64,000 nucleotides of DNA from Longimicrobiales bacterium. Its GTDB lineage: Bacteria; Gemmatimonadota; Gemmatimonadetes; Longimicrobiales; Gaopeijiaceae. Position 1 is the stretch's first letter, and each line of letters begins with the position of its first letter. Positions 1-64,000 of the stretch are shown piece by piece. Location: contig OZ220732.1 of NCBI GenBank assembly GCA_965116905.1, positions 1 to 64,000 on the forward strand, given 5' to 3'. Under the pieces are notes generated by a model. It had not been told where the DNA came from, did not search any database, and worked only from the letters and a program-made list of their open reading frames with translations. Made by a program: the position numbers and the translations under genes.

Positions 1-274
1 ACGGGCCCGTGAGGTCGACGACCGCGATCTGGCCGTCGCCGCTGAGCGCGACGTACGCGGTGTCGCCGTCCGCGCTGAAGCGGATGCCGTGCGGGGCGGC
101 GCCGACTTCGATCGTCGCGCCGATACCGTAGGGACCCGTGCCGCCTGTCGGGTCGTTGGCGGCGCAACCCGACGCCGCGGCGCACAGGGCGGCCGTTGCG
201 GCCAGCCGGGTCGCGGTCCGGGCCAGCCGGGTCGCGGTCCGCCGTCGTCGCAGGTGCAGATCTCGTGTGATCAA
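1..274 (-). CDS. 5' part of a YVTN/YncE-type beta-propeller lipoprotein (runs off the window edge)
   Basis: Not in the ORF track. Manual minus-strand translation from TTG 274 (or ATG 307): MITRDLHLRRRRTATRLARTATRLAATAALCAAASGC-AANDPTGGTGPYGIGATIEVGAAPHGIRFSADGDTAYVALSGDGQIAVVDL. Lipobox ASGC followed by a YVTN-like blade; GGAGG upstream. Confidence 0.75.
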   Translation of the reverse strand, partial: MITRDLHLRRRRTATRLARTATRLAATAALCAAASGCAANDPTGGTGPYGIGATIEVGAAPHGIRFSADGDTAYVALSGDGQIAVVDLTGP

Positions 275-467
275 CGTCTTCCGCCCTCCGTCCAGGGTGC
301 CCGGCATGATACCGTCCCGCCCGGCCGGAGTCACGCCCCACTGGCGCGGACCCCGTGCCCGAACCACAATGCCTTGAGCGCAGGCGGAAACCGGAACGAG
401 TGTGGTGTCCCGGAGACAACACCTGCCCGCCGCGACAACGCCGACCCACCGGAAGGAGCAGACCCGG

Positions 468-1928
468 ATGACAGCTCACTCGCATACACCTGCCCGCCGG
501 GGCGCCACCGTGCTCGCCCCGCTCGCGGCCACCGCGATCGTCCTGCTTGCCGCCGCCGTCCAGCCTGCCGAGGCTCAGCGTCCCGCCCCCGGCTCCGAGG
601 CTGCCGCGTACGTCGCCGTCGACGCTGGCGCCGTGGCCTTGCAGGGCGTCACCCTGCTCGACGGCACCGGCGCACCCGCCGCACGCAACCAGACCGTCGT
701 CATCGAGGGCACGCGGATCACCGCCGTCGGCGCCGCAGGCGACGTGGCGATCCCCGACGGCGCCCAGGTGATGGATCTGGACGGCCACACGGTCATGCCC
801 GGGATGGTCGGCCTCCATAACCACCTCTTCTACATGGCTGCGGGCGGCCGGATGCATCCGATGAGCTACACCGGCCAGCGGCTCTATCTGGGTTCGGGGG
901 TCACGACGATCCGGACGACGGGGAGTCTTGCGACGTATGCCGAGCTCAACCTGAAGGACGAGATCGAGCGCGGGCTGCAGCCGGGACCGCGGATTCACAT
1001 CACCGCGCCATACATGACCGGGAACGAGAGCCTCAACATCATGACGCGGTTCAGGAGCCCCGAGCAGGCGCGACGCTTCGTACGCTACTGGGCGGCCGAG
1101 GGCGCGACGTGGCTGAAGGCCTACACCACGATCAGCGGCGAGGATCTGGCCGCGGCGATCGACGAGGCGCACAAGATGGGACTTAAGGTGACGGGGCACC
1201 TGTGTTCGATCAGCTTCATCGAGGCGGTCGAGCTGGGGATCGACAACATCGAGCACGGACTGCGAACCAACAGCGACTACGTGCCGGACAAGGTTAAGGA
1301 CGAGTGTCCGGCGGATCTGTGGGACCACGCCGAAGCGGTGGACGTGGAAGGGCCCGAGGTGGCGGCGACGTTCGATGCGATGATCGAGAACGGCGTGGCG
1401 ATGACGTCGACCATGGCCGTATACGAGCTGTTCGTGCAGGGGCGGCCGACGCGTGACGCGCGGACGCTGGCCGCGATGGCTCCGTCGGTGCGGGAGGACT
1501 ACCTGGCCGCAAAGGCGCAGATCGACGAGATCGGGCGCCCGGAGGCCGGGTTCCTCAACGCGATGGCCTACGAGAAGGCGTTTCACGACGCCGGGGGCGT
1601 TCTGGCCTCAGGCGTGGACCCGACCGGCAACGGAGGCGCGCTGGCGGGCTATGGGGACCAGCGCAACTACGAGCTCTTCATCGAGGCGGGGTTCTCGCCC
1701 GAGGAGGCCGTGCGGGTGCTGAGCGCGAACGGCGCGCGCGTGCTGGACGTGTTCGACGACCTGGGCACGGTGGAGGCGGGCAAGCTCGCGGATCTCGTGG
1801 TGATGCGGGGCGACCTGACCGCGGACCCGGCGGTGGTCCGCGAGGTGACCGTCGTGTTCAAGGACGGTATCGGCTATGATTCGCCCGCGATGCTGAACGA
1901 TGTGAACGGGCGGGTGGGAATCAACTAG
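468..1928 (+). CDS. Exported metal-dependent amidohydrolase (paralog 1)
   Basis: GLHNH metal motif, WLKAY Lys, TGHL/IEHG His ligands, GVDP Asp, GTVEAGKLADLVV tail. Signal peptide ending AEA. GGAAGGAG upstream of ATG 468. Confidence 0.9.
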   Translation: MTAHSHTPARRGATVLAPLAATAIVLLAAAVQPAEAQRPAPGSEAAAYVAVDAGAVALQGVTLLDGTGAPAARNQTVVIEGTRITAVGAAGDVAIPDGAQVMDLDGHTVMPGMVGLHNHLFYMAAGGRMHPMSYTGQRLYLGSGVTTIRTTGSLATYAELNLKDEIERGLQPGPRIHITAPYMTGNESLNIMTRFRSPEQARRFVRYWAAEGATWLKAYTTISGEDLAAAIDEAHKMGLKVTGHLCSISFIEAVELGIDNIEHGLRTNSDYVPDKVKDECPADLWDHAEAVDVEGPEVAATFDAMIENGVAMTSTMAVYELFVQGRPTRDARTLAAMAPSVREDYLAAKAQIDEIGRPEAGFLNAMAYEKAFHDAGGVLASGVDPTGNGGALAGYGDQRNYELFIEAGFSPEEAVRVLSANGARVLDVFDDLGTVEAGKLADLVVMRGDLTADPAVVREVTVVFKDGIGYDSPAMLNDVNGRVGIN

Positions 1929-1973
1929 CGCGAGTGGGAATCAGCCAGCGCGAGTGGGAATCAACCAGGGAGA
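1914..1973. repeat. 3 x 20-bp imperfect tandem repeat (GTGGGAATCAaCyAGcGcGA) spanning the stop codon and intergenic gap
   Basis: gtgggaatcaactagcgcga / gtgggaatcagccagcgcga / gtgggaatcaaccagggaga. Confidence 0.9.
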
Positions 1974-1980
1974 TGGAAGA

Positions 1981-3429
1981 ATGACGTTGACAGAGATTGC
2001 CAAGGCCGGTGCGTGCGGCTGCGCGGTGCTGGCGGGTGCCACCGCCGCGCTCACCGCCTCCAGCCTGACGGCCCAACGCCCGGTAGAAGGCTCCGCCGCA
2101 GCCGGCTATGCCGTCGTGGACGCCGAGGCCGTCGCGCTGACCGGGGTGACGCTGATCGATGGCACGGGCACGCCTGCGCGCAATGGACAGACGGTCGTGA
2201 TTCGGGGCAGCCGCATCGGGGCGGTGGGTCCCGACGGGCAGGTGGACATCCCGGCGGGCGCCGAGGTCATGGACATGTCCGGCCACACGGTCATTCCCGG
2301 GATGATCGGGCTGCACAATCACCTCTTCTACACCGCGGCGGGAGGGCGGTCGGCGCAGCTCACCTACAGCGCGCCGAGGCTGTACCTGGGCAGCGGCGTC
2401 ACTTCCGTGCGCACCACGGGGAGTCGGCAGCCGTACGCGGAACTCAACCTTCGCGCCGAGATCGAGGCCGGCAGGACGCCGGGGCCGCGCATCCACATCA
2501 CGGCGCCGTACATCACGGCGGGTGGCGGCATCTCGGGGATGACCATGCTGGAGTCGCCCGAGCAAGCCCGCCGTTTCGTGCGGTATTGGGCGGCCGAGGG
2601 CGCGACCTGGCTGAAGGCGTACACCAATATCCGCACCGAGGAGCTGAGCGCCGCGATCGACGAGGCCCACAGACAGGGGATCAAGGTCACGGGGCACCTC
2701 TGCTCGATCAGCTTCACCGAGGCGGTCGCGCTGGGGATCGACAACATCGAGCACGGCCTGGCCACCAACAGCGATTATACGCCCGGGCGCGGCAGGGACG
2801 AGTGTCCGCCGGGTCTGTGGGACGACGCCACCGCGATCGACGTGGACGGGCCGGAAGCGCAGGCGACCTTCCAGGCGATGATCGACGCGGACGTGGCCAT
2901 GACCTCCACGCTGGCGGTCTACGAACTCTTCATCCAGGGCAGGCCCACGCGGGATCAGCGCTCCCTGGACGCGATGTCGCCCGCGGTGCGCGAGGACTAC
3001 CTGGCGGCCAAGGCCCAGGTCGACGAGATCGGGCGCTCGCCGGACGAGTTCCAGAACGCCATCGCCTACGAGAAGGCCTTCTACGATGCGGGCGGCGTGC
3101 TCGCAGCGGGTGTCGACCCCACGGGCAACGGCGGCGCGCTTCCCGGCTATGGGGACCAGCGCAACTACGAGCTGCTCTCGGAGGGCGGGTTCGCCCCACA
3201 TGAGGTGGTCCAGGTGCTCAGCGCCAACGGGGCGCGCGTGCTCGACGTGTTCGATGACCTGGGGACCGTGGAGGCGGGCAAGATCGCCGACCTCGTGGTG
3301 ATGAGCGGCGACCTCACGACGGACCCCTCGGTGATCCGCAACGTGACGATCGTCTTCAAGGACGGGGTCGGGTACGACTCGCCAGGCATGCTGGAGGACG
3401 TGCGGGGCCGGGTGGGGATCAGCGAGTGA
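1981..3429 (+). CDS. Exported metal-dependent amidohydrolase (paralog 2, tandem duplicate)
   Basis: Same motifs as 468..1928, with long identical blocks such as RRFVRYWAAEGATWLKAYT, KVTGHLCSISF and GYGDQRNYEL. Signal peptide present. Confidence 0.9.
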   Translation: MTLTEIAKAGACGCAVLAGATAALTASSLTAQRPVEGSAAAGYAVVDAEAVALTGVTLIDGTGTPARNGQTVVIRGSRIGAVGPDGQVDIPAGAEVMDMSGHTVIPGMIGLHNHLFYTAAGGRSAQLTYSAPRLYLGSGVTSVRTTGSRQPYAELNLRAEIEAGRTPGPRIHITAPYITAGGGISGMTMLESPEQARRFVRYWAAEGATWLKAYTNIRTEELSAAIDEAHRQGIKVTGHLCSISFTEAVALGIDNIEHGLATNSDYTPGRGRDECPPGLWDDATAIDVDGPEAQATFQAMIDADVAMTSTLAVYELFIQGRPTRDQRSLDAMSPAVREDYLAAKAQVDEIGRSPDEFQNAIAYEKAFYDAGGVLAAGVDPTGNGGALPGYGDQRNYELLSEGGFAPHEVVQVLSANGARVLDVFDDLGTVEAGKIADLVVMSGDLTTDPSVIRNVTIVFKDGVGYDSPGMLEDVRGRVGISE

Positions 3430-3528
3430 GGAGCCTGAGGTCGGCGACGAGGTGCCGGGCCGTGTCCCGGGTTGCCCTGCGCGCGGAAGCCGCCGTAGAC
3501 TTTTTCTTCCGGATCAATCCGGCGTTCG

Positions 3529-3604
3529 CCGAAATTGTCGTATCACCGTCCGAAATTGTCGTACACTGTCCGAAATTGTCGTAACCTCAACCGGAATTGT
3601 CGCA
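3529..3604. repeat. 4 direct repeats of CCGAAATTGTCGTA spaced 21/20/21 bp, ending at the start codon
   Basis: Exact copies at 3529, 3550 and 3570; variant CCGGAATTGTCGCA at 3591, overlapping ATG 3604. Confidence 0.9.
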
Positions 3605-5253
3605 TGACGCGCCTTCGCACGACCACGAGTCTGTTCGCAACCCTTGCCACCGTAGCCCTGGCCGCCTCGTGCGGCGGCGATGGCGGAACAACGGTTCCTC
3701 CGGTTGATCCCCCCGCACCACAGAACCGTGCTCCCGTCGCGCAGGGCTCGATCGGGGCCCTCACCATCGCCGTCGGAGCTTCGGTCACGACGAACGTCGC
3801 GTCGAACTTCAACGATCCCGATGGGGATGCGCTCACCTATTCGGCAGCCACTTCGGACGCCGCCGTGGCCACCGCGACCGTGTCGGGCAGTCAGGTCACC
3901 GCCACCGGCGTGGCAGCCGGCACCGCGACCATCACGATCACGGCGCGCGACCCGGGCGGCCTGACCGCGACGCAGACGATGGCGGTCACGGTGGAGGCCG
4001 TGAACAGCCCGCCAACGATCACCGGCACGGTGGAGGACCAGACCCTGAATGTCGGCGATACCTTCACCGCCGATGTCGCCGGGTTGTTCACCGACCCCGA
4101 CGGAGACGCGCTCACCTTCGCCGCGACCAGTTCCGACGCGGCCGTGGCAACCGCATCGGTTTCCGGAGACACGTTGACGGTCGAGGCGGTAGCGGAGGGC
4201 AGCGCTAGCGTGACGGTCTCGGCCACGGATACCGGGGACCTCTCCGCCGAGGTCGCCTTCACGGTGACGGTCGAGCAGCCCAACCGGGCGCCGGAGGTTG
4301 CCGACGCGATCCCGGCGCAGACGCTGCAGATCGGCGACACCGTCCCGCTGGTCGTGTCCATGTACTTCACGGATCCCGACGGCGATGAACTCAGCTACGA
4401 AGCCGTCAGTTCGGTGACGGACGTCGTCGAGGCGTTGGCGATGGGCGACACGGTGCAGCTCGCGGCCATCACGGCGGGCAGCGCGACCGTGGCCGTGACC
4501 GTCAGCGACCCCGAGGGGCTGACCGCCGAGCAGGAGTTCTCGGTCACGGTGCAGCCGCCCGCGAACCGCGCGCCCGAGGAGGCCGACTCGATTCCCGCTC
4601 ACGACGTGGTCGTGGACAGCGCGGTCGTACTCGACATGTCCGCGTACTTCACCGATCCCGACGGCGACGATCTGACGTACTCCGCCGAAACCTCGGATGC
4701 GGCGATCGCGACCGCCTCCGTCGACGGGTCCGTGGTGACCACCACCGGCGTTTCGGCGGGCGAGGAAGGCGTACAGATGGTGACGCTGATGGTGACGGCA
4801 ACCGATCCGGCGGGGCTCTCCGTTACGCAGGAGGTGGACGTGGTCGTGTCCTCCGAGAGCTATGAGGTGTGGGAAGGGCTGGCGATCAATGACATGGGGG
4901 TGGTCACGGCCTTGGGAGGGACGATACAGCTCACCGGATGCTTCAGCCTGCAGCTAGTGAACGTGTTCGCCAGTAATCTGGGGATACAGACGATCCACTG
5001 GACCGAATGGCAGATCAGAAAGGGCACCGGGTGGGTGCGGGTTCCCGGGACCCGAAAAGAGCCGACGACGGAGGACGAGGACGCGATCTGCGGATACGAG
5101 GACCTTGCGGACCGCGAAGACGGGACCCCCGGTCCCGCGCCCGCGGGTACCTACCGCGTCGTTGGCGAGGTAACAATCGCCGAAGAGGGGATGGACCCCG
5201 TCCGCATCCGTCGGAAGACCGAGAACGAGTTCACGCACGATCCCGGGAGCTGA
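3604..5253 (+). CDS. Lipoprotein with 4 cadherin-like/Ig repeats and an unknown C-terminal domain
   Basis: Lipobox LAASC. Four ~90-aa repeats N(R/S)xP...F.DPDGD.L(T/S)(Y/F)...AT/DP.GL. The C-terminal ~130 aa has two Cys and no motif I recognise. Confidence 0.85.
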   Translation: MTRLRTTTSLFATLATVALAASCGGDGGTTVPPVDPPAPQNRAPVAQGSIGALTIAVGASVTTNVASNFNDPDGDALTYSAATSDAAVATATVSGSQVTATGVAAGTATITITARDPGGLTATQTMAVTVEAVNSPPTITGTVEDQTLNVGDTFTADVAGLFTDPDGDALTFAATSSDAAVATASVSGDTLTVEAVAEGSASVTVSATDTGDLSAEVAFTVTVEQPNRAPEVADAIPAQTLQIGDTVPLVVSMYFTDPDGDELSYEAVSSVTDVVEALAMGDTVQLAAITAGSATVAVTVSDPEGLTAEQEFSVTVQPPANRAPEEADSIPAHDVVVDSAVVLDMSAYFTDPDGDDLTYSAETSDAAIATASVDGSVVTTTGVSAGEEGVQMVTLMVTATDPAGLSVTQEVDVVVSSESYEVWEGLAINDMGVVTALGGTIQLTGCFSLQLVNVFASNLGIQTIHWTEWQIRKGTGWVRVPGTRKEPTTEDEDAICGYEDLADREDGTPGPAPAGTYRVVGEVTIAEEGMDPVRIRRKTENEFTHDPGS

Positions 5254-5260
5254 GCAGACG

Positions 5261-8158
5261 ATTCGGCCGACACGATCTCGCTGCGCTGCGGCGCTCGCGG
5301 TGGCGGCCACGGCGTGGGTCCTCGCCTGCGATAATCCGCAGCCGCCGGTTCTGTGCGGATCGGTCCCCGAGCAGACGATCACGGTGGGCGAGTCGGTTAC
5401 GGTGGACCTGTGCTTCGACGACCCCAACGGGGAGATGCTCGACCACAGTGTAGTGAGTTCGGATCCCGGGGTGGCGACGGCCGTCGCGGCCGGGAGCACG
5501 GTGACGGTCACGGCGGTCTCGCCGGGCGTCGCCCTGGTGACGATGATCGCCACCGACCCGACCGGCCTGAAGGCGCAGCAGAGCTTCCGCGTGGTGGTGC
5601 CGAACCGGTCGCCGACAGCCGTGGGCACGATTTCCGACCGCGAGCTGATGGTCGGCGACTCGGCCACGCTCGACGTGGCACCGTTCTTCAGTGAGCCGGA
5701 CGGGCAACAACTCGGCTACGCGGTGGCGGTCTCGGATTCGAGCCGTCTGACAGCCACGGTGGAGGCGGCCGTGCTGACCATCATGGCGGTGGCGAAGGGG
5801 GACGTGGTGGTAACCGTGACGGCAGCGGATCCGGGCGGTCTCTCGGCCACGCAGAGCTTCGTGGTAACGGTACCCAACCGCCCCCCGGTCGCGGTTGACT
5901 CGATAGCGGCCACGATCATCGAAGTCGACCGCGCCGACTCCCTGGATGTCGCCCCGTTCTTCACGGATCCGGACGGGGACTCGCTGTCCTACGCGGCCAC
6001 CGTGTCGGACAGTACACTGGCGTCGGCGGAAGTGACGGGGAGCACCGTGATCGTGACGGCGCTCGCGAAGGGCGAGGCGGAGATCTCGGTGACCGCCATC
6101 GACGACGAGGGGTTGTCGGCGGAGCAGCGCTTTACGGTGACCGTGCCAAACCGGCCGCCGCTGGTGGCGGACACGATTCCAGCGCGGACACTCTTCAAGG
6201 ACGAGGCCGACACGCTCGCCCTGGCGCGGTTCTTCACCGATCCCGACGGTGACGCGCTGACCTGGGACGCCGAGGCGTCGGACCGCGGCGTGGTGGCGCT
6301 CGAAGTGTCGGCGGCCGAGGGCACACTCGTTGTGACCGCCGTGGGCCAGGGGGAGTCGGAAGTGACGGTGACCGCTGCCGACCCCGAGGGCCTGACCGCC
6401 GCGCAGAGCTTCCTGGTCACCGTACCGAACCGGGGACCGGTCGTCGCGGACGAGATTCCCGCGCAGACGCTCCTCCAGCCCGAAACGGGGCCGCTGGACC
6501 TTCGACACCACTTCAGCGACCCCGACGGCGATGCCCTCACGTACACTGCCGAGACGACGAACAGCAGCGTGGCCGGGGCGGTTGTCGCGGGACCGCTACT
6601 GACCCTGCAGGCCGGAGCACGGGGCGAGGCCACGGTCACCGTAACCGCCACCGATCCCGGTGGCCTTTCGGCGAGTCAGAGCTTCGCGGTCACGGTGCCG
6701 AATCGCGCGCCGATCGTGACCACCCCGATCCCGGAACAGACCATCCGGTCGGAGCGACCCACCACGGTCGACCTTTCGGCCCACTTCGACGACCCCGACG
6801 GCGACGCCCTGACGTATACGGCGAGCGCGCGTTCGACGACCGTGGTCGGGGTTACCGTACAAGGGACGAGCGTCGTTCTGCGCCCGAGAGCGAAGGGGAC
6901 GACCCGGGTGCGTGTGACCGCCGCCGATCCCAGCGGCCTCACGGCCGAGCAGAGCTTCGCCGTGATCGTAGCCAATCGGGCGCCGACGGCGGTCGGGCGG
7001 CTCCGGGACCTCACTGTCGTCCAGGACGAAACCCGGACGTTCCGGATCTCGGCCTATTTCTCCGATCCGGACGGGGATGTCCTCACCTACTCGGCGACCA
7101 CCGCCGATCCCGGGGTCGCCCGCGCATCCGTCTCGGGCACCACCGTAACGCTCAGGGGCGTGACGACCGGGGAGACCACGCTGACGCTGACGGCTACCGA
7201 CCCCGAGGGTCTCACGGCCACACAGACCTCGCGGCTCACGGTCACCGGCCGCGGCGGGGGCGCCGGCTTCAGCCTCAGCATCGAGTACCTCTCTTCGGCC
7301 CCCGCCGCCGTAAGAACCGCGATTGAAAACGCGGCTTCGCGCTGGGAGTCGATCCTGTCCGCCACGGATTTCACGGATGTGACCGCGAACTCGACCTTCA
7401 CGTGCACGCTCACGGGAGTCAGCTACACCCTTTCCGCCGGCACGTTCGTGGACGACATCGTGATTGCCGTGGGTACCGGCGAAATCGATGGCGGAGGATC
7501 GCCGAGCATTGCGGCGAAGGCCGGGCTCTGCGCGGTCCGAACGGGGAGCGATACGCCCGCCGTCGGCGTCATAGTCTTCGACAGCGCCGACCTCGACAAA
7601 CTCGAGAGGGCCGGTCTTCTGACGTCCGTGGCGATCCATGAGATCGGACACATCCTCGGCATCGGCCTCACTTCCGACTGGGCGGATTTGATTCGGGGCA
7701 CTTCCGGCGCCGACCCGGACCCGCACTTTGCCGGAACGCGTGCCACCGCCGCCTTCAACGCCGCCGGGGGCCGGGGCTACGGGGGTGCCAAAGTGCCGGT
7801 GCAGAGTGCCGGCGACACCGGCCATTGGCGGGAGTCGGTCCTGGGTCATGAGGTCATGACGCCCAGCCTGCGGAGTGGGACGGCCAGCCCACTGAGTGCG
7901 ATCACTGTCCAGGCGCTCGCGGACATGGGGTACCGCGTCAATGCGTCGCTCGCAACCGCATTCACACTGGCCTCCGGCCACGCCGCCGACCTCGCCGGGC
8001 CGGCTCATACGGTCGACCTGCACGGCGACTTCGAGCGCGGACCGGTCATGGTGATCGACGGAGACGGCAACGTTGTGCGGGTGATTCCGGGACCCGAGCG
8101 GCCACCGGCCGACCCCCGGCAACCGCCCCGGCAGGCCAACCGGCCCGGCGGGCGCTAA
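5261..8158 (+). CDS. Lipoprotein with 7 cadherin-like repeats and a leishmanolysin (M8)-like zinc metallopeptidase domain
   Basis: Lipobox VLAC; seven repeats with DP(D/N)G-type cores; HEIGH...GHWRE...EVMTP (HExxH, distal His, Met-turn). Start uncertain: track GTG 5300, or in-frame ATT 5261 which gives a full signal peptide. Confidence 0.85.
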   Translation: MRPTRSRCAAALAVAATAWVLACDNPQPPVLCGSVPEQTITVGESVTVDLCFDDPNGEMLDHSVVSSDPGVATAVAAGSTVTVTAVSPGVALVTMIATDPTGLKAQQSFRVVVPNRSPTAVGTISDRELMVGDSATLDVAPFFSEPDGQQLGYAVAVSDSSRLTATVEAAVLTIMAVAKGDVVVTVTAADPGGLSATQSFVVTVPNRPPVAVDSIAATIIEVDRADSLDVAPFFTDPDGDSLSYAATVSDSTLASAEVTGSTVIVTALAKGEAEISVTAIDDEGLSAEQRFTVTVPNRPPLVADTIPARTLFKDEADTLALARFFTDPDGDALTWDAEASDRGVVALEVSAAEGTLVVTAVGQGESEVTVTAADPEGLTAAQSFLVTVPNRGPVVADEIPAQTLLQPETGPLDLRHHFSDPDGDALTYTAETTNSSVAGAVVAGPLLTLQAGARGEATVTVTATDPGGLSASQSFAVTVPNRAPIVTTPIPEQTIRSERPTTVDLSAHFDDPDGDALTYTASARSTTVVGVTVQGTSVVLRPRAKGTTRVRVTAADPSGLTAEQSFAVIVANRAPTAVGRLRDLTVVQDETRTFRISAYFSDPDGDVLTYSATTADPGVARASVSGTTVTLRGVTTGETTLTLTATDPEGLTATQTSRLTVTGRGGGAGFSLSIEYLSSAPAAVRTAIENAASRWESILSATDFTDVTANSTFTCTLTGVSYTLSAGTFVDDIVIAVGTGEIDGGGSPSIAAKAGLCAVRTGSDTPAVGVIVFDSADLDKLERAGLLTSVAIHEIGHILGIGLTSDWADLIRGTSGADPDPHFAGTRATAAFNAAGGRGYGGAKVPVQSAGDTGHWRESVLGHEVMTPSLRSGTASPLSAITVQALADMGYRVNASLATAFTLASGHAADLAGPAHTVDLHGDFERGPVMVIDGDGNVVRVIPGPERPPADPRQPPRQANRPGGR

Positions 8159-8162
8159 CCCC

Positions 8163-9530
8163 ATGCCGCGCCGATTCCGCTTCTCCGTCCCGCACCCGCT
8201 GGTCCTGCTCACCGCGTGCGTCATCCTGGCGGCGATCGCCAGTCACGTGCTGCCGGCGGGCGAATACGAGCGCCGCGACGACGAGGCCACCGGACGCAGC
8301 GTTGTCGTCGCGGGCACCTATCACGAGGTCGACCCGAGCCCGGTCAGCCTCTTCGACGCCATCGTAGCGCTCCCACGCGGCATGGCCGACGCCGCCGAAG
8401 TCATCTTCCTGGTCTTTCTCATCGGCGGCGCGTTCACCGTCGTGGACGAGACCGGCGCGCTCAAGCGCGGCGTCACCTCGCTAATCCGGTCACTCAGGGG
8501 GCGGGACCTGCTCGTGATCCCGATTGTGTCGCTGTTCTTCGCGACGGGGGGCGTCGTCGAGAACATGCAGGAGGAGATCATCCCGCTGATCCCCGTGCTC
8601 CTCATACTCACCCGCAGGCTCGGCTTCAAGCCGATGGTGGCCGTTGCGATGAGCGCGGGGGCCGCGTTCGTGGGATCGGCCTTCAGCCCCATCAACCCCT
8701 TCCAGGTGGCTATCGCGCAACAGTTGGCGGAGCTGCCGCTGATGTCGGGCGCGGCCTTCCGGATCGTCTTCCTGTTGATCGCGTTGACTTTCTGGATCGG
8801 GATGACGATGCGCCATGCGCGGCGGACCCGGGATTCTGGCGCACGCAGGGATGAAAGCGGGGACGGCGCCGGGACGAACGAGGGCGTGCGGCCCGCCGAC
8901 CTGGGCATCTTCACCCTCGTGCTCGGTACCTTTGCCGTCGTTGTCGTGGGGATGATGCGCTGGCACTGGGGGTTCAACGAGCTGTCCGCCGCGTTCTTCA
9001 TCATGGGTGTGATCGTGGGCCTGCTGTCGGGGATGAGGATCGGCGGCACCGCCGAGGCGTATGTGCGCGGCTTCCGCAGCATGGCCTACGCCGGCCTGCT
9101 GATCGGGTTCTCGCGCGCCATCTACGTGGTGCTGCAGGACGGGCGCGTCGTGGACACGATCGTGCACGCCATGTTCACGCCGCTCGAAGGCCTGCCCGTA
9201 CTCGCCTCCAGCGTCGGCATGGTTGCGGCCCAGACAGCCATTCACGTGCCGGTGCCGAGCGTAAGCGGGCAGGCCGTGTTGACCATGCCGCTCCTGGTGC
9301 CGCTCTCCGACCTGCTCGGGATGTCGCGGCAGGTCACCGTGCTGGCCTACCAGTACGGCGCGGGGCTATGCGAGCTGCTCACCCCCACGAACGGCGCGCT
9401 GATGGCGATCCTCGCGTCGGCCGGGATCCGATACGAGGACTGGGTCCGCCACGCGTTCCCGCTCTACCTGGGGCTGGTCGCGCTCGCCCTGGGAGCGATC
9501 GCGCTGGCGCTGACGATCGGGTTGCAGTAG
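8163..9530 (+). CDS. YfcC/DcuC-family membrane transporter (putative amino acid antiporter)
   Basis: About 12 hydrophobic segments; PHPLVLL N-terminus, PAGEYER, SPINPF..IAQ..AELP..SG, VPSVSGQA.LTMP, VLAYQYG.G...LTPT motifs. Confidence 0.85.
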   Translation: MPRRFRFSVPHPLVLLTACVILAAIASHVLPAGEYERRDDEATGRSVVVAGTYHEVDPSPVSLFDAIVALPRGMADAAEVIFLVFLIGGAFTVVDETGALKRGVTSLIRSLRGRDLLVIPIVSLFFATGGVVENMQEEIIPLIPVLLILTRRLGFKPMVAVAMSAGAAFVGSAFSPINPFQVAIAQQLAELPLMSGAAFRIVFLLIALTFWIGMTMRHARRTRDSGARRDESGDGAGTNEGVRPADLGIFTLVLGTFAVVVVGMMRWHWGFNELSAAFFIMGVIVGLLSGMRIGGTAEAYVRGFRSMAYAGLLIGFSRAIYVVLQDGRVVDTIVHAMFTPLEGLPVLASSVGMVAAQTAIHVPVPSVSGQAVLTMPLLVPLSDLLGMSRQVTVLAYQYGAGLCELLTPTNGALMAILASAGIRYEDWVRHAFPLYLGLVALALGAIALALTIGLQ

Positions 9531-9543
9531 CGGACCGGTTGGG

Positions 9544-11079
9544 TCAGGACTGCTGCGCCGGGAAGCACCGCCTGTACAGATCCTCCGCCACCTGCGCCTC
9601 ACGCTGCGAAAGGCGCGCGAACTCGCGGGTGCGCGCTCGATTCGACAACGTACCGTTGTTCTGCCGAAGAAAGCTCACCAGGAGGGTAACCGTCCTTTCG
9701 GGCATGTCCGCGATTTCGTCCTGAACACGTCGCGAGAACTCGTCGTATCCCTCGAGGTACGCGACTTCACGGGGGAGATCCAGGGTCACCGTCTCTTCGA
9801 CACACTTGTAGAGGAACTCGGCGTGCGGCGTAGCGTCGAAGAAGCGGTAGTAGTCCCCGGTGTCGTTCAGGACTTCGACGTTGCGCCCCGTGGTCGGGCG
9901 CCACTCGACCAGGCGAAGCAACTGCAGCGAATAGCTCGACAGGACCTCACGGTATTCCGCGATCCGCCTCAGCATCGGGACGCTGACGGGGAAGACCAGA
10001 TTCGGCGGGTTGTAGCCCGCCCGGGCCAGCAAGTGATGGATCAGCCAGCGATGAAGGCGTCCGTTTCCGTCCTCGAACGGATGAATGTAGACGAATCCGA
10101 ACGACAGGGCCGCCGCCGCCACCACGGGATCCAGCGGTGCCGCCAGGGCCCGCCGCGCGTAGTCCACGAGCCCCTGCATCAGCCCGCGAAGATCCTCCGG
10201 GCGGGCGCTGATGTGCACCGGAATGGGGTCCATGGTCCTCCGGTCGCGCTCGCCGATCCATCCGCCCTCGGTGCGCAGGCCCAGGGTCACGAACCTGTCA
10301 TCGCCAATGACGATCTTCTGGAGGCGGGCGAGTTCGTCGACACCAGGATCGTTCCGTCCCGCTTCCGCGATGGCCTGACCCCAGCGCAGCTGTCGGCTGT
10401 GGGGTGGGCGCTCCCCTTCGATCTGAGAGGACGCCTTGCTGTCTTCGAGAAGAAGAAACGCGGCGGCGCGGCGAACGATATCGGAGTGGGTCCGCCCCAT
10501 GACCCTTCGAGCCTCCGCCTCGAGCCGCCTGTCTACAAAGCTGTCCAGTTGGGACGTCCGGCGAACCATCGGGCAGAACTGCCTGGTACCGGGAAGATTG
10601 TCCCGAACCCGGTGACGCCGTGAGAGCGGCCCGCTTTCTGGAGCAAACTGCAGCCTGGGGTTCACGACCGGAACGGCCTTCACCTTGCCGCAGTCCGGCA
10701 GGTCCAGCCGCGTCTCCATGAGCCATTCGTACAGAAACCAGATCCGGCGGCTGTATGCGCCGGTGGGCTTGGCGCGCACGATGGCAACCACCTCGGCCGC
10801 TTCGATTCGTCGGAAGAGAGCCCGCAATACCGAGAGGCTCACACCCTCCCACTTGAGAGCGAATTCGAGCTGGCCGCCGAGGCTCTTCCTGGGGGCAACA
10901 CCGGGGGCGAACATCCGCCACTCGTGCGTAGACACGGGGTGACGACGCCTGGCGATCGCCGCCAGACGCGACGGCAGCGGAACCGGCAGGTCGTACTCGG
11001 CGACAAGTGCCGCGTAGCCAGCTGGCGTCCCTGGTTCGGGCAGTGCCCGTCCAGGGAAGTTCCTGGCGGAAACCGTCAA
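9544..11079 (-). CDS. Fic-domain protein
   Basis: Canonical Fic motif HPFEDGNGRLHR; inhibitory-helix-like SSQIEG upstream; C-terminal HTH-like segment. Confidence 0.9.
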   Translation of the reverse strand: MTVSARNFPGRALPEPGTPAGYAALVAEYDLPVPLPSRLAAIARRRHPVSTHEWRMFAPGVAPRKSLGGQLEFALKWEGVSLSVLRALFRRIEAAEVVAIVRAKPTGAYSRRIWFLYEWLMETRLDLPDCGKVKAVPVVNPRLQFAPESGPLSRRHRVRDNLPGTRQFCPMVRRTSQLDSFVDRRLEAEARRVMGRTHSDIVRRAAAFLLLEDSKASSQIEGERPPHSRQLRWGQAIAEAGRNDPGVDELARLQKIVIGDDRFVTLGLRTEGGWIGERDRRTMDPIPVHISARPEDLRGLMQGLVDYARRALAAPLDPVVAAAALSFGFVYIHPFEDGNGRLHRWLIHHLLARAGYNPPNLVFPVSVPMLRRIAEYREVLSSYSLQLLRLVEWRPTTGRNVEVLNDTGDYYRFFDATPHAEFLYKCVEETVTLDLPREVAYLEGYDEFSRRVQDEIADMPERTVTLLVSFLRQNNGTLSNRARTREFARLSQREAQVAEDLYRRCFPAQQS

Positions 11080-11190
11080 CTCACAGATCTCCCCATCTGT
11101 CAGTGGATCTTCACAGAGTGGGGGATATTATCACATATCAGCTATTTTTGCAATAAATAATCACAGCCCGAAGGTTTCTGCCAGATCCCG

Positions 11191-12831
11191 CTACCGGTTC
11201 GAGCTCCCGCTTCCGCCGGCCGCGGCCTGTTCCTCCACGAAGCCCCGCGCCTCGTCGAGCCCCGCGATGCCGCTGCGTTCCTCCCACAGCGCAGCCACCT
11301 TCGAGTAGTTCTCGAGCGCGACCATCGTGTTGCCCATCGCGGCGTTCGCCCGGGCCAGGCCCAGAAGCGAGCGCGGGCGGCCGGCCATGCGCATCAGCGA
11401 CGTCTCGAACATCTCCGCGGCCTCCTCGGGCCGGTCGAGTTCGAGGAGCAGCTCGCCATAGAGCTCGTGCACGGGCTTCACCGGGTTGGCGGAGCCGCGC
11501 GGCGGCGCCATGGCCTCGACCGTCTCCACGGCCTTGTCCATGAAGCCGGTGGCCATGTCGGCGTGGCCCATGCCCTGGTGCAGCAGCGCGCTCACCTGCA
11601 TGTGCATGACATGGTCGTAGCCGGTGCCGTCGGACTGCTCGGCGAGCGCCTTCTCGGCGGCCGCAAGGGCCTCCTGGTCGCCGGTGCGGGCCGCGCTGAG
11701 GCCGATGGCGAGCAGCTCGTTGGTGCGCATGTCATCGGTGATGGGCCGCACGTCCCACTCCTCGGTCTCGACCGTGTAGCGGGACTTCAGGAGCGGCACG
11801 GCACCCCGCGCCCGGGCCGCCCCGGCCGCGCCACGCGCCCCGCCGACCTCGAAGCCCTCGTGCTCGACCATCGACTCGATGCGCTCGATCCACAGCCGTG
11901 CCTTCTCGTAGTCGCCGCGCTGCAGGTCGCCGTACTGTCCCCAGTCCAGCGAGTGCACCGCGTCGCCCAGCGCGTCGCCCGGCTCCCAGAGTTCGACCGC
12001 GACATCGTAGGCCGACTGGTTGTGACCCGAGACCAGGTCCCACATGCCGTGCTGGATGAAGATGTGCGTGGGCATGTGGCGCGCGTGCGACACCGCCGGG
12101 GCGATGTCAGCGAACGCGTAGGCGGCCTCCAGCGCCAGCGGCGCATTGATCGGATGGTCGAAGGAGTGGATCGTGTAGTGGGCCGCGCCCGGGTGGACCG
12201 GGTTGTCATTCAGGAGCTTGAGCGCGATCGTGCCGGCGCGGATGTTGTAGCGCTCGGTCACGTTGTCGTTCAGGCGGTTGACGCCCAGCAGCGACAGCGC
12301 GTAGAAGGCCGCGATCTCGGGGTCGTCCGGGTAGGCCTCGTGCAGGTCACCCATCGCCTCCATGTACTCGAAGCGGCGCTTGGTGTGGTCGCCGTCGCCC
12401 CAGAGGATCTCGACCGCGCGCATCAGCCCCTTCTCCCGCTCGGTGGGCGCCTTGGCGATGCGCTCCTCGGGTGTCGGCGCGAGGCGTTCCAGGGCCTTCC
12501 TGGGCTCCGTCGGGTCCATGTTGGTGACCAGCGGATGGTTGTAGGCGAGCGATTCGCCCCAGTAGGCCAGCGCGAAGTCGGGCTCGATCGCCTGGGCCGC
12601 GTGGAACTGCTCGCGGGCCTGCTTCCAGCCGAAGCTGTGCAGGATCGCGACGCCGCGCAGGAAGTGCATCTGCGCCTCGCCGGTCGCCGAGGTGGGGAAG
12701 TCGATGACGCCGACTTCGTCGAACTGCGCCTGCGCTCCGGGCGGGGCGGCCAGGGCAGCCAGGACAAGGGCAGCGGCGGCGGCCGCGCAGCGAACGGTCG
12801 TGCTCGATCTCTTCATTTCGATCATCCTCAT
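11191..12831 (-). CDS. Exported TPR-like all-helical protein
   Basis: Signal peptide ending AQA; FLRGVAILHSF, PDFALAYWGE, HPGAAHYTIH, HARHMPTHIF motifs. ATG 12831 overlaps the upstream TGA (ATGA). Confidence 0.8.
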   Translation of the reverse strand: MRMIEMKRSSTTVRCAAAAAALVLAALAAPPGAQAQFDEVGVIDFPTSATGEAQMHFLRGVAILHSFGWKQAREQFHAAQAIEPDFALAYWGESLAYNHPLVTNMDPTEPRKALERLAPTPEERIAKAPTEREKGLMRAVEILWGDGDHTKRRFEYMEAMGDLHEAYPDDPEIAAFYALSLLGVNRLNDNVTERYNIRAGTIALKLLNDNPVHPGAAHYTIHSFDHPINAPLALEAAYAFADIAPAVSHARHMPTHIFIQHGMWDLVSGHNQSAYDVAVELWEPGDALGDAVHSLDWGQYGDLQRGDYEKARLWIERIESMVEHEGFEVGGARGAAGAARARGAVPLLKSRYTVETEEWDVRPITDDMRTNELLAIGLSAARTGDQEALAAAEKALAEQSDGTGYDHVMHMQVSALLHQGMGHADMATGFMDKAVETVEAMAPPRGSANPVKPVHELYGELLLELDRPEEAAEMFETSLMRMAGRPRSLLGLARANAAMGNTMVALENYSKVAALWEERSGIAGLDEARGFVEEQAAAGGSGSSNR

Positions 12832-14204
12832 GCTTCGGCCACTGCCGCGGCCATGTTGTTCAATGCCCTCTCTACAATAGCACGCGGAGAGGCCAGGTTC
12901 ATGCGCATGTATCCGCCTCCCCCCGTTCCATAGTTGGAACCCGGGTTGAGGAACACGCCGGCGCGCTTGGCGAACCAGCGCTGCACGATCTTTTCGGCGG
13001 TGACCTCGTCCGTGCCCTCGGCGGTCTCGCGGGCGGCGGTCTCGGCGGCCCCGATCCGGTCGGCGAACTCGGCGACGTTGAACCACGCGAGGTAGGTGCC
13101 CTGCCCCTTGTGGTGGGTGATCCCGGGCAGGTTGTCGCGGACGAACGACGTGGCGAAGTCGTGGTTGGCGTCGAGGTACGCCAGCAGGTCGTCGAGCCAG
13201 GGCTCGCCCTCCTTCAGCGCGGCGCGGGTGGCCACCATGCCCAGCGTGCTGAGGTCGGCGCGGGTGTTGAGCTTGATGCGCGCCAGCAGGTCGGGGTTGG
13301 TGGCGTGGTACCACGCGACCTTCATCGCGGCCAGGCTGAACGACTTGCTCGCAGACTTGAAGGTCAGGCTGTTGTCGACGAGTTCGCTGTCCAGGCTGGC
13401 GAACGGCGTGTAGGTGTTGCCGCCGGTGACGAAGTCGCAGTGGATCTCGTCGGCCAGCACGATCACGCGGTGCCTGAGGCAGATCTCGCCCATCCGGGTG
13501 AGGTCCTCGGGCGACCAGCAGTTGCCGGTCGGGTTCTGCGGGTTGCACAGAATGAAGGTGTTGCACCGGCGCGCGCGGCGCTCGAAGTCGTCCCAGTCGA
13601 TCGAGTAGCGGCCGTCGGCGTCGACGAGCATGGGGCTGTCGTCGGCCACCGTGCGGCTGAAGCGAACGTCGGTGTAGAAGCCGGAGTAGGTGGGGGTCTG
13701 CAGGAGGACCCGGGTGCCGGGGGGCGAGAAGGTGTGGAGGGCCGCGATCAGGCCGGGGTGGACGCCGGTGGTGAAGACGATGGTGGAGGGGTCGACTTCG
13801 ACGCCGTAGCGGCGGTGGTTCCACTCGGCCACCGCCTCTGCATAAGAACCGGGGCGGTGCATGTAGCCCCAGTTCTCGTGCATACATCGCTCGGCCAGCG
13901 CGCGGGTGACGCAGGGTGCCGCGCGGAAGTCCATGTCCGCGACGCCCATGCCGGCCACGATCCCGTCGCCGAACTGGTCGACCGCGCGGTCCCAGCGCAC
14001 GCTGTCCGTGCCCATGCGGTCGTAGACCTCGTCGAAGTCGTAGTCGTCGGGGTTGGGGGGGGAGGATGGGGTGGGCGGGTGCGGCCGGGAGGGGGCATGC
14101 GCTGCCGCCGTCGAGGCACCGGCCGCGCCGGCTGCGCCGACGATGGCCGTGGTTCCCGCTTTTCTGAGGAATGTCCTGCGGCTCAGGCCTGTACGTCGCG
14201 GCAT
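12828..14204 (-). CDS. MalY/PatB-family PLP-dependent C-S lyase/aminotransferase with Tat signal
   Basis: MGVADMDF, LCNPQNPTG, ADEIHCD, SASKSFSLA (PLP Lys), RMN. N-terminal SRRTFL plus an Ala-rich h-region. Confidence 0.9.
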   Translation of the reverse strand: MPRRTGLSRRTFLRKAGTTAIVGAAGAAGASTAAAHAPSRPHPPTPSSPPNPDDYDFDEVYDRMGTDSVRWDRAVDQFGDGIVAGMGVADMDFRAAPCVTRALAERCMHENWGYMHRPGSYAEAVAEWNHRRYGVEVDPSTIVFTTGVHPGLIAALHTFSPPGTRVLLQTPTYSGFYTDVRFSRTVADDSPMLVDADGRYSIDWDDFERRARRCNTFILCNPQNPTGNCWSPEDLTRMGEICLRHRVIVLADEIHCDFVTGGNTYTPFASLDSELVDNSLTFKSASKSFSLAAMKVAWYHATNPDLLARIKLNTRADLSTLGMVATRAALKEGEPWLDDLLAYLDANHDFATSFVRDNLPGITHHKGQGTYLAWFNVAEFADRIGAAETAARETAEGTDEVTAEKIVQRWFAKRAGVFLNPGSNYGTGGGGYMRMNLASPRAIVERALNNMAAAVAEA

Positions 14205-14389
14205 GGAGTGGCCTCCCTGGTTCGGCGCGCCCCGCCCCTCAGTGGGCGGTCCATCTGTCAGGCGCGCCCTGTTTGTGCGCCCTCTTGCTGTTCCCCCTTG
14301 CCGTTAGAGTGCGGGTTGGAGGGGTCGGTGCGCAAGAAGCGGGACGACGGATGAGACCCACCCAGGTCGCTCCTGCCTGCACCCATGCG

Positions 14390-14570
14390 TCAGGTGGTCG
14401 GCGGCCGTGCCAGGAGGGGTCGTGCCTCGTCCGGCGTGACAATCGGTATCTCGAAATCGCGCGCCAGAACCAGGAGGTCCTGATCGCCGGTCACCAGCGC
14501 GTCCGCTCGGCCAACGACAGCCAGCTCGAGGAACGGACGGTCGAACGGGTCGCGGCACGCGGGCCACCCC
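14390..14570 (-). pseudogene. 3' remnant of a PIN-family toxin gene
   Basis: Manual translation WPACRDPFDRPFLELAVVGRADALVTGDQDLLVLARDFEIPIVTPDEARPLLARPPTT* resembles the PIN C-terminal CRDP.D..FL.LA..G.AD.LVTGD.DLL pattern. No N-terminal half; in-frame stops just upstream. Confidence 0.8.
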
Positions 14571-14588
14571 CCGCTGGCGGGCGCGTGT

Positions 14589-14620
14589 ATGATAGCATTA
14601 TGCTATTATTTTGCTATCAT
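14589..14620. promoter_or_regulatory. AT-rich nested inverted repeat, probable orphan TA operator
   Basis: ATGATAGCA(14589)...TGCTATCAT(14620) 9-bp arms, with inner ATAGCAT-T-ATGCTAT. Lies directly upstream of the PIN remnant. Confidence 0.6.
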
Positions 14621-15831
14621 TCCTTCGCCCGTTCGAGCCTCCAGATGTCGACATGGTCGAGTTCCAGCTCGTCCTGGCGGATCGTAGCGACGTAGTCCCC
14701 GCCGAAAACGGGGACGGTGCGGTCCTTGTACGGAACGGCGGGCACGCTGCCGACCAGTCTGCCGGCCGGGTCGAAGAACTCCCAGCGGTTGCCGGCGGTG
14801 CGGATCACGTCGACCCACAGGTTGCCGTCGGGCGCGACGAAGATCTCGTCAATGAAGGGTTTGCGGTCCGGCCGGGCGAAGGTGCGGGGATTGCAGGAGG
14901 CGTTTGGAAACCGTTCCCGGAACACGTCGTGCTCTTCGCTTCTGCCACCGGCCCACTCTTCGTCGGAAATCGGCTCGGTCGGCAGGGTGCGCTCGATGAC
15001 CCACAGGGTGTCGCCGGCCGTGTTCGTCACGGCGATCTGATAGAAGTATCCCCAGGCGGAGTAGGCGATGCCGCCGGAGGCCGGATGCCGGAGGGACTTC
15101 GGAGCGAATGGGGCGGCAAAGTAGCCGATCGCGCCGCCGCCCTCGCAGAACATGGGGGGAATCGCGCCGGGAAGGGGGGTCTCCGGACTGCGCGGCCCAG
15201 GCACGGTGTCGCCCGTGTCTCCGGTTGCGTGGTGGCCCACCCAAATCGCCTCGCGCTCAAGGCTGTAGGCAAAGCGAAAGATCTCGTTCGGGCCCACGGG
15301 ATAGAAGCGGATGAAGGCGGGCGATCCCGAGAACCCGGCCATCACCGTCGTTCTCTGACCGAGCCACTCCCCCTCGGCCGAGAATTCGCCGATGCGGCCC
15401 AGGCGCGGATCCAGAGTGAGCAGCCGGTCGCCTGCCCAGGCGAGCGAATAGAGGCTCCGGAACTCGCCCGGTCCCTCACCCTCACGACCGAACGTGCGCC
15501 GATGTGTGCCGTCGAGACCGAACACCCGCACCTCGCGGTTGTATTCGTCCGCCACGAACACGGTCCCATCGGGGCCGAACGCGACCGCGCTGACCCCGCC
15601 GAATTCGTCGGGGGCGGCCTGGTCCGTGAGCGTCGTCGGCCCGATCGAGGCAACCGGCACGAGACGCCACCCGGGCGCGGTGCCGGCGTTGGTCACGTGG
15701 ACGACGCCGGCGATGGTGTCGACGGTGGTGGTGAGGCTGCCGGCGCCTGAGGCGGTGCCGTGTTGATCGCAGGCTGTGAGCGCGACTGTCACGACCAGCA
15801 GAGGCACCGGAGGGAGGACGGCCCGCAACAC
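14617..15831 (-). CDS. 6-bladed beta-propeller (NHL-like) lipoprotein
   Basis: Lipobox LTAC; VFVAD...VRVFGLDG...FGREGEGPGEF; PDGNLWV...FFDPAGRLVG. Confidence 0.85.
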   Translation of the reverse strand: MLRAVLPPVPLLVVTVALTACDQHGTASGAGSLTTTVDTIAGVVHVTNAGTAPGWRLVPVASIGPTTLTDQAAPDEFGGVSAVAFGPDGTVFVADEYNREVRVFGLDGTHRRTFGREGEGPGEFRSLYSLAWAGDRLLTLDPRLGRIGEFSAEGEWLGQRTTVMAGFSGSPAFIRFYPVGPNEIFRFAYSLEREAIWVGHHATGDTGDTVPGPRSPETPLPGAIPPMFCEGGGAIGYFAAPFAPKSLRHPASGGIAYSAWGYFYQIAVTNTAGDTLWVIERTLPTEPISDEEWAGGRSEEHDVFRERFPNASCNPRTFARPDRKPFIDEIFVAPDGNLWVDVIRTAGNRWEFFDPAGRLVGSVPAVPYKDRTVPVFGGDYVATIRQDELELDHVDIWRLERAKE

Positions 15832-15834
15832 GGG

Positions 15835-17016
15835 TCACCGAATCTCCGCGGGCAGCCTGCGCACGACCACCGTCTGGACGTCCAGGTCGTTTCTCCGAAC
15901 AAAGGCGACCAGTCCGTCCGGACCGAAAGCGGAGGGCAGGCCTGTTGCGTCCGGCGCGAAGGATCCGAGATAGCGGCCATCCGCCGTGATCAGGTCGATC
16001 GGCCCGTTGCTGCCGGGTTCGGGACCGCTGCGTCGTACCCAGATCGTACCTCGCGGACTCGTCCGGAGACTTCGAACGAGGGGGATTTCGTGGTAGAACT
16101 CCGCCGACTCGAGTTCGGCTCGCAGGAACTCGGCCATGGCCTGCTCCGTCGCGTTGCCCCGACTGCCCATGGCCTCAAGATCCTCCAGTTCGCGCTCGAT
16201 GTGCCCGGTTCTCATGGACTCCGTCACGGGTAGAGCGGGGAACGGCCGGCCCAGGACGCGGGACACGCCCCCAACCGGCGCGGTAACCTTGACGGCATAG
16301 GCGGATGAATCGACGAAGGCGACGCCCCCATCGGGGAGTACCCCCACGCTGAGCCGGGGCGCGAACTCGAGGTCTTCCGGGGGAGCCCACACCGCAGCCA
16401 CCGTGTCGACCGAGGCCTCGTCGTCGGTCAGGCCATACCGCATGACGTGCCGGAGCGGTGGCCCATCCGAGTCCGGGGCCGATCCCAGGTATCCCACTTC
16501 GCCGGTCGAGACCACGGCCGCGGACCCTGATTCGGCCTGCAAAGCCGGCATGATCACCCATTCGCTGGCTGCCAACCGGATCTGTCTCTCGAACTCGCCT
16601 TCCGGGCTGAAGATGACGAAGTGCCGGCGACTCGGGTCGAAGGCAGTGATGCGCCCATCGTGCAAAACGGCAAAGCTGATCGCGGACGAGGTGGCCCCGC
16701 CGAATTCGCCGGGACCCTCGCCCAAGCGCCCGAATTGGCGTAGCAGACTCCCATCGAGGCCAACAACGGAAAAGCGCGCGGCCTGGGTATCGAGCACATA
16801 CAGGTTGCCCGATCCATCAAATGCGACTTCGCCGACCCGCCCGAAGACGTCCCAGCCGTCCCCCTGCATCGACCCCACGCGGTACAACTCCTGGAATTCG
16901 GCCTCGATGAATCGGTCATCAGTGGTGATCTCGACCGTTTCCTGGCCCGAGAGCGGAGGTGCGGTCAGGAGGAAAACGGCCAGCGTGCAGCACCTGCTGA
17001 TCGTTGTGGATCGCAT
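15835..17016 (-). CDS. 6-bladed beta-propeller exported protein
   Basis: Signal peptide; FDGSGNLYVLD, FGRLGEGPGEF, GTIWV, DGRYLG. Confidence 0.85.
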   Translation of the reverse strand: MRSTTISRCCTLAVFLLTAPPLSGQETVEITTDDRFIEAEFQELYRVGSMQGDGWDVFGRVGEVAFDGSGNLYVLDTQAARFSVVGLDGSLLRQFGRLGEGPGEFGGATSSAISFAVLHDGRITAFDPSRRHFVIFSPEGEFERQIRLAASEWVIMPALQAESGSAAVVSTGEVGYLGSAPDSDGPPLRHVMRYGLTDDEASVDTVAAVWAPPEDLEFAPRLSVGVLPDGGVAFVDSSAYAVKVTAPVGGVSRVLGRPFPALPVTESMRTGHIERELEDLEAMGSRGNATEQAMAEFLRAELESAEFYHEIPLVRSLRTSPRGTIWVRRSGPEPGSNGPIDLITADGRYLGSFAPDATGLPSAFGPDGLVAFVRRNDLDVQTVVVRRLPAEIR

Positions 17017-17024
17017 GATCACGA

Positions 17025-17609
17025 TCACTCCGGGTCGACCCGGGGTGTCACGACGAGAATCAACACGGGCTCTCCGGCGGTTCGGCGCGCCGATCCCAAC
17101 ACCACCGTCTGGCCGTCCCGTATCGTGACCGAGGCTTCGAGCAGCGGAGCCCGCTCAGTGCTACCAACCCGCGGGTTCAACTGCCGCGTGATGATGTCGG
17201 TGAGGGTAACCCTGGCTCGGACGGCTCCCGTTCCACGCGGTGATCTGACGTCCGCCCTGATCGTGAACGGCGTCTCGGAATCGCCCGCGATGATTTGCTG
17301 AGATCCCTCGCCGGTCACGTATGACTCTTGGCGGTTGTTTATCATCATGCCGACGTTGAAGACCGAAGTCGCCAGGAGCCGGTACCCCTCAAAGCTGAAG
17401 AGCTTCCTGAGCTGGCTTACGACGTCGCTGATCTCGGGATCCTGCTCAGTGAAACCGTCCGCCTGGATCAGTTGAAAAGTGAGCAGCACGTTGCGGATGT
17501 CTTCGGTGGAATACTGATTTGCCTGCGCGCTTGCTACTGCGACCAGACTCCCCACGGCCAGTGCCGCGATCAGCGCACATCGGATACTTCTCTTCACCAA
17601 CTCATACAT
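17025..17609 (-). CDS. Small exported protein with a secretin-like C-terminal beta motif
   Basis: ATG 17609 overlaps the upstream TGA. Signal peptide ending ASA; ends VTIRDGQTVVLG...LILVVTPRV. Confidence 0.7.
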   Translation of the reverse strand: MYELVKRSIRCALIAALAVGSLVAVASAQANQYSTEDIRNVLLTFQLIQADGFTEQDPEISDVVSQLRKLFSFEGYRLLATSVFNVGMMINNRQESYVTGEGSQQIIAGDSETPFTIRADVRSPRGTGAVRARVTLTDIITRQLNPRVGSTERAPLLEASVTIRDGQTVVLGSARRTAGEPVLILVVTPRVDPE

Positions 17610-17968
17610 CAGTCGCTCTCCTTTGGATTGAGCAGCCAAACCACGGCGATGTCGGGGTCGCTCGTGGGAAAGACCACGAAGGGCCCATCCGCCTCCACGT
17701 CCATCTCGGCCATCATGCTCGGGACGCGCTGCGCGCCCGTTGAAGCGATGGGCTCGCCGCTGTCCTCGATTCCTTCGTCCCCCACCAGGATCAACGCCGC
17801 GACGACCGCGGCCGCAACGAGTGTTCCAGCCGCCCGCCACCTCCACGCAGCCCTGCGACGCGCGAGTGCCCCCCGCCCGTCCTCCGCTGCCGGCAGCCCC
17901 TCAGCGATCTGCTCCGCCATCGCCGCGAGCACCGCATCCATATTCCGTTCGTCACGATTTTTCGTCAT
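17609..17968 (-). CDS. Single-TM putative anti-sigma factor
   Basis: Coupled to the ECF sigma gene by an ATGA overlap. Short cytoplasmic N-terminus, basic stretch, one TM helix (AAGTLVAAAVVAALILVG). Confidence 0.65.
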   Translation of the reverse strand: MTKNRDERNMDAVLAAMAEQIAEGLPAAEDGRGALARRRAAWRWRAAGTLVAAAVVAALILVGDEGIEDSGEPIASTGAQRVPSMMAEMDVEADGPFVVFPTSDPDIAVVWLLNPKESD

Positions 17969-18546
17969 CTCCCCACCCCTCCGTGTCCGTGGTCCCGGGC
18001 CAGCATCGCACTGCGCATCGTGCGCCGCGCGCGCAGCAGGTGCACCCGCGCCGTATTTGGGTTCATCTCCAGCATCTCGGCAGCCTCCTTCGGCTTGAGC
18101 CCCTGCAGGTCGACAAGATCGAAGACCTCTCGCTGCTTCAGGGGCAGCTCCCCGAGCAGCGTCCGAATCAGCCCCACTGTTCTCTTCATCTCAATGTCGT
18201 CGAGCGGATCCGCGATCCGGGGCTTCGCGGCCTGGGCGAGCCGCGCCAGCTTGTCGGCCAGCCGCCGGTTCCGCCCGCGTCTGCGCATATGATCCAGGCT
18301 GGCGTTCCGGGTGATTCGGTAGACCCAGCTCGTAACCTTCGATCGGCCATCGAAGTCCTCCATCGATCCCGCCATTTTCATCAACACGACCTGTGCGACA
18401 TCCTCGGCGTCATCAGGATCGCCGGTAATCACCAGAGCCCAACGGCAGATCAAGGGGCGGAGCGCACCCGCGAGCCTTCCGAGCGCCTCCCGTTCTCCCT
18501 TCCCGGCCCGCTGGGCCAACTCCAAGGTCTCCTGGTCGGAGAGCAT
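17965..18546 (-). CDS. ECF-type RNA polymerase sigma-70 factor
   Basis: Region 2 DAEDVAQ...FDGRSKVTSWVYRITRNASLD; region 4 LPLKQREVFDL...EAAEML..NPNTARVHLLRARR. Confidence 0.92.
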   Translation of the reverse strand: MLSDQETLELAQRAGKGEREALGRLAGALRPLICRWALVITGDPDDAEDVAQVVLMKMAGSMEDFDGRSKVTSWVYRITRNASLDHMRRRGRNRRLADKLARLAQAAKPRIADPLDDIEMKRTVGLIRTLLGELPLKQREVFDLVDLQGLKPKEAAEMLEMNPNTARVHLLRARRTMRSAMLARDHGHGGVGR

Positions 18547-18590
18547 GGCGCTCTCGGTCCTTAGTCCACTTGTGAGGGTTTGGGAAGTGG

Positions 18591-18617
18591 GACGCCGGCG
18601 GCGTGCGGATCGTTTAC
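18591..18617 (-). promoter_or_regulatory. Putative autoregulatory ECF promoter
   Basis: Minus strand GTAAAC-N17-CGTC, 45 bp upstream of the sigma ATG; fits the generic ECF AAC/CGT pattern. Confidence 0.5.
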
Positions 18618-18673
18618 CTGGCGACGAAGGGCCATCCCCGCGCCTGGTCCCGACCAGGGCCAGACGGGGCGAG

Positions 18674-19888
18674 CTACTCGGGACTCCGGTCCAGCGGCCA
18701 GAGCTGCACGCGCTCCACATCGTTTTCGTCCGCCGCCATCCCGAGAACATAGTCCTCTCCGATCTCGAACACGTCGAGGCCGAGGGGCGTCTCGACGAAC
18801 CCCCGTACCCGGCCATCGCGATCGAAGACGGTCCAGACGTTGTCTTCCTCTCCGGGCAGCGGGTACTCCTGCACCCAGAGGTATCCCAGCGGGTCGGGCT
18901 CCAGCGCCTCGAAAGCCGGGTAAGACTCCACGGGCGCCATCCCGTCAAGCTCCCGAAAGAGCCGGGTCCGCCGCTCCTCGGGAAGGTCGGCGTAGCGGTC
19001 GGCGAGCCACTCGTCCAGTTCCGCCCGGGTCGGCGAGCGGAGCTCGTGGTCACGCCGGATGATCCTCGTCAGCGACCCGTCGCTCGAATACGCCCTCAGT
19101 TCGTAGCGGTCGTTGGGCGCAACCACCGCGACATCTCCCCATATGGTCGAGATCGTGCTCCGGCCGAAAGGATGAGGCCTCGCCATGGCGGCGGCCGGCG
19201 ACGAAAACCATTCTTCTCCTGGATGAGCGCCGAGCGACACCCGGAGTTCACCGTCGGGCAGCAGGAGGCCGAATTCCTCGTCCTTGCGAACGAGCGTTTC
19301 GGCGGCTCCGAACACACCACCGCTCAGCACGGTGCTTGGCTTCACCAGCAGGGTTCCGTCGGGCATAACGCCCAGGAACGACTGATAGCCATCGGCGAGG
19401 GTTACGGTTCGACCGTGGTTGCCGTCGGCATCGAAGATCTGAATCTGCCGGCGGAACATGTCGTCGCCGACAATCGAGTCACCGGGCCAACGGCTCGCCG
19501 TCTCGGGTGTGTAGGGGCCGAATTCGCCCGGACCCTCGCCCTGCCCGCCCCAGGTCGCCAGGTGGGCGCCGTCGGCCGAGAAGACGCGCAACTCGGAGCT
19601 ACCCGCGTTAGCCAGCACGATCCTGCCATCCGGGAGCCTAGTCGCGTCCAGCACGAGGAAGAGCATGTCCCCCTCGTCCCCTTCCAGGGTACCGATGGAC
19701 ACTGCCGGCACCTCGCCGACCCGCCAATCCAGCCGCGATCCCGTGACAGGCCGCGCGTTCTCGACGATCGTGACCCCGGCGCTGTCGCGGACCTCGGACC
19801 GGAGCTCCGGCCCGGAGTCGCCCCCCGTGTCACAGGCGGCAAACAGCACGACCAGCACTCCTGCCAAGCGGATTCGCGATTCTCTCAT
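18674..19888 (-). CDS. 6-bladed beta-propeller lipoprotein
   Basis: Lipobox FAAC; VRDSAGVTIVEN, WGGQGEGPGEF, GYLWV..., VFDRDGR. Confidence 0.85.
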   Translation of the reverse strand: MRESRIRLAGVLVVLFAACDTGGDSGPELRSEVRDSAGVTIVENARPVTGSRLDWRVGEVPAVSIGTLEGDEGDMLFLVLDATRLPDGRIVLANAGSSELRVFSADGAHLATWGGQGEGPGEFGPYTPETASRWPGDSIVGDDMFRRQIQIFDADGNHGRTVTLADGYQSFLGVMPDGTLLVKPSTVLSGGVFGAAETLVRKDEEFGLLLPDGELRVSLGAHPGEEWFSSPAAAMARPHPFGRSTISTIWGDVAVVAPNDRYELRAYSSDGSLTRIIRRDHELRSPTRAELDEWLADRYADLPEERRTRLFRELDGMAPVESYPAFEALEPDPLGYLWVQEYPLPGEEDNVWTVFDRDGRVRGFVETPLGLDVFEIGEDYVLGMAADENDVERVQLWPLDRSPE

Positions 19889-19923
19889 CGGTTCCCCGTT
19901 TTCCTCATCGGTTCCTCGTTTTC
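19884..19923. repeat. 2 x 20-bp tandem duplication of the RBS and start codon
   Basis: ctcatcggttccccgttttc / ctcatcggttcctcgttttc. Confidence 0.9.
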
Positions 19924-20093
19924 GTGGTGCAGCGAAGTGCTCGGCGGCACCTTCGACACGGGTTAGACACGCCGTCGCCACGAGCCAGTTGCTTGAGGCG
20001 TGTGCCTCCCGGGCGGGCAGGGCCGGGGGACGCGTCTGGCAACCTTTCAGGTGTACACCGAGTATCATTAGTGTGTCCGAGAGGTGTCGCGTA

Positions 20094-20801
20094 ATGAAGA
20101 AGGCATTCCTGTTCCTGCTGGCGCTCGCGCTCCCGCTCGGGGGGTGCAGCGGCCCCGAGCCTGGAGAGGAGGCCGTGGTGCTGGTCCACGGGCTGGGGCG
20201 CTCGCGCGCGTCGATGATGGTCCTGGCCCAGCGGCTCGAGTGGGCCGGTTATGGGGTCGTCACCGTGGGGTACAAGTCACTCAGTACTCCGTTCCACGAG
20301 ACGGTGGCAACCGTGCGGACGGCGGTCGAGCGGTGCTGCGCCGATTCGCCGCGGATTCACTTCGTCGGGCATTCGCTCGGTGGGCTGGTCATCCGCGGGT
20401 ACCTCGCCGAGACTCCGCCGGAACGGCTTGGCAGGGTGGTTTTGGTGGCGCCGCCGAACCAGGGCAGCCTCTTCGTCGATTGGCTGGGCGAGATTCCGGC
20501 TGCCACGGAAGTGCTGGGGCCGGTCGGGAGCGCGCTGGGGACCGACAGCACGCACATTCCCGCGACGCTGCCCCCGCCCGACTACGAGATGGGCATCATC
20601 GCCGGAAACCGCAGCATTCAGCCGATCGGCCACCTCGCGATCCCCGGCCCCGACGACGGGATCGTGAGTGTCGAGCAGACGAGGGTCGAGGGCGTGCCGG
20701 TGATCGTGCTGCCCCGGTCGCACGCGTTCATCACGAGCAGCCGGTACACCGCGGAGGCCGTGATCGAGTTCCTGCGGACGGGCGAATTCGGCGTCAGTTG
20801 A
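20094..20801 (+). CDS. Alpha/beta-hydrolase (lipase/esterase-like) lipoprotein
   Basis: Lipobox LGGC; VLVHGL oxyanion motif, GHSLGG nucleophile elbow, DGIV Asp, SHAF His. Confidence 0.9.
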   Translation: MKKAFLFLLALALPLGGCSGPEPGEEAVVLVHGLGRSRASMMVLAQRLEWAGYGVVTVGYKSLSTPFHETVATVRTAVERCCADSPRIHFVGHSLGGLVIRGYLAETPPERLGRVVLVAPPNQGSLFVDWLGEIPAATEVLGPVGSALGTDSTHIPATLPPPDYEMGIIAGNRSIQPIGHLAIPGPDDGIVSVEQTRVEGVPVIVLPRSHAFITSSRYTAEAVIEFLRTGEFGVS

Positions 20802-22032
20802 CCGTGGCGCCGGTGTCGATGCGCCAGATGTCCACGTAGTCGATCTCCAGGCTGTCCTGGCGGATCGTGACCATGTGATCGGGACCGAAAGCGGGCACGG
20901 ACGAGGCCTTCCACTCGCGCACGGGCAGGCTGGCCAGAAGTTGCCCCTCGGGATCGAACACCTCCCAGCGGTTTCCGGCCGTGCGCATGACTTCGACCCA
21001 GATTCTGCCGTCGGGTGCGACGAAAAACTCATTGATGAAAGGCTTGGCCACCGGACGTTCGGGACGGCGGGGCGTACAGGTCGCACGGGGCAATTCGTCC
21101 CGGAACGCTTCGAAATCCGCCGTGGCCAGACCCCATTCCTCGTCCGTGACCGGCTCCGAGGGCAATCGGCGCTCGATCACGCGCAGCGTGTCGGAGCCAC
21201 GGGTCACCGCAATGCTGTAGACATCGGTTTTCGCGGAGTACATAGAGGCACCCGGCCCCGGATGCGCGAGAAGCCTGGGACTGTAGATGATGTCGAAGCC
21301 CCTGGACCATCCGTCGTCCCATTCGCAGCGAACCCCGTGGTCCCACGGGGCTGCGGGAGGATGAAGGGTGTCGCCGGTCTCGCCCGCCGTGTTCTGGCCC
21401 ACGTAAACGAAACTCGAACCGGCGGCGTCTCCGATCATCGCCTCGGCATAGGCCTCGTCGTCCCCCACGGGATAGAGCCCGCCACGGCCTGAACCACCCC
21501 AATACCCGGTCGCCGGCCGTCGGCCGAGCACGTCACCTTCCGAAGAGAACTCGTTGATCCGGCCCCCGATCAGGTCGAGGGCCAACAGGCGGTCTCCGAC
21601 CCACGCCACCGATTCGATGGAGGCGAATTCTCCGGGGCCGTCCCCGTGCCGGCCAAACGTGCGGCGGTGGTCGCCATCGAGTCCAAAGACCCTTACCTCG
21701 GCGTTGTAGGCGTCGGAGATGTACACGGCTTCGTCAGGCCCCAGGGAAGCGCTTGACGCGACCCCGAATTCCTCCGGCCCGCCTTCGCCCACACCGAATC
21801 CGCGGGGGCCGATGGTGACCAGGCGAGTCAGGTCCCACTCCGGCGCAGTGCCGGTGTTCACAACCCGGACGACGCCGTTGATGGTGTCGATGGTGGTGGT
21901 CAGGTCGGAGGAGGAGGAGGGGGTCGAGTCCGGGGCACAACCGGCCGTCAGCGCCGTGGCGGCCAGCACCGCTGCCCGGATGAGCGTGCAGGCCGGGGCA
22001 GGCCAGGTCGGCTTCGATGGGTCGCGTTTCAC
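20794..22032 (-). CDS. 6-bladed beta-propeller lipoprotein (close paralog of 14617..15831)
   Basis: GTG start after GAGAGGAG; lipobox TAGC. Shares LTTT.DTI.GVV.V.N.GTAP, EVRVFGLDG.HRRTFGR and RTAGNRWE.FDP with the 14.6-kb gene. Confidence 0.85.
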   Translation of the reverse strand: MKRDPSKPTWPAPACTLIRAAVLAATALTAGCAPDSTPSSSSDLTTTIDTINGVVRVVNTGTAPEWDLTRLVTIGPRGFGVGEGGPEEFGVASSASLGPDEAVYISDAYNAEVRVFGLDGDHRRTFGRHGDGPGEFASIESVAWVGDRLLALDLIGGRINEFSSEGDVLGRRPATGYWGGSGRGGLYPVGDDEAYAEAMIGDAAGSSFVYVGQNTAGETGDTLHPPAAPWDHGVRCEWDDGWSRGFDIIYSPRLLAHPGPGASMYSAKTDVYSIAVTRGSDTLRVIERRLPSEPVTDEEWGLATADFEAFRDELPRATCTPRRPERPVAKPFINEFFVAPDGRIWVEVMRTAGNRWEVFDPEGQLLASLPVREWKASSVPAFGPDHMVTIRQDSLEIDYVDIWRIDTGATVN

Positions 22033-22074
22033 TGCGTGCTCCTCTCGATCGACAGGTCTGCCGCTCGATCCGCC

Positions 22075-22110
22075 AGACATGGTCTATCTGCGAGACATGG
22101 TCTATCTGCG
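22075..22110. repeat. 2 x 18-bp perfect tandem repeat within a probable propeller-gene 3' remnant
   Basis: agacatggtctatctgcg x2; the minus strand reads SQIDHV-SQIDHV-WRIER. Confidence 0.85.
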
Positions 22111-22158
22111 AGACACCCCCGGCACCCCGCGAGGTTGTACGATGGTGCGCTCCAGCCC

Positions 22159-23298
22159 CTATCCCCCCGCCTCCCTCCACTCGGCCAGCAGCTTCGCCTC
22201 GGTCGCCCGGTCGAGCCCGGTGCGCAACGGGTACTCGCCACCCGCCTCCCGGCTGCGATGCCATTCCAGCGTATCCTGCGCGATCACCGCCAGGGAGCGG
22301 AACGTGAGCCCGGCCGCGATCCCGCGGCCGCTGTCGATGCGGCCATAGTTGAGGTAGTGGCCGCTCGGCGGCTGCCAGAAGGGAAGCTGCCGCTGGGGCA
22401 TCTGGTCGCGCTCGGCAAGGAAATCCCAGTCGACCCAGGTGAAGGAGACGGGTGTGGCCGTGATGGCCCGGATTCCGTACACGAGTTCGGCGGAAGAAAG
22501 GGGTGCCCCAGGCCCGACGCTGTTGAAGATGCCCGCCGTCTGTTGCTCCAGCAGATGGATGTAGAACTCCGACAGATCGCGCACGTCGATGAACTGGACG
22601 GGGTCGGTCGGATCGCCCTGCACGAGGACCTCGCCGCCCGCGTCGATCCGGTCGGGCCAGTACGTGAAACGGTCGCTGCGGTCGCCGGGGCCGACGATCA
22701 CCGGGGGCCGCACGATGAGGGTGCGTGCGCCGAAACCCTCCTCCACGGCGCGCTCCGCAAGCACCTTGGCGGGGCCGTATGCGGTCCATTCGCTTTCGGG
22801 AAGGTCCCTGGGACCGATCGGCGCGTCCTCGTCCATGACGTCGGCGGTGAAGTCGGTGTACACCGCGCGCGTCGAGGTGAAGAGGTACTGGTCGGTGGCG
22901 CCCTCGAGCAGGTCGACGGAGAGGCCGACCTGGTGGGGCGTGTAGCCGGAGTTGTCGATGACGGCGTCCCAGCGCCGGCCTTCGAGCGCGGTGAGGTCGC
23001 TATTGCGGTCGCCGACGAGCTTCTCGACCTCGGGGAAGAGGTGGGTGTTGGTGCGGCCGCGGTTGAAGAGGGTGATCCGGTGGCCGCGGGCCAGCGCATG
23101 GCGCACGACGTGGGGGCCGATGAAGCCGGTGCCGCCCAGGATGAGGATGGTCATGCCCTGCTGGCGGGGCCGGTGCCGATCGCCCCCAAGGCCTCCGAAG
23201 CCTGGCCGGGCCGCCGGCGGCGGCGTGGATCCGAGGCCAAGTGCCGCGGCCCCTGCCGCGATGCCCGTGTGCCCAATGAACTCGCGCCGTGTCGTCAT
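22159..23298 (-). CDS. NAD-dependent epimerase/dehydratase (atypical SDR) with Tat signal
   Basis: MTTRREFI twin-arginine motif; ILGGTGFIG Rossmann motif; YGPAK; QFIDVRDL. Confidence 0.9.
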   Translation of the reverse strand: MTTRREFIGHTGIAAGAAALGLGSTPPPAARPGFGGLGGDRHRPRQQGMTILILGGTGFIGPHVVRHALARGHRITLFNRGRTNTHLFPEVEKLVGDRNSDLTALEGRRWDAVIDNSGYTPHQVGLSVDLLEGATDQYLFTSTRAVYTDFTADVMDEDAPIGPRDLPESEWTAYGPAKVLAERAVEEGFGARTLIVRPPVIVGPGDRSDRFTYWPDRIDAGGEVLVQGDPTDPVQFIDVRDLSEFYIHLLEQQTAGIFNSVGPGAPLSSAELVYGIRAITATPVSFTWVDWDFLAERDQMPQRQLPFWQPPSGHYLNYGRIDSGRGIAAGLTFRSLAVIAQDTLEWHRSREAGGEYPLRTGLDRATEAKLLAEWREAGG

Positions 23299-23463
23299 TC
23301 GTGAGTGCTCCTGGTTGGTTCGCGTGTTGGTGCTGTCCCGGTCGCTCTCTCGCACAATACTTCTGCAGGCCGGGGTCATGCACCTATTGTATGCATAGAC
23401 GACACCCGGGGGCAGGAACGACCACCGGCTCCCCGCGCAGACCCTCTGTTCCGGAGAACAACC

Positions 23464-26400
23464 GTGGACCGCACCGAACACCGTCGCTCATGCCCGGACC
23501 GTGCCCTGCCAGCCGCTGGCGCTACCCTGGCCGCCCTTGTCCTCGCGTCTGCCGTTGCCGAGGCCCTGCCCCTGTACGCCCAGAATGCCCCTTCCGACCC
23601 GATGGCGAAGGCCACCGCCGCGCTCGAGTTCCGCACGATCGGCCCCACGATCATGGGCGGTCGGGTCGCGGACCTGGCGGTTGTCGAGGACGATCCGCGG
23701 ATCTTCTACGTGGCGGTCGCCACGGGCGGCGTGTGGAAGACCGAGAACGCCGGGATCACGTTCACGCATGTGTTCAGGGACGAGGCGACAGCGTCCGTGG
23801 GCGACGTGACCGTGGCGCCGTCGAACCCGAATGTGGTCTGGGCCGGGACCGGCGAGCCCAACAACCGGCAGAGTTCGCCGTGGGGCAACGGCGTCTACCG
23901 CTCCACCGACGCCGGGCGCACATGGACGCATCTGGGACTGGAGAACACGCACACAATTGCGCGCATCCAGGTGCATCCGCGCGATCCCGACGTGGCGTAC
24001 GTGGCGGCGGTCGGCCATCTCTGGGGCCCGAACCCCGAGCGGGGGGTGTACCGGACCACCGACGGAGGGGAGACGTGGGAACACGTTCTCTCGGTCGATG
24101 ACGACACCGGCGCGACCGAACTGGTCATGGACCCCGGCGACCCGCGCACGCTATTTGCGGCGACGTACCAGCGTCGGCGGCGGGCTTGGGGGTTCAACGG
24201 CGGCGGCCCAGGGAGCGGCATCTACCGGACCACCGACGGCGGGGACAGCTGGACCGAGCTGACCGAGGGACTGCCCGAGGGCGACAAGGGGCGTATCGGG
24301 CTCGATATCTACCGCCGGGACGGCAACGTCGTGTTCGCGCTGGTCGAGGCGGACGCGCGCGCGCCGGGTCAGGGGTTCGGCGGCGGGGCCGGCAGCGACG
24401 CGAAGAACGGCGTTTACCGCTCGACCGACCGAGGCGACACGTGGGAGCACCTGAGCACCACCAACAACCGCCCCATGTACTACAGCCAGATTCGGGTCGA
24501 TCCGAACGACCCCGAGCGAATCTACCTGGGTGGCTCCAGCCTGTTTCGCTCGTCCGACGGCGGACGGAACTTCACCCCCGACGCGGCCGCCGGAGTCCAC
24601 CTCGACCACCACGCCCTGTGGATCGATCCCGCCGACTCCGACCACCTGATCCTCGCCGGCGACGGAGGCGTCTCGGTCAGCTGGGACCGCTCGGACAACT
24701 GGTATCAGCTGCGCAACCTCCCCATCGGTCAGTTCTACGAGATCGGGGTGGACATGCGCGATCCGTATCATGTCTGCGGCGGCTTGCAGGACAACGGATC
24801 GTGGTGCGCGCCCTCGGACACCTGGTCCAATCAGGGCATCCGCACGCGGGACTGGTACAACGTGGGATCGGGCGACGGCTTCTTCACGGTCATGCACCCC
24901 ACGAACCCCGACCTGATGTTCGCGGAGTCTCAGGGGGGGAACCTGATGCGCGTCGATCTCGGCACGGGAGAGCGGGCACGCATCCGTCCCCTGCCCCGCC
25001 CGACGGACGAGGAAGAGGAGCGCAGCCTGCGCTGGAACTGGGACACGCCCATGCTGCTATCGGCACATGACGACCAGGTCGTGTACGCGGGCGCGAACGT
25101 GCTGTTCCGTTCCACGGACCTGGGCCAGAGCTGGGAGGAGATCAGCGGCGACCTGACGCATGCGATCGACCGCGACACGCTCACCCTGATGGGCGTCGCG
25201 GGCGCGGAGCCCCAGATGTCGCGCAACGACGGCCAGTCCAACTACGGCAACCTGACCGCCATCGCGGAATCGCCGCTGGACTTTGCGGTGCTCTACACGG
25301 GGAGCGACGACGGGCGGCTGCATGTGACCCGCGACGGGGGCGCGACCTGGACGGACATCACCGGCAACGTGCCCGGGCTGCCGCCGTACACCTACGTGAC
25401 CCGCATCGTGGCGTCGCGACGCGCACAGGGCGAGGTCTTCGCGGCCTTCGACGGGCACCGCAGCGACGACTTCGAGCCGTACGTCTACGCCAGCTCGGAC
25501 TTCGGCGAGAGCTGGGAGCGCATCACCGACGGCCTGCCCGCCACCTCGTTGAACGCGCTCGCCCAGCACCCCCGCGCCCACAACCTCCTCTTCGCGGGCA
25601 GCGAGGTCGGGGTGCACTTCTCGATCGACCGGGGCGCGAGCTGGCACGACCTCAGGAACGGCCTCCCCACCGTGCCCGTCGACGACATCGTCGTGCACCC
25701 GCGTGAAAACGACCTCGTGATCGGCACCCACGGGCTCGGCATCTGGATCATGGACGACATCGCGCCGCTCGAGCACCTGAGCAGCGAGGTCATGGCTTCG
25801 GGCGCCCACCTCTACCCAGCGCGGCGCGCCACCTCCTACAACCTGTACACCCCGCAGGGCTGGACGCCCGGCATCTACGCGGCCCCCAATCCGCCCGCCG
25901 GGGCGCGGATCCGGTATCACCTCGGTGCGGACGGGGACAGCGTGACGATCGTGATCCGGGGCGGCGACGGCAGCACGGTCCGCGAGCTGAAGGGGCCAGG
26001 CGGGGCCGGCCTCAACGAGGTCGTCTGGAACCTCCGGCTGACCGCCGAGGGCGGGGACGGCGAGGCGATGGATCCGGGGCCGCGCGTGCTGCCCGGGAGC
26101 TACACCGTGGCGCTGACCGCGGGCGAAGCGACCCTGGAGACGCCCGTCGAGGTCAGGCTGGACCCGCGGGTCACCATTTCCCGCGCCGACCTGATGGCCC
26201 GCCATGCGGCGATGATGGATTCGTACCGTCTGTTCGGCCCGGTGAGCGACGCGCGGGACCGGATGGGCGAAATGCGCGAACAGCTGGAGCAGATCGACGA
26301 GCGCGTTGCTGCAGCCGCCGAGGCACCCGAAGCACTGACCGACGAGATCAAGGCCTTCCGCGAGGACCTGGAAGCGCTGCAGGACGAGATCGGCGGTGGC

Positions 26401-26658
26401 GGCTTCGGCGGGTTCGGGGGCGGTAGTGGTGCCGCGGCGGGTGCAACCGTATGGCGCACAATGGAGTCCGCGACCCACGCTCCGACCGCCGACCAGCTCT
26501 GGCAGATCGACCGTTCCTGGGAGGAGTTGCCCGCTGTCATCGAGCGCGTGAACGAGATGGTCACGGAGCGGCTGCCGGCGGTGCAGGCGCGGGTTTACGC
26601 AGAGGGCGTCCGGCCGGAGACGGGCGAGGCGGTGGAGATGCCGAGAAGGGGGGGGTAG
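23464..26658 (+). CDS. VPS10/sortilin-like BNR (Asp-box) repeat protein, putative glycosyl hydrolase
   Basis: More than 10 S/T.D.G.(T/S)W Asp-boxes, GGLQDNGSW, RWNWDTP; C-terminal Ig-like region and coiled coil; signal peptide; GGAG before GTG 23464. Confidence 0.88.
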   Translation: MDRTEHRRSCPDRALPAAGATLAALVLASAVAEALPLYAQNAPSDPMAKATAALEFRTIGPTIMGGRVADLAVVEDDPRIFYVAVATGGVWKTENAGITFTHVFRDEATASVGDVTVAPSNPNVVWAGTGEPNNRQSSPWGNGVYRSTDAGRTWTHLGLENTHTIARIQVHPRDPDVAYVAAVGHLWGPNPERGVYRTTDGGETWEHVLSVDDDTGATELVMDPGDPRTLFAATYQRRRRAWGFNGGGPGSGIYRTTDGGDSWTELTEGLPEGDKGRIGLDIYRRDGNVVFALVEADARAPGQGFGGGAGSDAKNGVYRSTDRGDTWEHLSTTNNRPMYYSQIRVDPNDPERIYLGGSSLFRSSDGGRNFTPDAAAGVHLDHHALWIDPADSDHLILAGDGGVSVSWDRSDNWYQLRNLPIGQFYEIGVDMRDPYHVCGGLQDNGSWCAPSDTWSNQGIRTRDWYNVGSGDGFFTVMHPTNPDLMFAESQGGNLMRVDLGTGERARIRPLPRPTDEEEERSLRWNWDTPMLLSAHDDQVVYAGANVLFRSTDLGQSWEEISGDLTHAIDRDTLTLMGVAGAEPQMSRNDGQSNYGNLTAIAESPLDFAVLYTGSDDGRLHVTRDGGATWTDITGNVPGLPPYTYVTRIVASRRAQGEVFAAFDGHRSDDFEPYVYASSDFGESWERITDGLPATSLNALAQHPRAHNLLFAGSEVGVHFSIDRGASWHDLRNGLPTVPVDDIVVHPRENDLVIGTHGLGIWIMDDIAPLEHLSSEVMASGAHLYPARRATSYNLYTPQGWTPGIYAAPNPPAGARIRYHLGADGDSVTIVIRGGDGSTVRELKGPGGAGLNEVVWNLRLTAEGGDGEAMDPGPRVLPGSYTVALTAGEATLETPVEVRLDPRVTISRADLMARHAAMMDSYRLFGPVSDARDRMGEMREQLEQIDERVAAAAEAPEALTDEIKAFREDLEALQDEIGGGGFGGFGGGSGAAAGATVWRTMESATHAPTADQLWQIDRSWEELPAVIERVNEMVTERLPAVQARVYAEGVRPETGEAVEMPRRGG

Positions 26659-26702
26659 GCTGGGATGCGGTGGCGCAGGCGCCCCCACTCGAAGGGTCGA
26701 TC

Positions 26703-29700
26703 CTACCATCCCGGCGGCAGCCACACCTCGTACCCGAACGAGCGGATGGTGGCCGCGGCCGATTCGGACATCGGGTATTCCCATTTTCGGAAAAACGCCA
26801 CCAGGTCGCGCTTGACGATTGCGCTGAATCGGATCGCGAAGCCGTCGAGCGAACCGCCGTATTCCGATCGCGGATAGGATGAATCGTAGTAGCTGTGGAA
26901 GACGGCCTTCATGGAGTCCCACCCGAACTCGCTGATGAGCTGACGGTACAAGGCCAGACGCTCGCAGTTGTCCGCAGAGGACCACCTCAGGCTGGCCAGC
27001 GCGGCAGGGTCCAACGGCGCGGCACAGCCGTGGCTCTTGCGCTCGGTGTAGACATTGAAGTCGCCGCCGTGGTAGATGTGGTCGTTCAGCGTGTACATCG
27101 TGAACAGGTTCACTCCGACTTCGGTGATCCCGTGCCCCCTCCAGTCGTCGGTCTGCCACTGGTGCCCGAGTTCGTGGCCGAAGATCCACCAATCGACGCC
27201 GTGCGCGCTCGGGGAATAGCCCGCGGATGGCGGATGGACGTGGGGCTGCGGTCCCAGATCGGGAAGCGTGGCGATGTACTCCCTGCCCTCTGCCGTGCCC
27301 GGCAGCAGCACCCAGGTTTCGCCGTGAAGCGGATAGTTGATCCGCACCGGTCCCGCGTTGGCGTAGCCGGCTCCGACCTGGGGATCGAAGATCCAAATGC
27401 TCTCATACGCCCGGCGCGGCCCTCCGGCAAGCTCTGCGTGGCGGCGTTGGAACCCGCCCCAGAAAGCCGCCACTTCACCCGGATCCGTGATGCCACGGGC
27501 CTTCTCCGCGGAGATCACGAATTGGATGCCGCCCCGCTGCTGGATGACGGCTTGCGGCGCCCCCGCGTCCAGAGCCGCAAACCACTCGGCCGGGTCCGAC
27601 TCACCGGCGGTGTACACGGCCACGGGGATGGCGCCCCGGACGGTGACCGGGATGGTGCCCGCGTAGTCGGCCGGGACGACGAGCGCGATCAAGCCGCCGT
27701 ACGCGTTCGTGACCCCGGTTTGCCTGGCCGCCAGCGGGAACTCGCGACGAAGCCACGGTGCCCGTCGCCAGACGGGGTGCGCCGAGTAGCTCCTACCCAG
27801 GTCGTCATGCAGTTGCCCCACCGCGATTCGCAGTTCTCCCGTGGCGTGGCTGGCCGGGACTTCGATCGTCACGAGCGCACCTGGAGGCGCGTAGAACCCG
27901 AGGGGCAGGTGGCGTTCGCCCCGGCGAGCATCGGGTGGGAACTCGCTCCGGGTAGCGTCCACGGTCACGGCGCCGTCGACGCGGCGCGCGCCTGCCGCGG
28001 GGAGGCCCGGGAACTCGGCCGCCCACGGATGCGGCTCAGGCCATTCGCGCGGGCCAAGCGTCTCGGCAACCTCTGCGGAGAGGCGGGCCTCGGGAATCGC
28101 GCTTGAGGTCGGCAGGCCGGGCGTCTCGCGCACCAGGCGGCCCATGGCTACGTCCAGTTCCTCCGTGCGACCGAGTTCGAGCGCCGTACGAAACAGGCCT
28201 GGCAACAGCATCATCCGGTCCGGCGCGACTCGGCCACCCCCGACGTACGTCTCCCAAAGTGAAGCGGGAGCCACGGCACCCACGTCGAAACGAGTGGTGG
28301 CGGACGCGATCTCGTCGATGGCATCGTGGTTCCAGGAGATGCCGGTGCCGCGCAGGAGCGCGTCGGCCGTGAAGGGACCGTGGTGCTGTTCGATCCACCA
28401 ACTCCAATGCTGGGCGGAGCCGGCGATGACCACTCCGCCGCCTCGCTCGACGAAAGCGCGGAGCGGCGCGACGAAGTCCTCGACCAGATACGCCGCGCCC
28501 CATTCATTGGTCTGAACCACGGCGACATCCGCGTCGGCCAGCGCGCTCACGCTCCAGTCGCGTACGTGCCCGCCCCTCCGACCGACCACGTCGACCCCGT
28601 TCAGCCCCTGCCCGCTGAGCGCATCGGCGATCCGCTGATTGTCCGCCAGAATCCGAAGTGGTGCGGGGCCCGCCTGCCATCCGACCCAACGCACAGCATT
28701 TGCCAGGAACCGGTCTGCGGCGGCCTTGCCGAGAAGTGTCGCCCGGTTCCCCGAGGAAAGGAAATCCTGCCCGGAATAGGCGACCACCCGGCCTCTGCCA
28801 CGTCGTGACCCGGCCACAAGCACGGAACGGCCCGTGCCGCCCTGGCCGAGGACCACCGGAAGTGCGTGGCCATCCAGGCCCAGCCGCAATGTGCCGACGG
28901 TGTTGGTGGAACCCTCGGTCCCACCCACGGTCAGGCCGGCGAACGGGCGTTCAGGCAACCCCGCCGTGAGCACGGCGTGCCGATCCGCGGGATCGTTCGA
29001 ATGCACCGTCACCACGGTCGAGCCTCGCTTGTCTCCCGAGGTCGCGGTGACCGTTGTCGCACCTACCCTGCCCGCGCGGCTGTGCCCGGTCGCATCGACA
29101 TACACGACCGTCGCGTCGCTGGACGACCAGGCGAACTCGATGGTGTCCGGCATCTCGTGCCCGCGGGCGTCGTGCGCACTCGCCACCAGATACGCCGTAT
29201 CTCCCACGACCATCGCCAGTGAGCGGGGCGACACGGATACGGCCGCAAGCGCCTGCTCTACCAGGATCCGTGCCGTGTCCGATACGGAGCCCGAGGTCGC
29301 CGTTACGGACGCCAGCCCGTTGGCCACCGCCGTCACAAGGCCCGTCTCGTCCACCATCGCGATCAACGTGTCGCTGGACGCCCACGAGAACCGCGCTCCG
29401 GACACAGCGCGCCCGTTCCCGTCCGCGGCCTCCCCGGCAAGACGTACCGTATCCCCGAGAGCCAGCAGCGTGTCGGCGGCGGGAGAGACCGTCACGGCGC
29501 GCACCCCCTGCTCCACCGTCACAGTCGCGCCTCCCGAGGCTGCGCCCGAGGTCGCCGTGACCGTGGCCACACCGTTGCTGGCCGCCGTCACGAGGCCCGT
29601 CGAGTCCACCATCGCGACCAACGTGTCGCTGGATGCCCACGACAACTCCGCCCCGGTCACGGCGTGCCCGTTCCCGTCCCTGGCCTCAGCACCCAGGCGC

Positions 29701-30128
29701 ACCGTGTCCCCGAGAGCCAGTAGCGTGTCGGCGGCGGGAGAGACGGTCACGGCGCGCACCACCTGCTCGACCGTCACGTTCGCGCTTCCGGAAACGGGGC
29801 CCGAGGTCGCCGTCACGGTCGCCGTTCCGTTGGCCGCCGCAGTCACCAGACCCGTCGCGTCCACCGTCGCGACGGATGCGTTTCCGCTCGACCATGTGAC
29901 GACCGCCCCGGCCATCACCTGGCCGCGCTGGTCGCGCACCTCTGCCGTCAGTTGGACAGTCGCACCCAGGGCAGCGAGTTCAGCCGTGGCCGGGCTTACT
30001 GCCACCGTCGTGGGACGAGGTGGGTCGGGGGGTGGTGCCACGGAACCGTCGCCGTCTCCGCATCCATTGGCCAGGGCCGAGGTGACAAGGGCGGCCCACA
30101 GGCCGATAAGCCGGCGGCGCAAAGCCAC
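26703..30128 (-). CDS. Lipoprotein with 4 Big_2 Ig-like repeats and an M60-like (enhancin/TCAF) metallopeptidase
   Basis: Lipobox ANGC; four V.VSP...W.SS....VD.TG repeats; LGFYAPPG, NAYGGLI, HELGHQWQ...TEVGVNLF (HExxH plus Glu). Confidence 0.88.
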   Translation of the reverse strand: MALRRRLIGLWAALVTSALANGCGDGDGSVAPPPDPPRPTTVAVSPATAELAALGATVQLTAEVRDQRGQVMAGAVVTWSSGNASVATVDATGLVTAAANGTATVTATSGPVSGSANVTVEQVVRAVTVSPAADTLLALGDTVRLGAEARDGNGHAVTGAELSWASSDTLVAMVDSTGLVTAASNGVATVTATSGAASGGATVTVEQGVRAVTVSPAADTLLALGDTVRLAGEAADGNGRAVSGARFSWASSDTLIAMVDETGLVTAVANGLASVTATSGSVSDTARILVEQALAAVSVSPRSLAMVVGDTAYLVASAHDARGHEMPDTIEFAWSSSDATVVYVDATGHSRAGRVGATTVTATSGDKRGSTVVTVHSNDPADRHAVLTAGLPERPFAGLTVGGTEGSTNTVGTLRLGLDGHALPVVLGQGGTGRSVLVAGSRRGRGRVVAYSGQDFLSSGNRATLLGKAAADRFLANAVRWVGWQAGPAPLRILADNQRIADALSGQGLNGVDVVGRRGGHVRDWSVSALADADVAVVQTNEWGAAYLVEDFVAPLRAFVERGGGVVIAGSAQHWSWWIEQHHGPFTADALLRGTGISWNHDAIDEIASATTRFDVGAVAPASLWETYVGGGRVAPDRMMLLPGLFRTALELGRTEELDVAMGRLVRETPGLPTSSAIPEARLSAEVAETLGPREWPEPHPWAAEFPGLPAAGARRVDGAVTVDATRSEFPPDARRGERHLPLGFYAPPGALVTIEVPASHATGELRIAVGQLHDDLGRSYSAHPVWRRAPWLRREFPLAARQTGVTNAYGGLIALVVPADYAGTIPVTVRGAIPVAVYTAGESDPAEWFAALDAGAPQAVIQQRGGIQFVISAEKARGITDPGEVAAFWGGFQRRHAELAGGPRRAYESIWIFDPQVGAGYANAGPVRINYPLHGETWVLLPGTAEGREYIATLPDLGPQPHVHPPSAGYSPSAHGVDWWIFGHELGHQWQTDDWRGHGITEVGVNLFTMYTLNDHIYHGGDFNVYTERKSHGCAAPLDPAALASLRWSSADNCERLALYRQLISEFGWDSMKAVFHSYYDSSYPRSEYGGSLDGFAIRFSAIVKRDLVAFFRKWEYPMSESAAATIRSFGYEVWLPPGW

Positions 30129-30546
30129 GCATTCCTCGATTCGGCCACTCCCCCACACGATGTGCTGGTCCCCCCACCCTCCCCAAAGGCCGACGATTAC
30201 ATGACTATTCCTTCATTACGGGCAACAAGACGGTGTTCAGATGTGGTATGCAAGGGTCCAATGGTGTCTTACAGGTCATTTAGAGATGGAATCACGACTA
30301 TATCGTTATATTACATGATAACTGCGCGACAGGACGCCGTCGCTGTGTGGGGGGCAAGCTCCGGACGCGATTTGTCGATTCGGAGGGGGGAACGAGCGAC
30401 GGACGTCTCGGCCTCGACAGAGCCCGAGGAGGTCTTCGGCCGCGCGTGGCCTGACTGGAGCGCTCCGGCTGTGCTCCGCACCGTGCCTTGCCAGGGCATT
30501 GGCCAGGGCCCCAATGTCCAGCGTCAGGGCCCAATCCGGTGGCAAA

Positions 30547-30563
30547 CCTGACGTTACGTCAGG
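30547..30563. promoter_or_regulatory. Perfect palindrome CCTGACGT-T-ACGTCAGG, probable operator
   Basis: 8-bp arms ending 35 bp upstream of ATG 30598; a second copy of 15 bp lies at 49972. Confidence 0.55.
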
Positions 30564-30597
30564 GTGTCAGCCCACCGCGCACCCAACGGAGGACTCC

Positions 30598-33500
30598 ATG
30601 CGCTGCTTTGTCCCCACCATCGCCACCTCGTTCACCGGCGCGCTGACGCTCGCATTCACCGCACCCCTCGCCGCCCAGGACGGCGCCGGCGACGACTGGG
30701 ACGTCACCCTGGCCCGCGGCGAGACCCGCGAGATCGACTTCACCACCGAAGAAGGGACGTGGATGTCCATGGACATCTCGCCGGACGGGCGCTGGGTCAT
30801 CTTCGACCTGCTCGCTCACGTCTACCGGGTGCCGGTTGACGGGGGCGGCGAGGCCGAGTTGTTGACCGGCGGCACCGGGGTGGCAACGAATTACCATCCC
30901 CGCTATTCGCCCGACGGCTCCACCGTCGCCTTCGTCAGCGACCGCGAAGGGCAGAACAACCTGTGGCTCATGGACCCCGACGGCTCCAACCCGCGCCAGG
31001 TCTTCAGCGACATGGCGACGCGTGCTGTCTCGCCGGCCTGGTCCGCCGACGGCAAGTACATCTTCGTCAAGCTGCAGGATGTGGCGGCGGGACGGGGGCA
31101 GACCGGACGCAGCGGAATCTGGATGTACCATGTGGATGGCGGCGACGGGATCCAGGTCGTGGGGGATCAGCCGCAGGCGGCGTGGCCCTCACCGTCAGAA
31201 GACGGCCGCTACCTGTACTTCCACGTCTATACGGGTCCGCCCGGGCTACAGGGCCGCGACGCGCTCGCCGGGCACTGGCAGGTGCGGCGCAAGGACCTCC
31301 GCACCGGCGAGGTCGTCAACATCACGGCAGGGACCGCCTCGCAGCAGGTCCGCGCCTCGAGCGGGAGCGCCTACGCGGCCGAGATCTCTCCCGACGGCCG
31401 CCACCTCGCCTTCGCCCGCCGCATCGCCGGCGGCACGGTTTCCTACCGCGGCCACACCTTCGGCCCCCGCGCCGCGCTCTGGATCCGCGACCTGGAGACC
31501 GGGCACGAGCGCGTCGCGATGGACCCCATCACCGTGGACAACGCCGAGGGGATCAAGACGATGCGCATCCTCCCCGGCTACAGCTGGAGCGCCGATGGAT
31601 CCAGCATCGTGATCACGCAGGGCGGCAAGATCCGCATGCTGGACGTCGAGAGCGGCGACGTCTCCACTGTCCCCTTCTCCGCCCACGTGCAGCGCACGAT
31701 CTCCGAACTCGCCCGCGCCGACTTCCGAATTGACGATGGACCCTTCGAGGCGAAAATGCTGCGCTGGTACGGCGCCTCGCCCGACGCCTCGCGAATCGCC
31801 TTCCAGGCGGTGGGCAGGATATGGACCTCGCCCGTGGACGGCGGCACGCCAACCCGACTGACCAGCGGCGATGGCCCACACGAATTCTCGCCATCGTGGT
31901 CACCCGACGGCCGCTGGATCGCCTACACGACCTGGGGCGGCCAGGAGGGCGGGCACGTGTGGAGGATCCCCGCCGGCGGTGGCGAGCCACAGCAGCTCAC
32001 CACCTCGCCCTCCGAGTACGCCCACCCCGTGTGGTCCCCCGACGGCTCCGAGATCGTGGTGACACGCGGAAGCGGCGCCGCCTCCCGCGCCCGGTCCGCC
32101 ACGCAGAACCCCTACTGGGAACTGTGGCGGGTCCCGGCCGAAGGCGGATCACAGGAGCGCATCATGACGATCCCCGCCGGGGGCCCGGGCGGATTGCTCG
32201 GCAACCGGCGCCAGATCACGCGGGCGTCGTTCGGACCGGGCGGGCGCATCCATTTCCCCGCAGGCCACGATGCGGGAGAAGGACAGGGCGCGATCGCCCT
32301 CATGTCGGTGCGCGGTGACGGCTCGGATGCGCGGGTGCACGCGACCATCCCCTGGGGTGACGAGTTCGTGATCTCGCCGGACGGAGACCGCGTCGCCTTC
32401 CAGGAGGGCGACAACGTGTTCTGGGCGCCGCTGCCACCCGGCGGAGCGGGCGGTGATCCCGTCGCGCTCAGGAAGAGGGGCGCACCGGTGCCGGTCACAC
32501 AGCTCACCACCGAGGGCGGCCTGTACCCGCGCTGGCTCGACAACGACCGGCTCGAGTACGGGAGCGGGCAGCGCTTCTTCATCCACGACGCAAACGCCGG
32601 CGAGACCGACACCATGTCCATCCGGCTCAGTGTCGACCGCGTCGTCCCCCAAGGCACCCTCGCGCTGACCAACGCGCGCGTCGTCACCCTGGACGACCGC
32701 GCCGTCCACGAGAACGCCACCCTGCTCATCGAGGGCAGCCGGATCGCCTGCGTGGGCGATTGCGACATCTCCGGGGCCGACAGGACCATGGACATGACCG
32801 GCAAGACCATCATCCCCGGCTTCATCGACATGCACGCCCACCACTACCGCGAGCACAAGGGCCTGATCCCGAAGCGCGACTTCGAGTCGGCCATCTACCT
32901 GGCGTACGGCGTGACCGCGAACCTCGACAACTCGATGTGGTCGCAGAATGTCTTTGCCAGCGCCGAGATGATCCGCGCGGGCGCGGTGGTCGGGCCGCGC
33001 ACGTACTCCACGGGCGACCCCATGTACCGCGGCGACGCCGCCCGGCAGAACGAGATCTCCAGCTACGAGGTCGCCGAGCAGAACATCAACCGGTTGGCGT
33101 CGTGGGGGGCGACCGCGCTCAAGCAGTACCTGCAGCCGCGCCGCGACCAGCGCCAGTGGGTCTCCGACATCGCGCGCCGGAAGAACCTCATGGTCACCTC
33201 CGAGAACAACGACATCCCGTACACGATCGGGATGATGATGGACGGGCAGACCGGGTTCGAGCACCCCATGACGTACCTGCCGATGTACCGCGACCTCAGC
33301 ACCTTCCTGGGCCAGGCCGAGTCGACCTACTCGCCGACTTTCGTCGTGGGCGGCATCGGTCCCTGGAACGAGGAGTTCTTCTTCGCCGAGCAGGAGGTCT
33401 GGCTCGACCCGAAGCAGCGCGAATGGCTGCCGTGGCGCCAGGTCATTCCGCACATGCGCCGCCGCTGGGAGCGCCCCGACACCGACTACACGTACCCGCT

Positions 33501-33921
33501 CATCGCCCTGGGCATGATGGACGTGATCGAGGCCGGTGGCTGGGGGGCGATCGGCTCGCACGGACAGGCCCACGCCATCGCGTCGCACTGGGAGGTCTGG
33601 ATGGTAGAGGCCGCCGCCGGGCCCATGGCCGCGCTCGAAGTCGCGAGCCTCCACGGCGCCGTCTTCCTGGGCGCACAGCAGGACATCGGCTCGATCGAAG
33701 TCGGCAAACTGGCGGACGTGCTCGTGCTGAACTCGAACCCGCTCGACAACATCCGCAATACTACCGACATCATGTACGTGGTACAGGGCGGCATCGTGCG
33801 GGATGGACTCACCCTCGACGAGGTGTGGCCCAACCAGATGCCCTACGGCGAGCATTGGTGGGTGGACCCGGACGCGTGGCTGATGGACAACCGGCCGGTG
33901 GACTACTGGGACCGGAGGTAG
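30598..33921 (+). CDS. TolB/PD40 beta-propeller-amidohydrolase fusion, exported
   Basis: Signal peptide; EGTWMSMDISPDG and many WSPDG repeats; PGFIDMHAH; GSIEVGKLADVLVL; GGAGG RBS. Confidence 0.9.
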   Translation: MRCFVPTIATSFTGALTLAFTAPLAAQDGAGDDWDVTLARGETREIDFTTEEGTWMSMDISPDGRWVIFDLLAHVYRVPVDGGGEAELLTGGTGVATNYHPRYSPDGSTVAFVSDREGQNNLWLMDPDGSNPRQVFSDMATRAVSPAWSADGKYIFVKLQDVAAGRGQTGRSGIWMYHVDGGDGIQVVGDQPQAAWPSPSEDGRYLYFHVYTGPPGLQGRDALAGHWQVRRKDLRTGEVVNITAGTASQQVRASSGSAYAAEISPDGRHLAFARRIAGGTVSYRGHTFGPRAALWIRDLETGHERVAMDPITVDNAEGIKTMRILPGYSWSADGSSIVITQGGKIRMLDVESGDVSTVPFSAHVQRTISELARADFRIDDGPFEAKMLRWYGASPDASRIAFQAVGRIWTSPVDGGTPTRLTSGDGPHEFSPSWSPDGRWIAYTTWGGQEGGHVWRIPAGGGEPQQLTTSPSEYAHPVWSPDGSEIVVTRGSGAASRARSATQNPYWELWRVPAEGGSQERIMTIPAGGPGGLLGNRRQITRASFGPGGRIHFPAGHDAGEGQGAIALMSVRGDGSDARVHATIPWGDEFVISPDGDRVAFQEGDNVFWAPLPPGGAGGDPVALRKRGAPVPVTQLTTEGGLYPRWLDNDRLEYGSGQRFFIHDANAGETDTMSIRLSVDRVVPQGTLALTNARVVTLDDRAVHENATLLIEGSRIACVGDCDISGADRTMDMTGKTIIPGFIDMHAHHYREHKGLIPKRDFESAIYLAYGVTANLDNSMWSQNVFASAEMIRAGAVVGPRTYSTGDPMYRGDAARQNEISSYEVAEQNINRLASWGATALKQYLQPRRDQRQWVSDIARRKNLMVTSENNDIPYTIGMMMDGQTGFEHPMTYLPMYRDLSTFLGQAESTYSPTFVVGGIGPWNEEFFFAEQEVWLDPKQREWLPWRQVIPHMRRRWERPDTDYTYPLIALGMMDVIEAGGWGAIGSHGQAHAIASHWEVWMVEAAAGPMAALEVASLHGAVFLGAQQDIGSIEVGKLADVLVLNSNPLDNIRNTTDIMYVVQGGIVRDGLTLDEVWPNQMPYGEHWWVDPDAWLMDNRPVDYWDRR

Positions 33922-33922
33922 C

Positions 33923-35143
33923 TCAACCCTCCAGTCGGTTGTACTTCCGCAGCACCTCTCGCAACCGGTCGTGCGGGAGGGCGTGCACGGTCACGTCGTT
34001 CGCGCCCGTCATCGTCTCCGCCGCGACCAGCGCGTTGATGATCGCCTCCTCGGTCGCCTCGACCGTGCCTGTGAAGAGCGGGTTCAACCGCCCGTTGGCC
34101 AGCACCCGCGCGTCCGCCGCCGTCGCCCGCTCGGAAGCCGCCTCCTGATTCGCGGTCGAGAAGGCCATGAAGATGTCGCCCGAGCCGTTGGACGAAATGC
34201 TCCCGTTGCGGCCCAGTCCCAGCGATACCCGGCGCGCCATCCTCTCGAGCTGATGGGTCAGCACGGGAGCATCCGTCGCGACCACGACGATGATCGAACC
34301 GTCGCGGTCCGCCTCTCCCTCCACCCCCTCGAGCTGCTCCCCGCCAGGCCGTTCCGGCATGAGGTCCGCGATCTCCCGCCCCACCGGCACACCGGCCACG
34401 CGGAACAGGTCGCGGCTTCCGTAGTTGCACTGCACCAGCACGCCCACCGTGTAGGGCTCGCCCGCGACCTCCACCACCCGCGAGGACGTCCCGATCCCGC
34501 CCTTGAAGCGGTGGCAGATCATTCCCGTGCCGCCACCCACGTTCCCCTCGGCCACTGGTCCGCCGCGCGCCGCGTTCATCGCGGCAACCGCGTCTTCCTC
34601 GGTAACGTGTTGACCCCGGATGTCGTTGAGCGTCCCGTCCCAGGTCTCGCCCACGACCGGCAGCGCCGCGAGCCACCTGCCCTCACCCCGTTCGACGCCC
34701 TTCGCCACCCCCCACCGGATCACCGCATGATGCACGATCCCCACACTCAGCGTGTTCGTGATCATCACCGGACCCTCCAGGATGCCGGAATCGCGCACCC
34801 AGGTGGTGCCGGTCATCTCGCCGTCCCCGTTCAGCGTGAACCACGCCGCGTATACGGGGTCAGGCTCGGCCCGGCCGCGCGGCCACACCGCCGTAACCCC
34901 GGTCCGCACCGGGCCCTCGCCGATCACCAGCGGCCCACGTCCGCGAACGATCGTCGCGTGACCCACCTCGACGCCTTCGACATCGGTGATCGCGTTGAGC
35001 GCGCCGGGAGTGCCCTCGAAGGGGACTCCGAGGTCGCGTGCCCGCGGCTTCTGGGCGGACGCCGGAACAACCGCACACGCCAGCAGAAGCAACAACACGC
35101 TCCCGAAAACGCCACAAACTGGTAGATTTCTGGTTGTACTCAC
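33923..35143 (-). CDS. DmpA/BapA-family (P1) aminopeptidase, exported
   Basis: RARDLG, NAITDVEGV.VGH, RTGVTA, EGNVGGGTGM, FKGGIGTSSR, G|SIIVVVATDAP autocleavage site, SGDIF.AFST. Start codon uncertain. Confidence 0.92.
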   Translation of the reverse strand: MSTTRNLPVCGVFGSVLLLLLACAVVPASAQKPRARDLGVPFEGTPGALNAITDVEGVEVGHATIVRGRGPLVIGEGPVRTGVTAVWPRGRAEPDPVYAAWFTLNGDGEMTGTTWVRDSGILEGPVMITNTLSVGIVHHAVIRWGVAKGVERGEGRWLAALPVVGETWDGTLNDIRGQHVTEEDAVAAMNAARGGPVAEGNVGGGTGMICHRFKGGIGTSSRVVEVAGEPYTVGVLVQCNYGSRDLFRVAGVPVGREIADLMPERPGGEQLEGVEGEADRDGSIIVVVATDAPVLTHQLERMARRVSLGLGRNGSISSNGSGDIFMAFSTANQEAASERATAADARVLANGRLNPLFTGTVEATEEAIINALVAAETMTGANDVTVHALPHDRLREVLRKYNRLEG

Positions 35144-35186
35144 TTTGCGTTCACTTTCTGCTGGATCCCTGGAGTCCGCGATTGGC

Positions 35187-35594
35187 ATGACCACTATGAA
35201 TTGGGGCCGCAACCGTCAAGAGAAAGCGATGGTGGCCGCCGCGATGACGGCCGCCCACTACCTTGCTGCCGCCCTCCAGGCCGGCATGAGCCGGACGGCA
35301 ATCGAGACGGCGCTCGCGGCAGTGGTGCGCCGGTCCGGGATGTCCGAGTTCTGGATCACGGACGAAACCGGTCGCATCGTGTTCGGCTCGGAACCCATGG
35401 ACTTCGTGTTCCCCAGCGATCCCGACGGGGACAGCCAGGGAGCGCCGTTCGCGGCTCTACTGCAGGGGACTACGGACGTTGTGATCCAGGATCCGCAACC
35501 TCGCGAACTCGATGGCAAGGTCTTCCAGTATGTGGGTGTTGCGGGTGTGGACTGTCCACGAATCGTGCAGGTGGGCGTGGCCGACGGGGCTTGA
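35187..35594 (+). CDS. Stand-alone Cache-like sensor domain protein
   Basis: EFWITDETGRIV...F..LL.G...VVIQ.PQPRELDGKVFQYVGVAGVD.PRIVQVG resembles ligand-binding domains of chemoreceptors/kinases. No TM or output domain. Confidence 0.6.
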   Translation: MTTMNWGRNRQEKAMVAAAMTAAHYLAAALQAGMSRTAIETALAAVVRRSGMSEFWITDETGRIVFGSEPMDFVFPSDPDGDSQGAPFAALLQGTTDVVIQDPQPRELDGKVFQYVGVAGVDCPRIVQVGVADGA

Positions 35595-35642
35595 CCCGTC
35601 TCACGCTGGTCCGGAAGTGCGATCAGCGCCCGCCCCCCAACC

Positions 35643-36557
35643 TCATCCGACCCAGCCGCGCATCGCGACCGATCCCGCAGGGTCCAGCGCTTCGACGACG
35701 CACTCCACAGGAGGTGACGCGCCACCGCCCGGGCCGGCCTCACCTGCGTCCGGCACCGGCGCCGACACCGGCCGACCCACCAGCGTGATCGGCTCATCGA
35801 CAAACAGCGGCGCCAGCGCGCGATAGCGGAAGCTGGAGACCGCGGCCTCGCAGTGCCGCCCGGCCGCATCGAGGAGCAGAAGCGCCGTCAGCGGGCCGTG
35901 CACAAGCAGTCCGCGATAGCCTTCCTTGCCGGTCACGTACGGCTGGTCGTAGTGGATGCGGTGGCCGTTGTAGGTCAGTGCCGAGAACTGGAAAAGCGTG
36001 ACCGGAGTGGGGACGAAAGTCTCGGTCCACGCGGCGGCAGGCGGCGTGCCGGGCGGGGCAACCGGCCGGGGCGGGACAGCCGGCCGGCGCGGGCCAGCCG
36101 GCCGGGGCGAAGCAGCCTCCCGGTAGACCATCACCTGCTTCTCCTCCACGCACGCGTGGCCGTCCTGCAGCAACGTGTGGTCCACCGTGACGAAGACGAG
36201 GCGGCCGCTCTTTCCCCTCTTCTCCTCCACCTCACGGACGCCGGACCGAAGTTCCGCGCGTGCTCCAATCCGCACCGGCCGAAGAGCACGCAACGTGCCC
36301 CCCGCCCACATCCGCCGCGGAAGGTCTATTTCGGGCATGAAGGTGCCCCGCCGCTCGTGTCCATCCGGACCGAGACCGGACGCGCGCACGGGATTCCTGA
36401 AGTGGAGCCAGTGCCACCCGAGCGGCAGCGGATCTCCTTCGGCGAGCGTTCCAGGGTCTCTGTCGAGAAGGGCGGCCATGGCCTGCGACGGCCAGGGCCC
36501 CAGGATGTCCGTCCGGACCGTCGTGCGGTGCGCCTGCGGGATGTGCGACTCCGTCAC
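35643..36557 (-). CDS. MaoC/FAS1-like double hot-dog acyl-CoA hydratase (itaconyl-/mesaconyl-CoA hydratase-like)
   Basis: LPLGWHWLHF, LGPDGH, PRRMWAGG, LFQFSALTYNGHRIHYD, LLVHGPL; GTGA overlap with the upstream stop. Confidence 0.88.
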   Translation of the reverse strand: MTESHIPQAHRTTVRTDILGPWPSQAMAALLDRDPGTLAEGDPLPLGWHWLHFRNPVRASGLGPDGHERRGTFMPEIDLPRRMWAGGTLRALRPVRIGARAELRSGVREVEEKRGKSGRLVFVTVDHTLLQDGHACVEEKQVMVYREAASPRPAGPRRPAVPPRPVAPPGTPPAAAWTETFVPTPVTLFQFSALTYNGHRIHYDQPYVTGKEGYRGLLVHGPLTALLLLDAAGRHCEAAVSSFRYRALAPLFVDEPITLVGRPVSAPVPDAGEAGPGGGASPPVECVVEALDPAGSVAMRGWVG

Positions 36558-37459
36558 GGCCTCGCTCCAGAGCGCGGAGGTCCCGCCCGCGCAAGGACCC
36601 GCCGCGCCGCCTCGACCACCGGCCGGTCCACCATCCTGCCGTCGAGAGACACGGCGCCTCCGCCTGCGGCGCGGTCCGCCTCGACGATCCTGCGGGCCTG
36701 CTCCACCTCCTCGGGCGAGGGCGTGAAGACATCGTGAATGACCGGGATCTGCGCGGGATGGATCGCCACCTTGCCAGTCATTCCGAGCCGGAGGGCGTTC
36801 TCGGCCTCGGCGCGCAGGCGCGACACGTCGCGAAAGTCGCGCGACGGCATGTCGATCGTGTCCAGTCCGCTCAGGGCCGCCGCGTGCACCACCCGGGAGC
36901 GCGCGTAGAGGAGCGGCTCCCATTCGGGTTCGGCGCCCAGCTCGGCGGAAAGATCGAAGCCGCCGAACATGAGCGCTGCGACCGCGGGAGACGCCGCACC
37001 GATCTGCGCCGCGTTCTCCAGTCCGGCGGCAGTCTCGATGATGGGGAACAGGGGGATGTCGTCGCCCAGGAGCCGTTGGGCGCTCCGGATCGTGTCCGCG
37101 CCCGTGACCTTCGGGATCATGAGCGCGTCGGGCCTCGGGACACCGGCCAGCGCCTCCGCATCCAGCCGGCCCCCCTCCGAGTCCGGGTCGTTGACGCGCA
37201 CGATCACGGGCGGCCGGCGCCCGCGGCCCGGGTCGGCACCGGTCACGGCCGGTCCCTCCCATCTCGCGAGGAAAGCGGCCACCGCGTCCCGCGCGCCCGC
37301 CTTCGCCGCCGGTCCGACCGCGTCCTCCAGGTCGACGCAGACCGCGTCGGCCCCCGCAACCATGGCCTTGTCGCATCGGTCCGGCCGGTCGCCCGGCACG
37401 AAGAGGACGGACCTGCAGGGCGGGAACAGCCGTCGCGGCCCGGACATCCGCTCCGCCAT
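36554..37459 (-). CDS. CitE/HpcH-family acyl-CoA lyase (citramalyl-CoA lyase-like)
   Basis: RSVLFVPG, DLEDAV, VRVN, IIET..G, GK.AIHP.Q, DGRMVD.P. Confidence 0.9.
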   Translation of the reverse strand: MAERMSGPRRLFPPCRSVLFVPGDRPDRCDKAMVAGADAVCVDLEDAVGPAAKAGARDAVAAFLARWEGPAVTGADPGRGRRPPVIVRVNDPDSEGGRLDAEALAGVPRPDALMIPKVTGADTIRSAQRLLGDDIPLFPIIETAAGLENAAQIGAASPAVAALMFGGFDLSAELGAEPEWEPLLYARSRVVHAAALSGLDTIDMPSRDFRDVSRLRAEAENALRLGMTGKVAIHPAQIPVIHDVFTPSPEEVEQARRIVEADRAAGGGAVSLDGRMVDRPVVEAARRVLARAGPPRSGARP

Positions 37460-38610
37460 CAGAACGACCTCGGCATGCCGAGCACATGCGTCGCCACATG
37501 GCTGAGCACGAGGTTGTTCGCGACGGGCGCCACCATGTAGAGCCGCGCCTCGCGAAACTTCCGCTCGATTCCGTACTCCGACGCCATGCCCCACCCGCCG
37601 AACGTGTCCATGGCTACATTGGCCGCCTTCCAGGCCGCCCGGGACGCCAGGTACTTCGCCATGTTGGGACCGTGGCCCCGGGTCTCGCCGGCGTCGTACT
37701 CGCGCGCCGCCTCGTTGCGGACGGCCGCCGCCGCGCGCACGTCCATGTACGCGTCCGCGATCGGGAACTGCACCCCCTGGTTCTCGCCGATCGCCCGGCC
37801 GAAGACCTTGCGGGCGCTCGCATAGTCCGATGCGCGGTCGACGAAGTACAGGCCGTCGCCGACGGATTCGGACGCCAGCAGAATGCGCTCAGCGTTCATC
37901 CCGGACATGATGTAGCGGAACCCCCTGCCCTCCTCGCCGATCCGGTTCGCTGCCGGGACCTTCAGGCCGTCGAAGAAGACCTCGCAGCTCTCGTGGTTGA
38001 TCATCGTGTCGATGGGGCCGACGCGCACCCGGTCCCCGGCATCGCGCAGGTCGACGATGAACACCGAGAGCCCGGCGGTCCGCTTCTCGACTTCGGCAAG
38101 CGGCGTGGTGCGGGCCAGCAGGACCATCAGGTCGGACTGGCGCACCCGCGAGATGAACACCTTCTGCCCCCGAACCACGTACGTGTCCCCCCGGCGCTCG
38201 GCGAAGGTGCGGATGCGCGTCGTGTCGGACCCGGCGTCCGGCTCGGTGACCGCGAACGCCTGCAGGCGCAGCTCGCCCGCCGCGATCCCGGGCAGCCAGC
38301 GCCGCTTCTGCTCGTCGGAGCCGTGCCGCAGCAGCGTGCCCATCGTGTACATCTGCGCGTGGCAGGCCCCGGAGTTCGCGCCCGAACGGTTGATCTCCTC
38401 GAGAATCACGCACGCCTCCCGCACCCCGAGCCCCATCCCGCCGTACTCCTCGGGGATCAGGCACGCCAGGTAGCCGGCCTCGGTCAGCGCGTCGACGAAC
38501 TCGTGCGGGTAGGCGCGCTCGTCATCGGCGGCCTGCCAGTAGTCGTTGCCGAAGTCGGCGCAGAGGGCCCGGACGGCGGTCCGGAGCTGGTCCTGTAGGG
38601 GATCGCTCAA
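37459..38610 (-). CDS. Acyl-CoA dehydrogenase
   Basis: IPEEYGGMG, FAVTEPDAGSD, GQKVFISR, NAERI, FGRAIGENQGVQF, FGGWG...EY.IER; TTG start overlapping the upstream TGA. Confidence 0.92.
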   Translation of the reverse strand: MSDPLQDQLRTAVRALCADFGNDYWQAADDERAYPHEFVDALTEAGYLACLIPEEYGGMGLGVREACVILEEINRSGANSGACHAQMYTMGTLLRHGSDEQKRRWLPGIAAGELRLQAFAVTEPDAGSDTTRIRTFAERRGDTYVVRGQKVFISRVRQSDLMVLLARTTPLAEVEKRTAGLSVFIVDLRDAGDRVRVGPIDTMINHESCEVFFDGLKVPAANRIGEEGRGFRYIMSGMNAERILLASESVGDGLYFVDRASDYASARKVFGRAIGENQGVQFPIADAYMDVRAAAAVRNEAAREYDAGETRGHGPNMAKYLASRAAWKAANVAMDTFGGWGMASEYGIERKFREARLYMVAPVANNLVLSHVATHVLGMPRSF

Positions 38611-39950
38611 TGTCCCATCGAGTGCATGTCGCGCCCGCCCATCACGTGCTTGATCACGCGGCCTCCCTGCATCACGAACCGCACGTCCTTCGTCACCTCG
38701 ATGTCGTCGAGCGGGTCGCCGGGCACGGCGATGATGTCGGCCAGCATCCCCTCCGCCAGACGGCCCCGGTCGGGCGTGCCCAGCAGGTCGGCGGCGTGGA
38801 TCGTCGCGGTGCGGAGCGCGTCCAGCTCGCTCATCCCCAGCTGCACGTAGATCCCGAACTCGCCCGCGTTCTCGCCGTGCGGGAACACGCCCGCATCGGT
38901 GCCGAACGCAATCGGCACGCCCCGTTCGATCGCGCGCCGCAGGCTCACCCGCATGACCGGCAGGATCTCCTCGGCCTTGCCGCGCACCAGGGCCGGCAGC
39001 GCATCGAGGTCGATCCGGTCGGCGAGATACGTGGTTGGGACAAGGTACGTACCCTTCTCGATCATCAGGTCGATGATCTCGTCGGTCAGGACCGAGCCGT
39101 GCTCGATCGAGGCCACCCCGGCCTGGACGGCCGCCAGAATCCCCTCGGAGCCGTGCGCGTGGGCGGCGACCTTGATCCCGTGACGCGCCGCCTCGTCCAC
39201 CATGGCCGTCAGCTCCTCCAGCGTGTACTGCTGCGCGCCGACCGGCCCCTCCATGGACAGCACGCCCGCCGTCGCGCACGTCTTGATCACCTTCGCCCCG
39301 TGCTTGATCTGGTAGCGGACCGCCTCGACGACCTCCCAGGGTCCGTCCGCGACGCCCTCCTCAGTCCCTCCTTCACGCACGCCGGGCGCAAACCCCGTCA
39401 CGTCGCAGTGACCGCCCGTAATGCCAAGCGGGTGGCGCGAAGGCACGACCCGCGGCCCGACGATGTGCCCGCTCTCGACCGCGTGCCCCAGCTCGACCGT
39501 GACGTCGCCGCCGTAGTCGCGCACCGTCGTGAATCCCGCGCGCACGGTCCGCCCGCCGTACACGACCGCGTTGTAGGCGCCCCACGCCTCCGTCCGCGTA
39601 ACCGCGTCGGTGAACGAAGTCGCGCTGATCTGTCCGGCAAGGTGCGTGTGCGCGTCGATGAACCCGGGCAGCAGCGTCACGTCGCCCAGGTCCATGTCGT
39701 GCATCGCGTTGGGCACGGTCTCCGGATTTACCGCCGTGATCAGGCCGTCCTCGACGACGAGCACGGCGTCCGCGTGCATCTCGCCCGTCTCCACATCGAG
39801 CATGCGCGCGGCGCGCAGCACGGTGGGTCCGTCGTACATGCCGTGGTGCATCGCATGGCCCCCCTCCTGTGCGGCGACGGGGTTGTTGGGAGCGAGGGCG
39901 GCGGGGGCCACGAGGGCCATGGCCAGTGTGACGATCGTCGGGATTCTCAT
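38607..39950 (-). CDS. Exported amidohydrolase (Xaa-Pro dipeptidase/carboxypeptidase-like)
   Basis: PGFIDAHTH, TGGHCD, IKTCATAGV, AAHAHG, SIEHG, FGTDAGVFPHG; signal peptide. Confidence 0.92.
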   Translation of the reverse strand: MRIPTIVTLAMALVAPAALAPNNPVAAQEGGHAMHHGMYDGPTVLRAARMLDVETGEMHADAVLVVEDGLITAVNPETVPNAMHDMDLGDVTLLPGFIDAHTHLAGQISATSFTDAVTRTEAWGAYNAVVYGGRTVRAGFTTVRDYGGDVTVELGHAVESGHIVGPRVVPSRHPLGITGGHCDVTGFAPGVREGGTEEGVADGPWEVVEAVRYQIKHGAKVIKTCATAGVLSMEGPVGAQQYTLEELTAMVDEAARHGIKVAAHAHGSEGILAAVQAGVASIEHGSVLTDEIIDLMIEKGTYLVPTTYLADRIDLDALPALVRGKAEEILPVMRVSLRRAIERGVPIAFGTDAGVFPHGENAGEFGIYVQLGMSELDALRTATIHAADLLGTPDRGRLAEGMLADIIAVPGDPLDDIEVTKDVRFVMQGGRVIKHVMGGRDMHSMGH

Positions 39951-40142
39951 GCTTGTGCGCCTGCTGGATGCTGATGACGTGGATTCGGTGGCCGAGGCAG
40001 TCTCATGGCCTCGGGTGGCCGCGCCGCGACCGGGGACTGCCCGCCGGCCGGTCACGGCCAACCGGAATGCGGAATTGATCCGATCCGGACAGGGGACGCA
40101 ACCCGTGATCCGCCGCGCCCGGGCCCCCGCCCCGGGGACGCG

Positions 40143-40709
40143 CTACCCCTCGTCCTCCAGCCGTTCCACGCTCTCCGCGTACATCGAGGACTTCTCCAGC
40201 ACCGGGTTCGCGTTGTACGCCTCGGACTGCCCCGGCGGAATGCTCAGGTACTCCCAGTCCTCGCCCCGGAAGGATCTGGCCAACAGGACGATCTGTCCCA
40301 CGTGGTAGGCGAGGTGGGCCAGCGACCGCAGCAGCGCCTCGTCGACCCGGAACGGGACGCCCCTGATGGTGATCGGCGCGGCGAGATCGTCGTCGGTCAG
40401 CTCCGCCAGCGCGCCCAGAAGCACCCGCCACCCGCGTTCCCACTTCCCGGTGACCTCCGCGGGAGACACACCGCGCGGCTCGAACTCGGAGTCCCGGTTG
40501 CGCCACGGCTTCTCGCCGTCCGTCGTCAGCAGATCGGTGAACTTCGACTCGAGGTTGCCGGCCACGTGCCACACGATGATCGCGACCGAGTTGCCGTCAT
40601 CGCCGCGGACGTTCAGCTCCTCGGGGCGAACCTGCCGCAGGGCGCGCTCGCCCAGGAGCTTGTAGCGCACGAATTCGGCTTCGTAGAGGGGGAGGAGGGT
40701 ACGGGTCAT
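40143..40709 (-). CDS. DUF1572/DinB-family protein
   Basis: NSVAIIVWHVAGN..S.FTD.LTTDGEKPWRNRDSEF, H.AYHVGQIV, SIP.G.S..YN. Confidence 0.88.
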   Translation of the reverse strand: MTRTLLPLYEAEFVRYKLLGERALRQVRPEELNVRGDDGNSVAIIVWHVAGNLESKFTDLLTTDGEKPWRNRDSEFEPRGVSPAEVTGKWERGWRVLLGALAELTDDDLAAPITIRGVPFRVDEALLRSLAHLAYHVGQIVLLARSFRGEDWEYLSIPPGQSEAYNANPVLEKSSMYAESVERLEDEG

Positions 40710-40713
40710 CGTG

Positions 40714-41118
40714 CTACGCCAGTTCCACGCGCTCGATCCCCTCGATCCGGTCGAAGCCGCGGTCGAAGGTCGCGATCGCCGTCACACGCCGGTTGATCAT
40801 GACCCCGGCGTGCACGGCGTCGCGCGCGGAGAGGCCCGGCGTGGAGAGCAGGATCTTCTTCGCCAGGTCGGTGTCGGCCAGGGTGACCTCGAAGATCTCC
40901 GGGATGAGCGCGACGAAAAGGTCGTACACCTGGTCGGCCAGTTCGGGCCTCCCCAGCACCGTGTACCGATAGAGGATCTCCTGCAGCACCTCGGTGCTCG
41001 TGCACAGTTCGAATCCCTCGTCCGCGGCACTCTCCATGAAGCGTGTCGCCGGACCCTTGTTCGGGTGTTCGGCCCCGGCGACGTACATCGGGATGTTGGA
41101 ATCGACGAATACCCTCAC
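40714..41118 (-). CDS. vapC: VapC-family PIN toxin
   Basis: VFVDSNIPMY..G..HP, EVLQEI, LSARDAVH, TFDRGFD; GTGA coupling to the antitoxin. Confidence 0.88.
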   Translation of the reverse strand: MRVFVDSNIPMYVAGAEHPNKGPATRFMESAADEGFELCTSTEVLQEILYRYTVLGRPELADQVYDLFVALIPEIFEVTLADTDLAKKILLSTPGLSARDAVHAGVMINRRVTAIATFDRGFDRIEGIERVELA

Positions 41119-41351
41119 GAGCGTCCCGCCTCGATCTCGCTGATCATGGCGCAGATGTCGGCTGTGGGCCCGTTCAGCTTTCGGAGTTCGCCGAGAGGGT
41201 CCCGGATGGCCGGACCGGCCTCCCGTTCGAGCCTCTCTTCGATGGCGCTGCGCACCCACGCGCCCCTGGAGACCTGAGCGCGCTCCGCGGCCCTGCGCAG
41301 GCGACTGTCGAGACGGGGGGGAATCAGAACTTGCAGGCGATATGATGGCAT
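41115..41351 (-). CDS. Ribbon-helix-helix antitoxin
   Basis: 78 aa; RLQVLI beta strand then LRRAAERAQVSRGAWVRSAI helices; C-terminal PTADI..M..EIE.GR; directly upstream of the PIN gene. Confidence 0.82.
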   Translation of the reverse strand: MPSYRLQVLIPPRLDSRLRRAAERAQVSRGAWVRSAIEERLEREAGPAIRDPLGELRKLNGPTADICAMISEIEAGRS

Positions 41352-41397
41352 CGGTGCGCTCCGAGGTGTGGTGCGTTGGCCTGAGCGACGGCAAAGC

Positions 41398-41428
41398 ATA
41401 CTCATATGAGTATATACTCACAATTGTG
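41398..41428. promoter_or_regulatory. Three overlapping perfect palindromes, probable TA operator
   Basis: ATACTCATATGAGTAT (41398-41413), TGAGTATATACTCA (41407-41420), CACAATTGTG (41419-41428). Confidence 0.7.
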
Positions 41429-41618
41429 CGAGAGGATGCCACAATGAGTGAGAAACGAGGGTTTTCCCAACGCTGGGGTCACCTGGAGGCGTACGCGCTG
41501 GACCTGGTCGCAACAATGACGTTCTCCGCGGTCACGGGAGAGGGAGCCTCAAGTGCGACGTGGGCGGAGTTCCCCGTCGCCGTAGGCGTGCGCCCCCGGC
41601 AATAGCCTCGACGGAACC

Positions 41619-42719
41619 ATGCCGACCCTCGTCTTCACCGTCGTCACCCTGGTCGGGACTGCGACCCTGGCTTCCGTCCGCACCCTGCGTCCCGACCGCG
41701 AGGCAAAAGGACTGACCGAGGTCTGCGTCCTCCTGGCGGCCTACGGCGCCGTCGACGGACCGGTCGGAATGGGATTCGTATTGCAACTTCAATACGGGCC
41801 CGATCTCGCGAATCTGCCTCCATTCATCGGCGGCGCGCTCATGGGAGCGCTGCTCGCAATACTGGTCGCGGGGGGAATGTGGCTTGCCACTGCGCTGGCC
41901 CTTTGGGTGCTCCGCCGTCCTCTCGAACTGCCCACCAGGCGGATTGGTGTGCGTATGGCGGTCCTTCTCGTCGCCGCCTTCGCCCTCGTGTTCGGCTCGG
42001 GGATGGCCCTCCTGGAAGCCGTGGAAGACCGTAGCGCGGGGCTCCTGTGGGTCGGCATGGGCCTGTTCTACACCCTGTTCTTCGTGGCCCAGTCGTTCGT
42101 GGTGCCCTGGCTGACGTTCCTTCGGTTGCCGCGCCTGGCCGAGTCGTCCGATTCCGGAGATCTGCAGGCCTGGGTGGATGACGTCATGACCCGGCACGGC
42201 AGGCGACCGATGGCGGTGCGCATACACGAGGGCGGCCTGGTGAACGCGTTCGTGCTGTGGGGGCTCCGCAGGCCGTGGCTGCTGGTCGGCGAGGGACTGC
42301 TGAAGGCGATGTCGCACAGTGAGGTGCGGGGGGTGCTCGCACATGAGGTCGCCCATCTGCTGCGAAGGGACCATGTGCGTCTGCTGCTCTCCGGACTCGG
42401 GTGGGCGGTCGGCATGACCGTATGTACCATGCTTGTGATCGCCCCGCTCTACGAGGCCGATCGCCACGTGTTCGGGGTCATTGCGACGGCGACCGCCAAC
42501 ACGCTGTACTTCGTCGCCCTGGGCGTGATGATGCGCCGCGTCGAGTACGCGACCGACCGTCTCGCAGTCGAACTCCTGGACGGAGAAGGCGCGTCGCTCG
42601 CCTCGGCTCTCGAAAAGCTCGCGACCCTGAAGAAGACGCCTCTGAAGCAGAAGGGGGCCATGCACCCGGCGGTCCAGGATCGGATCGAGGCGATAGACAA
42701 AATATCGCTCCTTGCATAA
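41619..42719 (+). CDS. M48-family (HtpX/Ste24-like) membrane zinc protease
   Basis: Multiple TM helices; NAF, VLAHEVAH, EYATD, LASALEKL, HP..QDRI. Confidence 0.88.
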   Translation: MPTLVFTVVTLVGTATLASVRTLRPDREAKGLTEVCVLLAAYGAVDGPVGMGFVLQLQYGPDLANLPPFIGGALMGALLAILVAGGMWLATALALWVLRRPLELPTRRIGVRMAVLLVAAFALVFGSGMALLEAVEDRSAGLLWVGMGLFYTLFFVAQSFVVPWLTFLRLPRLAESSDSGDLQAWVDDVMTRHGRRPMAVRIHEGGLVNAFVLWGLRRPWLLVGEGLLKAMSHSEVRGVLAHEVAHLLRRDHVRLLLSGLGWAVGMTVCTMLVIAPLYEADRHVFGVIATATANTLYFVALGVMMRRVEYATDRLAVELLDGEGASLASALEKLATLKKTPLKQKGAMHPAVQDRIEAIDKISLLA

Positions 42720-42776
42720 TGAATGCGAAATGTCTACACTATGCTTTCGTCATTCCAGCACGGAGGCGCGGCACCA

Positions 42777-43181
42777 ATGGGCGTACTCACCATTCGCAAC
42801 GTCGACGACGAGGTGATCGCCGCGCTCAAGGCGCGTGCCAAGGCGAATCACCGCTCGCTGGAGGGTGAACTTCGCCACCTGCTGAGCCGCTTTGCGACCC
42901 CCCACTCCAACCTCGGCCTGATGCGTGAGCGGGCTCGCGCCGCCTACGGTGCGCCGCCGGCAGCCCAACACCCTACGCCCGACTCACCGTCCGAGGCCAC
43001 CGATCCACCTCCGGACGCCGCGGCCGAGCGAGTGGAATGGCTGGGCGCGATGCGGGATGTCACCGCGATCAAGGGCGACATTATCTCGCCTGTGTCCGAG
43101 CTGTCCGACTGGGACGTGTACCGTTCGGACGCGACATTCGGGGAGGAGTCCAGCGAAGAGGAGGGCGACGAGCCGTCGTGA
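42777..43181 (+). CDS. FitA-like RHH antitoxin with an extended C-terminus
   Basis: MGVLTIRNVDDEV..ALKARAKANHRSLEGELRHLL; coupled (GTGA) to the PIN gene. Confidence 0.85.
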   Translation: MGVLTIRNVDDEVIAALKARAKANHRSLEGELRHLLSRFATPHSNLGLMRERARAAYGAPPAAQHPTPDSPSEATDPPPDAAAERVEWLGAMRDVTAIKGDIISPVSELSDWDVYRSDATFGEESSEEEGDEPS

Positions 43182-43573
43182 CCCTGCTGCTGGACACCCA
43201 CATCTGGATCTGGAGCGTAGGGAGCCCGGCTCGCATCTCGACCAGTGCCCGCGACGCTCTGTCGAACCCGGCAAACACATTGGCGCTTTCCCCTGTGACC
43301 GTCTGGGAGGCGCTTCTTCTCGCGGAGAAGGGCCGGGTGGATCTTGCTCCCGATCCCTGGAGCTGGATCCGCATGGCCCTCGCGAACAGGACCATGCGGG
43401 AGTTCCCCCTGACGCACGAAGTCGCGCTCCGCAGCCGCAGCGTCCGCCTTCCCCATGACGACCCGGCCGACCGCTTCATCGCGGCGACCGCCATGGTTCA
43501 CGGGCTCACGCTGGTGACCGCCGACAGGACACTCCTCGGCTGTCCCGATATCAGGGTGTTGCCGGGCGCCTGA
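43178..43573 (+). CDS. vapC: VapC-family PIN toxin
   Basis: LLLDTHIWIW, SPVTVWE, HDDPADRFIAATA, LVTAD. Confidence 0.92.
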   Translation: MTLLLDTHIWIWSVGSPARISTSARDALSNPANTLALSPVTVWEALLLAEKGRVDLAPDPWSWIRMALANRTMREFPLTHEVALRSRSVRLPHDDPADRFIAATAMVHGLTLVTADRTLLGCPDIRVLPGA

Positions 43574-43597
43574 CGGCGCAGGCGCCCGTGCGCCCCG

Positions 43598-46048
43598 TCA
43601 GCCCGCCGGGTCCAGCACCGCGTCGATGCGCGCGATCGCGTCCTCGAAGTGGAGCCGCGTGGCTCTGTGGGACGTGCCGCCGAAGGCGGCCGCAAGCTCA
43701 CCGCGGAGAGCGCCGAGCTGGCCGCGCGCAAACGGGACCACGTCGGACTGCATCGCCTCTTCTTCCTCCATCAACTCGGCCATTCGCGCGAGCCAGGCAC
43801 GCTGGAGGTTGCGCCGGTAGGCGTCCGTGGCGCGGCCCGAGCCGACCTCGGACCACACGCCCGTGCGCAGATCGTCCAGCATCTCGCCCAGCGAGTAGGC
43901 GTCGTCGCCGTTGAAGGCCTCCTGCTCCACCAGCCGCTTCATGCGGTCGACGTTGAGCACCTGGTTCAGCGCCTGCGTCTGGCGGGTCCGCACGAGTTCG
44001 ACGGCGCCGGTCCCCTGGAAGCGGTCCAGGATGTCGGCCTCCAGCAGCCACTCGGGGGTCGCGAAGACCTGCCGATTCAGGTATTCCAGCGCCCGCTCCT
44101 GACGATCGCGGTCGACCATCTGGTAGGGGACGCCGTCCTGTCCCTGGCGCTTCCGCGTGCGCACGACGCCGCCCACGTTGGCGACCACGTGCCCGGTGTA
44201 GCGGCCCCACTGGCCCACGACGTTGTTGTAGAGCTCCTGGAGCTGGGCGTAGTCCTCGCCCTCTTCGTAGGTCCAGTCGGTCAGGTTGTCGACGATGCGC
44301 TTGAGGTTCTCGACTCCGTAGTCGGACGCGCGCATGGCGTCGTCGCCGATGGCCTCGGTGAGCGCGGAAGGATCGGAGCCGGTCGGGCTCGAGAAGTGGT
44401 AGACGGGGTCCTCCTGCATCTCGGCCACCAGCGCGCGCAGGTCCTCGCGCTCGGTCAGGCGGTCCTTGCCGGGGAAGTAGGTGTAGCCCCACTGAATGGC
44501 GAACTTGTCGTAGGGTCCGACGAGCGGCATGTAGCAGGTGTCGTCGCCGGGCTGCGCGACGTAGTTGAAGCGCGCGTAGTCCATGATCGAGGGCGCGACG
44601 CCCATCTCGCAGACGAAGCGGGTGCGCAGGTCCTCGACCGAATAGGCGGCCGACGCCTGCATGTTGTGCTGAAGCCCGATCGTGTGTCCGACCTCGTGCG
44701 CCGAGACGAAGCGGATGAGCTCGCCCATCACCTCGTCGTCGAACTCGATTCCGCGGGCGTCCTCGTTGGCCGGCGCGGTCTGCACGAAGAACCAGTTCCG
44801 CAGCAGGTTCATCACGTTGTGGTACCACTGGATGTCGCTCTCGAGGATCTCGCCGGTGCGCGGGTCGTGCACGTGCGGACCCGACGCGTTCTGGATCGGC
44901 GAGGCCAGGTAGCGGATCACCGAGTAGCGCGCGTCCTCGGGGCTCCAGTCGGGGTCGTCGGTTGGCGCGTCGGCGGCGATGATCGCGTTGCTGAAGCCGG
45001 CCTGCTCGAACGCGACCTGCCAGTCCACGACGCCCTGCTTCAGGTAGGGCACCCACTTGGGCGGCGTGGCCGGGTCGATGTAGTAGACGATCGGCTTGAC
45101 CGGATCGACCAGTTCGCCGCGCGCGTGGGCCTCGGGGTCGCTGGGCTCCAGCCGCCACCGCGTGACGAGGCAGCGGGTGACCGCGCGCTGTTCGTCCAGG
45201 CCGTAGTCGATCTGGCTGGTGCTGAAGAACCCGACGCGCTCGTCGCAGAGGCGGGGTTCCATGGGGTCGTCGGGGAGCAGAAGCATCGAGTGGTGCATCT
45301 CCATCGACAGCGTGTTGCTGGCGGCGTTCGAAGGAGCCTCGGTGGCGTCGTAGGTCAGGACGCGACGGACCTCGACGTTCGTGGGGAACGCGTTCGCGCG
45401 CACCACGTAGGTGCGGTCGGCGTCCACCCGCCGAACGCCGTACGCCTGGCGCCGGAAGCTCTGCAGGCCGAGCAGGGTGACGTCCTCGGTGAAGAGGTCG
45501 GTCACTTCCACGACCAGGGCGGTCGAATCCTCGTTCATCACCTCCACGTCGAAGGCCATGATGATCGGCTCGAAATTCGAGTTGCGGACGGCCCCCGCGA
45601 TCGCCGTGGTATCGTCGGCGACGTTCTCGTAGCTGACCAGGCGCAGCAGGACACGGTCGCCGTCGTGTTCCCAGCGGACGGTCGAGGTGTTCGCCTTGGA
45701 GCCGCCGTAACCGGCGCCGTCGGGGGTGCGCGCGATGCGGGTCAGCAGCAGCATCTCTCGGCCGATCATGTCGAGCGGGATCTCGTAGAAGAGGTCGCGG
45801 TCGATCATGTGGGTGTCGAAGAGGCCCTCGCTGGTGATCGCGTCTTCGGTGATGACATCGGAGTAGGAGGTGGTCGTGTCCTGGGCCTCTTCGTCGCCGG
45901 CGGCTTCTTCCTGCTCCTGGGGGACCGGGGCGGGCAGCGGTGCGGCGAACGGGACGGCGAACAGTGCGGCGTTCAGATCGGAGGGCGTGACGAGGAGCCA
46001 GGAGCCAAGGATCAGTGACGCGAGTGTCGAGGTGGTCGCGCTACGCAT
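43598..46048 (-). CDS. Exported EcxA-like zinc metalloprotease (DUF5118/DUF5117/DUF4953 architecture)
   Basis: DERVGFF, KPIVYYIDP, DPRTGEILE, HEVGHTIGLQHN (HExxHxxGxxH), SIMDYARFNY Met-turn. Confidence 0.92.
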   Translation of the reverse strand: MRSATTSTLASLILGSWLLVTPSDLNAALFAVPFAAPLPAPVPQEQEEAAGDEEAQDTTTSYSDVITEDAITSEGLFDTHMIDRDLFYEIPLDMIGREMLLLTRIARTPDGAGYGGSKANTSTVRWEHDGDRVLLRLVSYENVADDTTAIAGAVRNSNFEPIIMAFDVEVMNEDSTALVVEVTDLFTEDVTLLGLQSFRRQAYGVRRVDADRTYVVRANAFPTNVEVRRVLTYDATEAPSNAASNTLSMEMHHSMLLLPDDPMEPRLCDERVGFFSTSQIDYGLDEQRAVTRCLVTRWRLEPSDPEAHARGELVDPVKPIVYYIDPATPPKWVPYLKQGVVDWQVAFEQAGFSNAIIAADAPTDDPDWSPEDARYSVIRYLASPIQNASGPHVHDPRTGEILESDIQWYHNVMNLLRNWFFVQTAPANEDARGIEFDDEVMGELIRFVSAHEVGHTIGLQHNMQASAAYSVEDLRTRFVCEMGVAPSIMDYARFNYVAQPGDDTCYMPLVGPYDKFAIQWGYTYFPGKDRLTEREDLRALVAEMQEDPVYHFSSPTGSDPSALTEAIGDDAMRASDYGVENLKRIVDNLTDWTYEEGEDYAQLQELYNNVVGQWGRYTGHVVANVGGVVRTRKRQGQDGVPYQMVDRDRQERALEYLNRQVFATPEWLLEADILDRFQGTGAVELVRTRQTQALNQVLNVDRMKRLVEQEAFNGDDAYSLGEMLDDLRTGVWSEVGSGRATDAYRRNLQRAWLARMAELMEEEEAMQSDVVPFARGQLGALRGELAAAFGGTSHRATRLHFEDAIARIDAVLDPAG

Positions 46049-46175
46049 GGTCTTTCCTTCTGTCGGTGAGGTTTGGGGCCCTGCGGCGGGCGGATGGCGG
46101 CATCAGCGGCGCGGGCCGCTGCCCAGGGGGTCCTACAGTACGGAGCCCGGCAGGCACGGGCCAGCGGGGGAGGGT

Positions 46176-47936
46176 CTAGTATTCCATCCCAACCCGCCCG
46201 AACTCCGCACGGAAGAGCGCCCGGGTGTTCGGATCGAGACGGACATCCGACGGTTCGGCCGGAACCGGGATGACGATGCGGCTCACACCGGGTCCCACGT
46301 CGATGGCGGTGACCTGCGCCGGCAGCGCTTCGCCGTCCAGGTAGACGCCAACATCGAGCGGAAACCGGAAGCGGCCCACTGCCTGCACCTGGCGCAGCTC
46401 GACCTCCACCGCCCCCGCAGCGGCATCGTATCGCCACGAGCCCGCCAGCCGCGGGTTCCCGCCCTGCCGCAGCCACTGGTCGAAGAACGCCTGCAGGTTG
46501 TCGTTGGATGCTTCCTCCATGGCGCGCATGAATTCGTCGGTGGTCGCGGTCCCGTTGAAGTGGCGCGCGTAGTAGAGCCGGATGCCGCGCCAGAAGGCTT
46601 CGTCGCCGAGCCGGCTGCGGAGCATGTGGAGCACCCAGGCCCCCTTCTGGTAGGTCGCGATGCTGGTCACCCGCGACATGTCGGTGAGGTTGTCGTGGAC
46701 GATACGGTAGTCGGGGTTTTCGTCGTACCAGCGCCATACGCGGTCCGCAGCCTCCCTGAGCCCCGCCACGAAGTCGTCGCGCCCGTACGCGTGTTCGCGG
46801 AAGAGCAGCGTGAAGTACGTCGCGAAGCCCTCGCTCAGCCACACGTCGTCCCACTCGGACTCGGTCACCGAATTGCCGAACCACTGGTGCGCGATTTCGT
46901 GGATGACCACGTTGCGCCACCGCACCGAACGCTCGCCCGTGACCGAGTTCTCGCCGTACATGAGCGCGGTCGCCGCCTCCATTCCGCCGCCCGTCGCCGG
47001 CGAGGTGATGTTGGCGAGCTTCTCGTACGCGAAGGGGCCCACGTACGCGTCGTAGAAGTGGAGGACTTCCATGGTGGGGACGGCGAAGTCGTGGAAGCCC
47101 GCGTCCCGGTCGCGCGCGTACACCCAGGTCTGCACCGGCAGGCCATTGAACTCGCCCAGGTGCTGCACGGCGAACCGGGCCACGCCCACCACGTAGAGCC
47201 ACGGTGAAATCGCTACCGACTGCCGCCAGTGGGTCAGCCGCATGCCGCCGTCGACGTCGGTTTCCTCCAGCAGTCGGCCGTTCGACACAACCTGGTAGTG
47301 GGCGGGCGCGGTGACGATGAACTCGCACGTCGCCTTGTCGCCGATGTGATCGACGGTGGGCAGCCAGTTGCGCGCGCGGTTCGGCCAGTTGTCGCTGAAG
47401 AAGGTGCGCTCGCCGTATTTGTTCGGGCCGATGCGGAGGCCGGATGCGGGAATGCCGCGGTAGCCGACCGTGAACGTGGCACGGGTGCCGGCCGTGCCGG
47501 GCTCGGGAAGGCTCACGGTCAGGACGTCGTTCTCGTGGCGGTGGGCAAGCGAGTCGCGGTTGCCGGGCGGATCTCCAGCGCCGCGCGTATCTCCAACGCT
47601 GCGCGGATCCCCAGCGCCGCCGCGGGTCACGGCGACAACCTCCATGCCGCGCCCATCCTCGCCGCGCCCGATCAGGTCCAGGGGCACCTCGGTGACGCCG
47701 TCGGCGGTGAAGCGCAGGGTGACGGTGGTCCGTCCCGCGATCTCCTCCGTGTCGTCCCGCAGGGTGAGTTCGAACCTGTACGCCTCGATATCGATGCCGG
47801 GCCGGCTGGGGCCGCCGTCATGAGGTCCAGCCTGCGCGGCGAGCGAAGCCGTGCCGACGGGCAGCGTCGCGAAAAGGATCGCCAGGAGAGGTTGGATGAA
47901 GGGCGGCGCGTGTCGTGCGGTGCGACTGTGATGCAT
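46176..47936 (-). CDS. M1-family aminopeptidase, exported
   Basis: GGMEA (GAMEN-like), HEIAHQWFGN, WLSEGFATY, YQKGAWVLHMLR; signal peptide. Confidence 0.93.
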   Translation of the reverse strand: MHHSRTARHAPPFIQPLLAILFATLPVGTASLAAQAGPHDGGPSRPGIDIEAYRFELTLRDDTEEIAGRTTVTLRFTADGVTEVPLDLIGRGEDGRGMEVVAVTRGGAGDPRSVGDTRGAGDPPGNRDSLAHRHENDVLTVSLPEPGTAGTRATFTVGYRGIPASGLRIGPNKYGERTFFSDNWPNRARNWLPTVDHIGDKATCEFIVTAPAHYQVVSNGRLLEETDVDGGMRLTHWRQSVAISPWLYVVGVARFAVQHLGEFNGLPVQTWVYARDRDAGFHDFAVPTMEVLHFYDAYVGPFAYEKLANITSPATGGGMEAATALMYGENSVTGERSVRWRNVVIHEIAHQWFGNSVTESEWDDVWLSEGFATYFTLLFREHAYGRDDFVAGLREAADRVWRWYDENPDYRIVHDNLTDMSRVTSIATYQKGAWVLHMLRSRLGDEAFWRGIRLYYARHFNGTATTDEFMRAMEEASNDNLQAFFDQWLRQGGNPRLAGSWRYDAAAGAVEVELRQVQAVGRFRFPLDVGVYLDGEALPAQVTAIDVGPGVSRIVIPVPAEPSDVRLDPNTRALFRAEFGRVGMEY

Positions 47937-48001
47937 GGGGCCTCCTGTCGGTGAACGGGAGTGGGGTTGCGGGCGGATGTACGTCTTCCATCTTACCCAA
48001 C

Positions 48002-49939
48002 ATGAAGACCCTCCGCGTCGGTGATCGCCTCGCCGTCCCCGCGGTCGTCGCCGTCCTCGCCCCGCTCGCGCTGGCGTCGTGCGGCGGCGACGGCGACCAG
48101 GTCACCCCCGATGCCCCCGCCGCCCTGGTGATCCACTCGGGAGACGGGCAGACCGCCGGTACGGGAACCGAGGCCGCGGAGCCGGTGCGAGTGCGGGTGA
48201 CGGCGCAATCCGGCAGCGGGCTGAGCGGCGTCCCGGTGGCGTTTCAGGTCACGGTCGGCGGGGGCTCGGTGCCGTCGTCCACCGCCGTGACCGACGCCAA
48301 CGGGATCGCGTCGCCGGGCCGCTGGACCATGGGCGCGCCCGGGCCCCAGGAGTTGCGCGCGAGCGTGCCCGGGCTGGATCCGGTCGTGTTCCGCGCCACC
48401 GCGCAGGGGATCCCGGCAGAGATCGCGATCGTCGCAGGGGCCGACCAGCAGGCACCCGTCGCGACCGCGGTCCCCGTGGTGCCCGAGGTGCTCGTCACCG
48501 ACGCCAGCGGCGTGCCGCTGTCCGGCATTTCGGTGGTGTTTGCAACCGGGATGGGCGCCTCGGTGGCCAATCCCGATGCGCTTACCAACGCCCAGGGCCG
48601 CGCCAGCCCCGGCGCATGGACGCTCGGTACCTCAACCGGGGTCTACCAGTTGTTCGCAAGCGTGGACGGCGACGGCATCACCGGAAACCCGATCCGCTTC
48701 GAAGCCGTGGCGGTGGCCGGGCCCGCCGCGCGCGTGGTGGCTGTCGAAGGCGACGGGCAGGAGTCGGAGACCACGCTGCCCGTGCGGATCGCGCCCCGGG
48801 TCCGGGTCGAGGACGCGCACGGCAATCCCACCGCGGGCGTCACCGTCAACTTCTCCGCGAGCGGCGACAGCGAAGTCATACCGACGGAAACGATGACCGA
48901 CTCGGCCGGGCATGCCGCAGTCGACAAATGGGTCCTCGGAACCACGGCCGGAGCGACGTACAGGCTCACCGCGAGCGTAGCCGACGTGGCCGGCGTGCCC
49001 GGCAACGTGGACCCTCTGGTCTTCACCGCGACCGCGACGCCAGCCGTATACGACATCGAAATCGTTCATGTGAGTGCTTCGCTTCTGACCGAGTCGCAGC
49101 GCCAGGCCTTCGAGAAGGCGGAGGAGTACTGGGAGCGTGCGATCACGGGGAACCTGGCCTGGAGCACGGTCCGCAAGCCGGCCCTCGAGCATTGCCTCGC
49201 AAGGAACGACATCACCGAGGAGATCCCTGGCGACCGCGTGGTGGACGACCTGCTGATCTACGTCCAGATCAAGGAAATCGACGGTCCGGCGGGCGTCTTC
49301 GGCGGAGCCGGTCCGTGTCAGATCCGCGTGGGCAACTCACTGCCCGTGGTCGGCGTGATGTTCTTCGACCTGGGCGACATGGAGGGCCTCGAGTCCAACG
49401 GCCACCTGGAGGGCACCATCCTCCATGAGATGGCGCACGTGATCGGGTTCGGGACCCTTTGGGACCACCTCGGCCTGCTGCAGGATCCGGCCGGACACGG
49501 GCGAAGCGCGGACACCCGTTTCGTCGGCGACTCGGCGGTCGCGGCCTTCGATCGGATCCGCGGTGACTATTACCCGGACAGCGACCTCGTGCCGGTGCAG
49601 AGCGTGGGCGGCGAGGGCGTGTGGAACGGCCACTGGAGCGAGTTCGTCTTCCGATCCGAACTCATGACCCCCTTCCCCGACCGCGGCCACAATCCACTGA
49701 GCGTGGTCAGCCTGGCGTCGTTTGTGGACGTGGGGTACGAGGGCGTCGACTACAGCACGGCGGACGAATTCGTGCTGCCGCCTCCGCTCTACCCCGTGGC
49801 GAAGGATGCACGGGCGGGCGCCCGGGAGAGCCCCCAGGAAGGCGCGATCGATCTCGGCGACCACATCCTGCGGATGCCGCTCATGGTCGTGGACCGGGAC
49901 GGCAATGTCGTCAGGGTGATTCCGGTGGAAGGGCGTTGA
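48002..49939 (+). CDS. Lipoprotein with 3 invasin-type (Big_1) Ig repeats and a leishmanolysin-like metallopeptidase
   Basis: Lipobox LASC; three G(D/A)xxQ...V.V....G.P..G..V.F...T(D/N)..G.A...W..G repeats; HEMAHVIGFG...GHWSE...ELMTP. Confidence 0.88.
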   Translation: MKTLRVGDRLAVPAVVAVLAPLALASCGGDGDQVTPDAPAALVIHSGDGQTAGTGTEAAEPVRVRVTAQSGSGLSGVPVAFQVTVGGGSVPSSTAVTDANGIASPGRWTMGAPGPQELRASVPGLDPVVFRATAQGIPAEIAIVAGADQQAPVATAVPVVPEVLVTDASGVPLSGISVVFATGMGASVANPDALTNAQGRASPGAWTLGTSTGVYQLFASVDGDGITGNPIRFEAVAVAGPAARVVAVEGDGQESETTLPVRIAPRVRVEDAHGNPTAGVTVNFSASGDSEVIPTETMTDSAGHAAVDKWVLGTTAGATYRLTASVADVAGVPGNVDPLVFTATATPAVYDIEIVHVSASLLTESQRQAFEKAEEYWERAITGNLAWSTVRKPALEHCLARNDITEEIPGDRVVDDLLIYVQIKEIDGPAGVFGGAGPCQIRVGNSLPVVGVMFFDLGDMEGLESNGHLEGTILHEMAHVIGFGTLWDHLGLLQDPAGHGRSADTRFVGDSAVAAFDRIRGDYYPDSDLVPVQSVGGEGVWNGHWSEFVFRSELMTPFPDRGHNPLSVVSLASFVDVGYEGVDYSTADEFVLPPPLYPVAKDARAGARESPQEGAIDLGDHILRMPLMVVDRDGNVVRVIPVEGR

Positions 49940-49971
49940 CGCGGACGGCTTGCGTGCGTGGACGGGCTCAG

Positions 49972-49986
49972 CCTGACGTTACGTCA
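49972..49986. promoter_or_regulatory. Second copy of the CCTGACGTTACGTCA palindrome
   Basis: Identical over 15 bp to 30547-30561. Confidence 0.5.
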
Positions 49987-50173
49987 TGGTCAAGGGGGGA
50001 GGGGATCAAGGCAAGGAATCGTCCAAGTTGAACTGGGACTGCACGATCTGCCATCCTTGCCGTTGGAGCGCGTCCCATCCCACCCGCGCGTAACAGCGGG
50101 AGAATCGTACCAGAATGGCGGGAATCCTGGAATCTCCCGTTGCGGTCCCGCCTCCCGTCGCACCTTCCCCGGC

Positions 50174-50941
50174 TCAGCTCTCGTCCCCTCCTTCGGCGAC
50201 GCTTGGCTTGAGCCGCTCGCTAATGATCCTCGCGGTCCTTCTGAGGTTCCAGATGGCTCCCAAGTCTTCGTCCGCGTCCCCTCCGATCTTCGCCAGAAAC
50301 GCTATCGCGACATCACGGTCAAATGACCTGGTCTCGCTCGTCGGATCTATCTTGGATTCGATGAAGAGCCCGGCTTCGACCAGCGATTCGAGACGTCCCA
50401 CGAACTGCGCGGTTCTCATCTCGTTGATGACTTCGTTCATCAGGTGGCTATTCCAGAAGCCCATTTCCACGACGTTCAGAGCGGCGTGCACAGAATCCAA
50501 CCCCGCCTTGAGATCTCCGTACCTAACCGGTCTTCCTCGCTGCCACCTGTCTCGGTGCGCGATATGATGGTTCCTCCGATCCCTGGCCGACTCTGCGTGC
50601 TTTTTCGCATCGGAAACATGTTTTTCCACCTCCTTCTGGAGGTGGGGATGCTTGCGAAGGAATCGCGGCAGGTGATGGACCGATACGCTACGCTTCCCCG
50701 TATCCGTTAGCCGGGTCAGCCTGAGAATCAGGTCGTTCGACAGCACCTCTTGAAGGTCGCCGACGAACGCGGCTCCGAGGGCGTTGAGCATGGCCACTCG
50801 CTTCTCATCCTTACCGAACATTTCCATCAGCTCTTGGTAGCGATCAAGAGCCATGGTCCATTCCTCGTGTATGGCATCGAGCATCTCACCGACCTCAGGT
50901 CCCAGCTTGTCGATGTATTTCTGTCTGGTCTTGTCCGACAT
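50174..50941 (-). CDS. HEPN-superfamily (AbiU2-like) putative ribonuclease
   Basis: All-helical; LILRLTRLTD...SV..L and RRNHHIAH (Rx4-6H) motifs; GGGAGAGG upstream of ATG 50941. Confidence 0.7.
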   Translation of the reverse strand: MSDKTRQKYIDKLGPEVGEMLDAIHEEWTMALDRYQELMEMFGKDEKRVAMLNALGAAFVGDLQEVLSNDLILRLTRLTDTGKRSVSVHHLPRFLRKHPHLQKEVEKHVSDAKKHAESARDRRNHHIAHRDRWQRGRPVRYGDLKAGLDSVHAALNVVEMGFWNSHLMNEVINEMRTAQFVGRLESLVEAGLFIESKIDPTSETRSFDRDVAIAFLAKIGGDADEDLGAIWNLRRTARIISERLKPSVAEGGDES

Positions 50942-51396
50942 GGCGGTTTTCCTCTCCCTCAGCGCACGGAGTCGGGGCCCTCGGGCTACGCTCGCCGCTG
51001 ACCCGGCGAAGCAGAGTGCATGGACCGCCTTGGTGGTTGTCATCCTGGCAGGCGGTGGCGATCAGGGTTCCAAGCTAAGCTAGCGAATCTGGGGTTGCCG
51101 TCGGACGGAGACTCCACCCCTGGGTCTCGACCAACCTCCGTCAGGCCAGGATGGGCCAGCCACGCGAAGAAGCCCGTCTGCCGATTGACTCGGTCGCCCG
51201 CTCCGTGACTGCACTCGCTGGTGCCAACCAGCGCCGCCTCGTGCCTGGTAGGTTATCTTGCGAGGGCTCCCCCGCGACGCGGGCGAAGCTCATCAAAGAC
51301 CACCTCGCGACCCACGAGCGGATCGTGGACACGCGCCCGGTGCGGTTCAGTGCCCCCGAAGTTGGATTGCCACAACCAGACCTGAGAAACCGACGG

Positions 51397-52119
51397 ATGG
51401 ACCAAATCAACGAATTCGTGGACGAACGGCAGAAGGCGTGGTGCATCCAGTGCGGCGCGGGGATCGGGGACGTGGACACCAACCGGGACCACGTGCCGTC
51501 CAAGGTTCTCCTGCGCGAGCCCTACCCGGAGAACCTTCCCGTCGTCGACACCTGCGTAGACTGCAACAACGGGTTTTCGGCGGACGAGGAATACCTGCAC
51601 CTGTTCCTGCACTGCGTACTCAGGGGCTCCACGGACCCGGAACAGCACTCGGACGCCAAGACCGCGCGGGCGTTACAGCGCCACAGGAAACTCCGCGCGA
51701 GGATCGAGCGATCAAAGACGGAGTACCGGACGATTGGCGGCGAGACGCGTTGTGTCTGGGAGCCCGAAGAGGAGAGAGTAGAGCGTATCGTGGTGAAGAA
51801 CGCGCGCGGTCACGTCTTCTACGAATACGGCGAACCGATGCTGAGCGAACCGCAACACGTCCGGACCCTGCCCCTAGTGGCGATGCCGACGGCGGCGCGC
51901 GAAGGATTCGAAAACGACCGGATGGCCGGAGAACTGGCAGGTTGGCCCGAAGTGGGCAGTCGGATGATGACGCGCGTGCTCACCGGGCAGGATATGCATG
52001 ACGGCTGGGTCATCGTACAGGACGGTGTCTATCGGTTCCGCCTACAGCAGCGCTCCGGGATCGTCGTCAGGTCCGTTCTCCTCGAATACCTCGGGACCGA
52101 GGTGTACTGGAGCGACTAA
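51397..52119 (+). CDS. HNH endonuclease-like protein with zinc-binding CxxC pairs
   Basis: CIQC...RDHVP...NLPVV..CVDCNN, followed by an unknown C-terminal domain. Confidence 0.75.
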   Translation: MDQINEFVDERQKAWCIQCGAGIGDVDTNRDHVPSKVLLREPYPENLPVVDTCVDCNNGFSADEEYLHLFLHCVLRGSTDPEQHSDAKTARALQRHRKLRARIERSKTEYRTIGGETRCVWEPEEERVERIVVKNARGHVFYEYGEPMLSEPQHVRTLPLVAMPTAAREGFENDRMAGELAGWPEVGSRMMTRVLTGQDMHDGWVIVQDGVYRFRLQQRSGIVVRSVLLEYLGTEVYWSD

Positions 52120-52516
52120 TGAGCAGAGCGACGGTACGCGCTGTCGGGCCGCTCCTCTGAGAGCATGCACTCAATAGGGTCCTTCGCGTCGCACGGTACC
52201 ACGGCCTCGCTTCTCCAATACCAGCAACGACTTCCCCGCCTCCCGGAGGCGTGCTACGGACATGACGGATCCCCGTGACGAGTACGCCCGAGATCAAGTA
52301 GTGGGTACGATCCTCCCCCGGTCCACACGAACCGCATCCGGGCCAGAATCGGCCAGCGACGCGAGAAGGTCGCCCGTCGAATCGACTCGTCGGTCGGCTC
52401 GCTGACGGCGCTCCCTCACGCTACCAACGCCGCATCGTGGCCGGTACGTTATCGTACAAGGGTTCCCGCGCGATGCGGATGACACCCGACCGGAGAGCGA
52501 CCCACGACGCCACGAC

Positions 52517-54655
52517 ATGACCGCGCCCAACCTGAACTGGATTGCCAACTACATCTGGGGCATCGCTGACGACGTGCTCCGCGATGTCTACGTGCGCGGC
52601 AAGTACCGCGACGTGATCCTGCCGATGACTGTGCTCCGGCGGCTGGACGCCGTGCTGGAGCCCACCAAGCAGGCCGTCCTCGACATGAAGGCCACGCTGG
52701 ATGCAGCCGGGGTCGCGAACCAGGACGCCGCGCTTCGGCACGCGGCAGGGCAGGCATTCCACAACACCTCGAAGTTCACGCTCAGAGACCTGCGGGCGCA
52801 GCCGAAGCAGCAACAACTCAAGGCCGATTTCGTGGACTATCTCGACGGATTCTCACCCAACGTGCGGGACATCCTCGACAACTTCGAGTTCCGAAACCAG
52901 ATCCAGAAGCTCTCCAGGGCCGACGTGCTGGGGGCGCTGATCGAGAAACTGACGTCGCCGGACATCAACCTAGGTCCCGATCCGGTAATGGATACCGACG
53001 GCAGGGTCCGGCATCCTGGCCTCGACAACCACGGCATGGGCACGGTCTTCGAGGAACTGATCCGGCGCTTCAACGAGGAGAACAACGAAGAGGCGGGCGA
53101 GCACTTCACGCCGCGCGACGCCGTGACTCTGATGGCGAAGCTGGTATTCCAGCCCCTTGCCAACCGGATCGAGTCCGGCACGTACCTGCTCTACGACGGG
53201 GCTTGCGGGACAGGCGGTATGCTGACCGTGGCCGAGGACGTGCTGCACGGGCTCGCAGAGGGACGGGGCAAGGAGGTGTCCACGCATCTGTACGGCCAGG
53301 AGATCAACGCAGAGACCTATGCGATCTGTAAGGCCGACTTGCTGCTGAAGGGCGACGGCGAGGCCGCCGACAACATCGTGGGCGGCCCGGAGCACTCGAC
53401 GCTCTCGAACGACGCGTTTCCGACGCGGGAGTTCGACTTCATGCTCTCGAACCCGCCGTACGGGAAGAGTTGGAAGACCGACCTTGAGCACATGGGCGGC
53501 AAGAAGGGGATGCGGGATCACCGCTTCCTGATCGAGCACGCGGGCGACCCAGAGTATTCGCTGGTCACCCGCTCCAGCGACGGCCAGATGCTGTTCCTCG
53601 CCAACAAGCTGTCGAAGATGAAGCGGGACACGCCGCTCGGCAGCCGGATCGCTGAAGTCCACAACGGAAGCTCGCTGTTCACCGGGTCGGCGGGCCAGGG
53701 CGAGAGCAACATCCGGCGGTGGATCATCGAGAACGACTGGCTGGAGGCCATCGTCGCGCTGCCGCTTAACATGTTCTACAACACGGGGATTGCCACCTAC
53801 GTCTGGGTGCTCACGAACCGCAAGTCCGAGCACCGGCGGGGCAAGGTGCAGTTGATCGACGCGACGAAGTGGTTCCGTCCGCTCAGGAAGAACCTGGGGA
53901 AGAAGAGCTGCGAACTCGGACCGGAGGACATTGAGCGGATCTGCCGGACGTTCCTCGACTTCGAGGAGACGGAGGAGAGCCGCATTTTCGACAACGAGGT
54001 GTTCGGTTACTGGAAGGTGACCGTCGAGCGGCCACTCCGCCTGAAGGTGGATCTGTCGCCCGCGCGCTGCCTCGTGTTGTCCGAGACGTGCCGCCAAGCG
54101 GGAGAGGGGCCGCTCGCGAACTCCGTCGAGCGGGTGGCCGAGACACTCGGCCCAGGGCCTCACCTAGACTTCAACGTCTTTCTGAAGGCGCTCAAGGCCG
54201 ACATGTCTGGTCGTCGCGCGAAGCTGACGGCTAAGCGCAGGAAGCTGTTGCAGACTGTGCTGGCGGAGCGGGACGAGACGGCGGAGCCGGTAGTCAAGAG
54301 GGTTTACCGTCGCGGAACTGCGCCCGACCCAATCCGGGGACTGTTCGAGTCTGGGGAAGGCCCCAATCCTAGCGTCGTCGAGTACGAACCTGACAGGGTG
54401 CTCCGCGACACCGAGCAGGTTCCGTTCCTAGAAGAGGGCGGAATCGAGGGCTTCCTGCGACGGGAGGTGCTTCCCTATGCCGGGCCCGCGTGGTATGTCG
54501 CCAAGAGAGTGAAGACCGGCTACGAGATCAGCTTCAACCGGTACTTCCACAAGCCCGAGCCGATGCGGACGCTCGATGAGATCAGGGGCGACATTTTGGC
54601 GGTCGAGCGGGAGACCGAGGGACTGCTGCTTGAGATACTGGGACGGCCCAAATGA
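52517..54655 (+). CDS. hsdM: Type I RM N6-adenine methyltransferase subunit M
   Basis: IWGIADDVLR, AGEHFTPRD, YDGACGTGGML (motif I), LSNPPYG (motif IV), MFYNTGIATY, GYEISFNRYF. Confidence 0.96.
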   Translation: MTAPNLNWIANYIWGIADDVLRDVYVRGKYRDVILPMTVLRRLDAVLEPTKQAVLDMKATLDAAGVANQDAALRHAAGQAFHNTSKFTLRDLRAQPKQQQLKADFVDYLDGFSPNVRDILDNFEFRNQIQKLSRADVLGALIEKLTSPDINLGPDPVMDTDGRVRHPGLDNHGMGTVFEELIRRFNEENNEEAGEHFTPRDAVTLMAKLVFQPLANRIESGTYLLYDGACGTGGMLTVAEDVLHGLAEGRGKEVSTHLYGQEINAETYAICKADLLLKGDGEAADNIVGGPEHSTLSNDAFPTREFDFMLSNPPYGKSWKTDLEHMGGKKGMRDHRFLIEHAGDPEYSLVTRSSDGQMLFLANKLSKMKRDTPLGSRIAEVHNGSSLFTGSAGQGESNIRRWIIENDWLEAIVALPLNMFYNTGIATYVWVLTNRKSEHRRGKVQLIDATKWFRPLRKNLGKKSCELGPEDIERICRTFLDFEETEESRIFDNEVFGYWKVTVERPLRLKVDLSPARCLVLSETCRQAGEGPLANSVERVAETLGPGPHLDFNVFLKALKADMSGRRAKLTAKRRKLLQTVLAERDETAEPVVKRVYRRGTAPDPIRGLFESGEGPNPSVVEYEPDRVLRDTEQVPFLEEGGIEGFLRREVLPYAGPAWYVAKRVKTGYEISFNRYFHKPEPMRTLDEIRGDILAVERETEGLLLEILGRPK

Positions 54656-56058
54656 GTGTCAACGGCCTCGGGTCCTATCCGGCCTACCGGGACTCAGACG
54701 TGCGGTGGATGGGAATGCTCCCCGACCATTGGCGCCTAGTGCGGGCCAAGTGGCTGTTCACCAAGATGGATCGTGCCGTTAGGCCGAGTGACGAGGTCGT
54801 TACCTGCTTCCGCGATGGCACGGTGACGCTCCGAAAAAACCGACGAGAACTGGGGTTCACCGAATCCCTGAAAGAGATCGGCTACCAAGGGGTCCGCCGC
54901 GGTGATCTTGTCATTCATGCGATGGATGCCTTCGCCGGTGCTTGTGGTGTCTCCGATTCGGACGGGAAGAGTACGCCCGTGTATTCGGTCTGTACCCCTA
55001 AGGATGAGGGAGTGAGCTCCCGATACTACGCGTTTTGCGTTCGCGAGATGGCTCGGAGTCGGTGGATCATGGCTCTTTCGAGAGGCGTGCGGGAGCGATC
55101 GACCGACTTTCGGTTCGCGGCCTTTGGAAACCAACTGGTCCCAGCACCGTCGGGTCGAGAACAGCGCGCCATCGTCCTCTATCTAGGCTCCGCCGACCGC
55201 CGCATCCGACGCTACATCCGTGCGAAGGAGCGGCTGATCGAGCTATTGGAGGAGTGGAAGCGGGCGCTGATCCACGCGGTCGTCACGGGCCGGATCGATG
55301 TCCGAACCGGCCAACCCTATCCCGCCTACCAAGACTCCGGCGTCGAATGGCTGGGGAAGGTGCCAGAGCATTGGGAGAGACGTCGGTTGAAGACCCTCCT
55401 CCGCGTCGTCGACCGGCGGTCCAGTACTGGAGATGAGACGCTGCTGTCGTTGCGGCGAGACCACGGCGTGGTGGTCTACTCTGAGCACTTCACCCGGCCG
55501 CCACAAGGCAGAACCCTCGTAGGCTACAAGCAGCTTGCTGTAGGACAGCTCGTGGTTAATCGCCTACAGGCCAACAACGGACTTGTGTTCTGTTCGGGTG
55601 TCGACGGTCTCGTCAGCCCCGACTACTCCGTGTTCGATAAGACCGCACCGCTCCAGATGAAGTACTTGAGCGATCTGTTGAGGACATCGACCTATCGTTC
55701 GCACTTCCGGCGGGTTTCCAAGGGCTTGGGAACGGGGACCGCTGGTTTCCTCCGTCTGTATGATGACGTGTTCCTTTCAACGACCGTGTTTCTGCCGCCT
55801 GAACACGAACAGGTTTCCGTACTGGAGTACGTCAGGATCGAGGTCAGAAAGATCGAGGGATTGATAGCGGCGGCAGCAGGTGGTTTGGAGTTGCTTGACG
55901 AGTACCGCACCCGCCTCATCGCCGATGTCGTGACCGGCAAGCTCGACGTACGGGAGGCTGTGGTCCGTTTCCCGGGCGACAATTCCCCCGTCGAGTCAGA
56001 CGACCGGAAGCCCGCGTCGCCCCAAGCTGTGGCCCGAACGCAGGCGCTGTCACGATGA
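54652..56058 (+). CDS. hsdS: Type I RM specificity subunit S
   Basis: Two copies of YPAY.DS.V.W.G..P.HW plus two P...EQ helical spacers ending AVVTGRID/DVVTGKLD, flanking two TRDs; ATGA overlap with hsdM. Confidence 0.93.
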   Translation: MSVNGLGSYPAYRDSDVRWMGMLPDHWRLVRAKWLFTKMDRAVRPSDEVVTCFRDGTVTLRKNRRELGFTESLKEIGYQGVRRGDLVIHAMDAFAGACGVSDSDGKSTPVYSVCTPKDEGVSSRYYAFCVREMARSRWIMALSRGVRERSTDFRFAAFGNQLVPAPSGREQRAIVLYLGSADRRIRRYIRAKERLIELLEEWKRALIHAVVTGRIDVRTGQPYPAYQDSGVEWLGKVPEHWERRRLKTLLRVVDRRSSTGDETLLSLRRDHGVVVYSEHFTRPPQGRTLVGYKQLAVGQLVVNRLQANNGLVFCSGVDGLVSPDYSVFDKTAPLQMKYLSDLLRTSTYRSHFRRVSKGLGTGTAGFLRLYDDVFLSTTVFLPPEHEQVSVLEYVRIEVRKIEGLIAAAAGGLELLDEYRTRLIADVVTGKLDVREAVVRFPGDNSPVESDDRKPASPQAVARTQALSR

Positions 56059-58253
56059 GTGCCCGCTCCACCCCCGAGCGCCGCGACAACTCGCCGAGCA
56101 TCTCGTCACCTGCGCCTAATGCCCCGCTCTCCTTCCGATTCCACGCCCGCGCTTTGGCTGCATTAGGCCGCGACTTGGTCACCAACGATGTGGTCGCCGT
56201 CATGGAGCTTGTCAAGAACGCCTACGACGCGATGGCTCGGAGGGTTGCGGTACGAATCCGCAGAGACGACACCAGTGGCGGCGATGTCTACATCGAAATC
56301 GAGGATGACGGACACGGCATGGACTACGACACCATCGCCAACGTGTGGTGCGTCGTCGCGACACCGTTTCGAGCCAGGCGACCGATTGCGACGGCCGGTA
56401 GGCGAACGCGGCAGGTTACCGGGGAGAAGGGACTCGGACGCCTCTCGGCCGCCAGGCTCGGGGGAACCCTTGAAATGATCACCCGTGTCGCGGGCGGTCC
56501 CTCGCTCCGCTTCTCACTGGATTGGGATGCACTCCTGAACGCCGACCGACTCGCCGAAGTAGCGTTCCCAGTCGAGAAAGCCCTACCAGAGCAGTTCGGC
56601 GGCAGCCACGGAACGCGAATTCGAATTGGTGCTCTGCGGAGCGTTTGGACGGAGGATCGGATTCGCGAGTTGCGGCAAGGGCTCGCTCGTCTGGTATCCC
56701 CGTTCGCGGGCGCTGAGGACTTCCGGATTGTTCTGCACACAGACGACACCGATGAGACAGCCCCGCTGGAGATCGCCGCACCCGAATTCATGTCCGCACC
56801 GAAATACTCGATGACAGGACGGGTTGACCGTGAGGGGATGATCCGGGCCGAGTACCGTTTTCGACCGCTTGACATCCGCCCCGGTCGGGACCGCTCGGTC
56901 TGCGAGGCCGCGCCATCGACCGATAACCCTCGCCGTGGGGTCGGCCGGGACAACTACGCAGCATCGGCCTGTGGGCCGTTCGAGTTCGAGATTCGAGCAT
57001 GGGATCTCACGCGTGACGACACCCGGGATATCGCGGAGCACTATGACGAACAACGCAGCGCTGTTCGAGCTGCAATAAGGTCTCACTACGGGATCTCGGT
57101 TTACCGCGACCATGTTCTTGTGCTGCCCAAGTCAGAAAAGTCCTACGACTGGCTCGGCCTCGACCTTAGACGAGTCAGTCGGGTCGGCCCTCGTCTCAGC
57201 ACTAGCCAGATTGTGGGATCTGTGCGGATTACGAAAGCTGACAATCCTGGTCTTGTGGACACCAGCGACCGCGAGGGCCTGGTGTCCAATGCTGCGGCGG
57301 AGGTATTCCGCGAGCGAATGGAACGGATCGTCCAACTGCTCGAAGTCGAGCGTAGCGCGGATCGCTTGGAAGAACGGGATAAAGGGCCGGCAGTTGACCT
57401 GTTCGCGAGGCTTAACGCAGAAGCCCTAGTTGAGGGACTGGAGGAAGTCCGCGACGGCAAGCGAGGCATCGGCGCCGCCATCAAGCTTGCCGAACGACAC
57501 AATCGCGAGCTAGAGGGAACGCGTGCAGCGATCGAGAGACGCTTCGGCTACTATAGCCGATTGGCGGTGATCGGCACCATCGCGCAGATGGTGATCCATG
57601 AGATACGAAACCGCACCTCCGTGATCGGCCCGGCGCTGAAGACGGCGGGGAAACTGGCTGGCCGTGTCGCGGACGCCACGTTCAAACGAGCGGCTGACAT
57701 GGCGTGGAGGTCCCTGGAAGCCCTGGACGCGCTTGCCGACCGGTTTGCTCCGCTCGCAAGCCGGGGATACCGGCCGGGACGCCGTTCCTCGCTGCTGGAG
57801 GAGTCCATCGCACGGTGCTTCGAGATGCAGGCCGGACAAGTTCGCAGTGGCAGGATCGCCGTAGAACTGCCGCCCGACACCCGCACGGTGGTGCGCATCG
57901 ATCCGGGCGAGTTGGACACGGTGATGACGAACCTTCTGCTGAATGCTCTATACTGGATTCGGCGCACTGACGGCGAGCGCCTGCTCCGCGTGAGTTTAGA
58001 GCCCGGACCGTCGCCGGATCGCATCTCGGTACGCTTTGACGACTCGGGGCCGGGGATAGACCCGGATGATGCGGAGCGCGTTTTCTGGCCGGGCGTAACC
58101 CGGAAGGCAGACGGGTTCGGAATGGGTCTGACCGTCGCCGCCGAGTTGGTGCGCGGCCGCGGGGGCACGATGCGCACGGAAGTGCCTGGAAAGTTGGGGG
58201 GAGCGACATTCGAGTTCGATCTGCCGCTGGTTCCATCGAAGAAGGAGACGTGA
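56055..58253 (+). CDS. GHKL (MORC/MutL/Hsp90-like) ATPase fused to a cytoplasmic histidine kinase
   Basis: N-terminal GHKL motifs ELVKNAYDA, DDGHGM, GEKGLGRLS, GTRI; S5-like region GISVYRD...DWLGLD...TSDREGL; coiled coil; H-box HEIRN; second ATP-binding domain NLLLNA, DSGPGI, GFGMGL, GATF. No TM helix. Confidence 0.9.
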   Translation: MSARSTPERRDNSPSISSPAPNAPLSFRFHARALAALGRDLVTNDVVAVMELVKNAYDAMARRVAVRIRRDDTSGGDVYIEIEDDGHGMDYDTIANVWCVVATPFRARRPIATAGRRTRQVTGEKGLGRLSAARLGGTLEMITRVAGGPSLRFSLDWDALLNADRLAEVAFPVEKALPEQFGGSHGTRIRIGALRSVWTEDRIRELRQGLARLVSPFAGAEDFRIVLHTDDTDETAPLEIAAPEFMSAPKYSMTGRVDREGMIRAEYRFRPLDIRPGRDRSVCEAAPSTDNPRRGVGRDNYAASACGPFEFEIRAWDLTRDDTRDIAEHYDEQRSAVRAAIRSHYGISVYRDHVLVLPKSEKSYDWLGLDLRRVSRVGPRLSTSQIVGSVRITKADNPGLVDTSDREGLVSNAAAEVFRERMERIVQLLEVERSADRLEERDKGPAVDLFARLNAEALVEGLEEVRDGKRGIGAAIKLAERHNRELEGTRAAIERRFGYYSRLAVIGTIAQMVIHEIRNRTSVIGPALKTAGKLAGRVADATFKRAADMAWRSLEALDALADRFAPLASRGYRPGRRSSLLEESIARCFEMQAGQVRSGRIAVELPPDTRTVVRIDPGELDTVMTNLLLNALYWIRRTDGERLLRVSLEPGPSPDRISVRFDDSGPGIDPDDAERVFWPGVTRKADGFGMGLTVAAELVRGRGGTMRTEVPGKLGGATFEFDLPLVPSKKET

Positions 58254-59398
58254 TGCGCCTCAGAGTGCTCGTAATCGACGACGACGAAGCGGTGCGCGAG
58301 AGGGTTCGCATGACTCTCGAGACTGCTATCGCACAACCACCGGAGCAGGAGTGGGAAGTCTTCGACTATGGCTTCGAAGGCGTGCGTGACTCTTTGCTTG
58401 CCATCCGTCCCGACGTGGTGATCCTGGACTTGGTGGATGGCGAACCACCTGACGGTCAACCGCAAGGCAACGTGCGCTTCCGCGAGATCCGGGACACATG
58501 GTTCTGTCCGGTAGTGGTGTACTCGGCGTTTCCGAACACGCAGGATTTCGGCCACCCTCTTGTCCACACCGTGGTGAAGGCCGCGGATGCCATGGAGAAG
58601 GTCCTGATGTGCCTGGCTGAGCTTGCTCCGATGGCAAGAGCGATACGATCCGTCCACGACGAGTTCGACTCACGAATCAGGAAGTCTCTGCACGACTCAG
58701 TAGGCACTCTCCGCGAGCAGATCGGGGAGGAAAGCGATGATGAGCCCGTCCTTCGCCGGGCGGTTCGCCGGCTGGTCGCAGCAGGAGTTGATGTTGGTGA
58801 TGTCGGAGCTGAGGGCATGGCTCCTTGGGAGCGATTTGTCATCCCGCCGCTGGGCGGCCACCTTCTGATCGCCGACATTCTGAAGAAAACGGGTGCGCAG
58901 TGGCACAGCGAGGAGTCTTTTCGGGTCGTGCTTACTCCTTCGTGCGATCTCGTGCCAGGAGAGTCGGGCCAGCCCAAGGCCCACCGCGTGCTGGTGGCTT
59001 GCTGTGAACAGCTAACGCGGCTCGGGAGGATTCAACTGAAGCCCGGGGAACGGCTGAAGGGAAAGAGGGAAACGCGGGTCCGGGGGTTCCTGAACGATGG
59101 AATGGTGGATGGTTTCCTGCCCATTCCCAAGTTCCAGGGTCATGTGCCGCTGATGGTCGCGAATCTCAAGGCACTTGAGTTGATTGAGTGGCAGAGGGTA
59201 TCGCCCGTGCCAATCGGCGGGAATGAGGAGGCGCAGGACTTCGAGTTCGAGCGCGTGGCTTCCACCGACAGCCCGTTTCGCGAAATGGTAGTGTGGGCCT
59301 ACCTGCGCGTGACCGGTCGACCGGGACTCCCCGAGATTGACGTGCAGCAGTGGTTGACTGATATCTCTGATCACTTCGAGCAAGAGGTGCATCCGTGA
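58250..59398 (+). CDS. Response regulator: receiver domain plus unknown C-terminal domain (LTPSCDL motif)
   Basis: VLVIDDD acidic pocket, VVILDL phospho-acceptor Asp, VVVYSA Ser, VVK Lys; ~250-aa C-terminus with no HTH recognised; GTGA overlap with the kinase. Confidence 0.85.
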   Translation: MMRLRVLVIDDDEAVRERVRMTLETAIAQPPEQEWEVFDYGFEGVRDSLLAIRPDVVILDLVDGEPPDGQPQGNVRFREIRDTWFCPVVVYSAFPNTQDFGHPLVHTVVKAADAMEKVLMCLAELAPMARAIRSVHDEFDSRIRKSLHDSVGTLREQIGEESDDEPVLRRAVRRLVAAGVDVGDVGAEGMAPWERFVIPPLGGHLLIADILKKTGAQWHSEESFRVVLTPSCDLVPGESGQPKAHRVLVACCEQLTRLGRIQLKPGERLKGKRETRVRGFLNDGMVDGFLPIPKFQGHVPLMVANLKALELIEWQRVSPVPIGGNEEAQDFEFERVASTDSPFREMVVWAYLRVTGRPGLPEIDVQQWLTDISDHFEQEVHP

Positions 59399-60423
59399 AG
59401 GCGATCGATCTCTTCTGTGGTGCCGGGGGACTCACGCTCGGACTGAGGCGCGCGGGCTGGGACGTTCTTGTCGGCATCGATGTCGATGAGGCCGTCGGCG
59501 AGACCTATCGGCGCAACAATCCCAACACCGGGTTTCTGGCAGCCGACCTGCGATCCGTGACCGAAGAGGACATATTTTCGTTGGCGGGCAATACCCCTCG
59601 CCGCGAGCTGCTCCTAGCGGGATGCGCCCCCTGTCAGCCCTTCTCCAAACAGCGACGACGGCGGGGGATAGCCCGATGTCCCGACGGTACACTTCTCGGT
59701 CAGTTCGCTCGCCTCGTGGTTGCATTGCGGCCTGGCGCGGTGCTGATGGAGAACGTCCCCGGCATCAGAACCGTGCCGGGATTCAGTTCCTTTCGGCGCT
59801 TTCTCAAGATCCTCCGCGATTGCGGGTACGGTTTTGAGCACTGCGTCCTCAACGCCTGCGACTTCGAGGTCCCGCAGCATCGCCGCCGGTGCGTACTGCT
59901 GGCCCTGCACGAGTTGGAGGCGAGGTTGCCGACACCGATCATGCGCGAGCCCGCCCAAGGTGGCGCGACCGTGCGTGCCAGCATCGGACGGTTTCCGGCC
60001 ATCGCGGCGGGCGAAGCTCACCGCTGCATCCCGAATCACGTCGCTGCGGGCCTGTCGCCGCTGAACTTGGAGAGAATACGGGCCACGCCTGCGGACGGCG
60101 GCAGCCGACGGAATTGGCCGGAACGCCTGACGCTCGACTGTCACCGCCGCACTCTCGGGTTCAGCGATGTCTACGGACGAATGTGGTGGGACCGCGTGGC
60201 CCCAACGCTCACCAGCCGGTGCAACAGCCTCTCGAATGGCAGGTTCGGCCACCCAGAGCAGGACCGAGCCATCAGCCTGCGGGAAGCAGCCGCGCTCCAG
60301 ACGTTTCCCGACGACTACGAGTTCTTCGGCACAAGGAACCGAATCGCCGGGTGGATCGGTAACGCCGTGCCCGTATCGTTTGCCGAGGCGCTGGGAACGG
60401 CGGCCATCAGGGCCGCTGCCTGA
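59395..60423 (+). CDS. dcm: DNA (cytosine-5)-methyltransferase
   Basis: DLFCGAGG (I), APCQPFS (IV), ENVPG (VI), PQHRRR (VIII), REAAALQTFP (IX), IGNAVP (X). Confidence 0.96.
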   Translation: MKAIDLFCGAGGLTLGLRRAGWDVLVGIDVDEAVGETYRRNNPNTGFLAADLRSVTEEDIFSLAGNTPRRELLLAGCAPCQPFSKQRRRRGIARCPDGTLLGQFARLVVALRPGAVLMENVPGIRTVPGFSSFRRFLKILRDCGYGFEHCVLNACDFEVPQHRRRCVLLALHELEARLPTPIMREPAQGGATVRASIGRFPAIAAGEAHRCIPNHVAAGLSPLNLERIRATPADGGSRRNWPERLTLDCHRRTLGFSDVYGRMWWDRVAPTLTSRCNSLSNGRFGHPEQDRAISLREAAALQTFPDDYEFFGTRNRIAGWIGNAVPVSFAEALGTAAIRAAA

Positions 60424-60426
60424 CAC

Positions 60427-60876
60427 TTGTCGGACAAAGCCGGAAGGGAACCGACGGCCGAGTCCGCACCGTCCCCAGAACGTAGCGCCAACATGGCCCG
60501 CATCGGCGCGAAAGACACGCGACCGGAGCTCGCGGTTCGGCGACTCCTCCATCGCTTGGGCTACCGCTACCGCCTTCACCGGGGTGATCTTCCTGGGCGG
60601 CCCGATATCTGCTTCCCCGGTCGTAGAAAGGCGATCTTCGTTCACGGCTGCTTTTGGCACCGGCACGACGGGTGCCGACGCACAACCACCCCGAAGACAC
60701 GCACTTCCTTCTGGAAAGACAAGTTCGAGAGGAACATCGTGCGCGACCGACTGAACCTGTCGGATCTTGGAAAGCTCGGGTGGGAAGCGATGGTGGTCTG
60801 GGAGTGCGAGACGACCGACCTTGAGGGGCTCGCGCCGCGCCTCGTGCGATTCCTCGATGGCGAATTGCCGAGATGA
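60427..60876 (+). CDS. vsr: Very short patch repair endonuclease
   Basis: RSANMARI..KDTRPE, LPGRPDI, IFVHGCFWH.H, FW..KF.RN..RD, VWECE. Confidence 0.96.
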   Translation: MSDKAGREPTAESAPSPERSANMARIGAKDTRPELAVRRLLHRLGYRYRLHRGDLPGRPDICFPGRRKAIFVHGCFWHRHDGCRRTTTPKTRTSFWKDKFERNIVRDRLNLSDLGKLGWEAMVVWECETTDLEGLAPRLVRFLDGELPR

Positions 60877-60892
60877 CATTACGTTGGATTCC

Positions 60893-63892
60893 ATGACCAC
60901 GGACACTTCCGAACGGAGCCTTGAACGCCTGATCTGCGAGGCGCTTACTGGTGATCCGTGCGAGCCGCCGTCGAGCGGAACGGTCGGTGAGCCGTCCCCC
61001 GGATACGGCGGCGTCGGCTGGTCTCCCGGTAACGGTCGCGACTACGACCGCGAGTACTGCGTCGACCTCGTCCAACTCCGCACCTTCCTCCACGCCACGC
61101 AGCCCGAATCCGCCCGCGCCCTCCGGCTCGCCGAGGACTGCGCGGCGCGCCGGAAGTTCCTGTCGCGGCTTCATGGCGAGATCAACAAGCGCGGCACCAT
61201 CGACGTGCTCCGGCGCGGCGTCAAGCGCGGCCCCCACGACCTGGAGCTCTTCCACGGCACCCCATCGGCCGGGAACGAGACCGCCCGGCGGCTGTTCGAG
61301 CTGAACCGCTTCACGGTCACCCGCCAGCTACGCTACAGCCGGAACGAGACCCAGCGCGCACTCGACATCGCGCTGTTCATCAACGGCCTTCCCGTCTTCA
61401 CCCTCGAACTCAAGAACAATCTCACGAAGCAGACGGTCCACGATGCCATCCGCCAGTACCAGAGAGATCGCGACCCGAGGGAGCCGCTCTTCCGGCTTGG
61501 ACGCTGCGTGGCGCACTTCGCGGTGGACGAGGGCGAGGTCCGCTTCTGCACCCACCTGGAGGGCAAAGCCTCCTGGTTCCTGCCGTTCAACCGAGGCTGG
61601 AACCAGGGAGCGGGCAACCCACCCAACCCGGACGGCCTCAAGACTGAGTACCTTTGGCGCGACGTGCTGGCCCGCGGGAGCCTGACGGACATCCTCGAAA
61701 ACTACGCCCAGATGTTGACCCCGAAGGACGCCAAGGCGGGGAGGAAGAAACGCATCCTGATCTGGCCCCGGTACCAGCAACTCGATGTGGTGCGCCGCCT
61801 GCTGGACGACGCGCGGCGTCACGGGGCCGGGAAACGATACCTGATCCAGCATTCAGCGGGCAGCGGCAAGAGCTATTCGATCGCATGGCTCGCCCACCAG
61901 ATGATCCCCCTCAAGAAGGACGGCAAGTCGGTCTTTGACTCGATCATCGTAGTCACCGACCGCAAGGTCCTCGATGGCCAGATCCACGACACGATCAAGC
62001 AGTACGCGCAGGTGGGATCGACGGTTGGGCATGCGGACAGGGCCGCCGACCTGAAAACCCTCATCGAGCAGGGCAAGAAGGTCATCATCTCAACGATCCA
62101 GAAGTTCCCGTTCATCCTCGACGAGATCGGGAGCGGGCACCGTCAGCGTAGCTTCGCGATCATCATCGACGAGGCGCATTCGAGCCAAGGCGGGAAGGCC
62201 GCTGGAGCGATGGCGGCCGCGCTCGGCGAGGCGGACGGCGAGGACGGGTACGAGACCTACGAGGACCGCGTCAACCACGAGATCGAGTCTCGGAAGATGC
62301 TCGACAACGCCAGCTATTTCGCCTTCACGGCCACGCCGAAGAACAAGACGCTGGAGCTGTTCGGCGAGCCCGATCCGCAGAGCGACGGCACGGTCAGGCG
62401 CCTTCCGGTCCACAACTACAGCATGAAGCAGGCGATCCAGGAAGGGTTCATCTTGGACGTGCTCGAACACTACACACCCGTCGAGAGCTACTACAGGCTC
62501 GCTAAGACGGTCGAGGAGGACCCGGAGTACGACGTCCGGAAGGCCGGTAAGAAGCTCCGGCGCTACGTCGAGGGCCACGAACACGCGATCCGGCTCAAGG
62601 CCGAGATCATGGTGGACCACTTCCACGAGCAGGTGATCGCCCAGCACAAGCTTGGAGGCAACGCGCGGGCGATGGTGGTCACGAACGGGATCGAGCGCGC
62701 GATCCAGTATTTCCACGCCATCCGAAACTACCTGACGGAGCGCAGGAGTCCTTACGAAGCCCTTGTCGCGTTCTCGGGCGAGCACGACTACGGGGGAGAC
62801 CGGGTGAGCGAGGCCAGCCTGAACGGCCTCCCCTCGTCGAAGATCCCAGAGACGTTCCGGGAGGACCCGCACCGGTTCCTCGTCTGCGCGGACAAGTACC
62901 AGACCGGCTACGACGAGCCGCTGCTGCACACCATGTACGTGGACAAGACGCTCTCGGGGATTAGGGCGGTCCAGACGCTTTCGCGCCTGAATCGGTCGCA
63001 CCCAGAGAAGCGAGACGTGTTCGTGCTCGACTTCCTGAACGACACCGAGACCATCACGAAGGCCTTCTCGGATTACTACCGGACCACGGTCCTGTCCGAC
63101 GAGACCGACCCCGACCGGCTCCACGACCTACAGGCCGACCTTGACGGTGCGCAGGTCTACTCTCCCGATCTGGTCCGGGCGTTCGTGAAGCTGTATCTGG
63201 ACGGCGCGGACCGAGATCGGCTCGACCCCATCCTCGATCGGTGCGTGGCGGTGTATCTCAAGGACTTGGACGAGGACGGGCAGGTCCGGTTCAAGGGCAG
63301 GGCCAAGGCGTTCGCGCGCGCCTACGCTTTCCTGTCCTCGATCCTCCCCTACAACAACCTGGGCTGGGAGGAGCGCTCGATCTTCCTGAACTTCCTGATC
63401 CCGAAGCTGCCGGCACCCGAGGAGCCCGATCTGTCGAAGGGCATCCTTGAGAAAATCGACATGGACAGCTACCGCGTCGAGAAGCATCAGATGCGGAAGA
63501 TCATCCTTGAGGACGAGGACTCGGAGATCGATCCGGTCAGCACGGGCGAGGGCGGCGGCAAGGGCGAGATCGAGACCGACCGCCTTTCAGCGATCATTGA
63601 GGAGTTCAACGACCTGTTCGGTGGAATCGAGTGGGGGGACCGCGACCGTGTCATCCAGACGGCCACCGTGGACATTCCGGCCTCGGTGGCGAAGGACGTA
63701 AGGTTCAAGAACGCGCGGCAGAACTCGGACAGGGCGAACGCCCGCATCGAGTCCGACAAGGCAACGGAGAGGGCGGTGCTTGAGGTCGTGCGGGACAACA
63801 CCCGACTCTTCAAGCTGTTCGCGGACAATCCAGACTTCCGGCGGTGGCTGGCGGACACGGCATTCAGGCTGGCCTACGAAGCGGCGGACTGA
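60893..63892 (+). CDS. hsdR: Type I RM restriction subunit R
   Basis: Nuclease DIALFINGLP...ELKN; Walker A HSAGSGKS; IIDEAHSSQ; FTATPK; KYQTGYDEP; QTLSRLNR. Confidence 0.96.
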   Translation: MTTDTSERSLERLICEALTGDPCEPPSSGTVGEPSPGYGGVGWSPGNGRDYDREYCVDLVQLRTFLHATQPESARALRLAEDCAARRKFLSRLHGEINKRGTIDVLRRGVKRGPHDLELFHGTPSAGNETARRLFELNRFTVTRQLRYSRNETQRALDIALFINGLPVFTLELKNNLTKQTVHDAIRQYQRDRDPREPLFRLGRCVAHFAVDEGEVRFCTHLEGKASWFLPFNRGWNQGAGNPPNPDGLKTEYLWRDVLARGSLTDILENYAQMLTPKDAKAGRKKRILIWPRYQQLDVVRRLLDDARRHGAGKRYLIQHSAGSGKSYSIAWLAHQMIPLKKDGKSVFDSIIVVTDRKVLDGQIHDTIKQYAQVGSTVGHADRAADLKTLIEQGKKVIISTIQKFPFILDEIGSGHRQRSFAIIIDEAHSSQGGKAAGAMAAALGEADGEDGYETYEDRVNHEIESRKMLDNASYFAFTATPKNKTLELFGEPDPQSDGTVRRLPVHNYSMKQAIQEGFILDVLEHYTPVESYYRLAKTVEEDPEYDVRKAGKKLRRYVEGHEHAIRLKAEIMVDHFHEQVIAQHKLGGNARAMVVTNGIERAIQYFHAIRNYLTERRSPYEALVAFSGEHDYGGDRVSEASLNGLPSSKIPETFREDPHRFLVCADKYQTGYDEPLLHTMYVDKTLSGIRAVQTLSRLNRSHPEKRDVFVLDFLNDTETITKAFSDYYRTTVLSDETDPDRLHDLQADLDGAQVYSPDLVRAFVKLYLDGADRDRLDPILDRCVAVYLKDLDEDGQVRFKGRAKAFARAYAFLSSILPYNNLGWEERSIFLNFLIPKLPAPEEPDLSKGILEKIDMDSYRVEKHQMRKIILEDEDSEIDPVSTGEGGGKGEIETDRLSAIIEEFNDLFGGIEWGDRDRVIQTATVDIPASVAKDVRFKNARQNSDRANARIESDKATERAVLEVVRDNTRLFKLFADNPDFRRWLADTAFRLAYEAAD

Positions 63893-64000
63893 CGAGAGCG
63901 GGTGGCCTGCTGAGACGTTATCGGGGGGCGTTTTCCAGCCCAGTTGGCGACAACCTGCGGTGGGCCGGATACCTTCTGAAACATCCTGATACTTCTTGAC

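Follow-up and report, generated by a model that had tools for sequence, protein, structure and literature searches.

The window, a 64,000-nt stretch of contig OZ220732.1 (assembly GCA_965116905.1) from a Longimicrobiales bacterium, encodes a run of seven genes, all on the plus strand, in the order hsdM, hsdS, a GHKL-histidine kinase, a receiver protein, dcm, vsr and hsdR, with open reading frames listed at 52517-54655, 54652-56058, 56055-58253, 58250-59398, 59395-60423, 60427-60876 and 60767-63892. Their junctions show 4-bp overlaps, ATGA at 54652 and 56055 and GTGA at 58250 and 59395, after which 3 bp separate dcm from the TTG start of vsr (60427) and 16 bp separate vsr from the ATG of hsdR at 60893, which is the likely start within a frame that opens at 60767. 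The vsr TTG is the sole uncertain point in this reading of the operon; alignments of its relatives begin at residue 1 in four loci. The gene order, coupling and intact catalytic motifs proposed in an earlier sequence-only reading of this DNA were borne out, the coordinates, the four overlaps and the motifs having been read directly.

By the features tested, the outer genes are predicted to encode a type I restriction-modification system of the usual kind. HsdM (52517..54655, 712 aa), the N6-adenine methyltransferase, matches the Pfam N6_Mtase (PF02384, E 2.5e-48) and HsdM_N (E 3.6e-23) families as well as the PADLOC MTase_I model PDLC03029 (E 1.3e-243), and displays the AdoMet motif DGACGTGG at residue 227 and NPPY at 312; its score of 94.5 against TIGR00497 lies under the equivalog cut-off of 242.75. 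The specificity subunit HsdS (54652..56058, 468 aa) yielded no Pfam match at E<=0.01 and is recognized by PADLOC Specificity_I models (best E 1.2e-68) that cover residues 4-219 and 225-435, i.e. its two target-recognition halves. HsdR (60893..63892, 999 aa), the restriction subunit, shows the Pfam HSDR_N, ResIII, SWI2_SNF2 and T1R_D3-like domains, a PADLOC REase_I match (E 2.8e-45), and, as marks of a PD-(D/E)xK nuclease and a DEAD/H-box motor, the motifs ELK (nuclease) at 172, GSGKS at 323 and DEAH at 426, with a match to TIGR00348 (E 9e-58, 196 bits) under the cut-off of 284.55.

Between hsdS and hsdR lies a cassette of four genes, namely the soluble ATPase-kinase, the receiver protein, a cytosine methylase and a repair nuclease. 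The methylase Dcm (59395..60423, 342 aa) is a C5-cytosine DNA methyltransferase by its matches to PF00145 (E 2.1e-53) and TIGR00675 (E 3.9e-43, over the cut-off), and retains the FCGAGG motif, PCQ with the catalytic C80 (present in 78/78 relatives) and ENV with E119. Across 73 loci its target-recognition region is conserved to the same degree as the core, and this near-constancy suggests a single shared methylation motif, which the sensor may read. The very-short-patch repair endonuclease Vsr (60427..60876, 149 aa) matches PF03852 (E 8.5e-28), TIGR00632 (E 3e-40, over the cut-off) and the PADLOC Vsr model, and has an FVHGC motif. The predicted double marking by 6mA (HsdMS) and 5mC (Dcm) that had been put forward earlier is supported.

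Two neighbouring genes lie on the other side of hsdM. One of them, orf322 (51151..52119, plus strand), ends 397 bp upstream of hsdM and encodes an HNH-like protein, conserved from near residue 74, with a CxxC...DH...CxxCN pattern in its translation; the Pfam HNH_5 match reaches only E 0.021. Its homologs directly adjoin the cassette in three other loci (L026, L027 and L083), and it is a possible accessory nuclease of the cassette. The other, an AbiU2-type HEPN gene (50174..51043, minus strand; PF18734 HEPN_AbiU2, E 1.4e-16), is a neighbouring defence gene at the edge of the island described below.

The predicted sensor kinase and its putative receiver-effector partner

The first cassette gene encodes a soluble protein of 732 aa (P0001, 56055..58253) with two distinct ATPase modules: HATPase_c_3 (E 1.2e-15, residues 47-161) and HATPase_c (E 7.9e-24, residues 616-725). 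The N-terminal module, spanning about residues 29-228, is a GHKL ATPase of the paraMORC/MutL type with the motifs E51/N55/D58, DDGHG at 84 and GEKGLG at 123, of which E51 and N55 are conserved in 57/57 relatives. The C-terminal module forms part of a DHp plus CA histidine-kinase core (residues 487-731), which aligns to FixL/ZraS (phmmer E 1.3e-15 over 487-726) and displays an HEIRN H-box with H515 (codon at 57597), N626/N630, DSGPG at 663 and GFGMGL at 687. Conservation in the relatives is strict: H515/E516 in 72/72, N626 in 76/76, N630 in 77/77, D663 in 76/78 and G687/G689/G691 in 79/79. The protein shows the features of a two-component transmitter, namely an H-box histidine within a DHp domain and, after it, a CA domain bearing the N, G1 and G2 boxes. 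The GHKL head also matches the NCBIfam BbrUII/HgiDII restriction enzyme family NF050001 (E 2.2e-23), a match confined to model positions 5-199 of 659 and, at 82.7 bits, far under the 550-bit cut-off; likewise, the sole PADLOC match of the kinase is a type II REase model (REase_II), again confined to the head. No family could be assigned to the approximately 320 residues of the middle region (about 165-490), and no nuclease family matched it.

The adjacent gene (58250..59398) encodes P0002, a protein of 382 aa with no Pfam match at E<=0.01 (Response_reg is seen only at E 0.046) and no PADLOC match, the latter as anticipated by the earlier reading, which had expected PADLOC to leave the receiver protein uncalled. 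A profile of its family nevertheless retrieves receiver domains among PDB sequences (E 3.7e-9), and the structural model shows a receiver fold over residues 2-145 (Foldseek/VIA-align Z 14.4, rmsd 3.2, 129 aligned). Within this REC domain (residues 1-145; 58250..58684), the relatives have D or E at position 10 in 75/75, D11 in 75/75, the phospho-acceptor D60 (codon at 58427) in 88/88, S/T92 in 91/91 and K110 in 90/92. The profile, the modelled fold and the conserved D11, D60, S/T92 and K110 together settle the assignment of the protein as a response regulator, for which Pfam alone is insufficient. The earlier proposal of a pair made up of a soluble ATPase-kinase and a receiver-effector is supported.

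The receiver is connected, through a helical linker at about residues 114-180, to a C-terminal effector domain (residues 203-359; 58856..59326), for which the model (pLDDT 92.5, pTM 0.84) predicts a barrel of the MazF/CcdB/Kid type with an insertion. In VIA-align searches against 48,161 representative chains the top 12 were all MazF, CcdB, Kid or CptN, with Z-scores from 10.0 to 6.1, after which the next chain falls to Z 4.0; the best, 8zws_A, aligned at Z 10.0 and rmsd 2.7 over 102 of 105 residues. Foldseek returned only MazF/PemK-family toxins among the matches listed (E 2e-3, TM on target 0.58-0.73). This fold assignment, which comes from the model, is new in this analysis. Nine polar residues of the domain, namely D209, C232, D233, S338, D340, S341, R344, E345 and R357, do not vary in any of the loci compared (98/98), a pattern suggestive of an active site. 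They differ, as a Cys/Asp/Ser/Glu/Arg set, from the Arg/Thr pair of MazF. At the sequence level, comparison of the family profile with 25 MazF domains reveals no resemblance (hhalign E 0.32), and the domain has no match to the Pfam PemK_toxin family (PF02452). Thus, given the unlike invariant residues and the lack of profile similarity, the domain could be a binding module or another enzyme built on the same barrel, and similarity of modelled folds is by itself no proof of toxicity. The receiver protein is likely to be a phosphorylation-triggered defence effector. The receiver gene is broken up by DDE transposases in L019 and L022, and truncated in L024 and L029, where the kinase is absent and dcm intact; these disruptions may be taken as signs that the effector is costly, but insertions and truncations are equally typical of any decaying gene on an island.

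Distribution and nesting of the four-gene cassette

The kinase, the receiver protein and dcm co-occur across 21 close genome loci and 80 distant metagenome loci, with or without hsd genes. Clustering of the flanks of the 21 close loci recovered the receiver in 21, dcm in 20, the kinase in 18, vsr in 11, hsdM/S in eight, hsdR in seven and HNH in three, and no further partner gene common to at least three of these loci. All four cassette genes are found, in several orders, in 34/80 metagenome loci. The receiver family, a large one, counts 647 representative clusters (E<=1e-3); methylase-linked kinase-receiver cassettes are very common, yet bench results exist for only one system of such a design. 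Signs of mobility are the presence of the cassette in 3/36 other genomes of the same genus, a fall in GC content across the region, and MobC/NikA, relaxase and tyrosine integrase genes that lie just downstream; the locus sits on an integrative mobilisable island.

The sequence-only reading had suggested that the cassette might be a guard comparable to PrrC, or a switch of HsdR. On the former view it would form a second layer over the type I enzyme, its ATPase-kinase detecting a blocked or inhibited HsdMSR complex (with Ocr or ArdA bound to it, for instance) and setting off the toxin-fold effector in the manner of PrrC in EcoprrI. The slot is indeed identical to that of prrC as described in the relevant part of Loenen et al. 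2014 (PMC3874165), translational coupling links the cassette of the window to hsdS, and an effector of RNase-type fold, if the model holds, would parallel the action of PrrC on tRNA. Moreover, hsd genes adjoin the cassette in 8/21 close loci, in three different arrangements, and at two distant loci the cassette comes directly after, on the same strand, a type ISP enzyme (in L094) and a type III Res+Mod pair (in L097), respectively; together these associations make a functional tie to ATP-dependent restriction enzymes possible. In our trees, nesting must have arisen or been lost several times, a recurrence that might reflect selection favoring the association. Also to be weighed against a self-contained cassette are the gaps of 137-1235 bp that relatives have where the window shows coupling to hsdS, and the lack of a promoter of its own in a consensus scan of the window, a scan uninformative in this setting.

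Against this, the cassette stands alone in most loci: no hsd genes occur at seven close loci with full 10-kb flanks, nor at any of the 80 distant loci, of which only 17 reach at least 5 kb beyond the cassette. It brings its own methylase and repair gene, which would be superfluous for a pure guard, and no domain common to PrrC was found in it. The equivalent hsd slots in L012 and L019 are filled by unrelated XRE, AbiEi, Fic and ImmA/IrrE plus DUF4411 modules, which points to a general landing site. With the cassette alone in most loci, its nesting repeatedly gained or lost and unrelated modules in the same slots, a guard or switch built into the type I enzyme thus has little support, and we hold the guard to be unlikely. 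The middle four genes are an autonomous mobile cassette and no special part of the type I enzyme, and their nesting is most likely a matter of co-transcription and of a landing slot prone to recombination rather than of physical partnership with it.

Proposed mechanism and competing readings

Taken together, we favor, at a probability of about 0.55, a reading of the locus as a conventional type I operon that hosts a self-contained mobile cassette, in which the kinase likely relays phosphate to Asp60 of a predicted toxic effector of MazF/CcdB fold, Dcm provides the self-mark and Vsr the repair. The GHKL head would sense the state of DNA or a cue of infection on it, a role suggested by its restriction-enzyme relatives, and ATP-driven dimerisation would trigger autophosphorylation at H515. 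Phosphotransfer from H515 to D60 could then lift the inhibition of the effector domain or dimerise it, upon which the effector would arrest growth or destroy nucleic acid, with restriction-like or abortive defence as the result. As an alternative outcome, loss of dcm might lead to post-segregational killing. Methylation by Dcm is predicted to mark self DNA, with Vsr repairing the T:G damage that arises from deamination of the mark. Of the earlier overall interpretation, then, the anatomy, the kinase/receiver pair and the double marking stand, while novelty does not, and a guard or switch built into the type I system is unlikely.

A broader form, a phosphorelay guard for ATP-dependent restriction enzymes in which the kinase would, in this clade, read the state either of the type I complex or of DNA left uncut by that complex and pass phosphate to a receiver-gated, antitoxin-free toxin of MazF/CcdB fold, seems to us equally unlikely. 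If true, it would amount to a PrrC-like second line of defence assembled from entirely different parts, and to the first MazF/CcdB-fold toxin under Asp-phosphorylation control.

Somewhat more doubtful is a split restriction enzyme, in which the receiver would only tune activity and DNA would be cut by the middle region of the kinase, by Vsr recruited through the MutL-like head, or by the HNH protein. The head is closest to those of genuine type II restriction enzymes (the BbrUII/HgiDII family NF050001 and PADLOC REase_II), and Iyer, Abhiman and Aravind 2008 (PMC2292703), in the passages concerned, tie paraMORC proteins to Vsr-superfamily and HNH nucleases and cite an interaction of MutL with Vsr; an HNH-like gene is also present upstream in the window and beside the cassette in the three loci named above. 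However, Vsr was not found in five close loci with full flanks (L010, L011, L013, L014 and L015), the HNH gene occurs in only four of about 100 loci, the middle region of the kinase matches no nuclease family, and the most conserved polar constellation of the whole system lies in the receiver protein's C-terminal domain.

It is just as doubtful that the kinase and receiver switch on expression of the restriction-modification genes upon infection: the portion of Bellieny-Rabelo, Pretorius and Moleleki 2021 (PMC8011034) on regulation speculates about signalling cascades governing such systems, and the account of Ambrosia (bioRxiv 10.1101/2025.09.30.679545) describes infection-induced operon reporters and a winged helix in AbrC, but the output here has no helix-turn-helix domain and is predicted to be a MazF/CcdB-type barrel whose nine invariant polar residues look enzymatic rather than DNA-binding, the would-be target genes are translationally coupled upstream and downstream as one unit, and self-protection requires constitutive methylation.

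Returning to the favored phosphorelay cassette, its assigned MazF/CcdB fold makes the effector addressable by concrete assays: whether it cleaves RNA, poisons gyrase, is toxic as an isolated domain and responds to D60 phosphorylation. If confirmed, it would represent a toxin restrained by a phosphorelay instead of an antitoxin. Its recurrence inside type I operons, with the direct adjacency to type ISP and type III enzymes, further provides a defined, testable case of whether modules in restriction-modification operons cooperate or hitch-hike.

Comparison with known systems

The effector domain shares its modelled fold with the MazF/Kid/PemK and CcdB toxins (PDB 8zws, 4mzm, 1vub and 1m1f; Z 10.0-7.3 for 11 chains), the similarity covering nearly the whole toxin. 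It differs in about 55 extra inserted residues, in its set of invariant residues, and in being fused to a receiver domain rather than paired with an antitoxin. In concept the relay resembles Detocs, where a kinase senses infection and hands phosphate to a receiver that is joined to a toxic effector; Detocs has in addition a third, buffer protein, its effector is a nucleosidase, and it is not known to include a methylase. The PADLOC scan gave no Detocs-type match for the kinase or the receiver protein.

Like EcoprrI, the locus houses within a type I hsd operon an accessory gene for an effector that could be suicidal; according to Loenen et al. (PMC3874165), prrC lies inside the prrABD operon and the type I complex keeps it silent. 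PrrC, described in PMC3458546 as always linked to its silencing restriction-modification locus, is a single ABC-ATPase/anticodon-nuclease protein, whereas the cassette comprises four genes with their own methylase and usually occurs without hsd genes; its kinase and receiver proteins show only GHKL, histidine kinase, REC and MazF-type folds, no ABC-ATPase or anticodon-nuclease domain being found in them.

The head of the kinase places it close to the paraMORC GHKL ATPases of restriction-modification systems, as set out in the pertinent part of Iyer et al. (PMC2292703), and to the BbrUII/HgiDII enzymes. All have in common a GHKL head of the MutL/MORC type whose ATP-binding motifs are intact, encoded beside cytosine methylases and Vsr-superfamily and HNH nucleases. 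In these known families, however, the GHKL+S5 unit occurs in fusion or partnership with nucleases, helicases or TIR domains, whereas in the window the head is fused to a histidine-kinase transmitter.

The closest architectural precedent is the HEF_HK (PF19191)/Response_reg_2 (PF19192) pairs, termed 'two-component-system-like' in the corresponding passages of PMC8011034, in which a kinase of HATPase_c_3, DHp and HATPase_c domains, an adjacent receiver-like gene, a C5 methylase and Vsr are often found near type I or type II restriction-modification genes. This confirms the earlier caveat that similar neighbourhoods may already have been noted computationally. As far as the published description goes, the HEF_HK kinases are, like that of the window, soluble, with an N-terminal HATPase_c_3, a DHp domain whose H-box contains His-Glu, and HATPase_c at the C-terminus, and the adjoining receiver-like protein likewise has an uncharacterised C-terminal region, with a C5 methylase, Vsr and sometimes a type I system nearby. 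The kinase core is detectably related to kinases encoded beside bona fide Response_reg_2 genes (BLASTP E 2e-10 and 4e-10). The effector domain aligns with Response_reg_2 C-terminal domains at E 4.8e-5 and a probability of 68% (hhalign, 56 vs 37 sequences), over only 38 columns corresponding to a local SCD motif, '...G(D/T)I...hhhh(T/Q)(P/A)SCD.V'; with 4 sequences the hhalign E was 3.5e-4. PF19191 has no match in the window kinase, nor anywhere in its genome at E<=1, and PF19192 none in the window receiver at E<=10, in the genome at E<=1 or in the 27 distant homologs scanned; as a control, the PF19192 model recovered true members elsewhere, in 4/301 genomes. The window receiver is also shorter (about 380 aa vs about 525-635 aa in the Response_reg_2 proteins examined) and devoid of their long helical middle part. 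Matching neither Pfam model, the window family appears from these comparisons to be a sister family of HEF_HK/Response_reg_2 rather than a member.

Novelty as a defence system, for which the sequence-only reading had named the locus a candidate, is not supported, in view both of this described architecture (PMC8011034) and of the phage-validated Ambrosia system, here compared by its description (bioRxiv 10.1101/2025.09.30.679545). The latter, AbrR-AbrA-AbrB-AbrC-AbrD of Pseudomonas aeruginosa, combines restriction-modification with two-component elements and blocks phages; its operon reporters are induced upon infection, a winged helix is reported for AbrC, the receiver, which is described as acting at the level of transcription, and the core genes code for an N6-adenine methylase, a regulator of the XRE type and a type IV HNH nuclease (bioRxiv 10.1101/2025.09.30.679545). 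By that description it differs from the window cassette, whose methylase is of the C5 type (the N6 methylase present being HsdM), whose operon has no XRE/HTH gene and whose output is modelled as a MazF/CcdB fold instead of a winged helix; the HNH nuclease, a core gene there, has a possible counterpart in the HNH-like gene (motif pattern and HNH_5, E 0.021) 397 bp upstream of hsdM. Shared, according to the same account, are a DNA methylase, a kinase-like HATPase protein and a receiver in one operon, and a receiver aspartate that falls at D60 in both. In Ambrosia the kinase-like ATPase is required and the receiver D60A substitution abolishes protection (bioRxiv 10.1101/2025.09.30.679545), a dependence which, to the extent described, indicates that such a plan works as defence.

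Anatomy of the operon in the window

The sequence-only reading had described an operon of seven co-oriented genes (52517..63892, + strand), and an ORF listing combined with family scans recovers each of them in place: HsdM (N6_Mtase and HsdM_N; PADLOC MTase_I, E 1.3e-243), HsdS (PADLOC Specificity_I, E 1.2e-68), a kinase of 732 residues (56055..58253) whose N and C termini carry HATPase_c_3 and HATPase_c domains, respectively, a receiver protein of 382 residues (58250..59398) that has no Pfam match in the family scan, Dcm (PF00145, E 2.1e-53), Vsr (PF03852, E 8.5e-28) and HsdR (HSDR_N, ResIII and SWI2_SNF2). The tight junctions also read as described, with overlaps of ATGA at 54652 and 56055 and of GTGA at 58250 and 59395, a gap of 3 bp before vsr and one of 16 bp before the hsdR ATG at 60893. 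Every catalytic motif sought is present, including the kinase H-box His515 (codon at 57597) and the receiver Asp60 (codon at 58427). The earlier observation is real and its anatomy correct. A promoter and terminator scan returned fewer matches than in shuffled sequences and is hence uninformative, and a tRNA scan of the window found none.

Recurrence, nesting and mobility of the cassette

The four middle genes (kinase, receiver, dcm and vsr; the cassette) were followed through the receiver family, which at E<=1e-3 numbers 585 proteins among scored candidates in the 90% clusters and, at 50% identity, 647 representative clusters. A close set of 21 loci was formed by the window and 20 loci from species genomes (Gemmatimonadota, Acidobacteriota, Chloroflexota and one Paracoccaceae bin); trees and counts omit L001-L009 as duplicates of the window or of other loci, and the dcm tree also omits the fragments L020 and L028. 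All-against-all clustering of flanking ORFs shows the families common to at least three of these loci to be the receiver (21), dcm (20), kinase (18), vsr (11), hsdM/S (8), hsdR (7) and an HNH-like gene (3), with no further family reaching that number. In a distant set of 80 metagenome loci, with receiver identities of 27-42%, the cassette genes are found again in several different orders, and 34 of the loci show the complete set of four. Kinase and receiver recur with dcm and vsr in both sets, and hsd genes are present in 8/21 close and 0/80 distant loci, only 17 of the latter reaching at least 5 kb past the cassette.

A Pfam run on the 94 flanking ORFs of these 17 loci detects integrases, transposases, one serine recombinase and one conjugative coupling protein, together with AbiE genes, one GmrSD enzyme and one Eco57I-like enzyme; it detects no classical type I genes. 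In two of the distant loci, where the cassette begins with vsr, a type ISP enzyme (L094:3932-7315) or a type III Res and Mod pair (L097:1057-7255) lies directly upstream on the same strand. The cassette may cooperate with such ATP-dependent restriction enzymes. From these neighbourhoods it follows that the cassette is an autonomous, mobile defence-island module.

The association with type I genes takes three forms in the eight close loci where hsd genes flank or adjoin the cassette: hsdM-hsdS-[cassette]-hsdR in the window, L018, L022 and L025; hsdM...[cassette]...hsdS...hsdR or hsdS-[cassette]...hsdR in L012 and L019; and a convergent hsd operon just downstream of the cassette in L010 and L011. 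Strongly supported branches of the kinase tree require at least three changes of the hsdM-hsdS-[cassette]-hsdR state: nested L018 joins stand-alone L016, L017 and L020, nested L022 and L025 join stand-alone L015, and L012 joins stand-alone L021. The dcm tree has the same pairings for L012/L021 and L022/L025/L015. The dcm row of L023 was rejected as a long-branch artefact, the methylase picked being a second, 30%-identical one of that locus. Between the window (56055-60876) and L018 (2778-7509), identity is high in Dcm (92%), Vsr (86%) and the start of HsdR (87%) and low in the kinase (54%) and receiver protein (46%), which suggests exchange of the sensor-effector pair within one frame; this mosaic could reflect either a swapped pair or one evolving much faster than its neighbours. 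The 4-bp overlap of hsdS and the kinase gene is peculiar to the window, the gap in its relatives being 137 to 1235 bp.

One metagenome-assembled genome (G028) has four receiver-gene matches on four contigs (L016, L018, L020 and L028), of which L020 and L028 could be the halves of a single locus; several cassette copies in one genome give scope for recombination between them.

The sequence-only reading had pointed to PrrC, which is indeed embedded in the EcoprrI operon in the available text of the source (PMC3874165), and the window's cassette occupies the hsdS-hsdR slot in the manner of such a guard of the type I enzyme. Against a built-in partnership of this kind, hsd slots elsewhere hold unrelated genes, namely XRE, AbiEi and Fic genes in L012 (6043-6651, 12765-13457 and 14915-15988) and an ImmA/IrrE peptidase with DUF4411 in L019 (12031-13684), and we regard a PrrC-like guard as unlikely. 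The type I operons of the relatives act as landing pads for accessory modules. Taken together, the multiple changes of nesting, the apparent exchange of the pair, the loose junctions and the unrelated slot genes favour hsd operons being a recombination-prone landing site, probably with shared transcription.

An integrative mobilisable island carries the operon of the window as its cargo. Directly downstream of hsdR are genes for a MobC/NikA-like protein, a relaxase and a tyrosine integrase (1096-1596, 1586-3157 and 3064-4434 of L139, bases 63500-73500 of the window's own genome), with housekeeping genes beyond them. GC content declines across the region, from 0.67-0.73 to 0.59-0.65, and only 3/36 other genomes of the same genus have the cassette. 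At the low-GC island edge an AbiU2-type HEPN gene (50174-51043, - strand; PF18734, E 1.4e-16), a further candidate for a role in defence, adjoins an HNH-like gene upstream of hsdM (51151-52119, + strand), which has a CxxC...DH...CxxCN pattern and a weak HNH_5 match (E 0.021). Similar HNH-like genes directly adjoin the kinase-receiver-dcm cassette in three other loci (L026:4581-5309, L027:12196-12924 and L083:6995-7726). Elsewhere in the window, overlapping genes for a FitA-like ribbon-helix-helix antitoxin (42723-43181) and a PIN-domain toxin (43037-43573) occur on the + strand.

Decay is seen in four of the close loci. The receiver gene is split by a DDE transposase in the nested locus L019 (8391-10007) and by a different one in nested L022 (8036-9772); in L024 and L029 all that is left of the cassette is an intact dcm and a receiver gene that is truncated. 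This is the pattern expected on loss of the harmful partner of a methylase, though it is not proof of it. The hsdR match of L022 is in two overlapping pieces, possibly by a frameshift. In Dcm (reference window 59395-60423), the putative target-recognition region (171-290) and the catalytic core are equally conserved across 73 loci (median 56% in both). C5 methylases that differ in specificity do not usually show such conservation of the target-recognition region, which suggests a single methylation motif common to the cassette Dcm family.

Sensor kinase, receiver and output domain

The first 200 residues of the kinase form a MutL/MORC-type GHKL head. Its nearest named relatives are the corresponding heads of restriction enzymes of the BbrUII/HgiDII type and of PADLOC 'REase_II'. 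The last 245 residues of the kinase can be aligned with FixL and ZraS over their DHp and catalytic domains (E 1.3e-15). The middle region of about 320 residues (~165-490) matched nothing in Pfam; in the ESM Atlas this region and the output domain of the receiver protein fall in unnamed clusters, with weak leads to PF19192 (0.75) and HATPase_c_3 (0.82). Pfam sees the receiver domain weakly (E 0.046) and PADLOC has no match for the protein. Its family profile retrieves the receiver domains of solved structures from PDB sequences (E 3.7e-9), these being the sole matches among the best 60, and the protein's model superposes on receiver domains over residues 2-145 with Z about 14. In tblastn alignments of related loci, conservation is near-complete in the kinase (E51 and N55, 57/57; H515 and E516, 72/72), the receiver (D11, 75/75; D60, 88/88; Ser/Thr92, 91/91; K110, 90/92) and Dcm (C80, 78/78). 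Thus, the parts for ATP-binding, autophosphorylation and phosphotransfer are under strict selection, and we infer His-to-Asp transfer from kinase to receiver.

As the cassette needs no separate nuclease gene, its effector would have to reside in the kinase or the receiver protein. Searches with a full-length model gave receiver domains alone, so the C-terminal domain (residues 186-382) was folded separately with 69 aligned relatives, yielding a confident model (pLDDT 92.5, pTM 0.84). In a structure scan of 48,161 representative chains the top 12 belong to one superfamily (MazF of several species, CcdB, Kid and the type III toxin CptN), with Z from 10.0 (rmsd 2.7, 102/105 toxin residues aligned) to 6.1 and chain 13 at 4.0; all matches listed by Foldseek are MazF/PemK-family toxins (E 2e-3). 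A sequence-profile link is absent in hhalign comparisons with 25 MazF domains from related genomes (E 0.32). The predicted structure thus shows a MazF/CcdB toxin fold. Nine polar residues (D209, C232, D233, S338, D340, S341, R344, E345 and R357) are invariant in 98/98 loci. The active site of MazF is of the Arg/Thr type, and the nine look like an active-site pattern differing from it. Toxicity of the domain, and its chemistry, are predictions.

At a probability of roughly 0.55, we favour reading the locus as a type I operon that hosts an independent phosphorelay defence cassette linked to methylation, the cassette's putative output being a receiver-gated protein of MazF/CcdB toxin fold. A split restriction enzyme, with the cutting done by some other component, would suit the relatives of the kinase head; both this reading and a purely regulatory two-component pair are improbable.

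Comparison with known systems

The available text of Iyer et al. (2008, PMC2292703) describes restriction systems in which MORC-like GHKL ATPases occur together with Vsr, HNH nucleases and cytosine methylases. That of Bellieny-Rabelo et al. (2021, PMC8011034) places the same kinase architecture beside a receiver-like gene, C5 methylases, Vsr and type I/II elements, the HEF_HK (PF19191) and Response_reg_2 (PF19192) pairs. Titles and abstract beginnings gave no experimental follow-up citing these Pfam names. The window's proteins match neither family in protein and genome scans, and PF19192 matches 0/27 distant homologues. True Response_reg_2 proteins, found in 4/301 alphaproteobacterial genomes, are 525-635 residues long and have in common with the window's receiver family only a local Ser-Cys-Asp motif (hhalign E 4.8e-5, probability 68%); the kinases beside their genes align with the transmitter core of the window kinase (E 2e-10). 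We read the cassette as a probable sister family of these pairs, of the same kind.

The Ambrosia system of Pseudomonas has five genes; according to the available text of the 2025 preprint (bioRxiv 10.1101/2025.09.30.679545), it blocks phages and every gene is required, as is receiver Asp60. Its components are given there as XRE regulator, N6 methylase, kinase-like ATPase, receiver protein and HNH nuclease. By that description its parts differ from those of the window's operon. The HNH-like gene of the window and three other loci is reminiscent of the HNH nucleases found in Ambrosia and in Response_reg_2 neighbourhoods. A literature search for receiver-MazF fusions gave no relevant report among titles and abstract beginnings. 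Two points are new relative to these systems: the predicted fold of the effector, and the nesting in hsd operons, now documented as repeated and accompanied by probable exchange of the sensor-effector pair.
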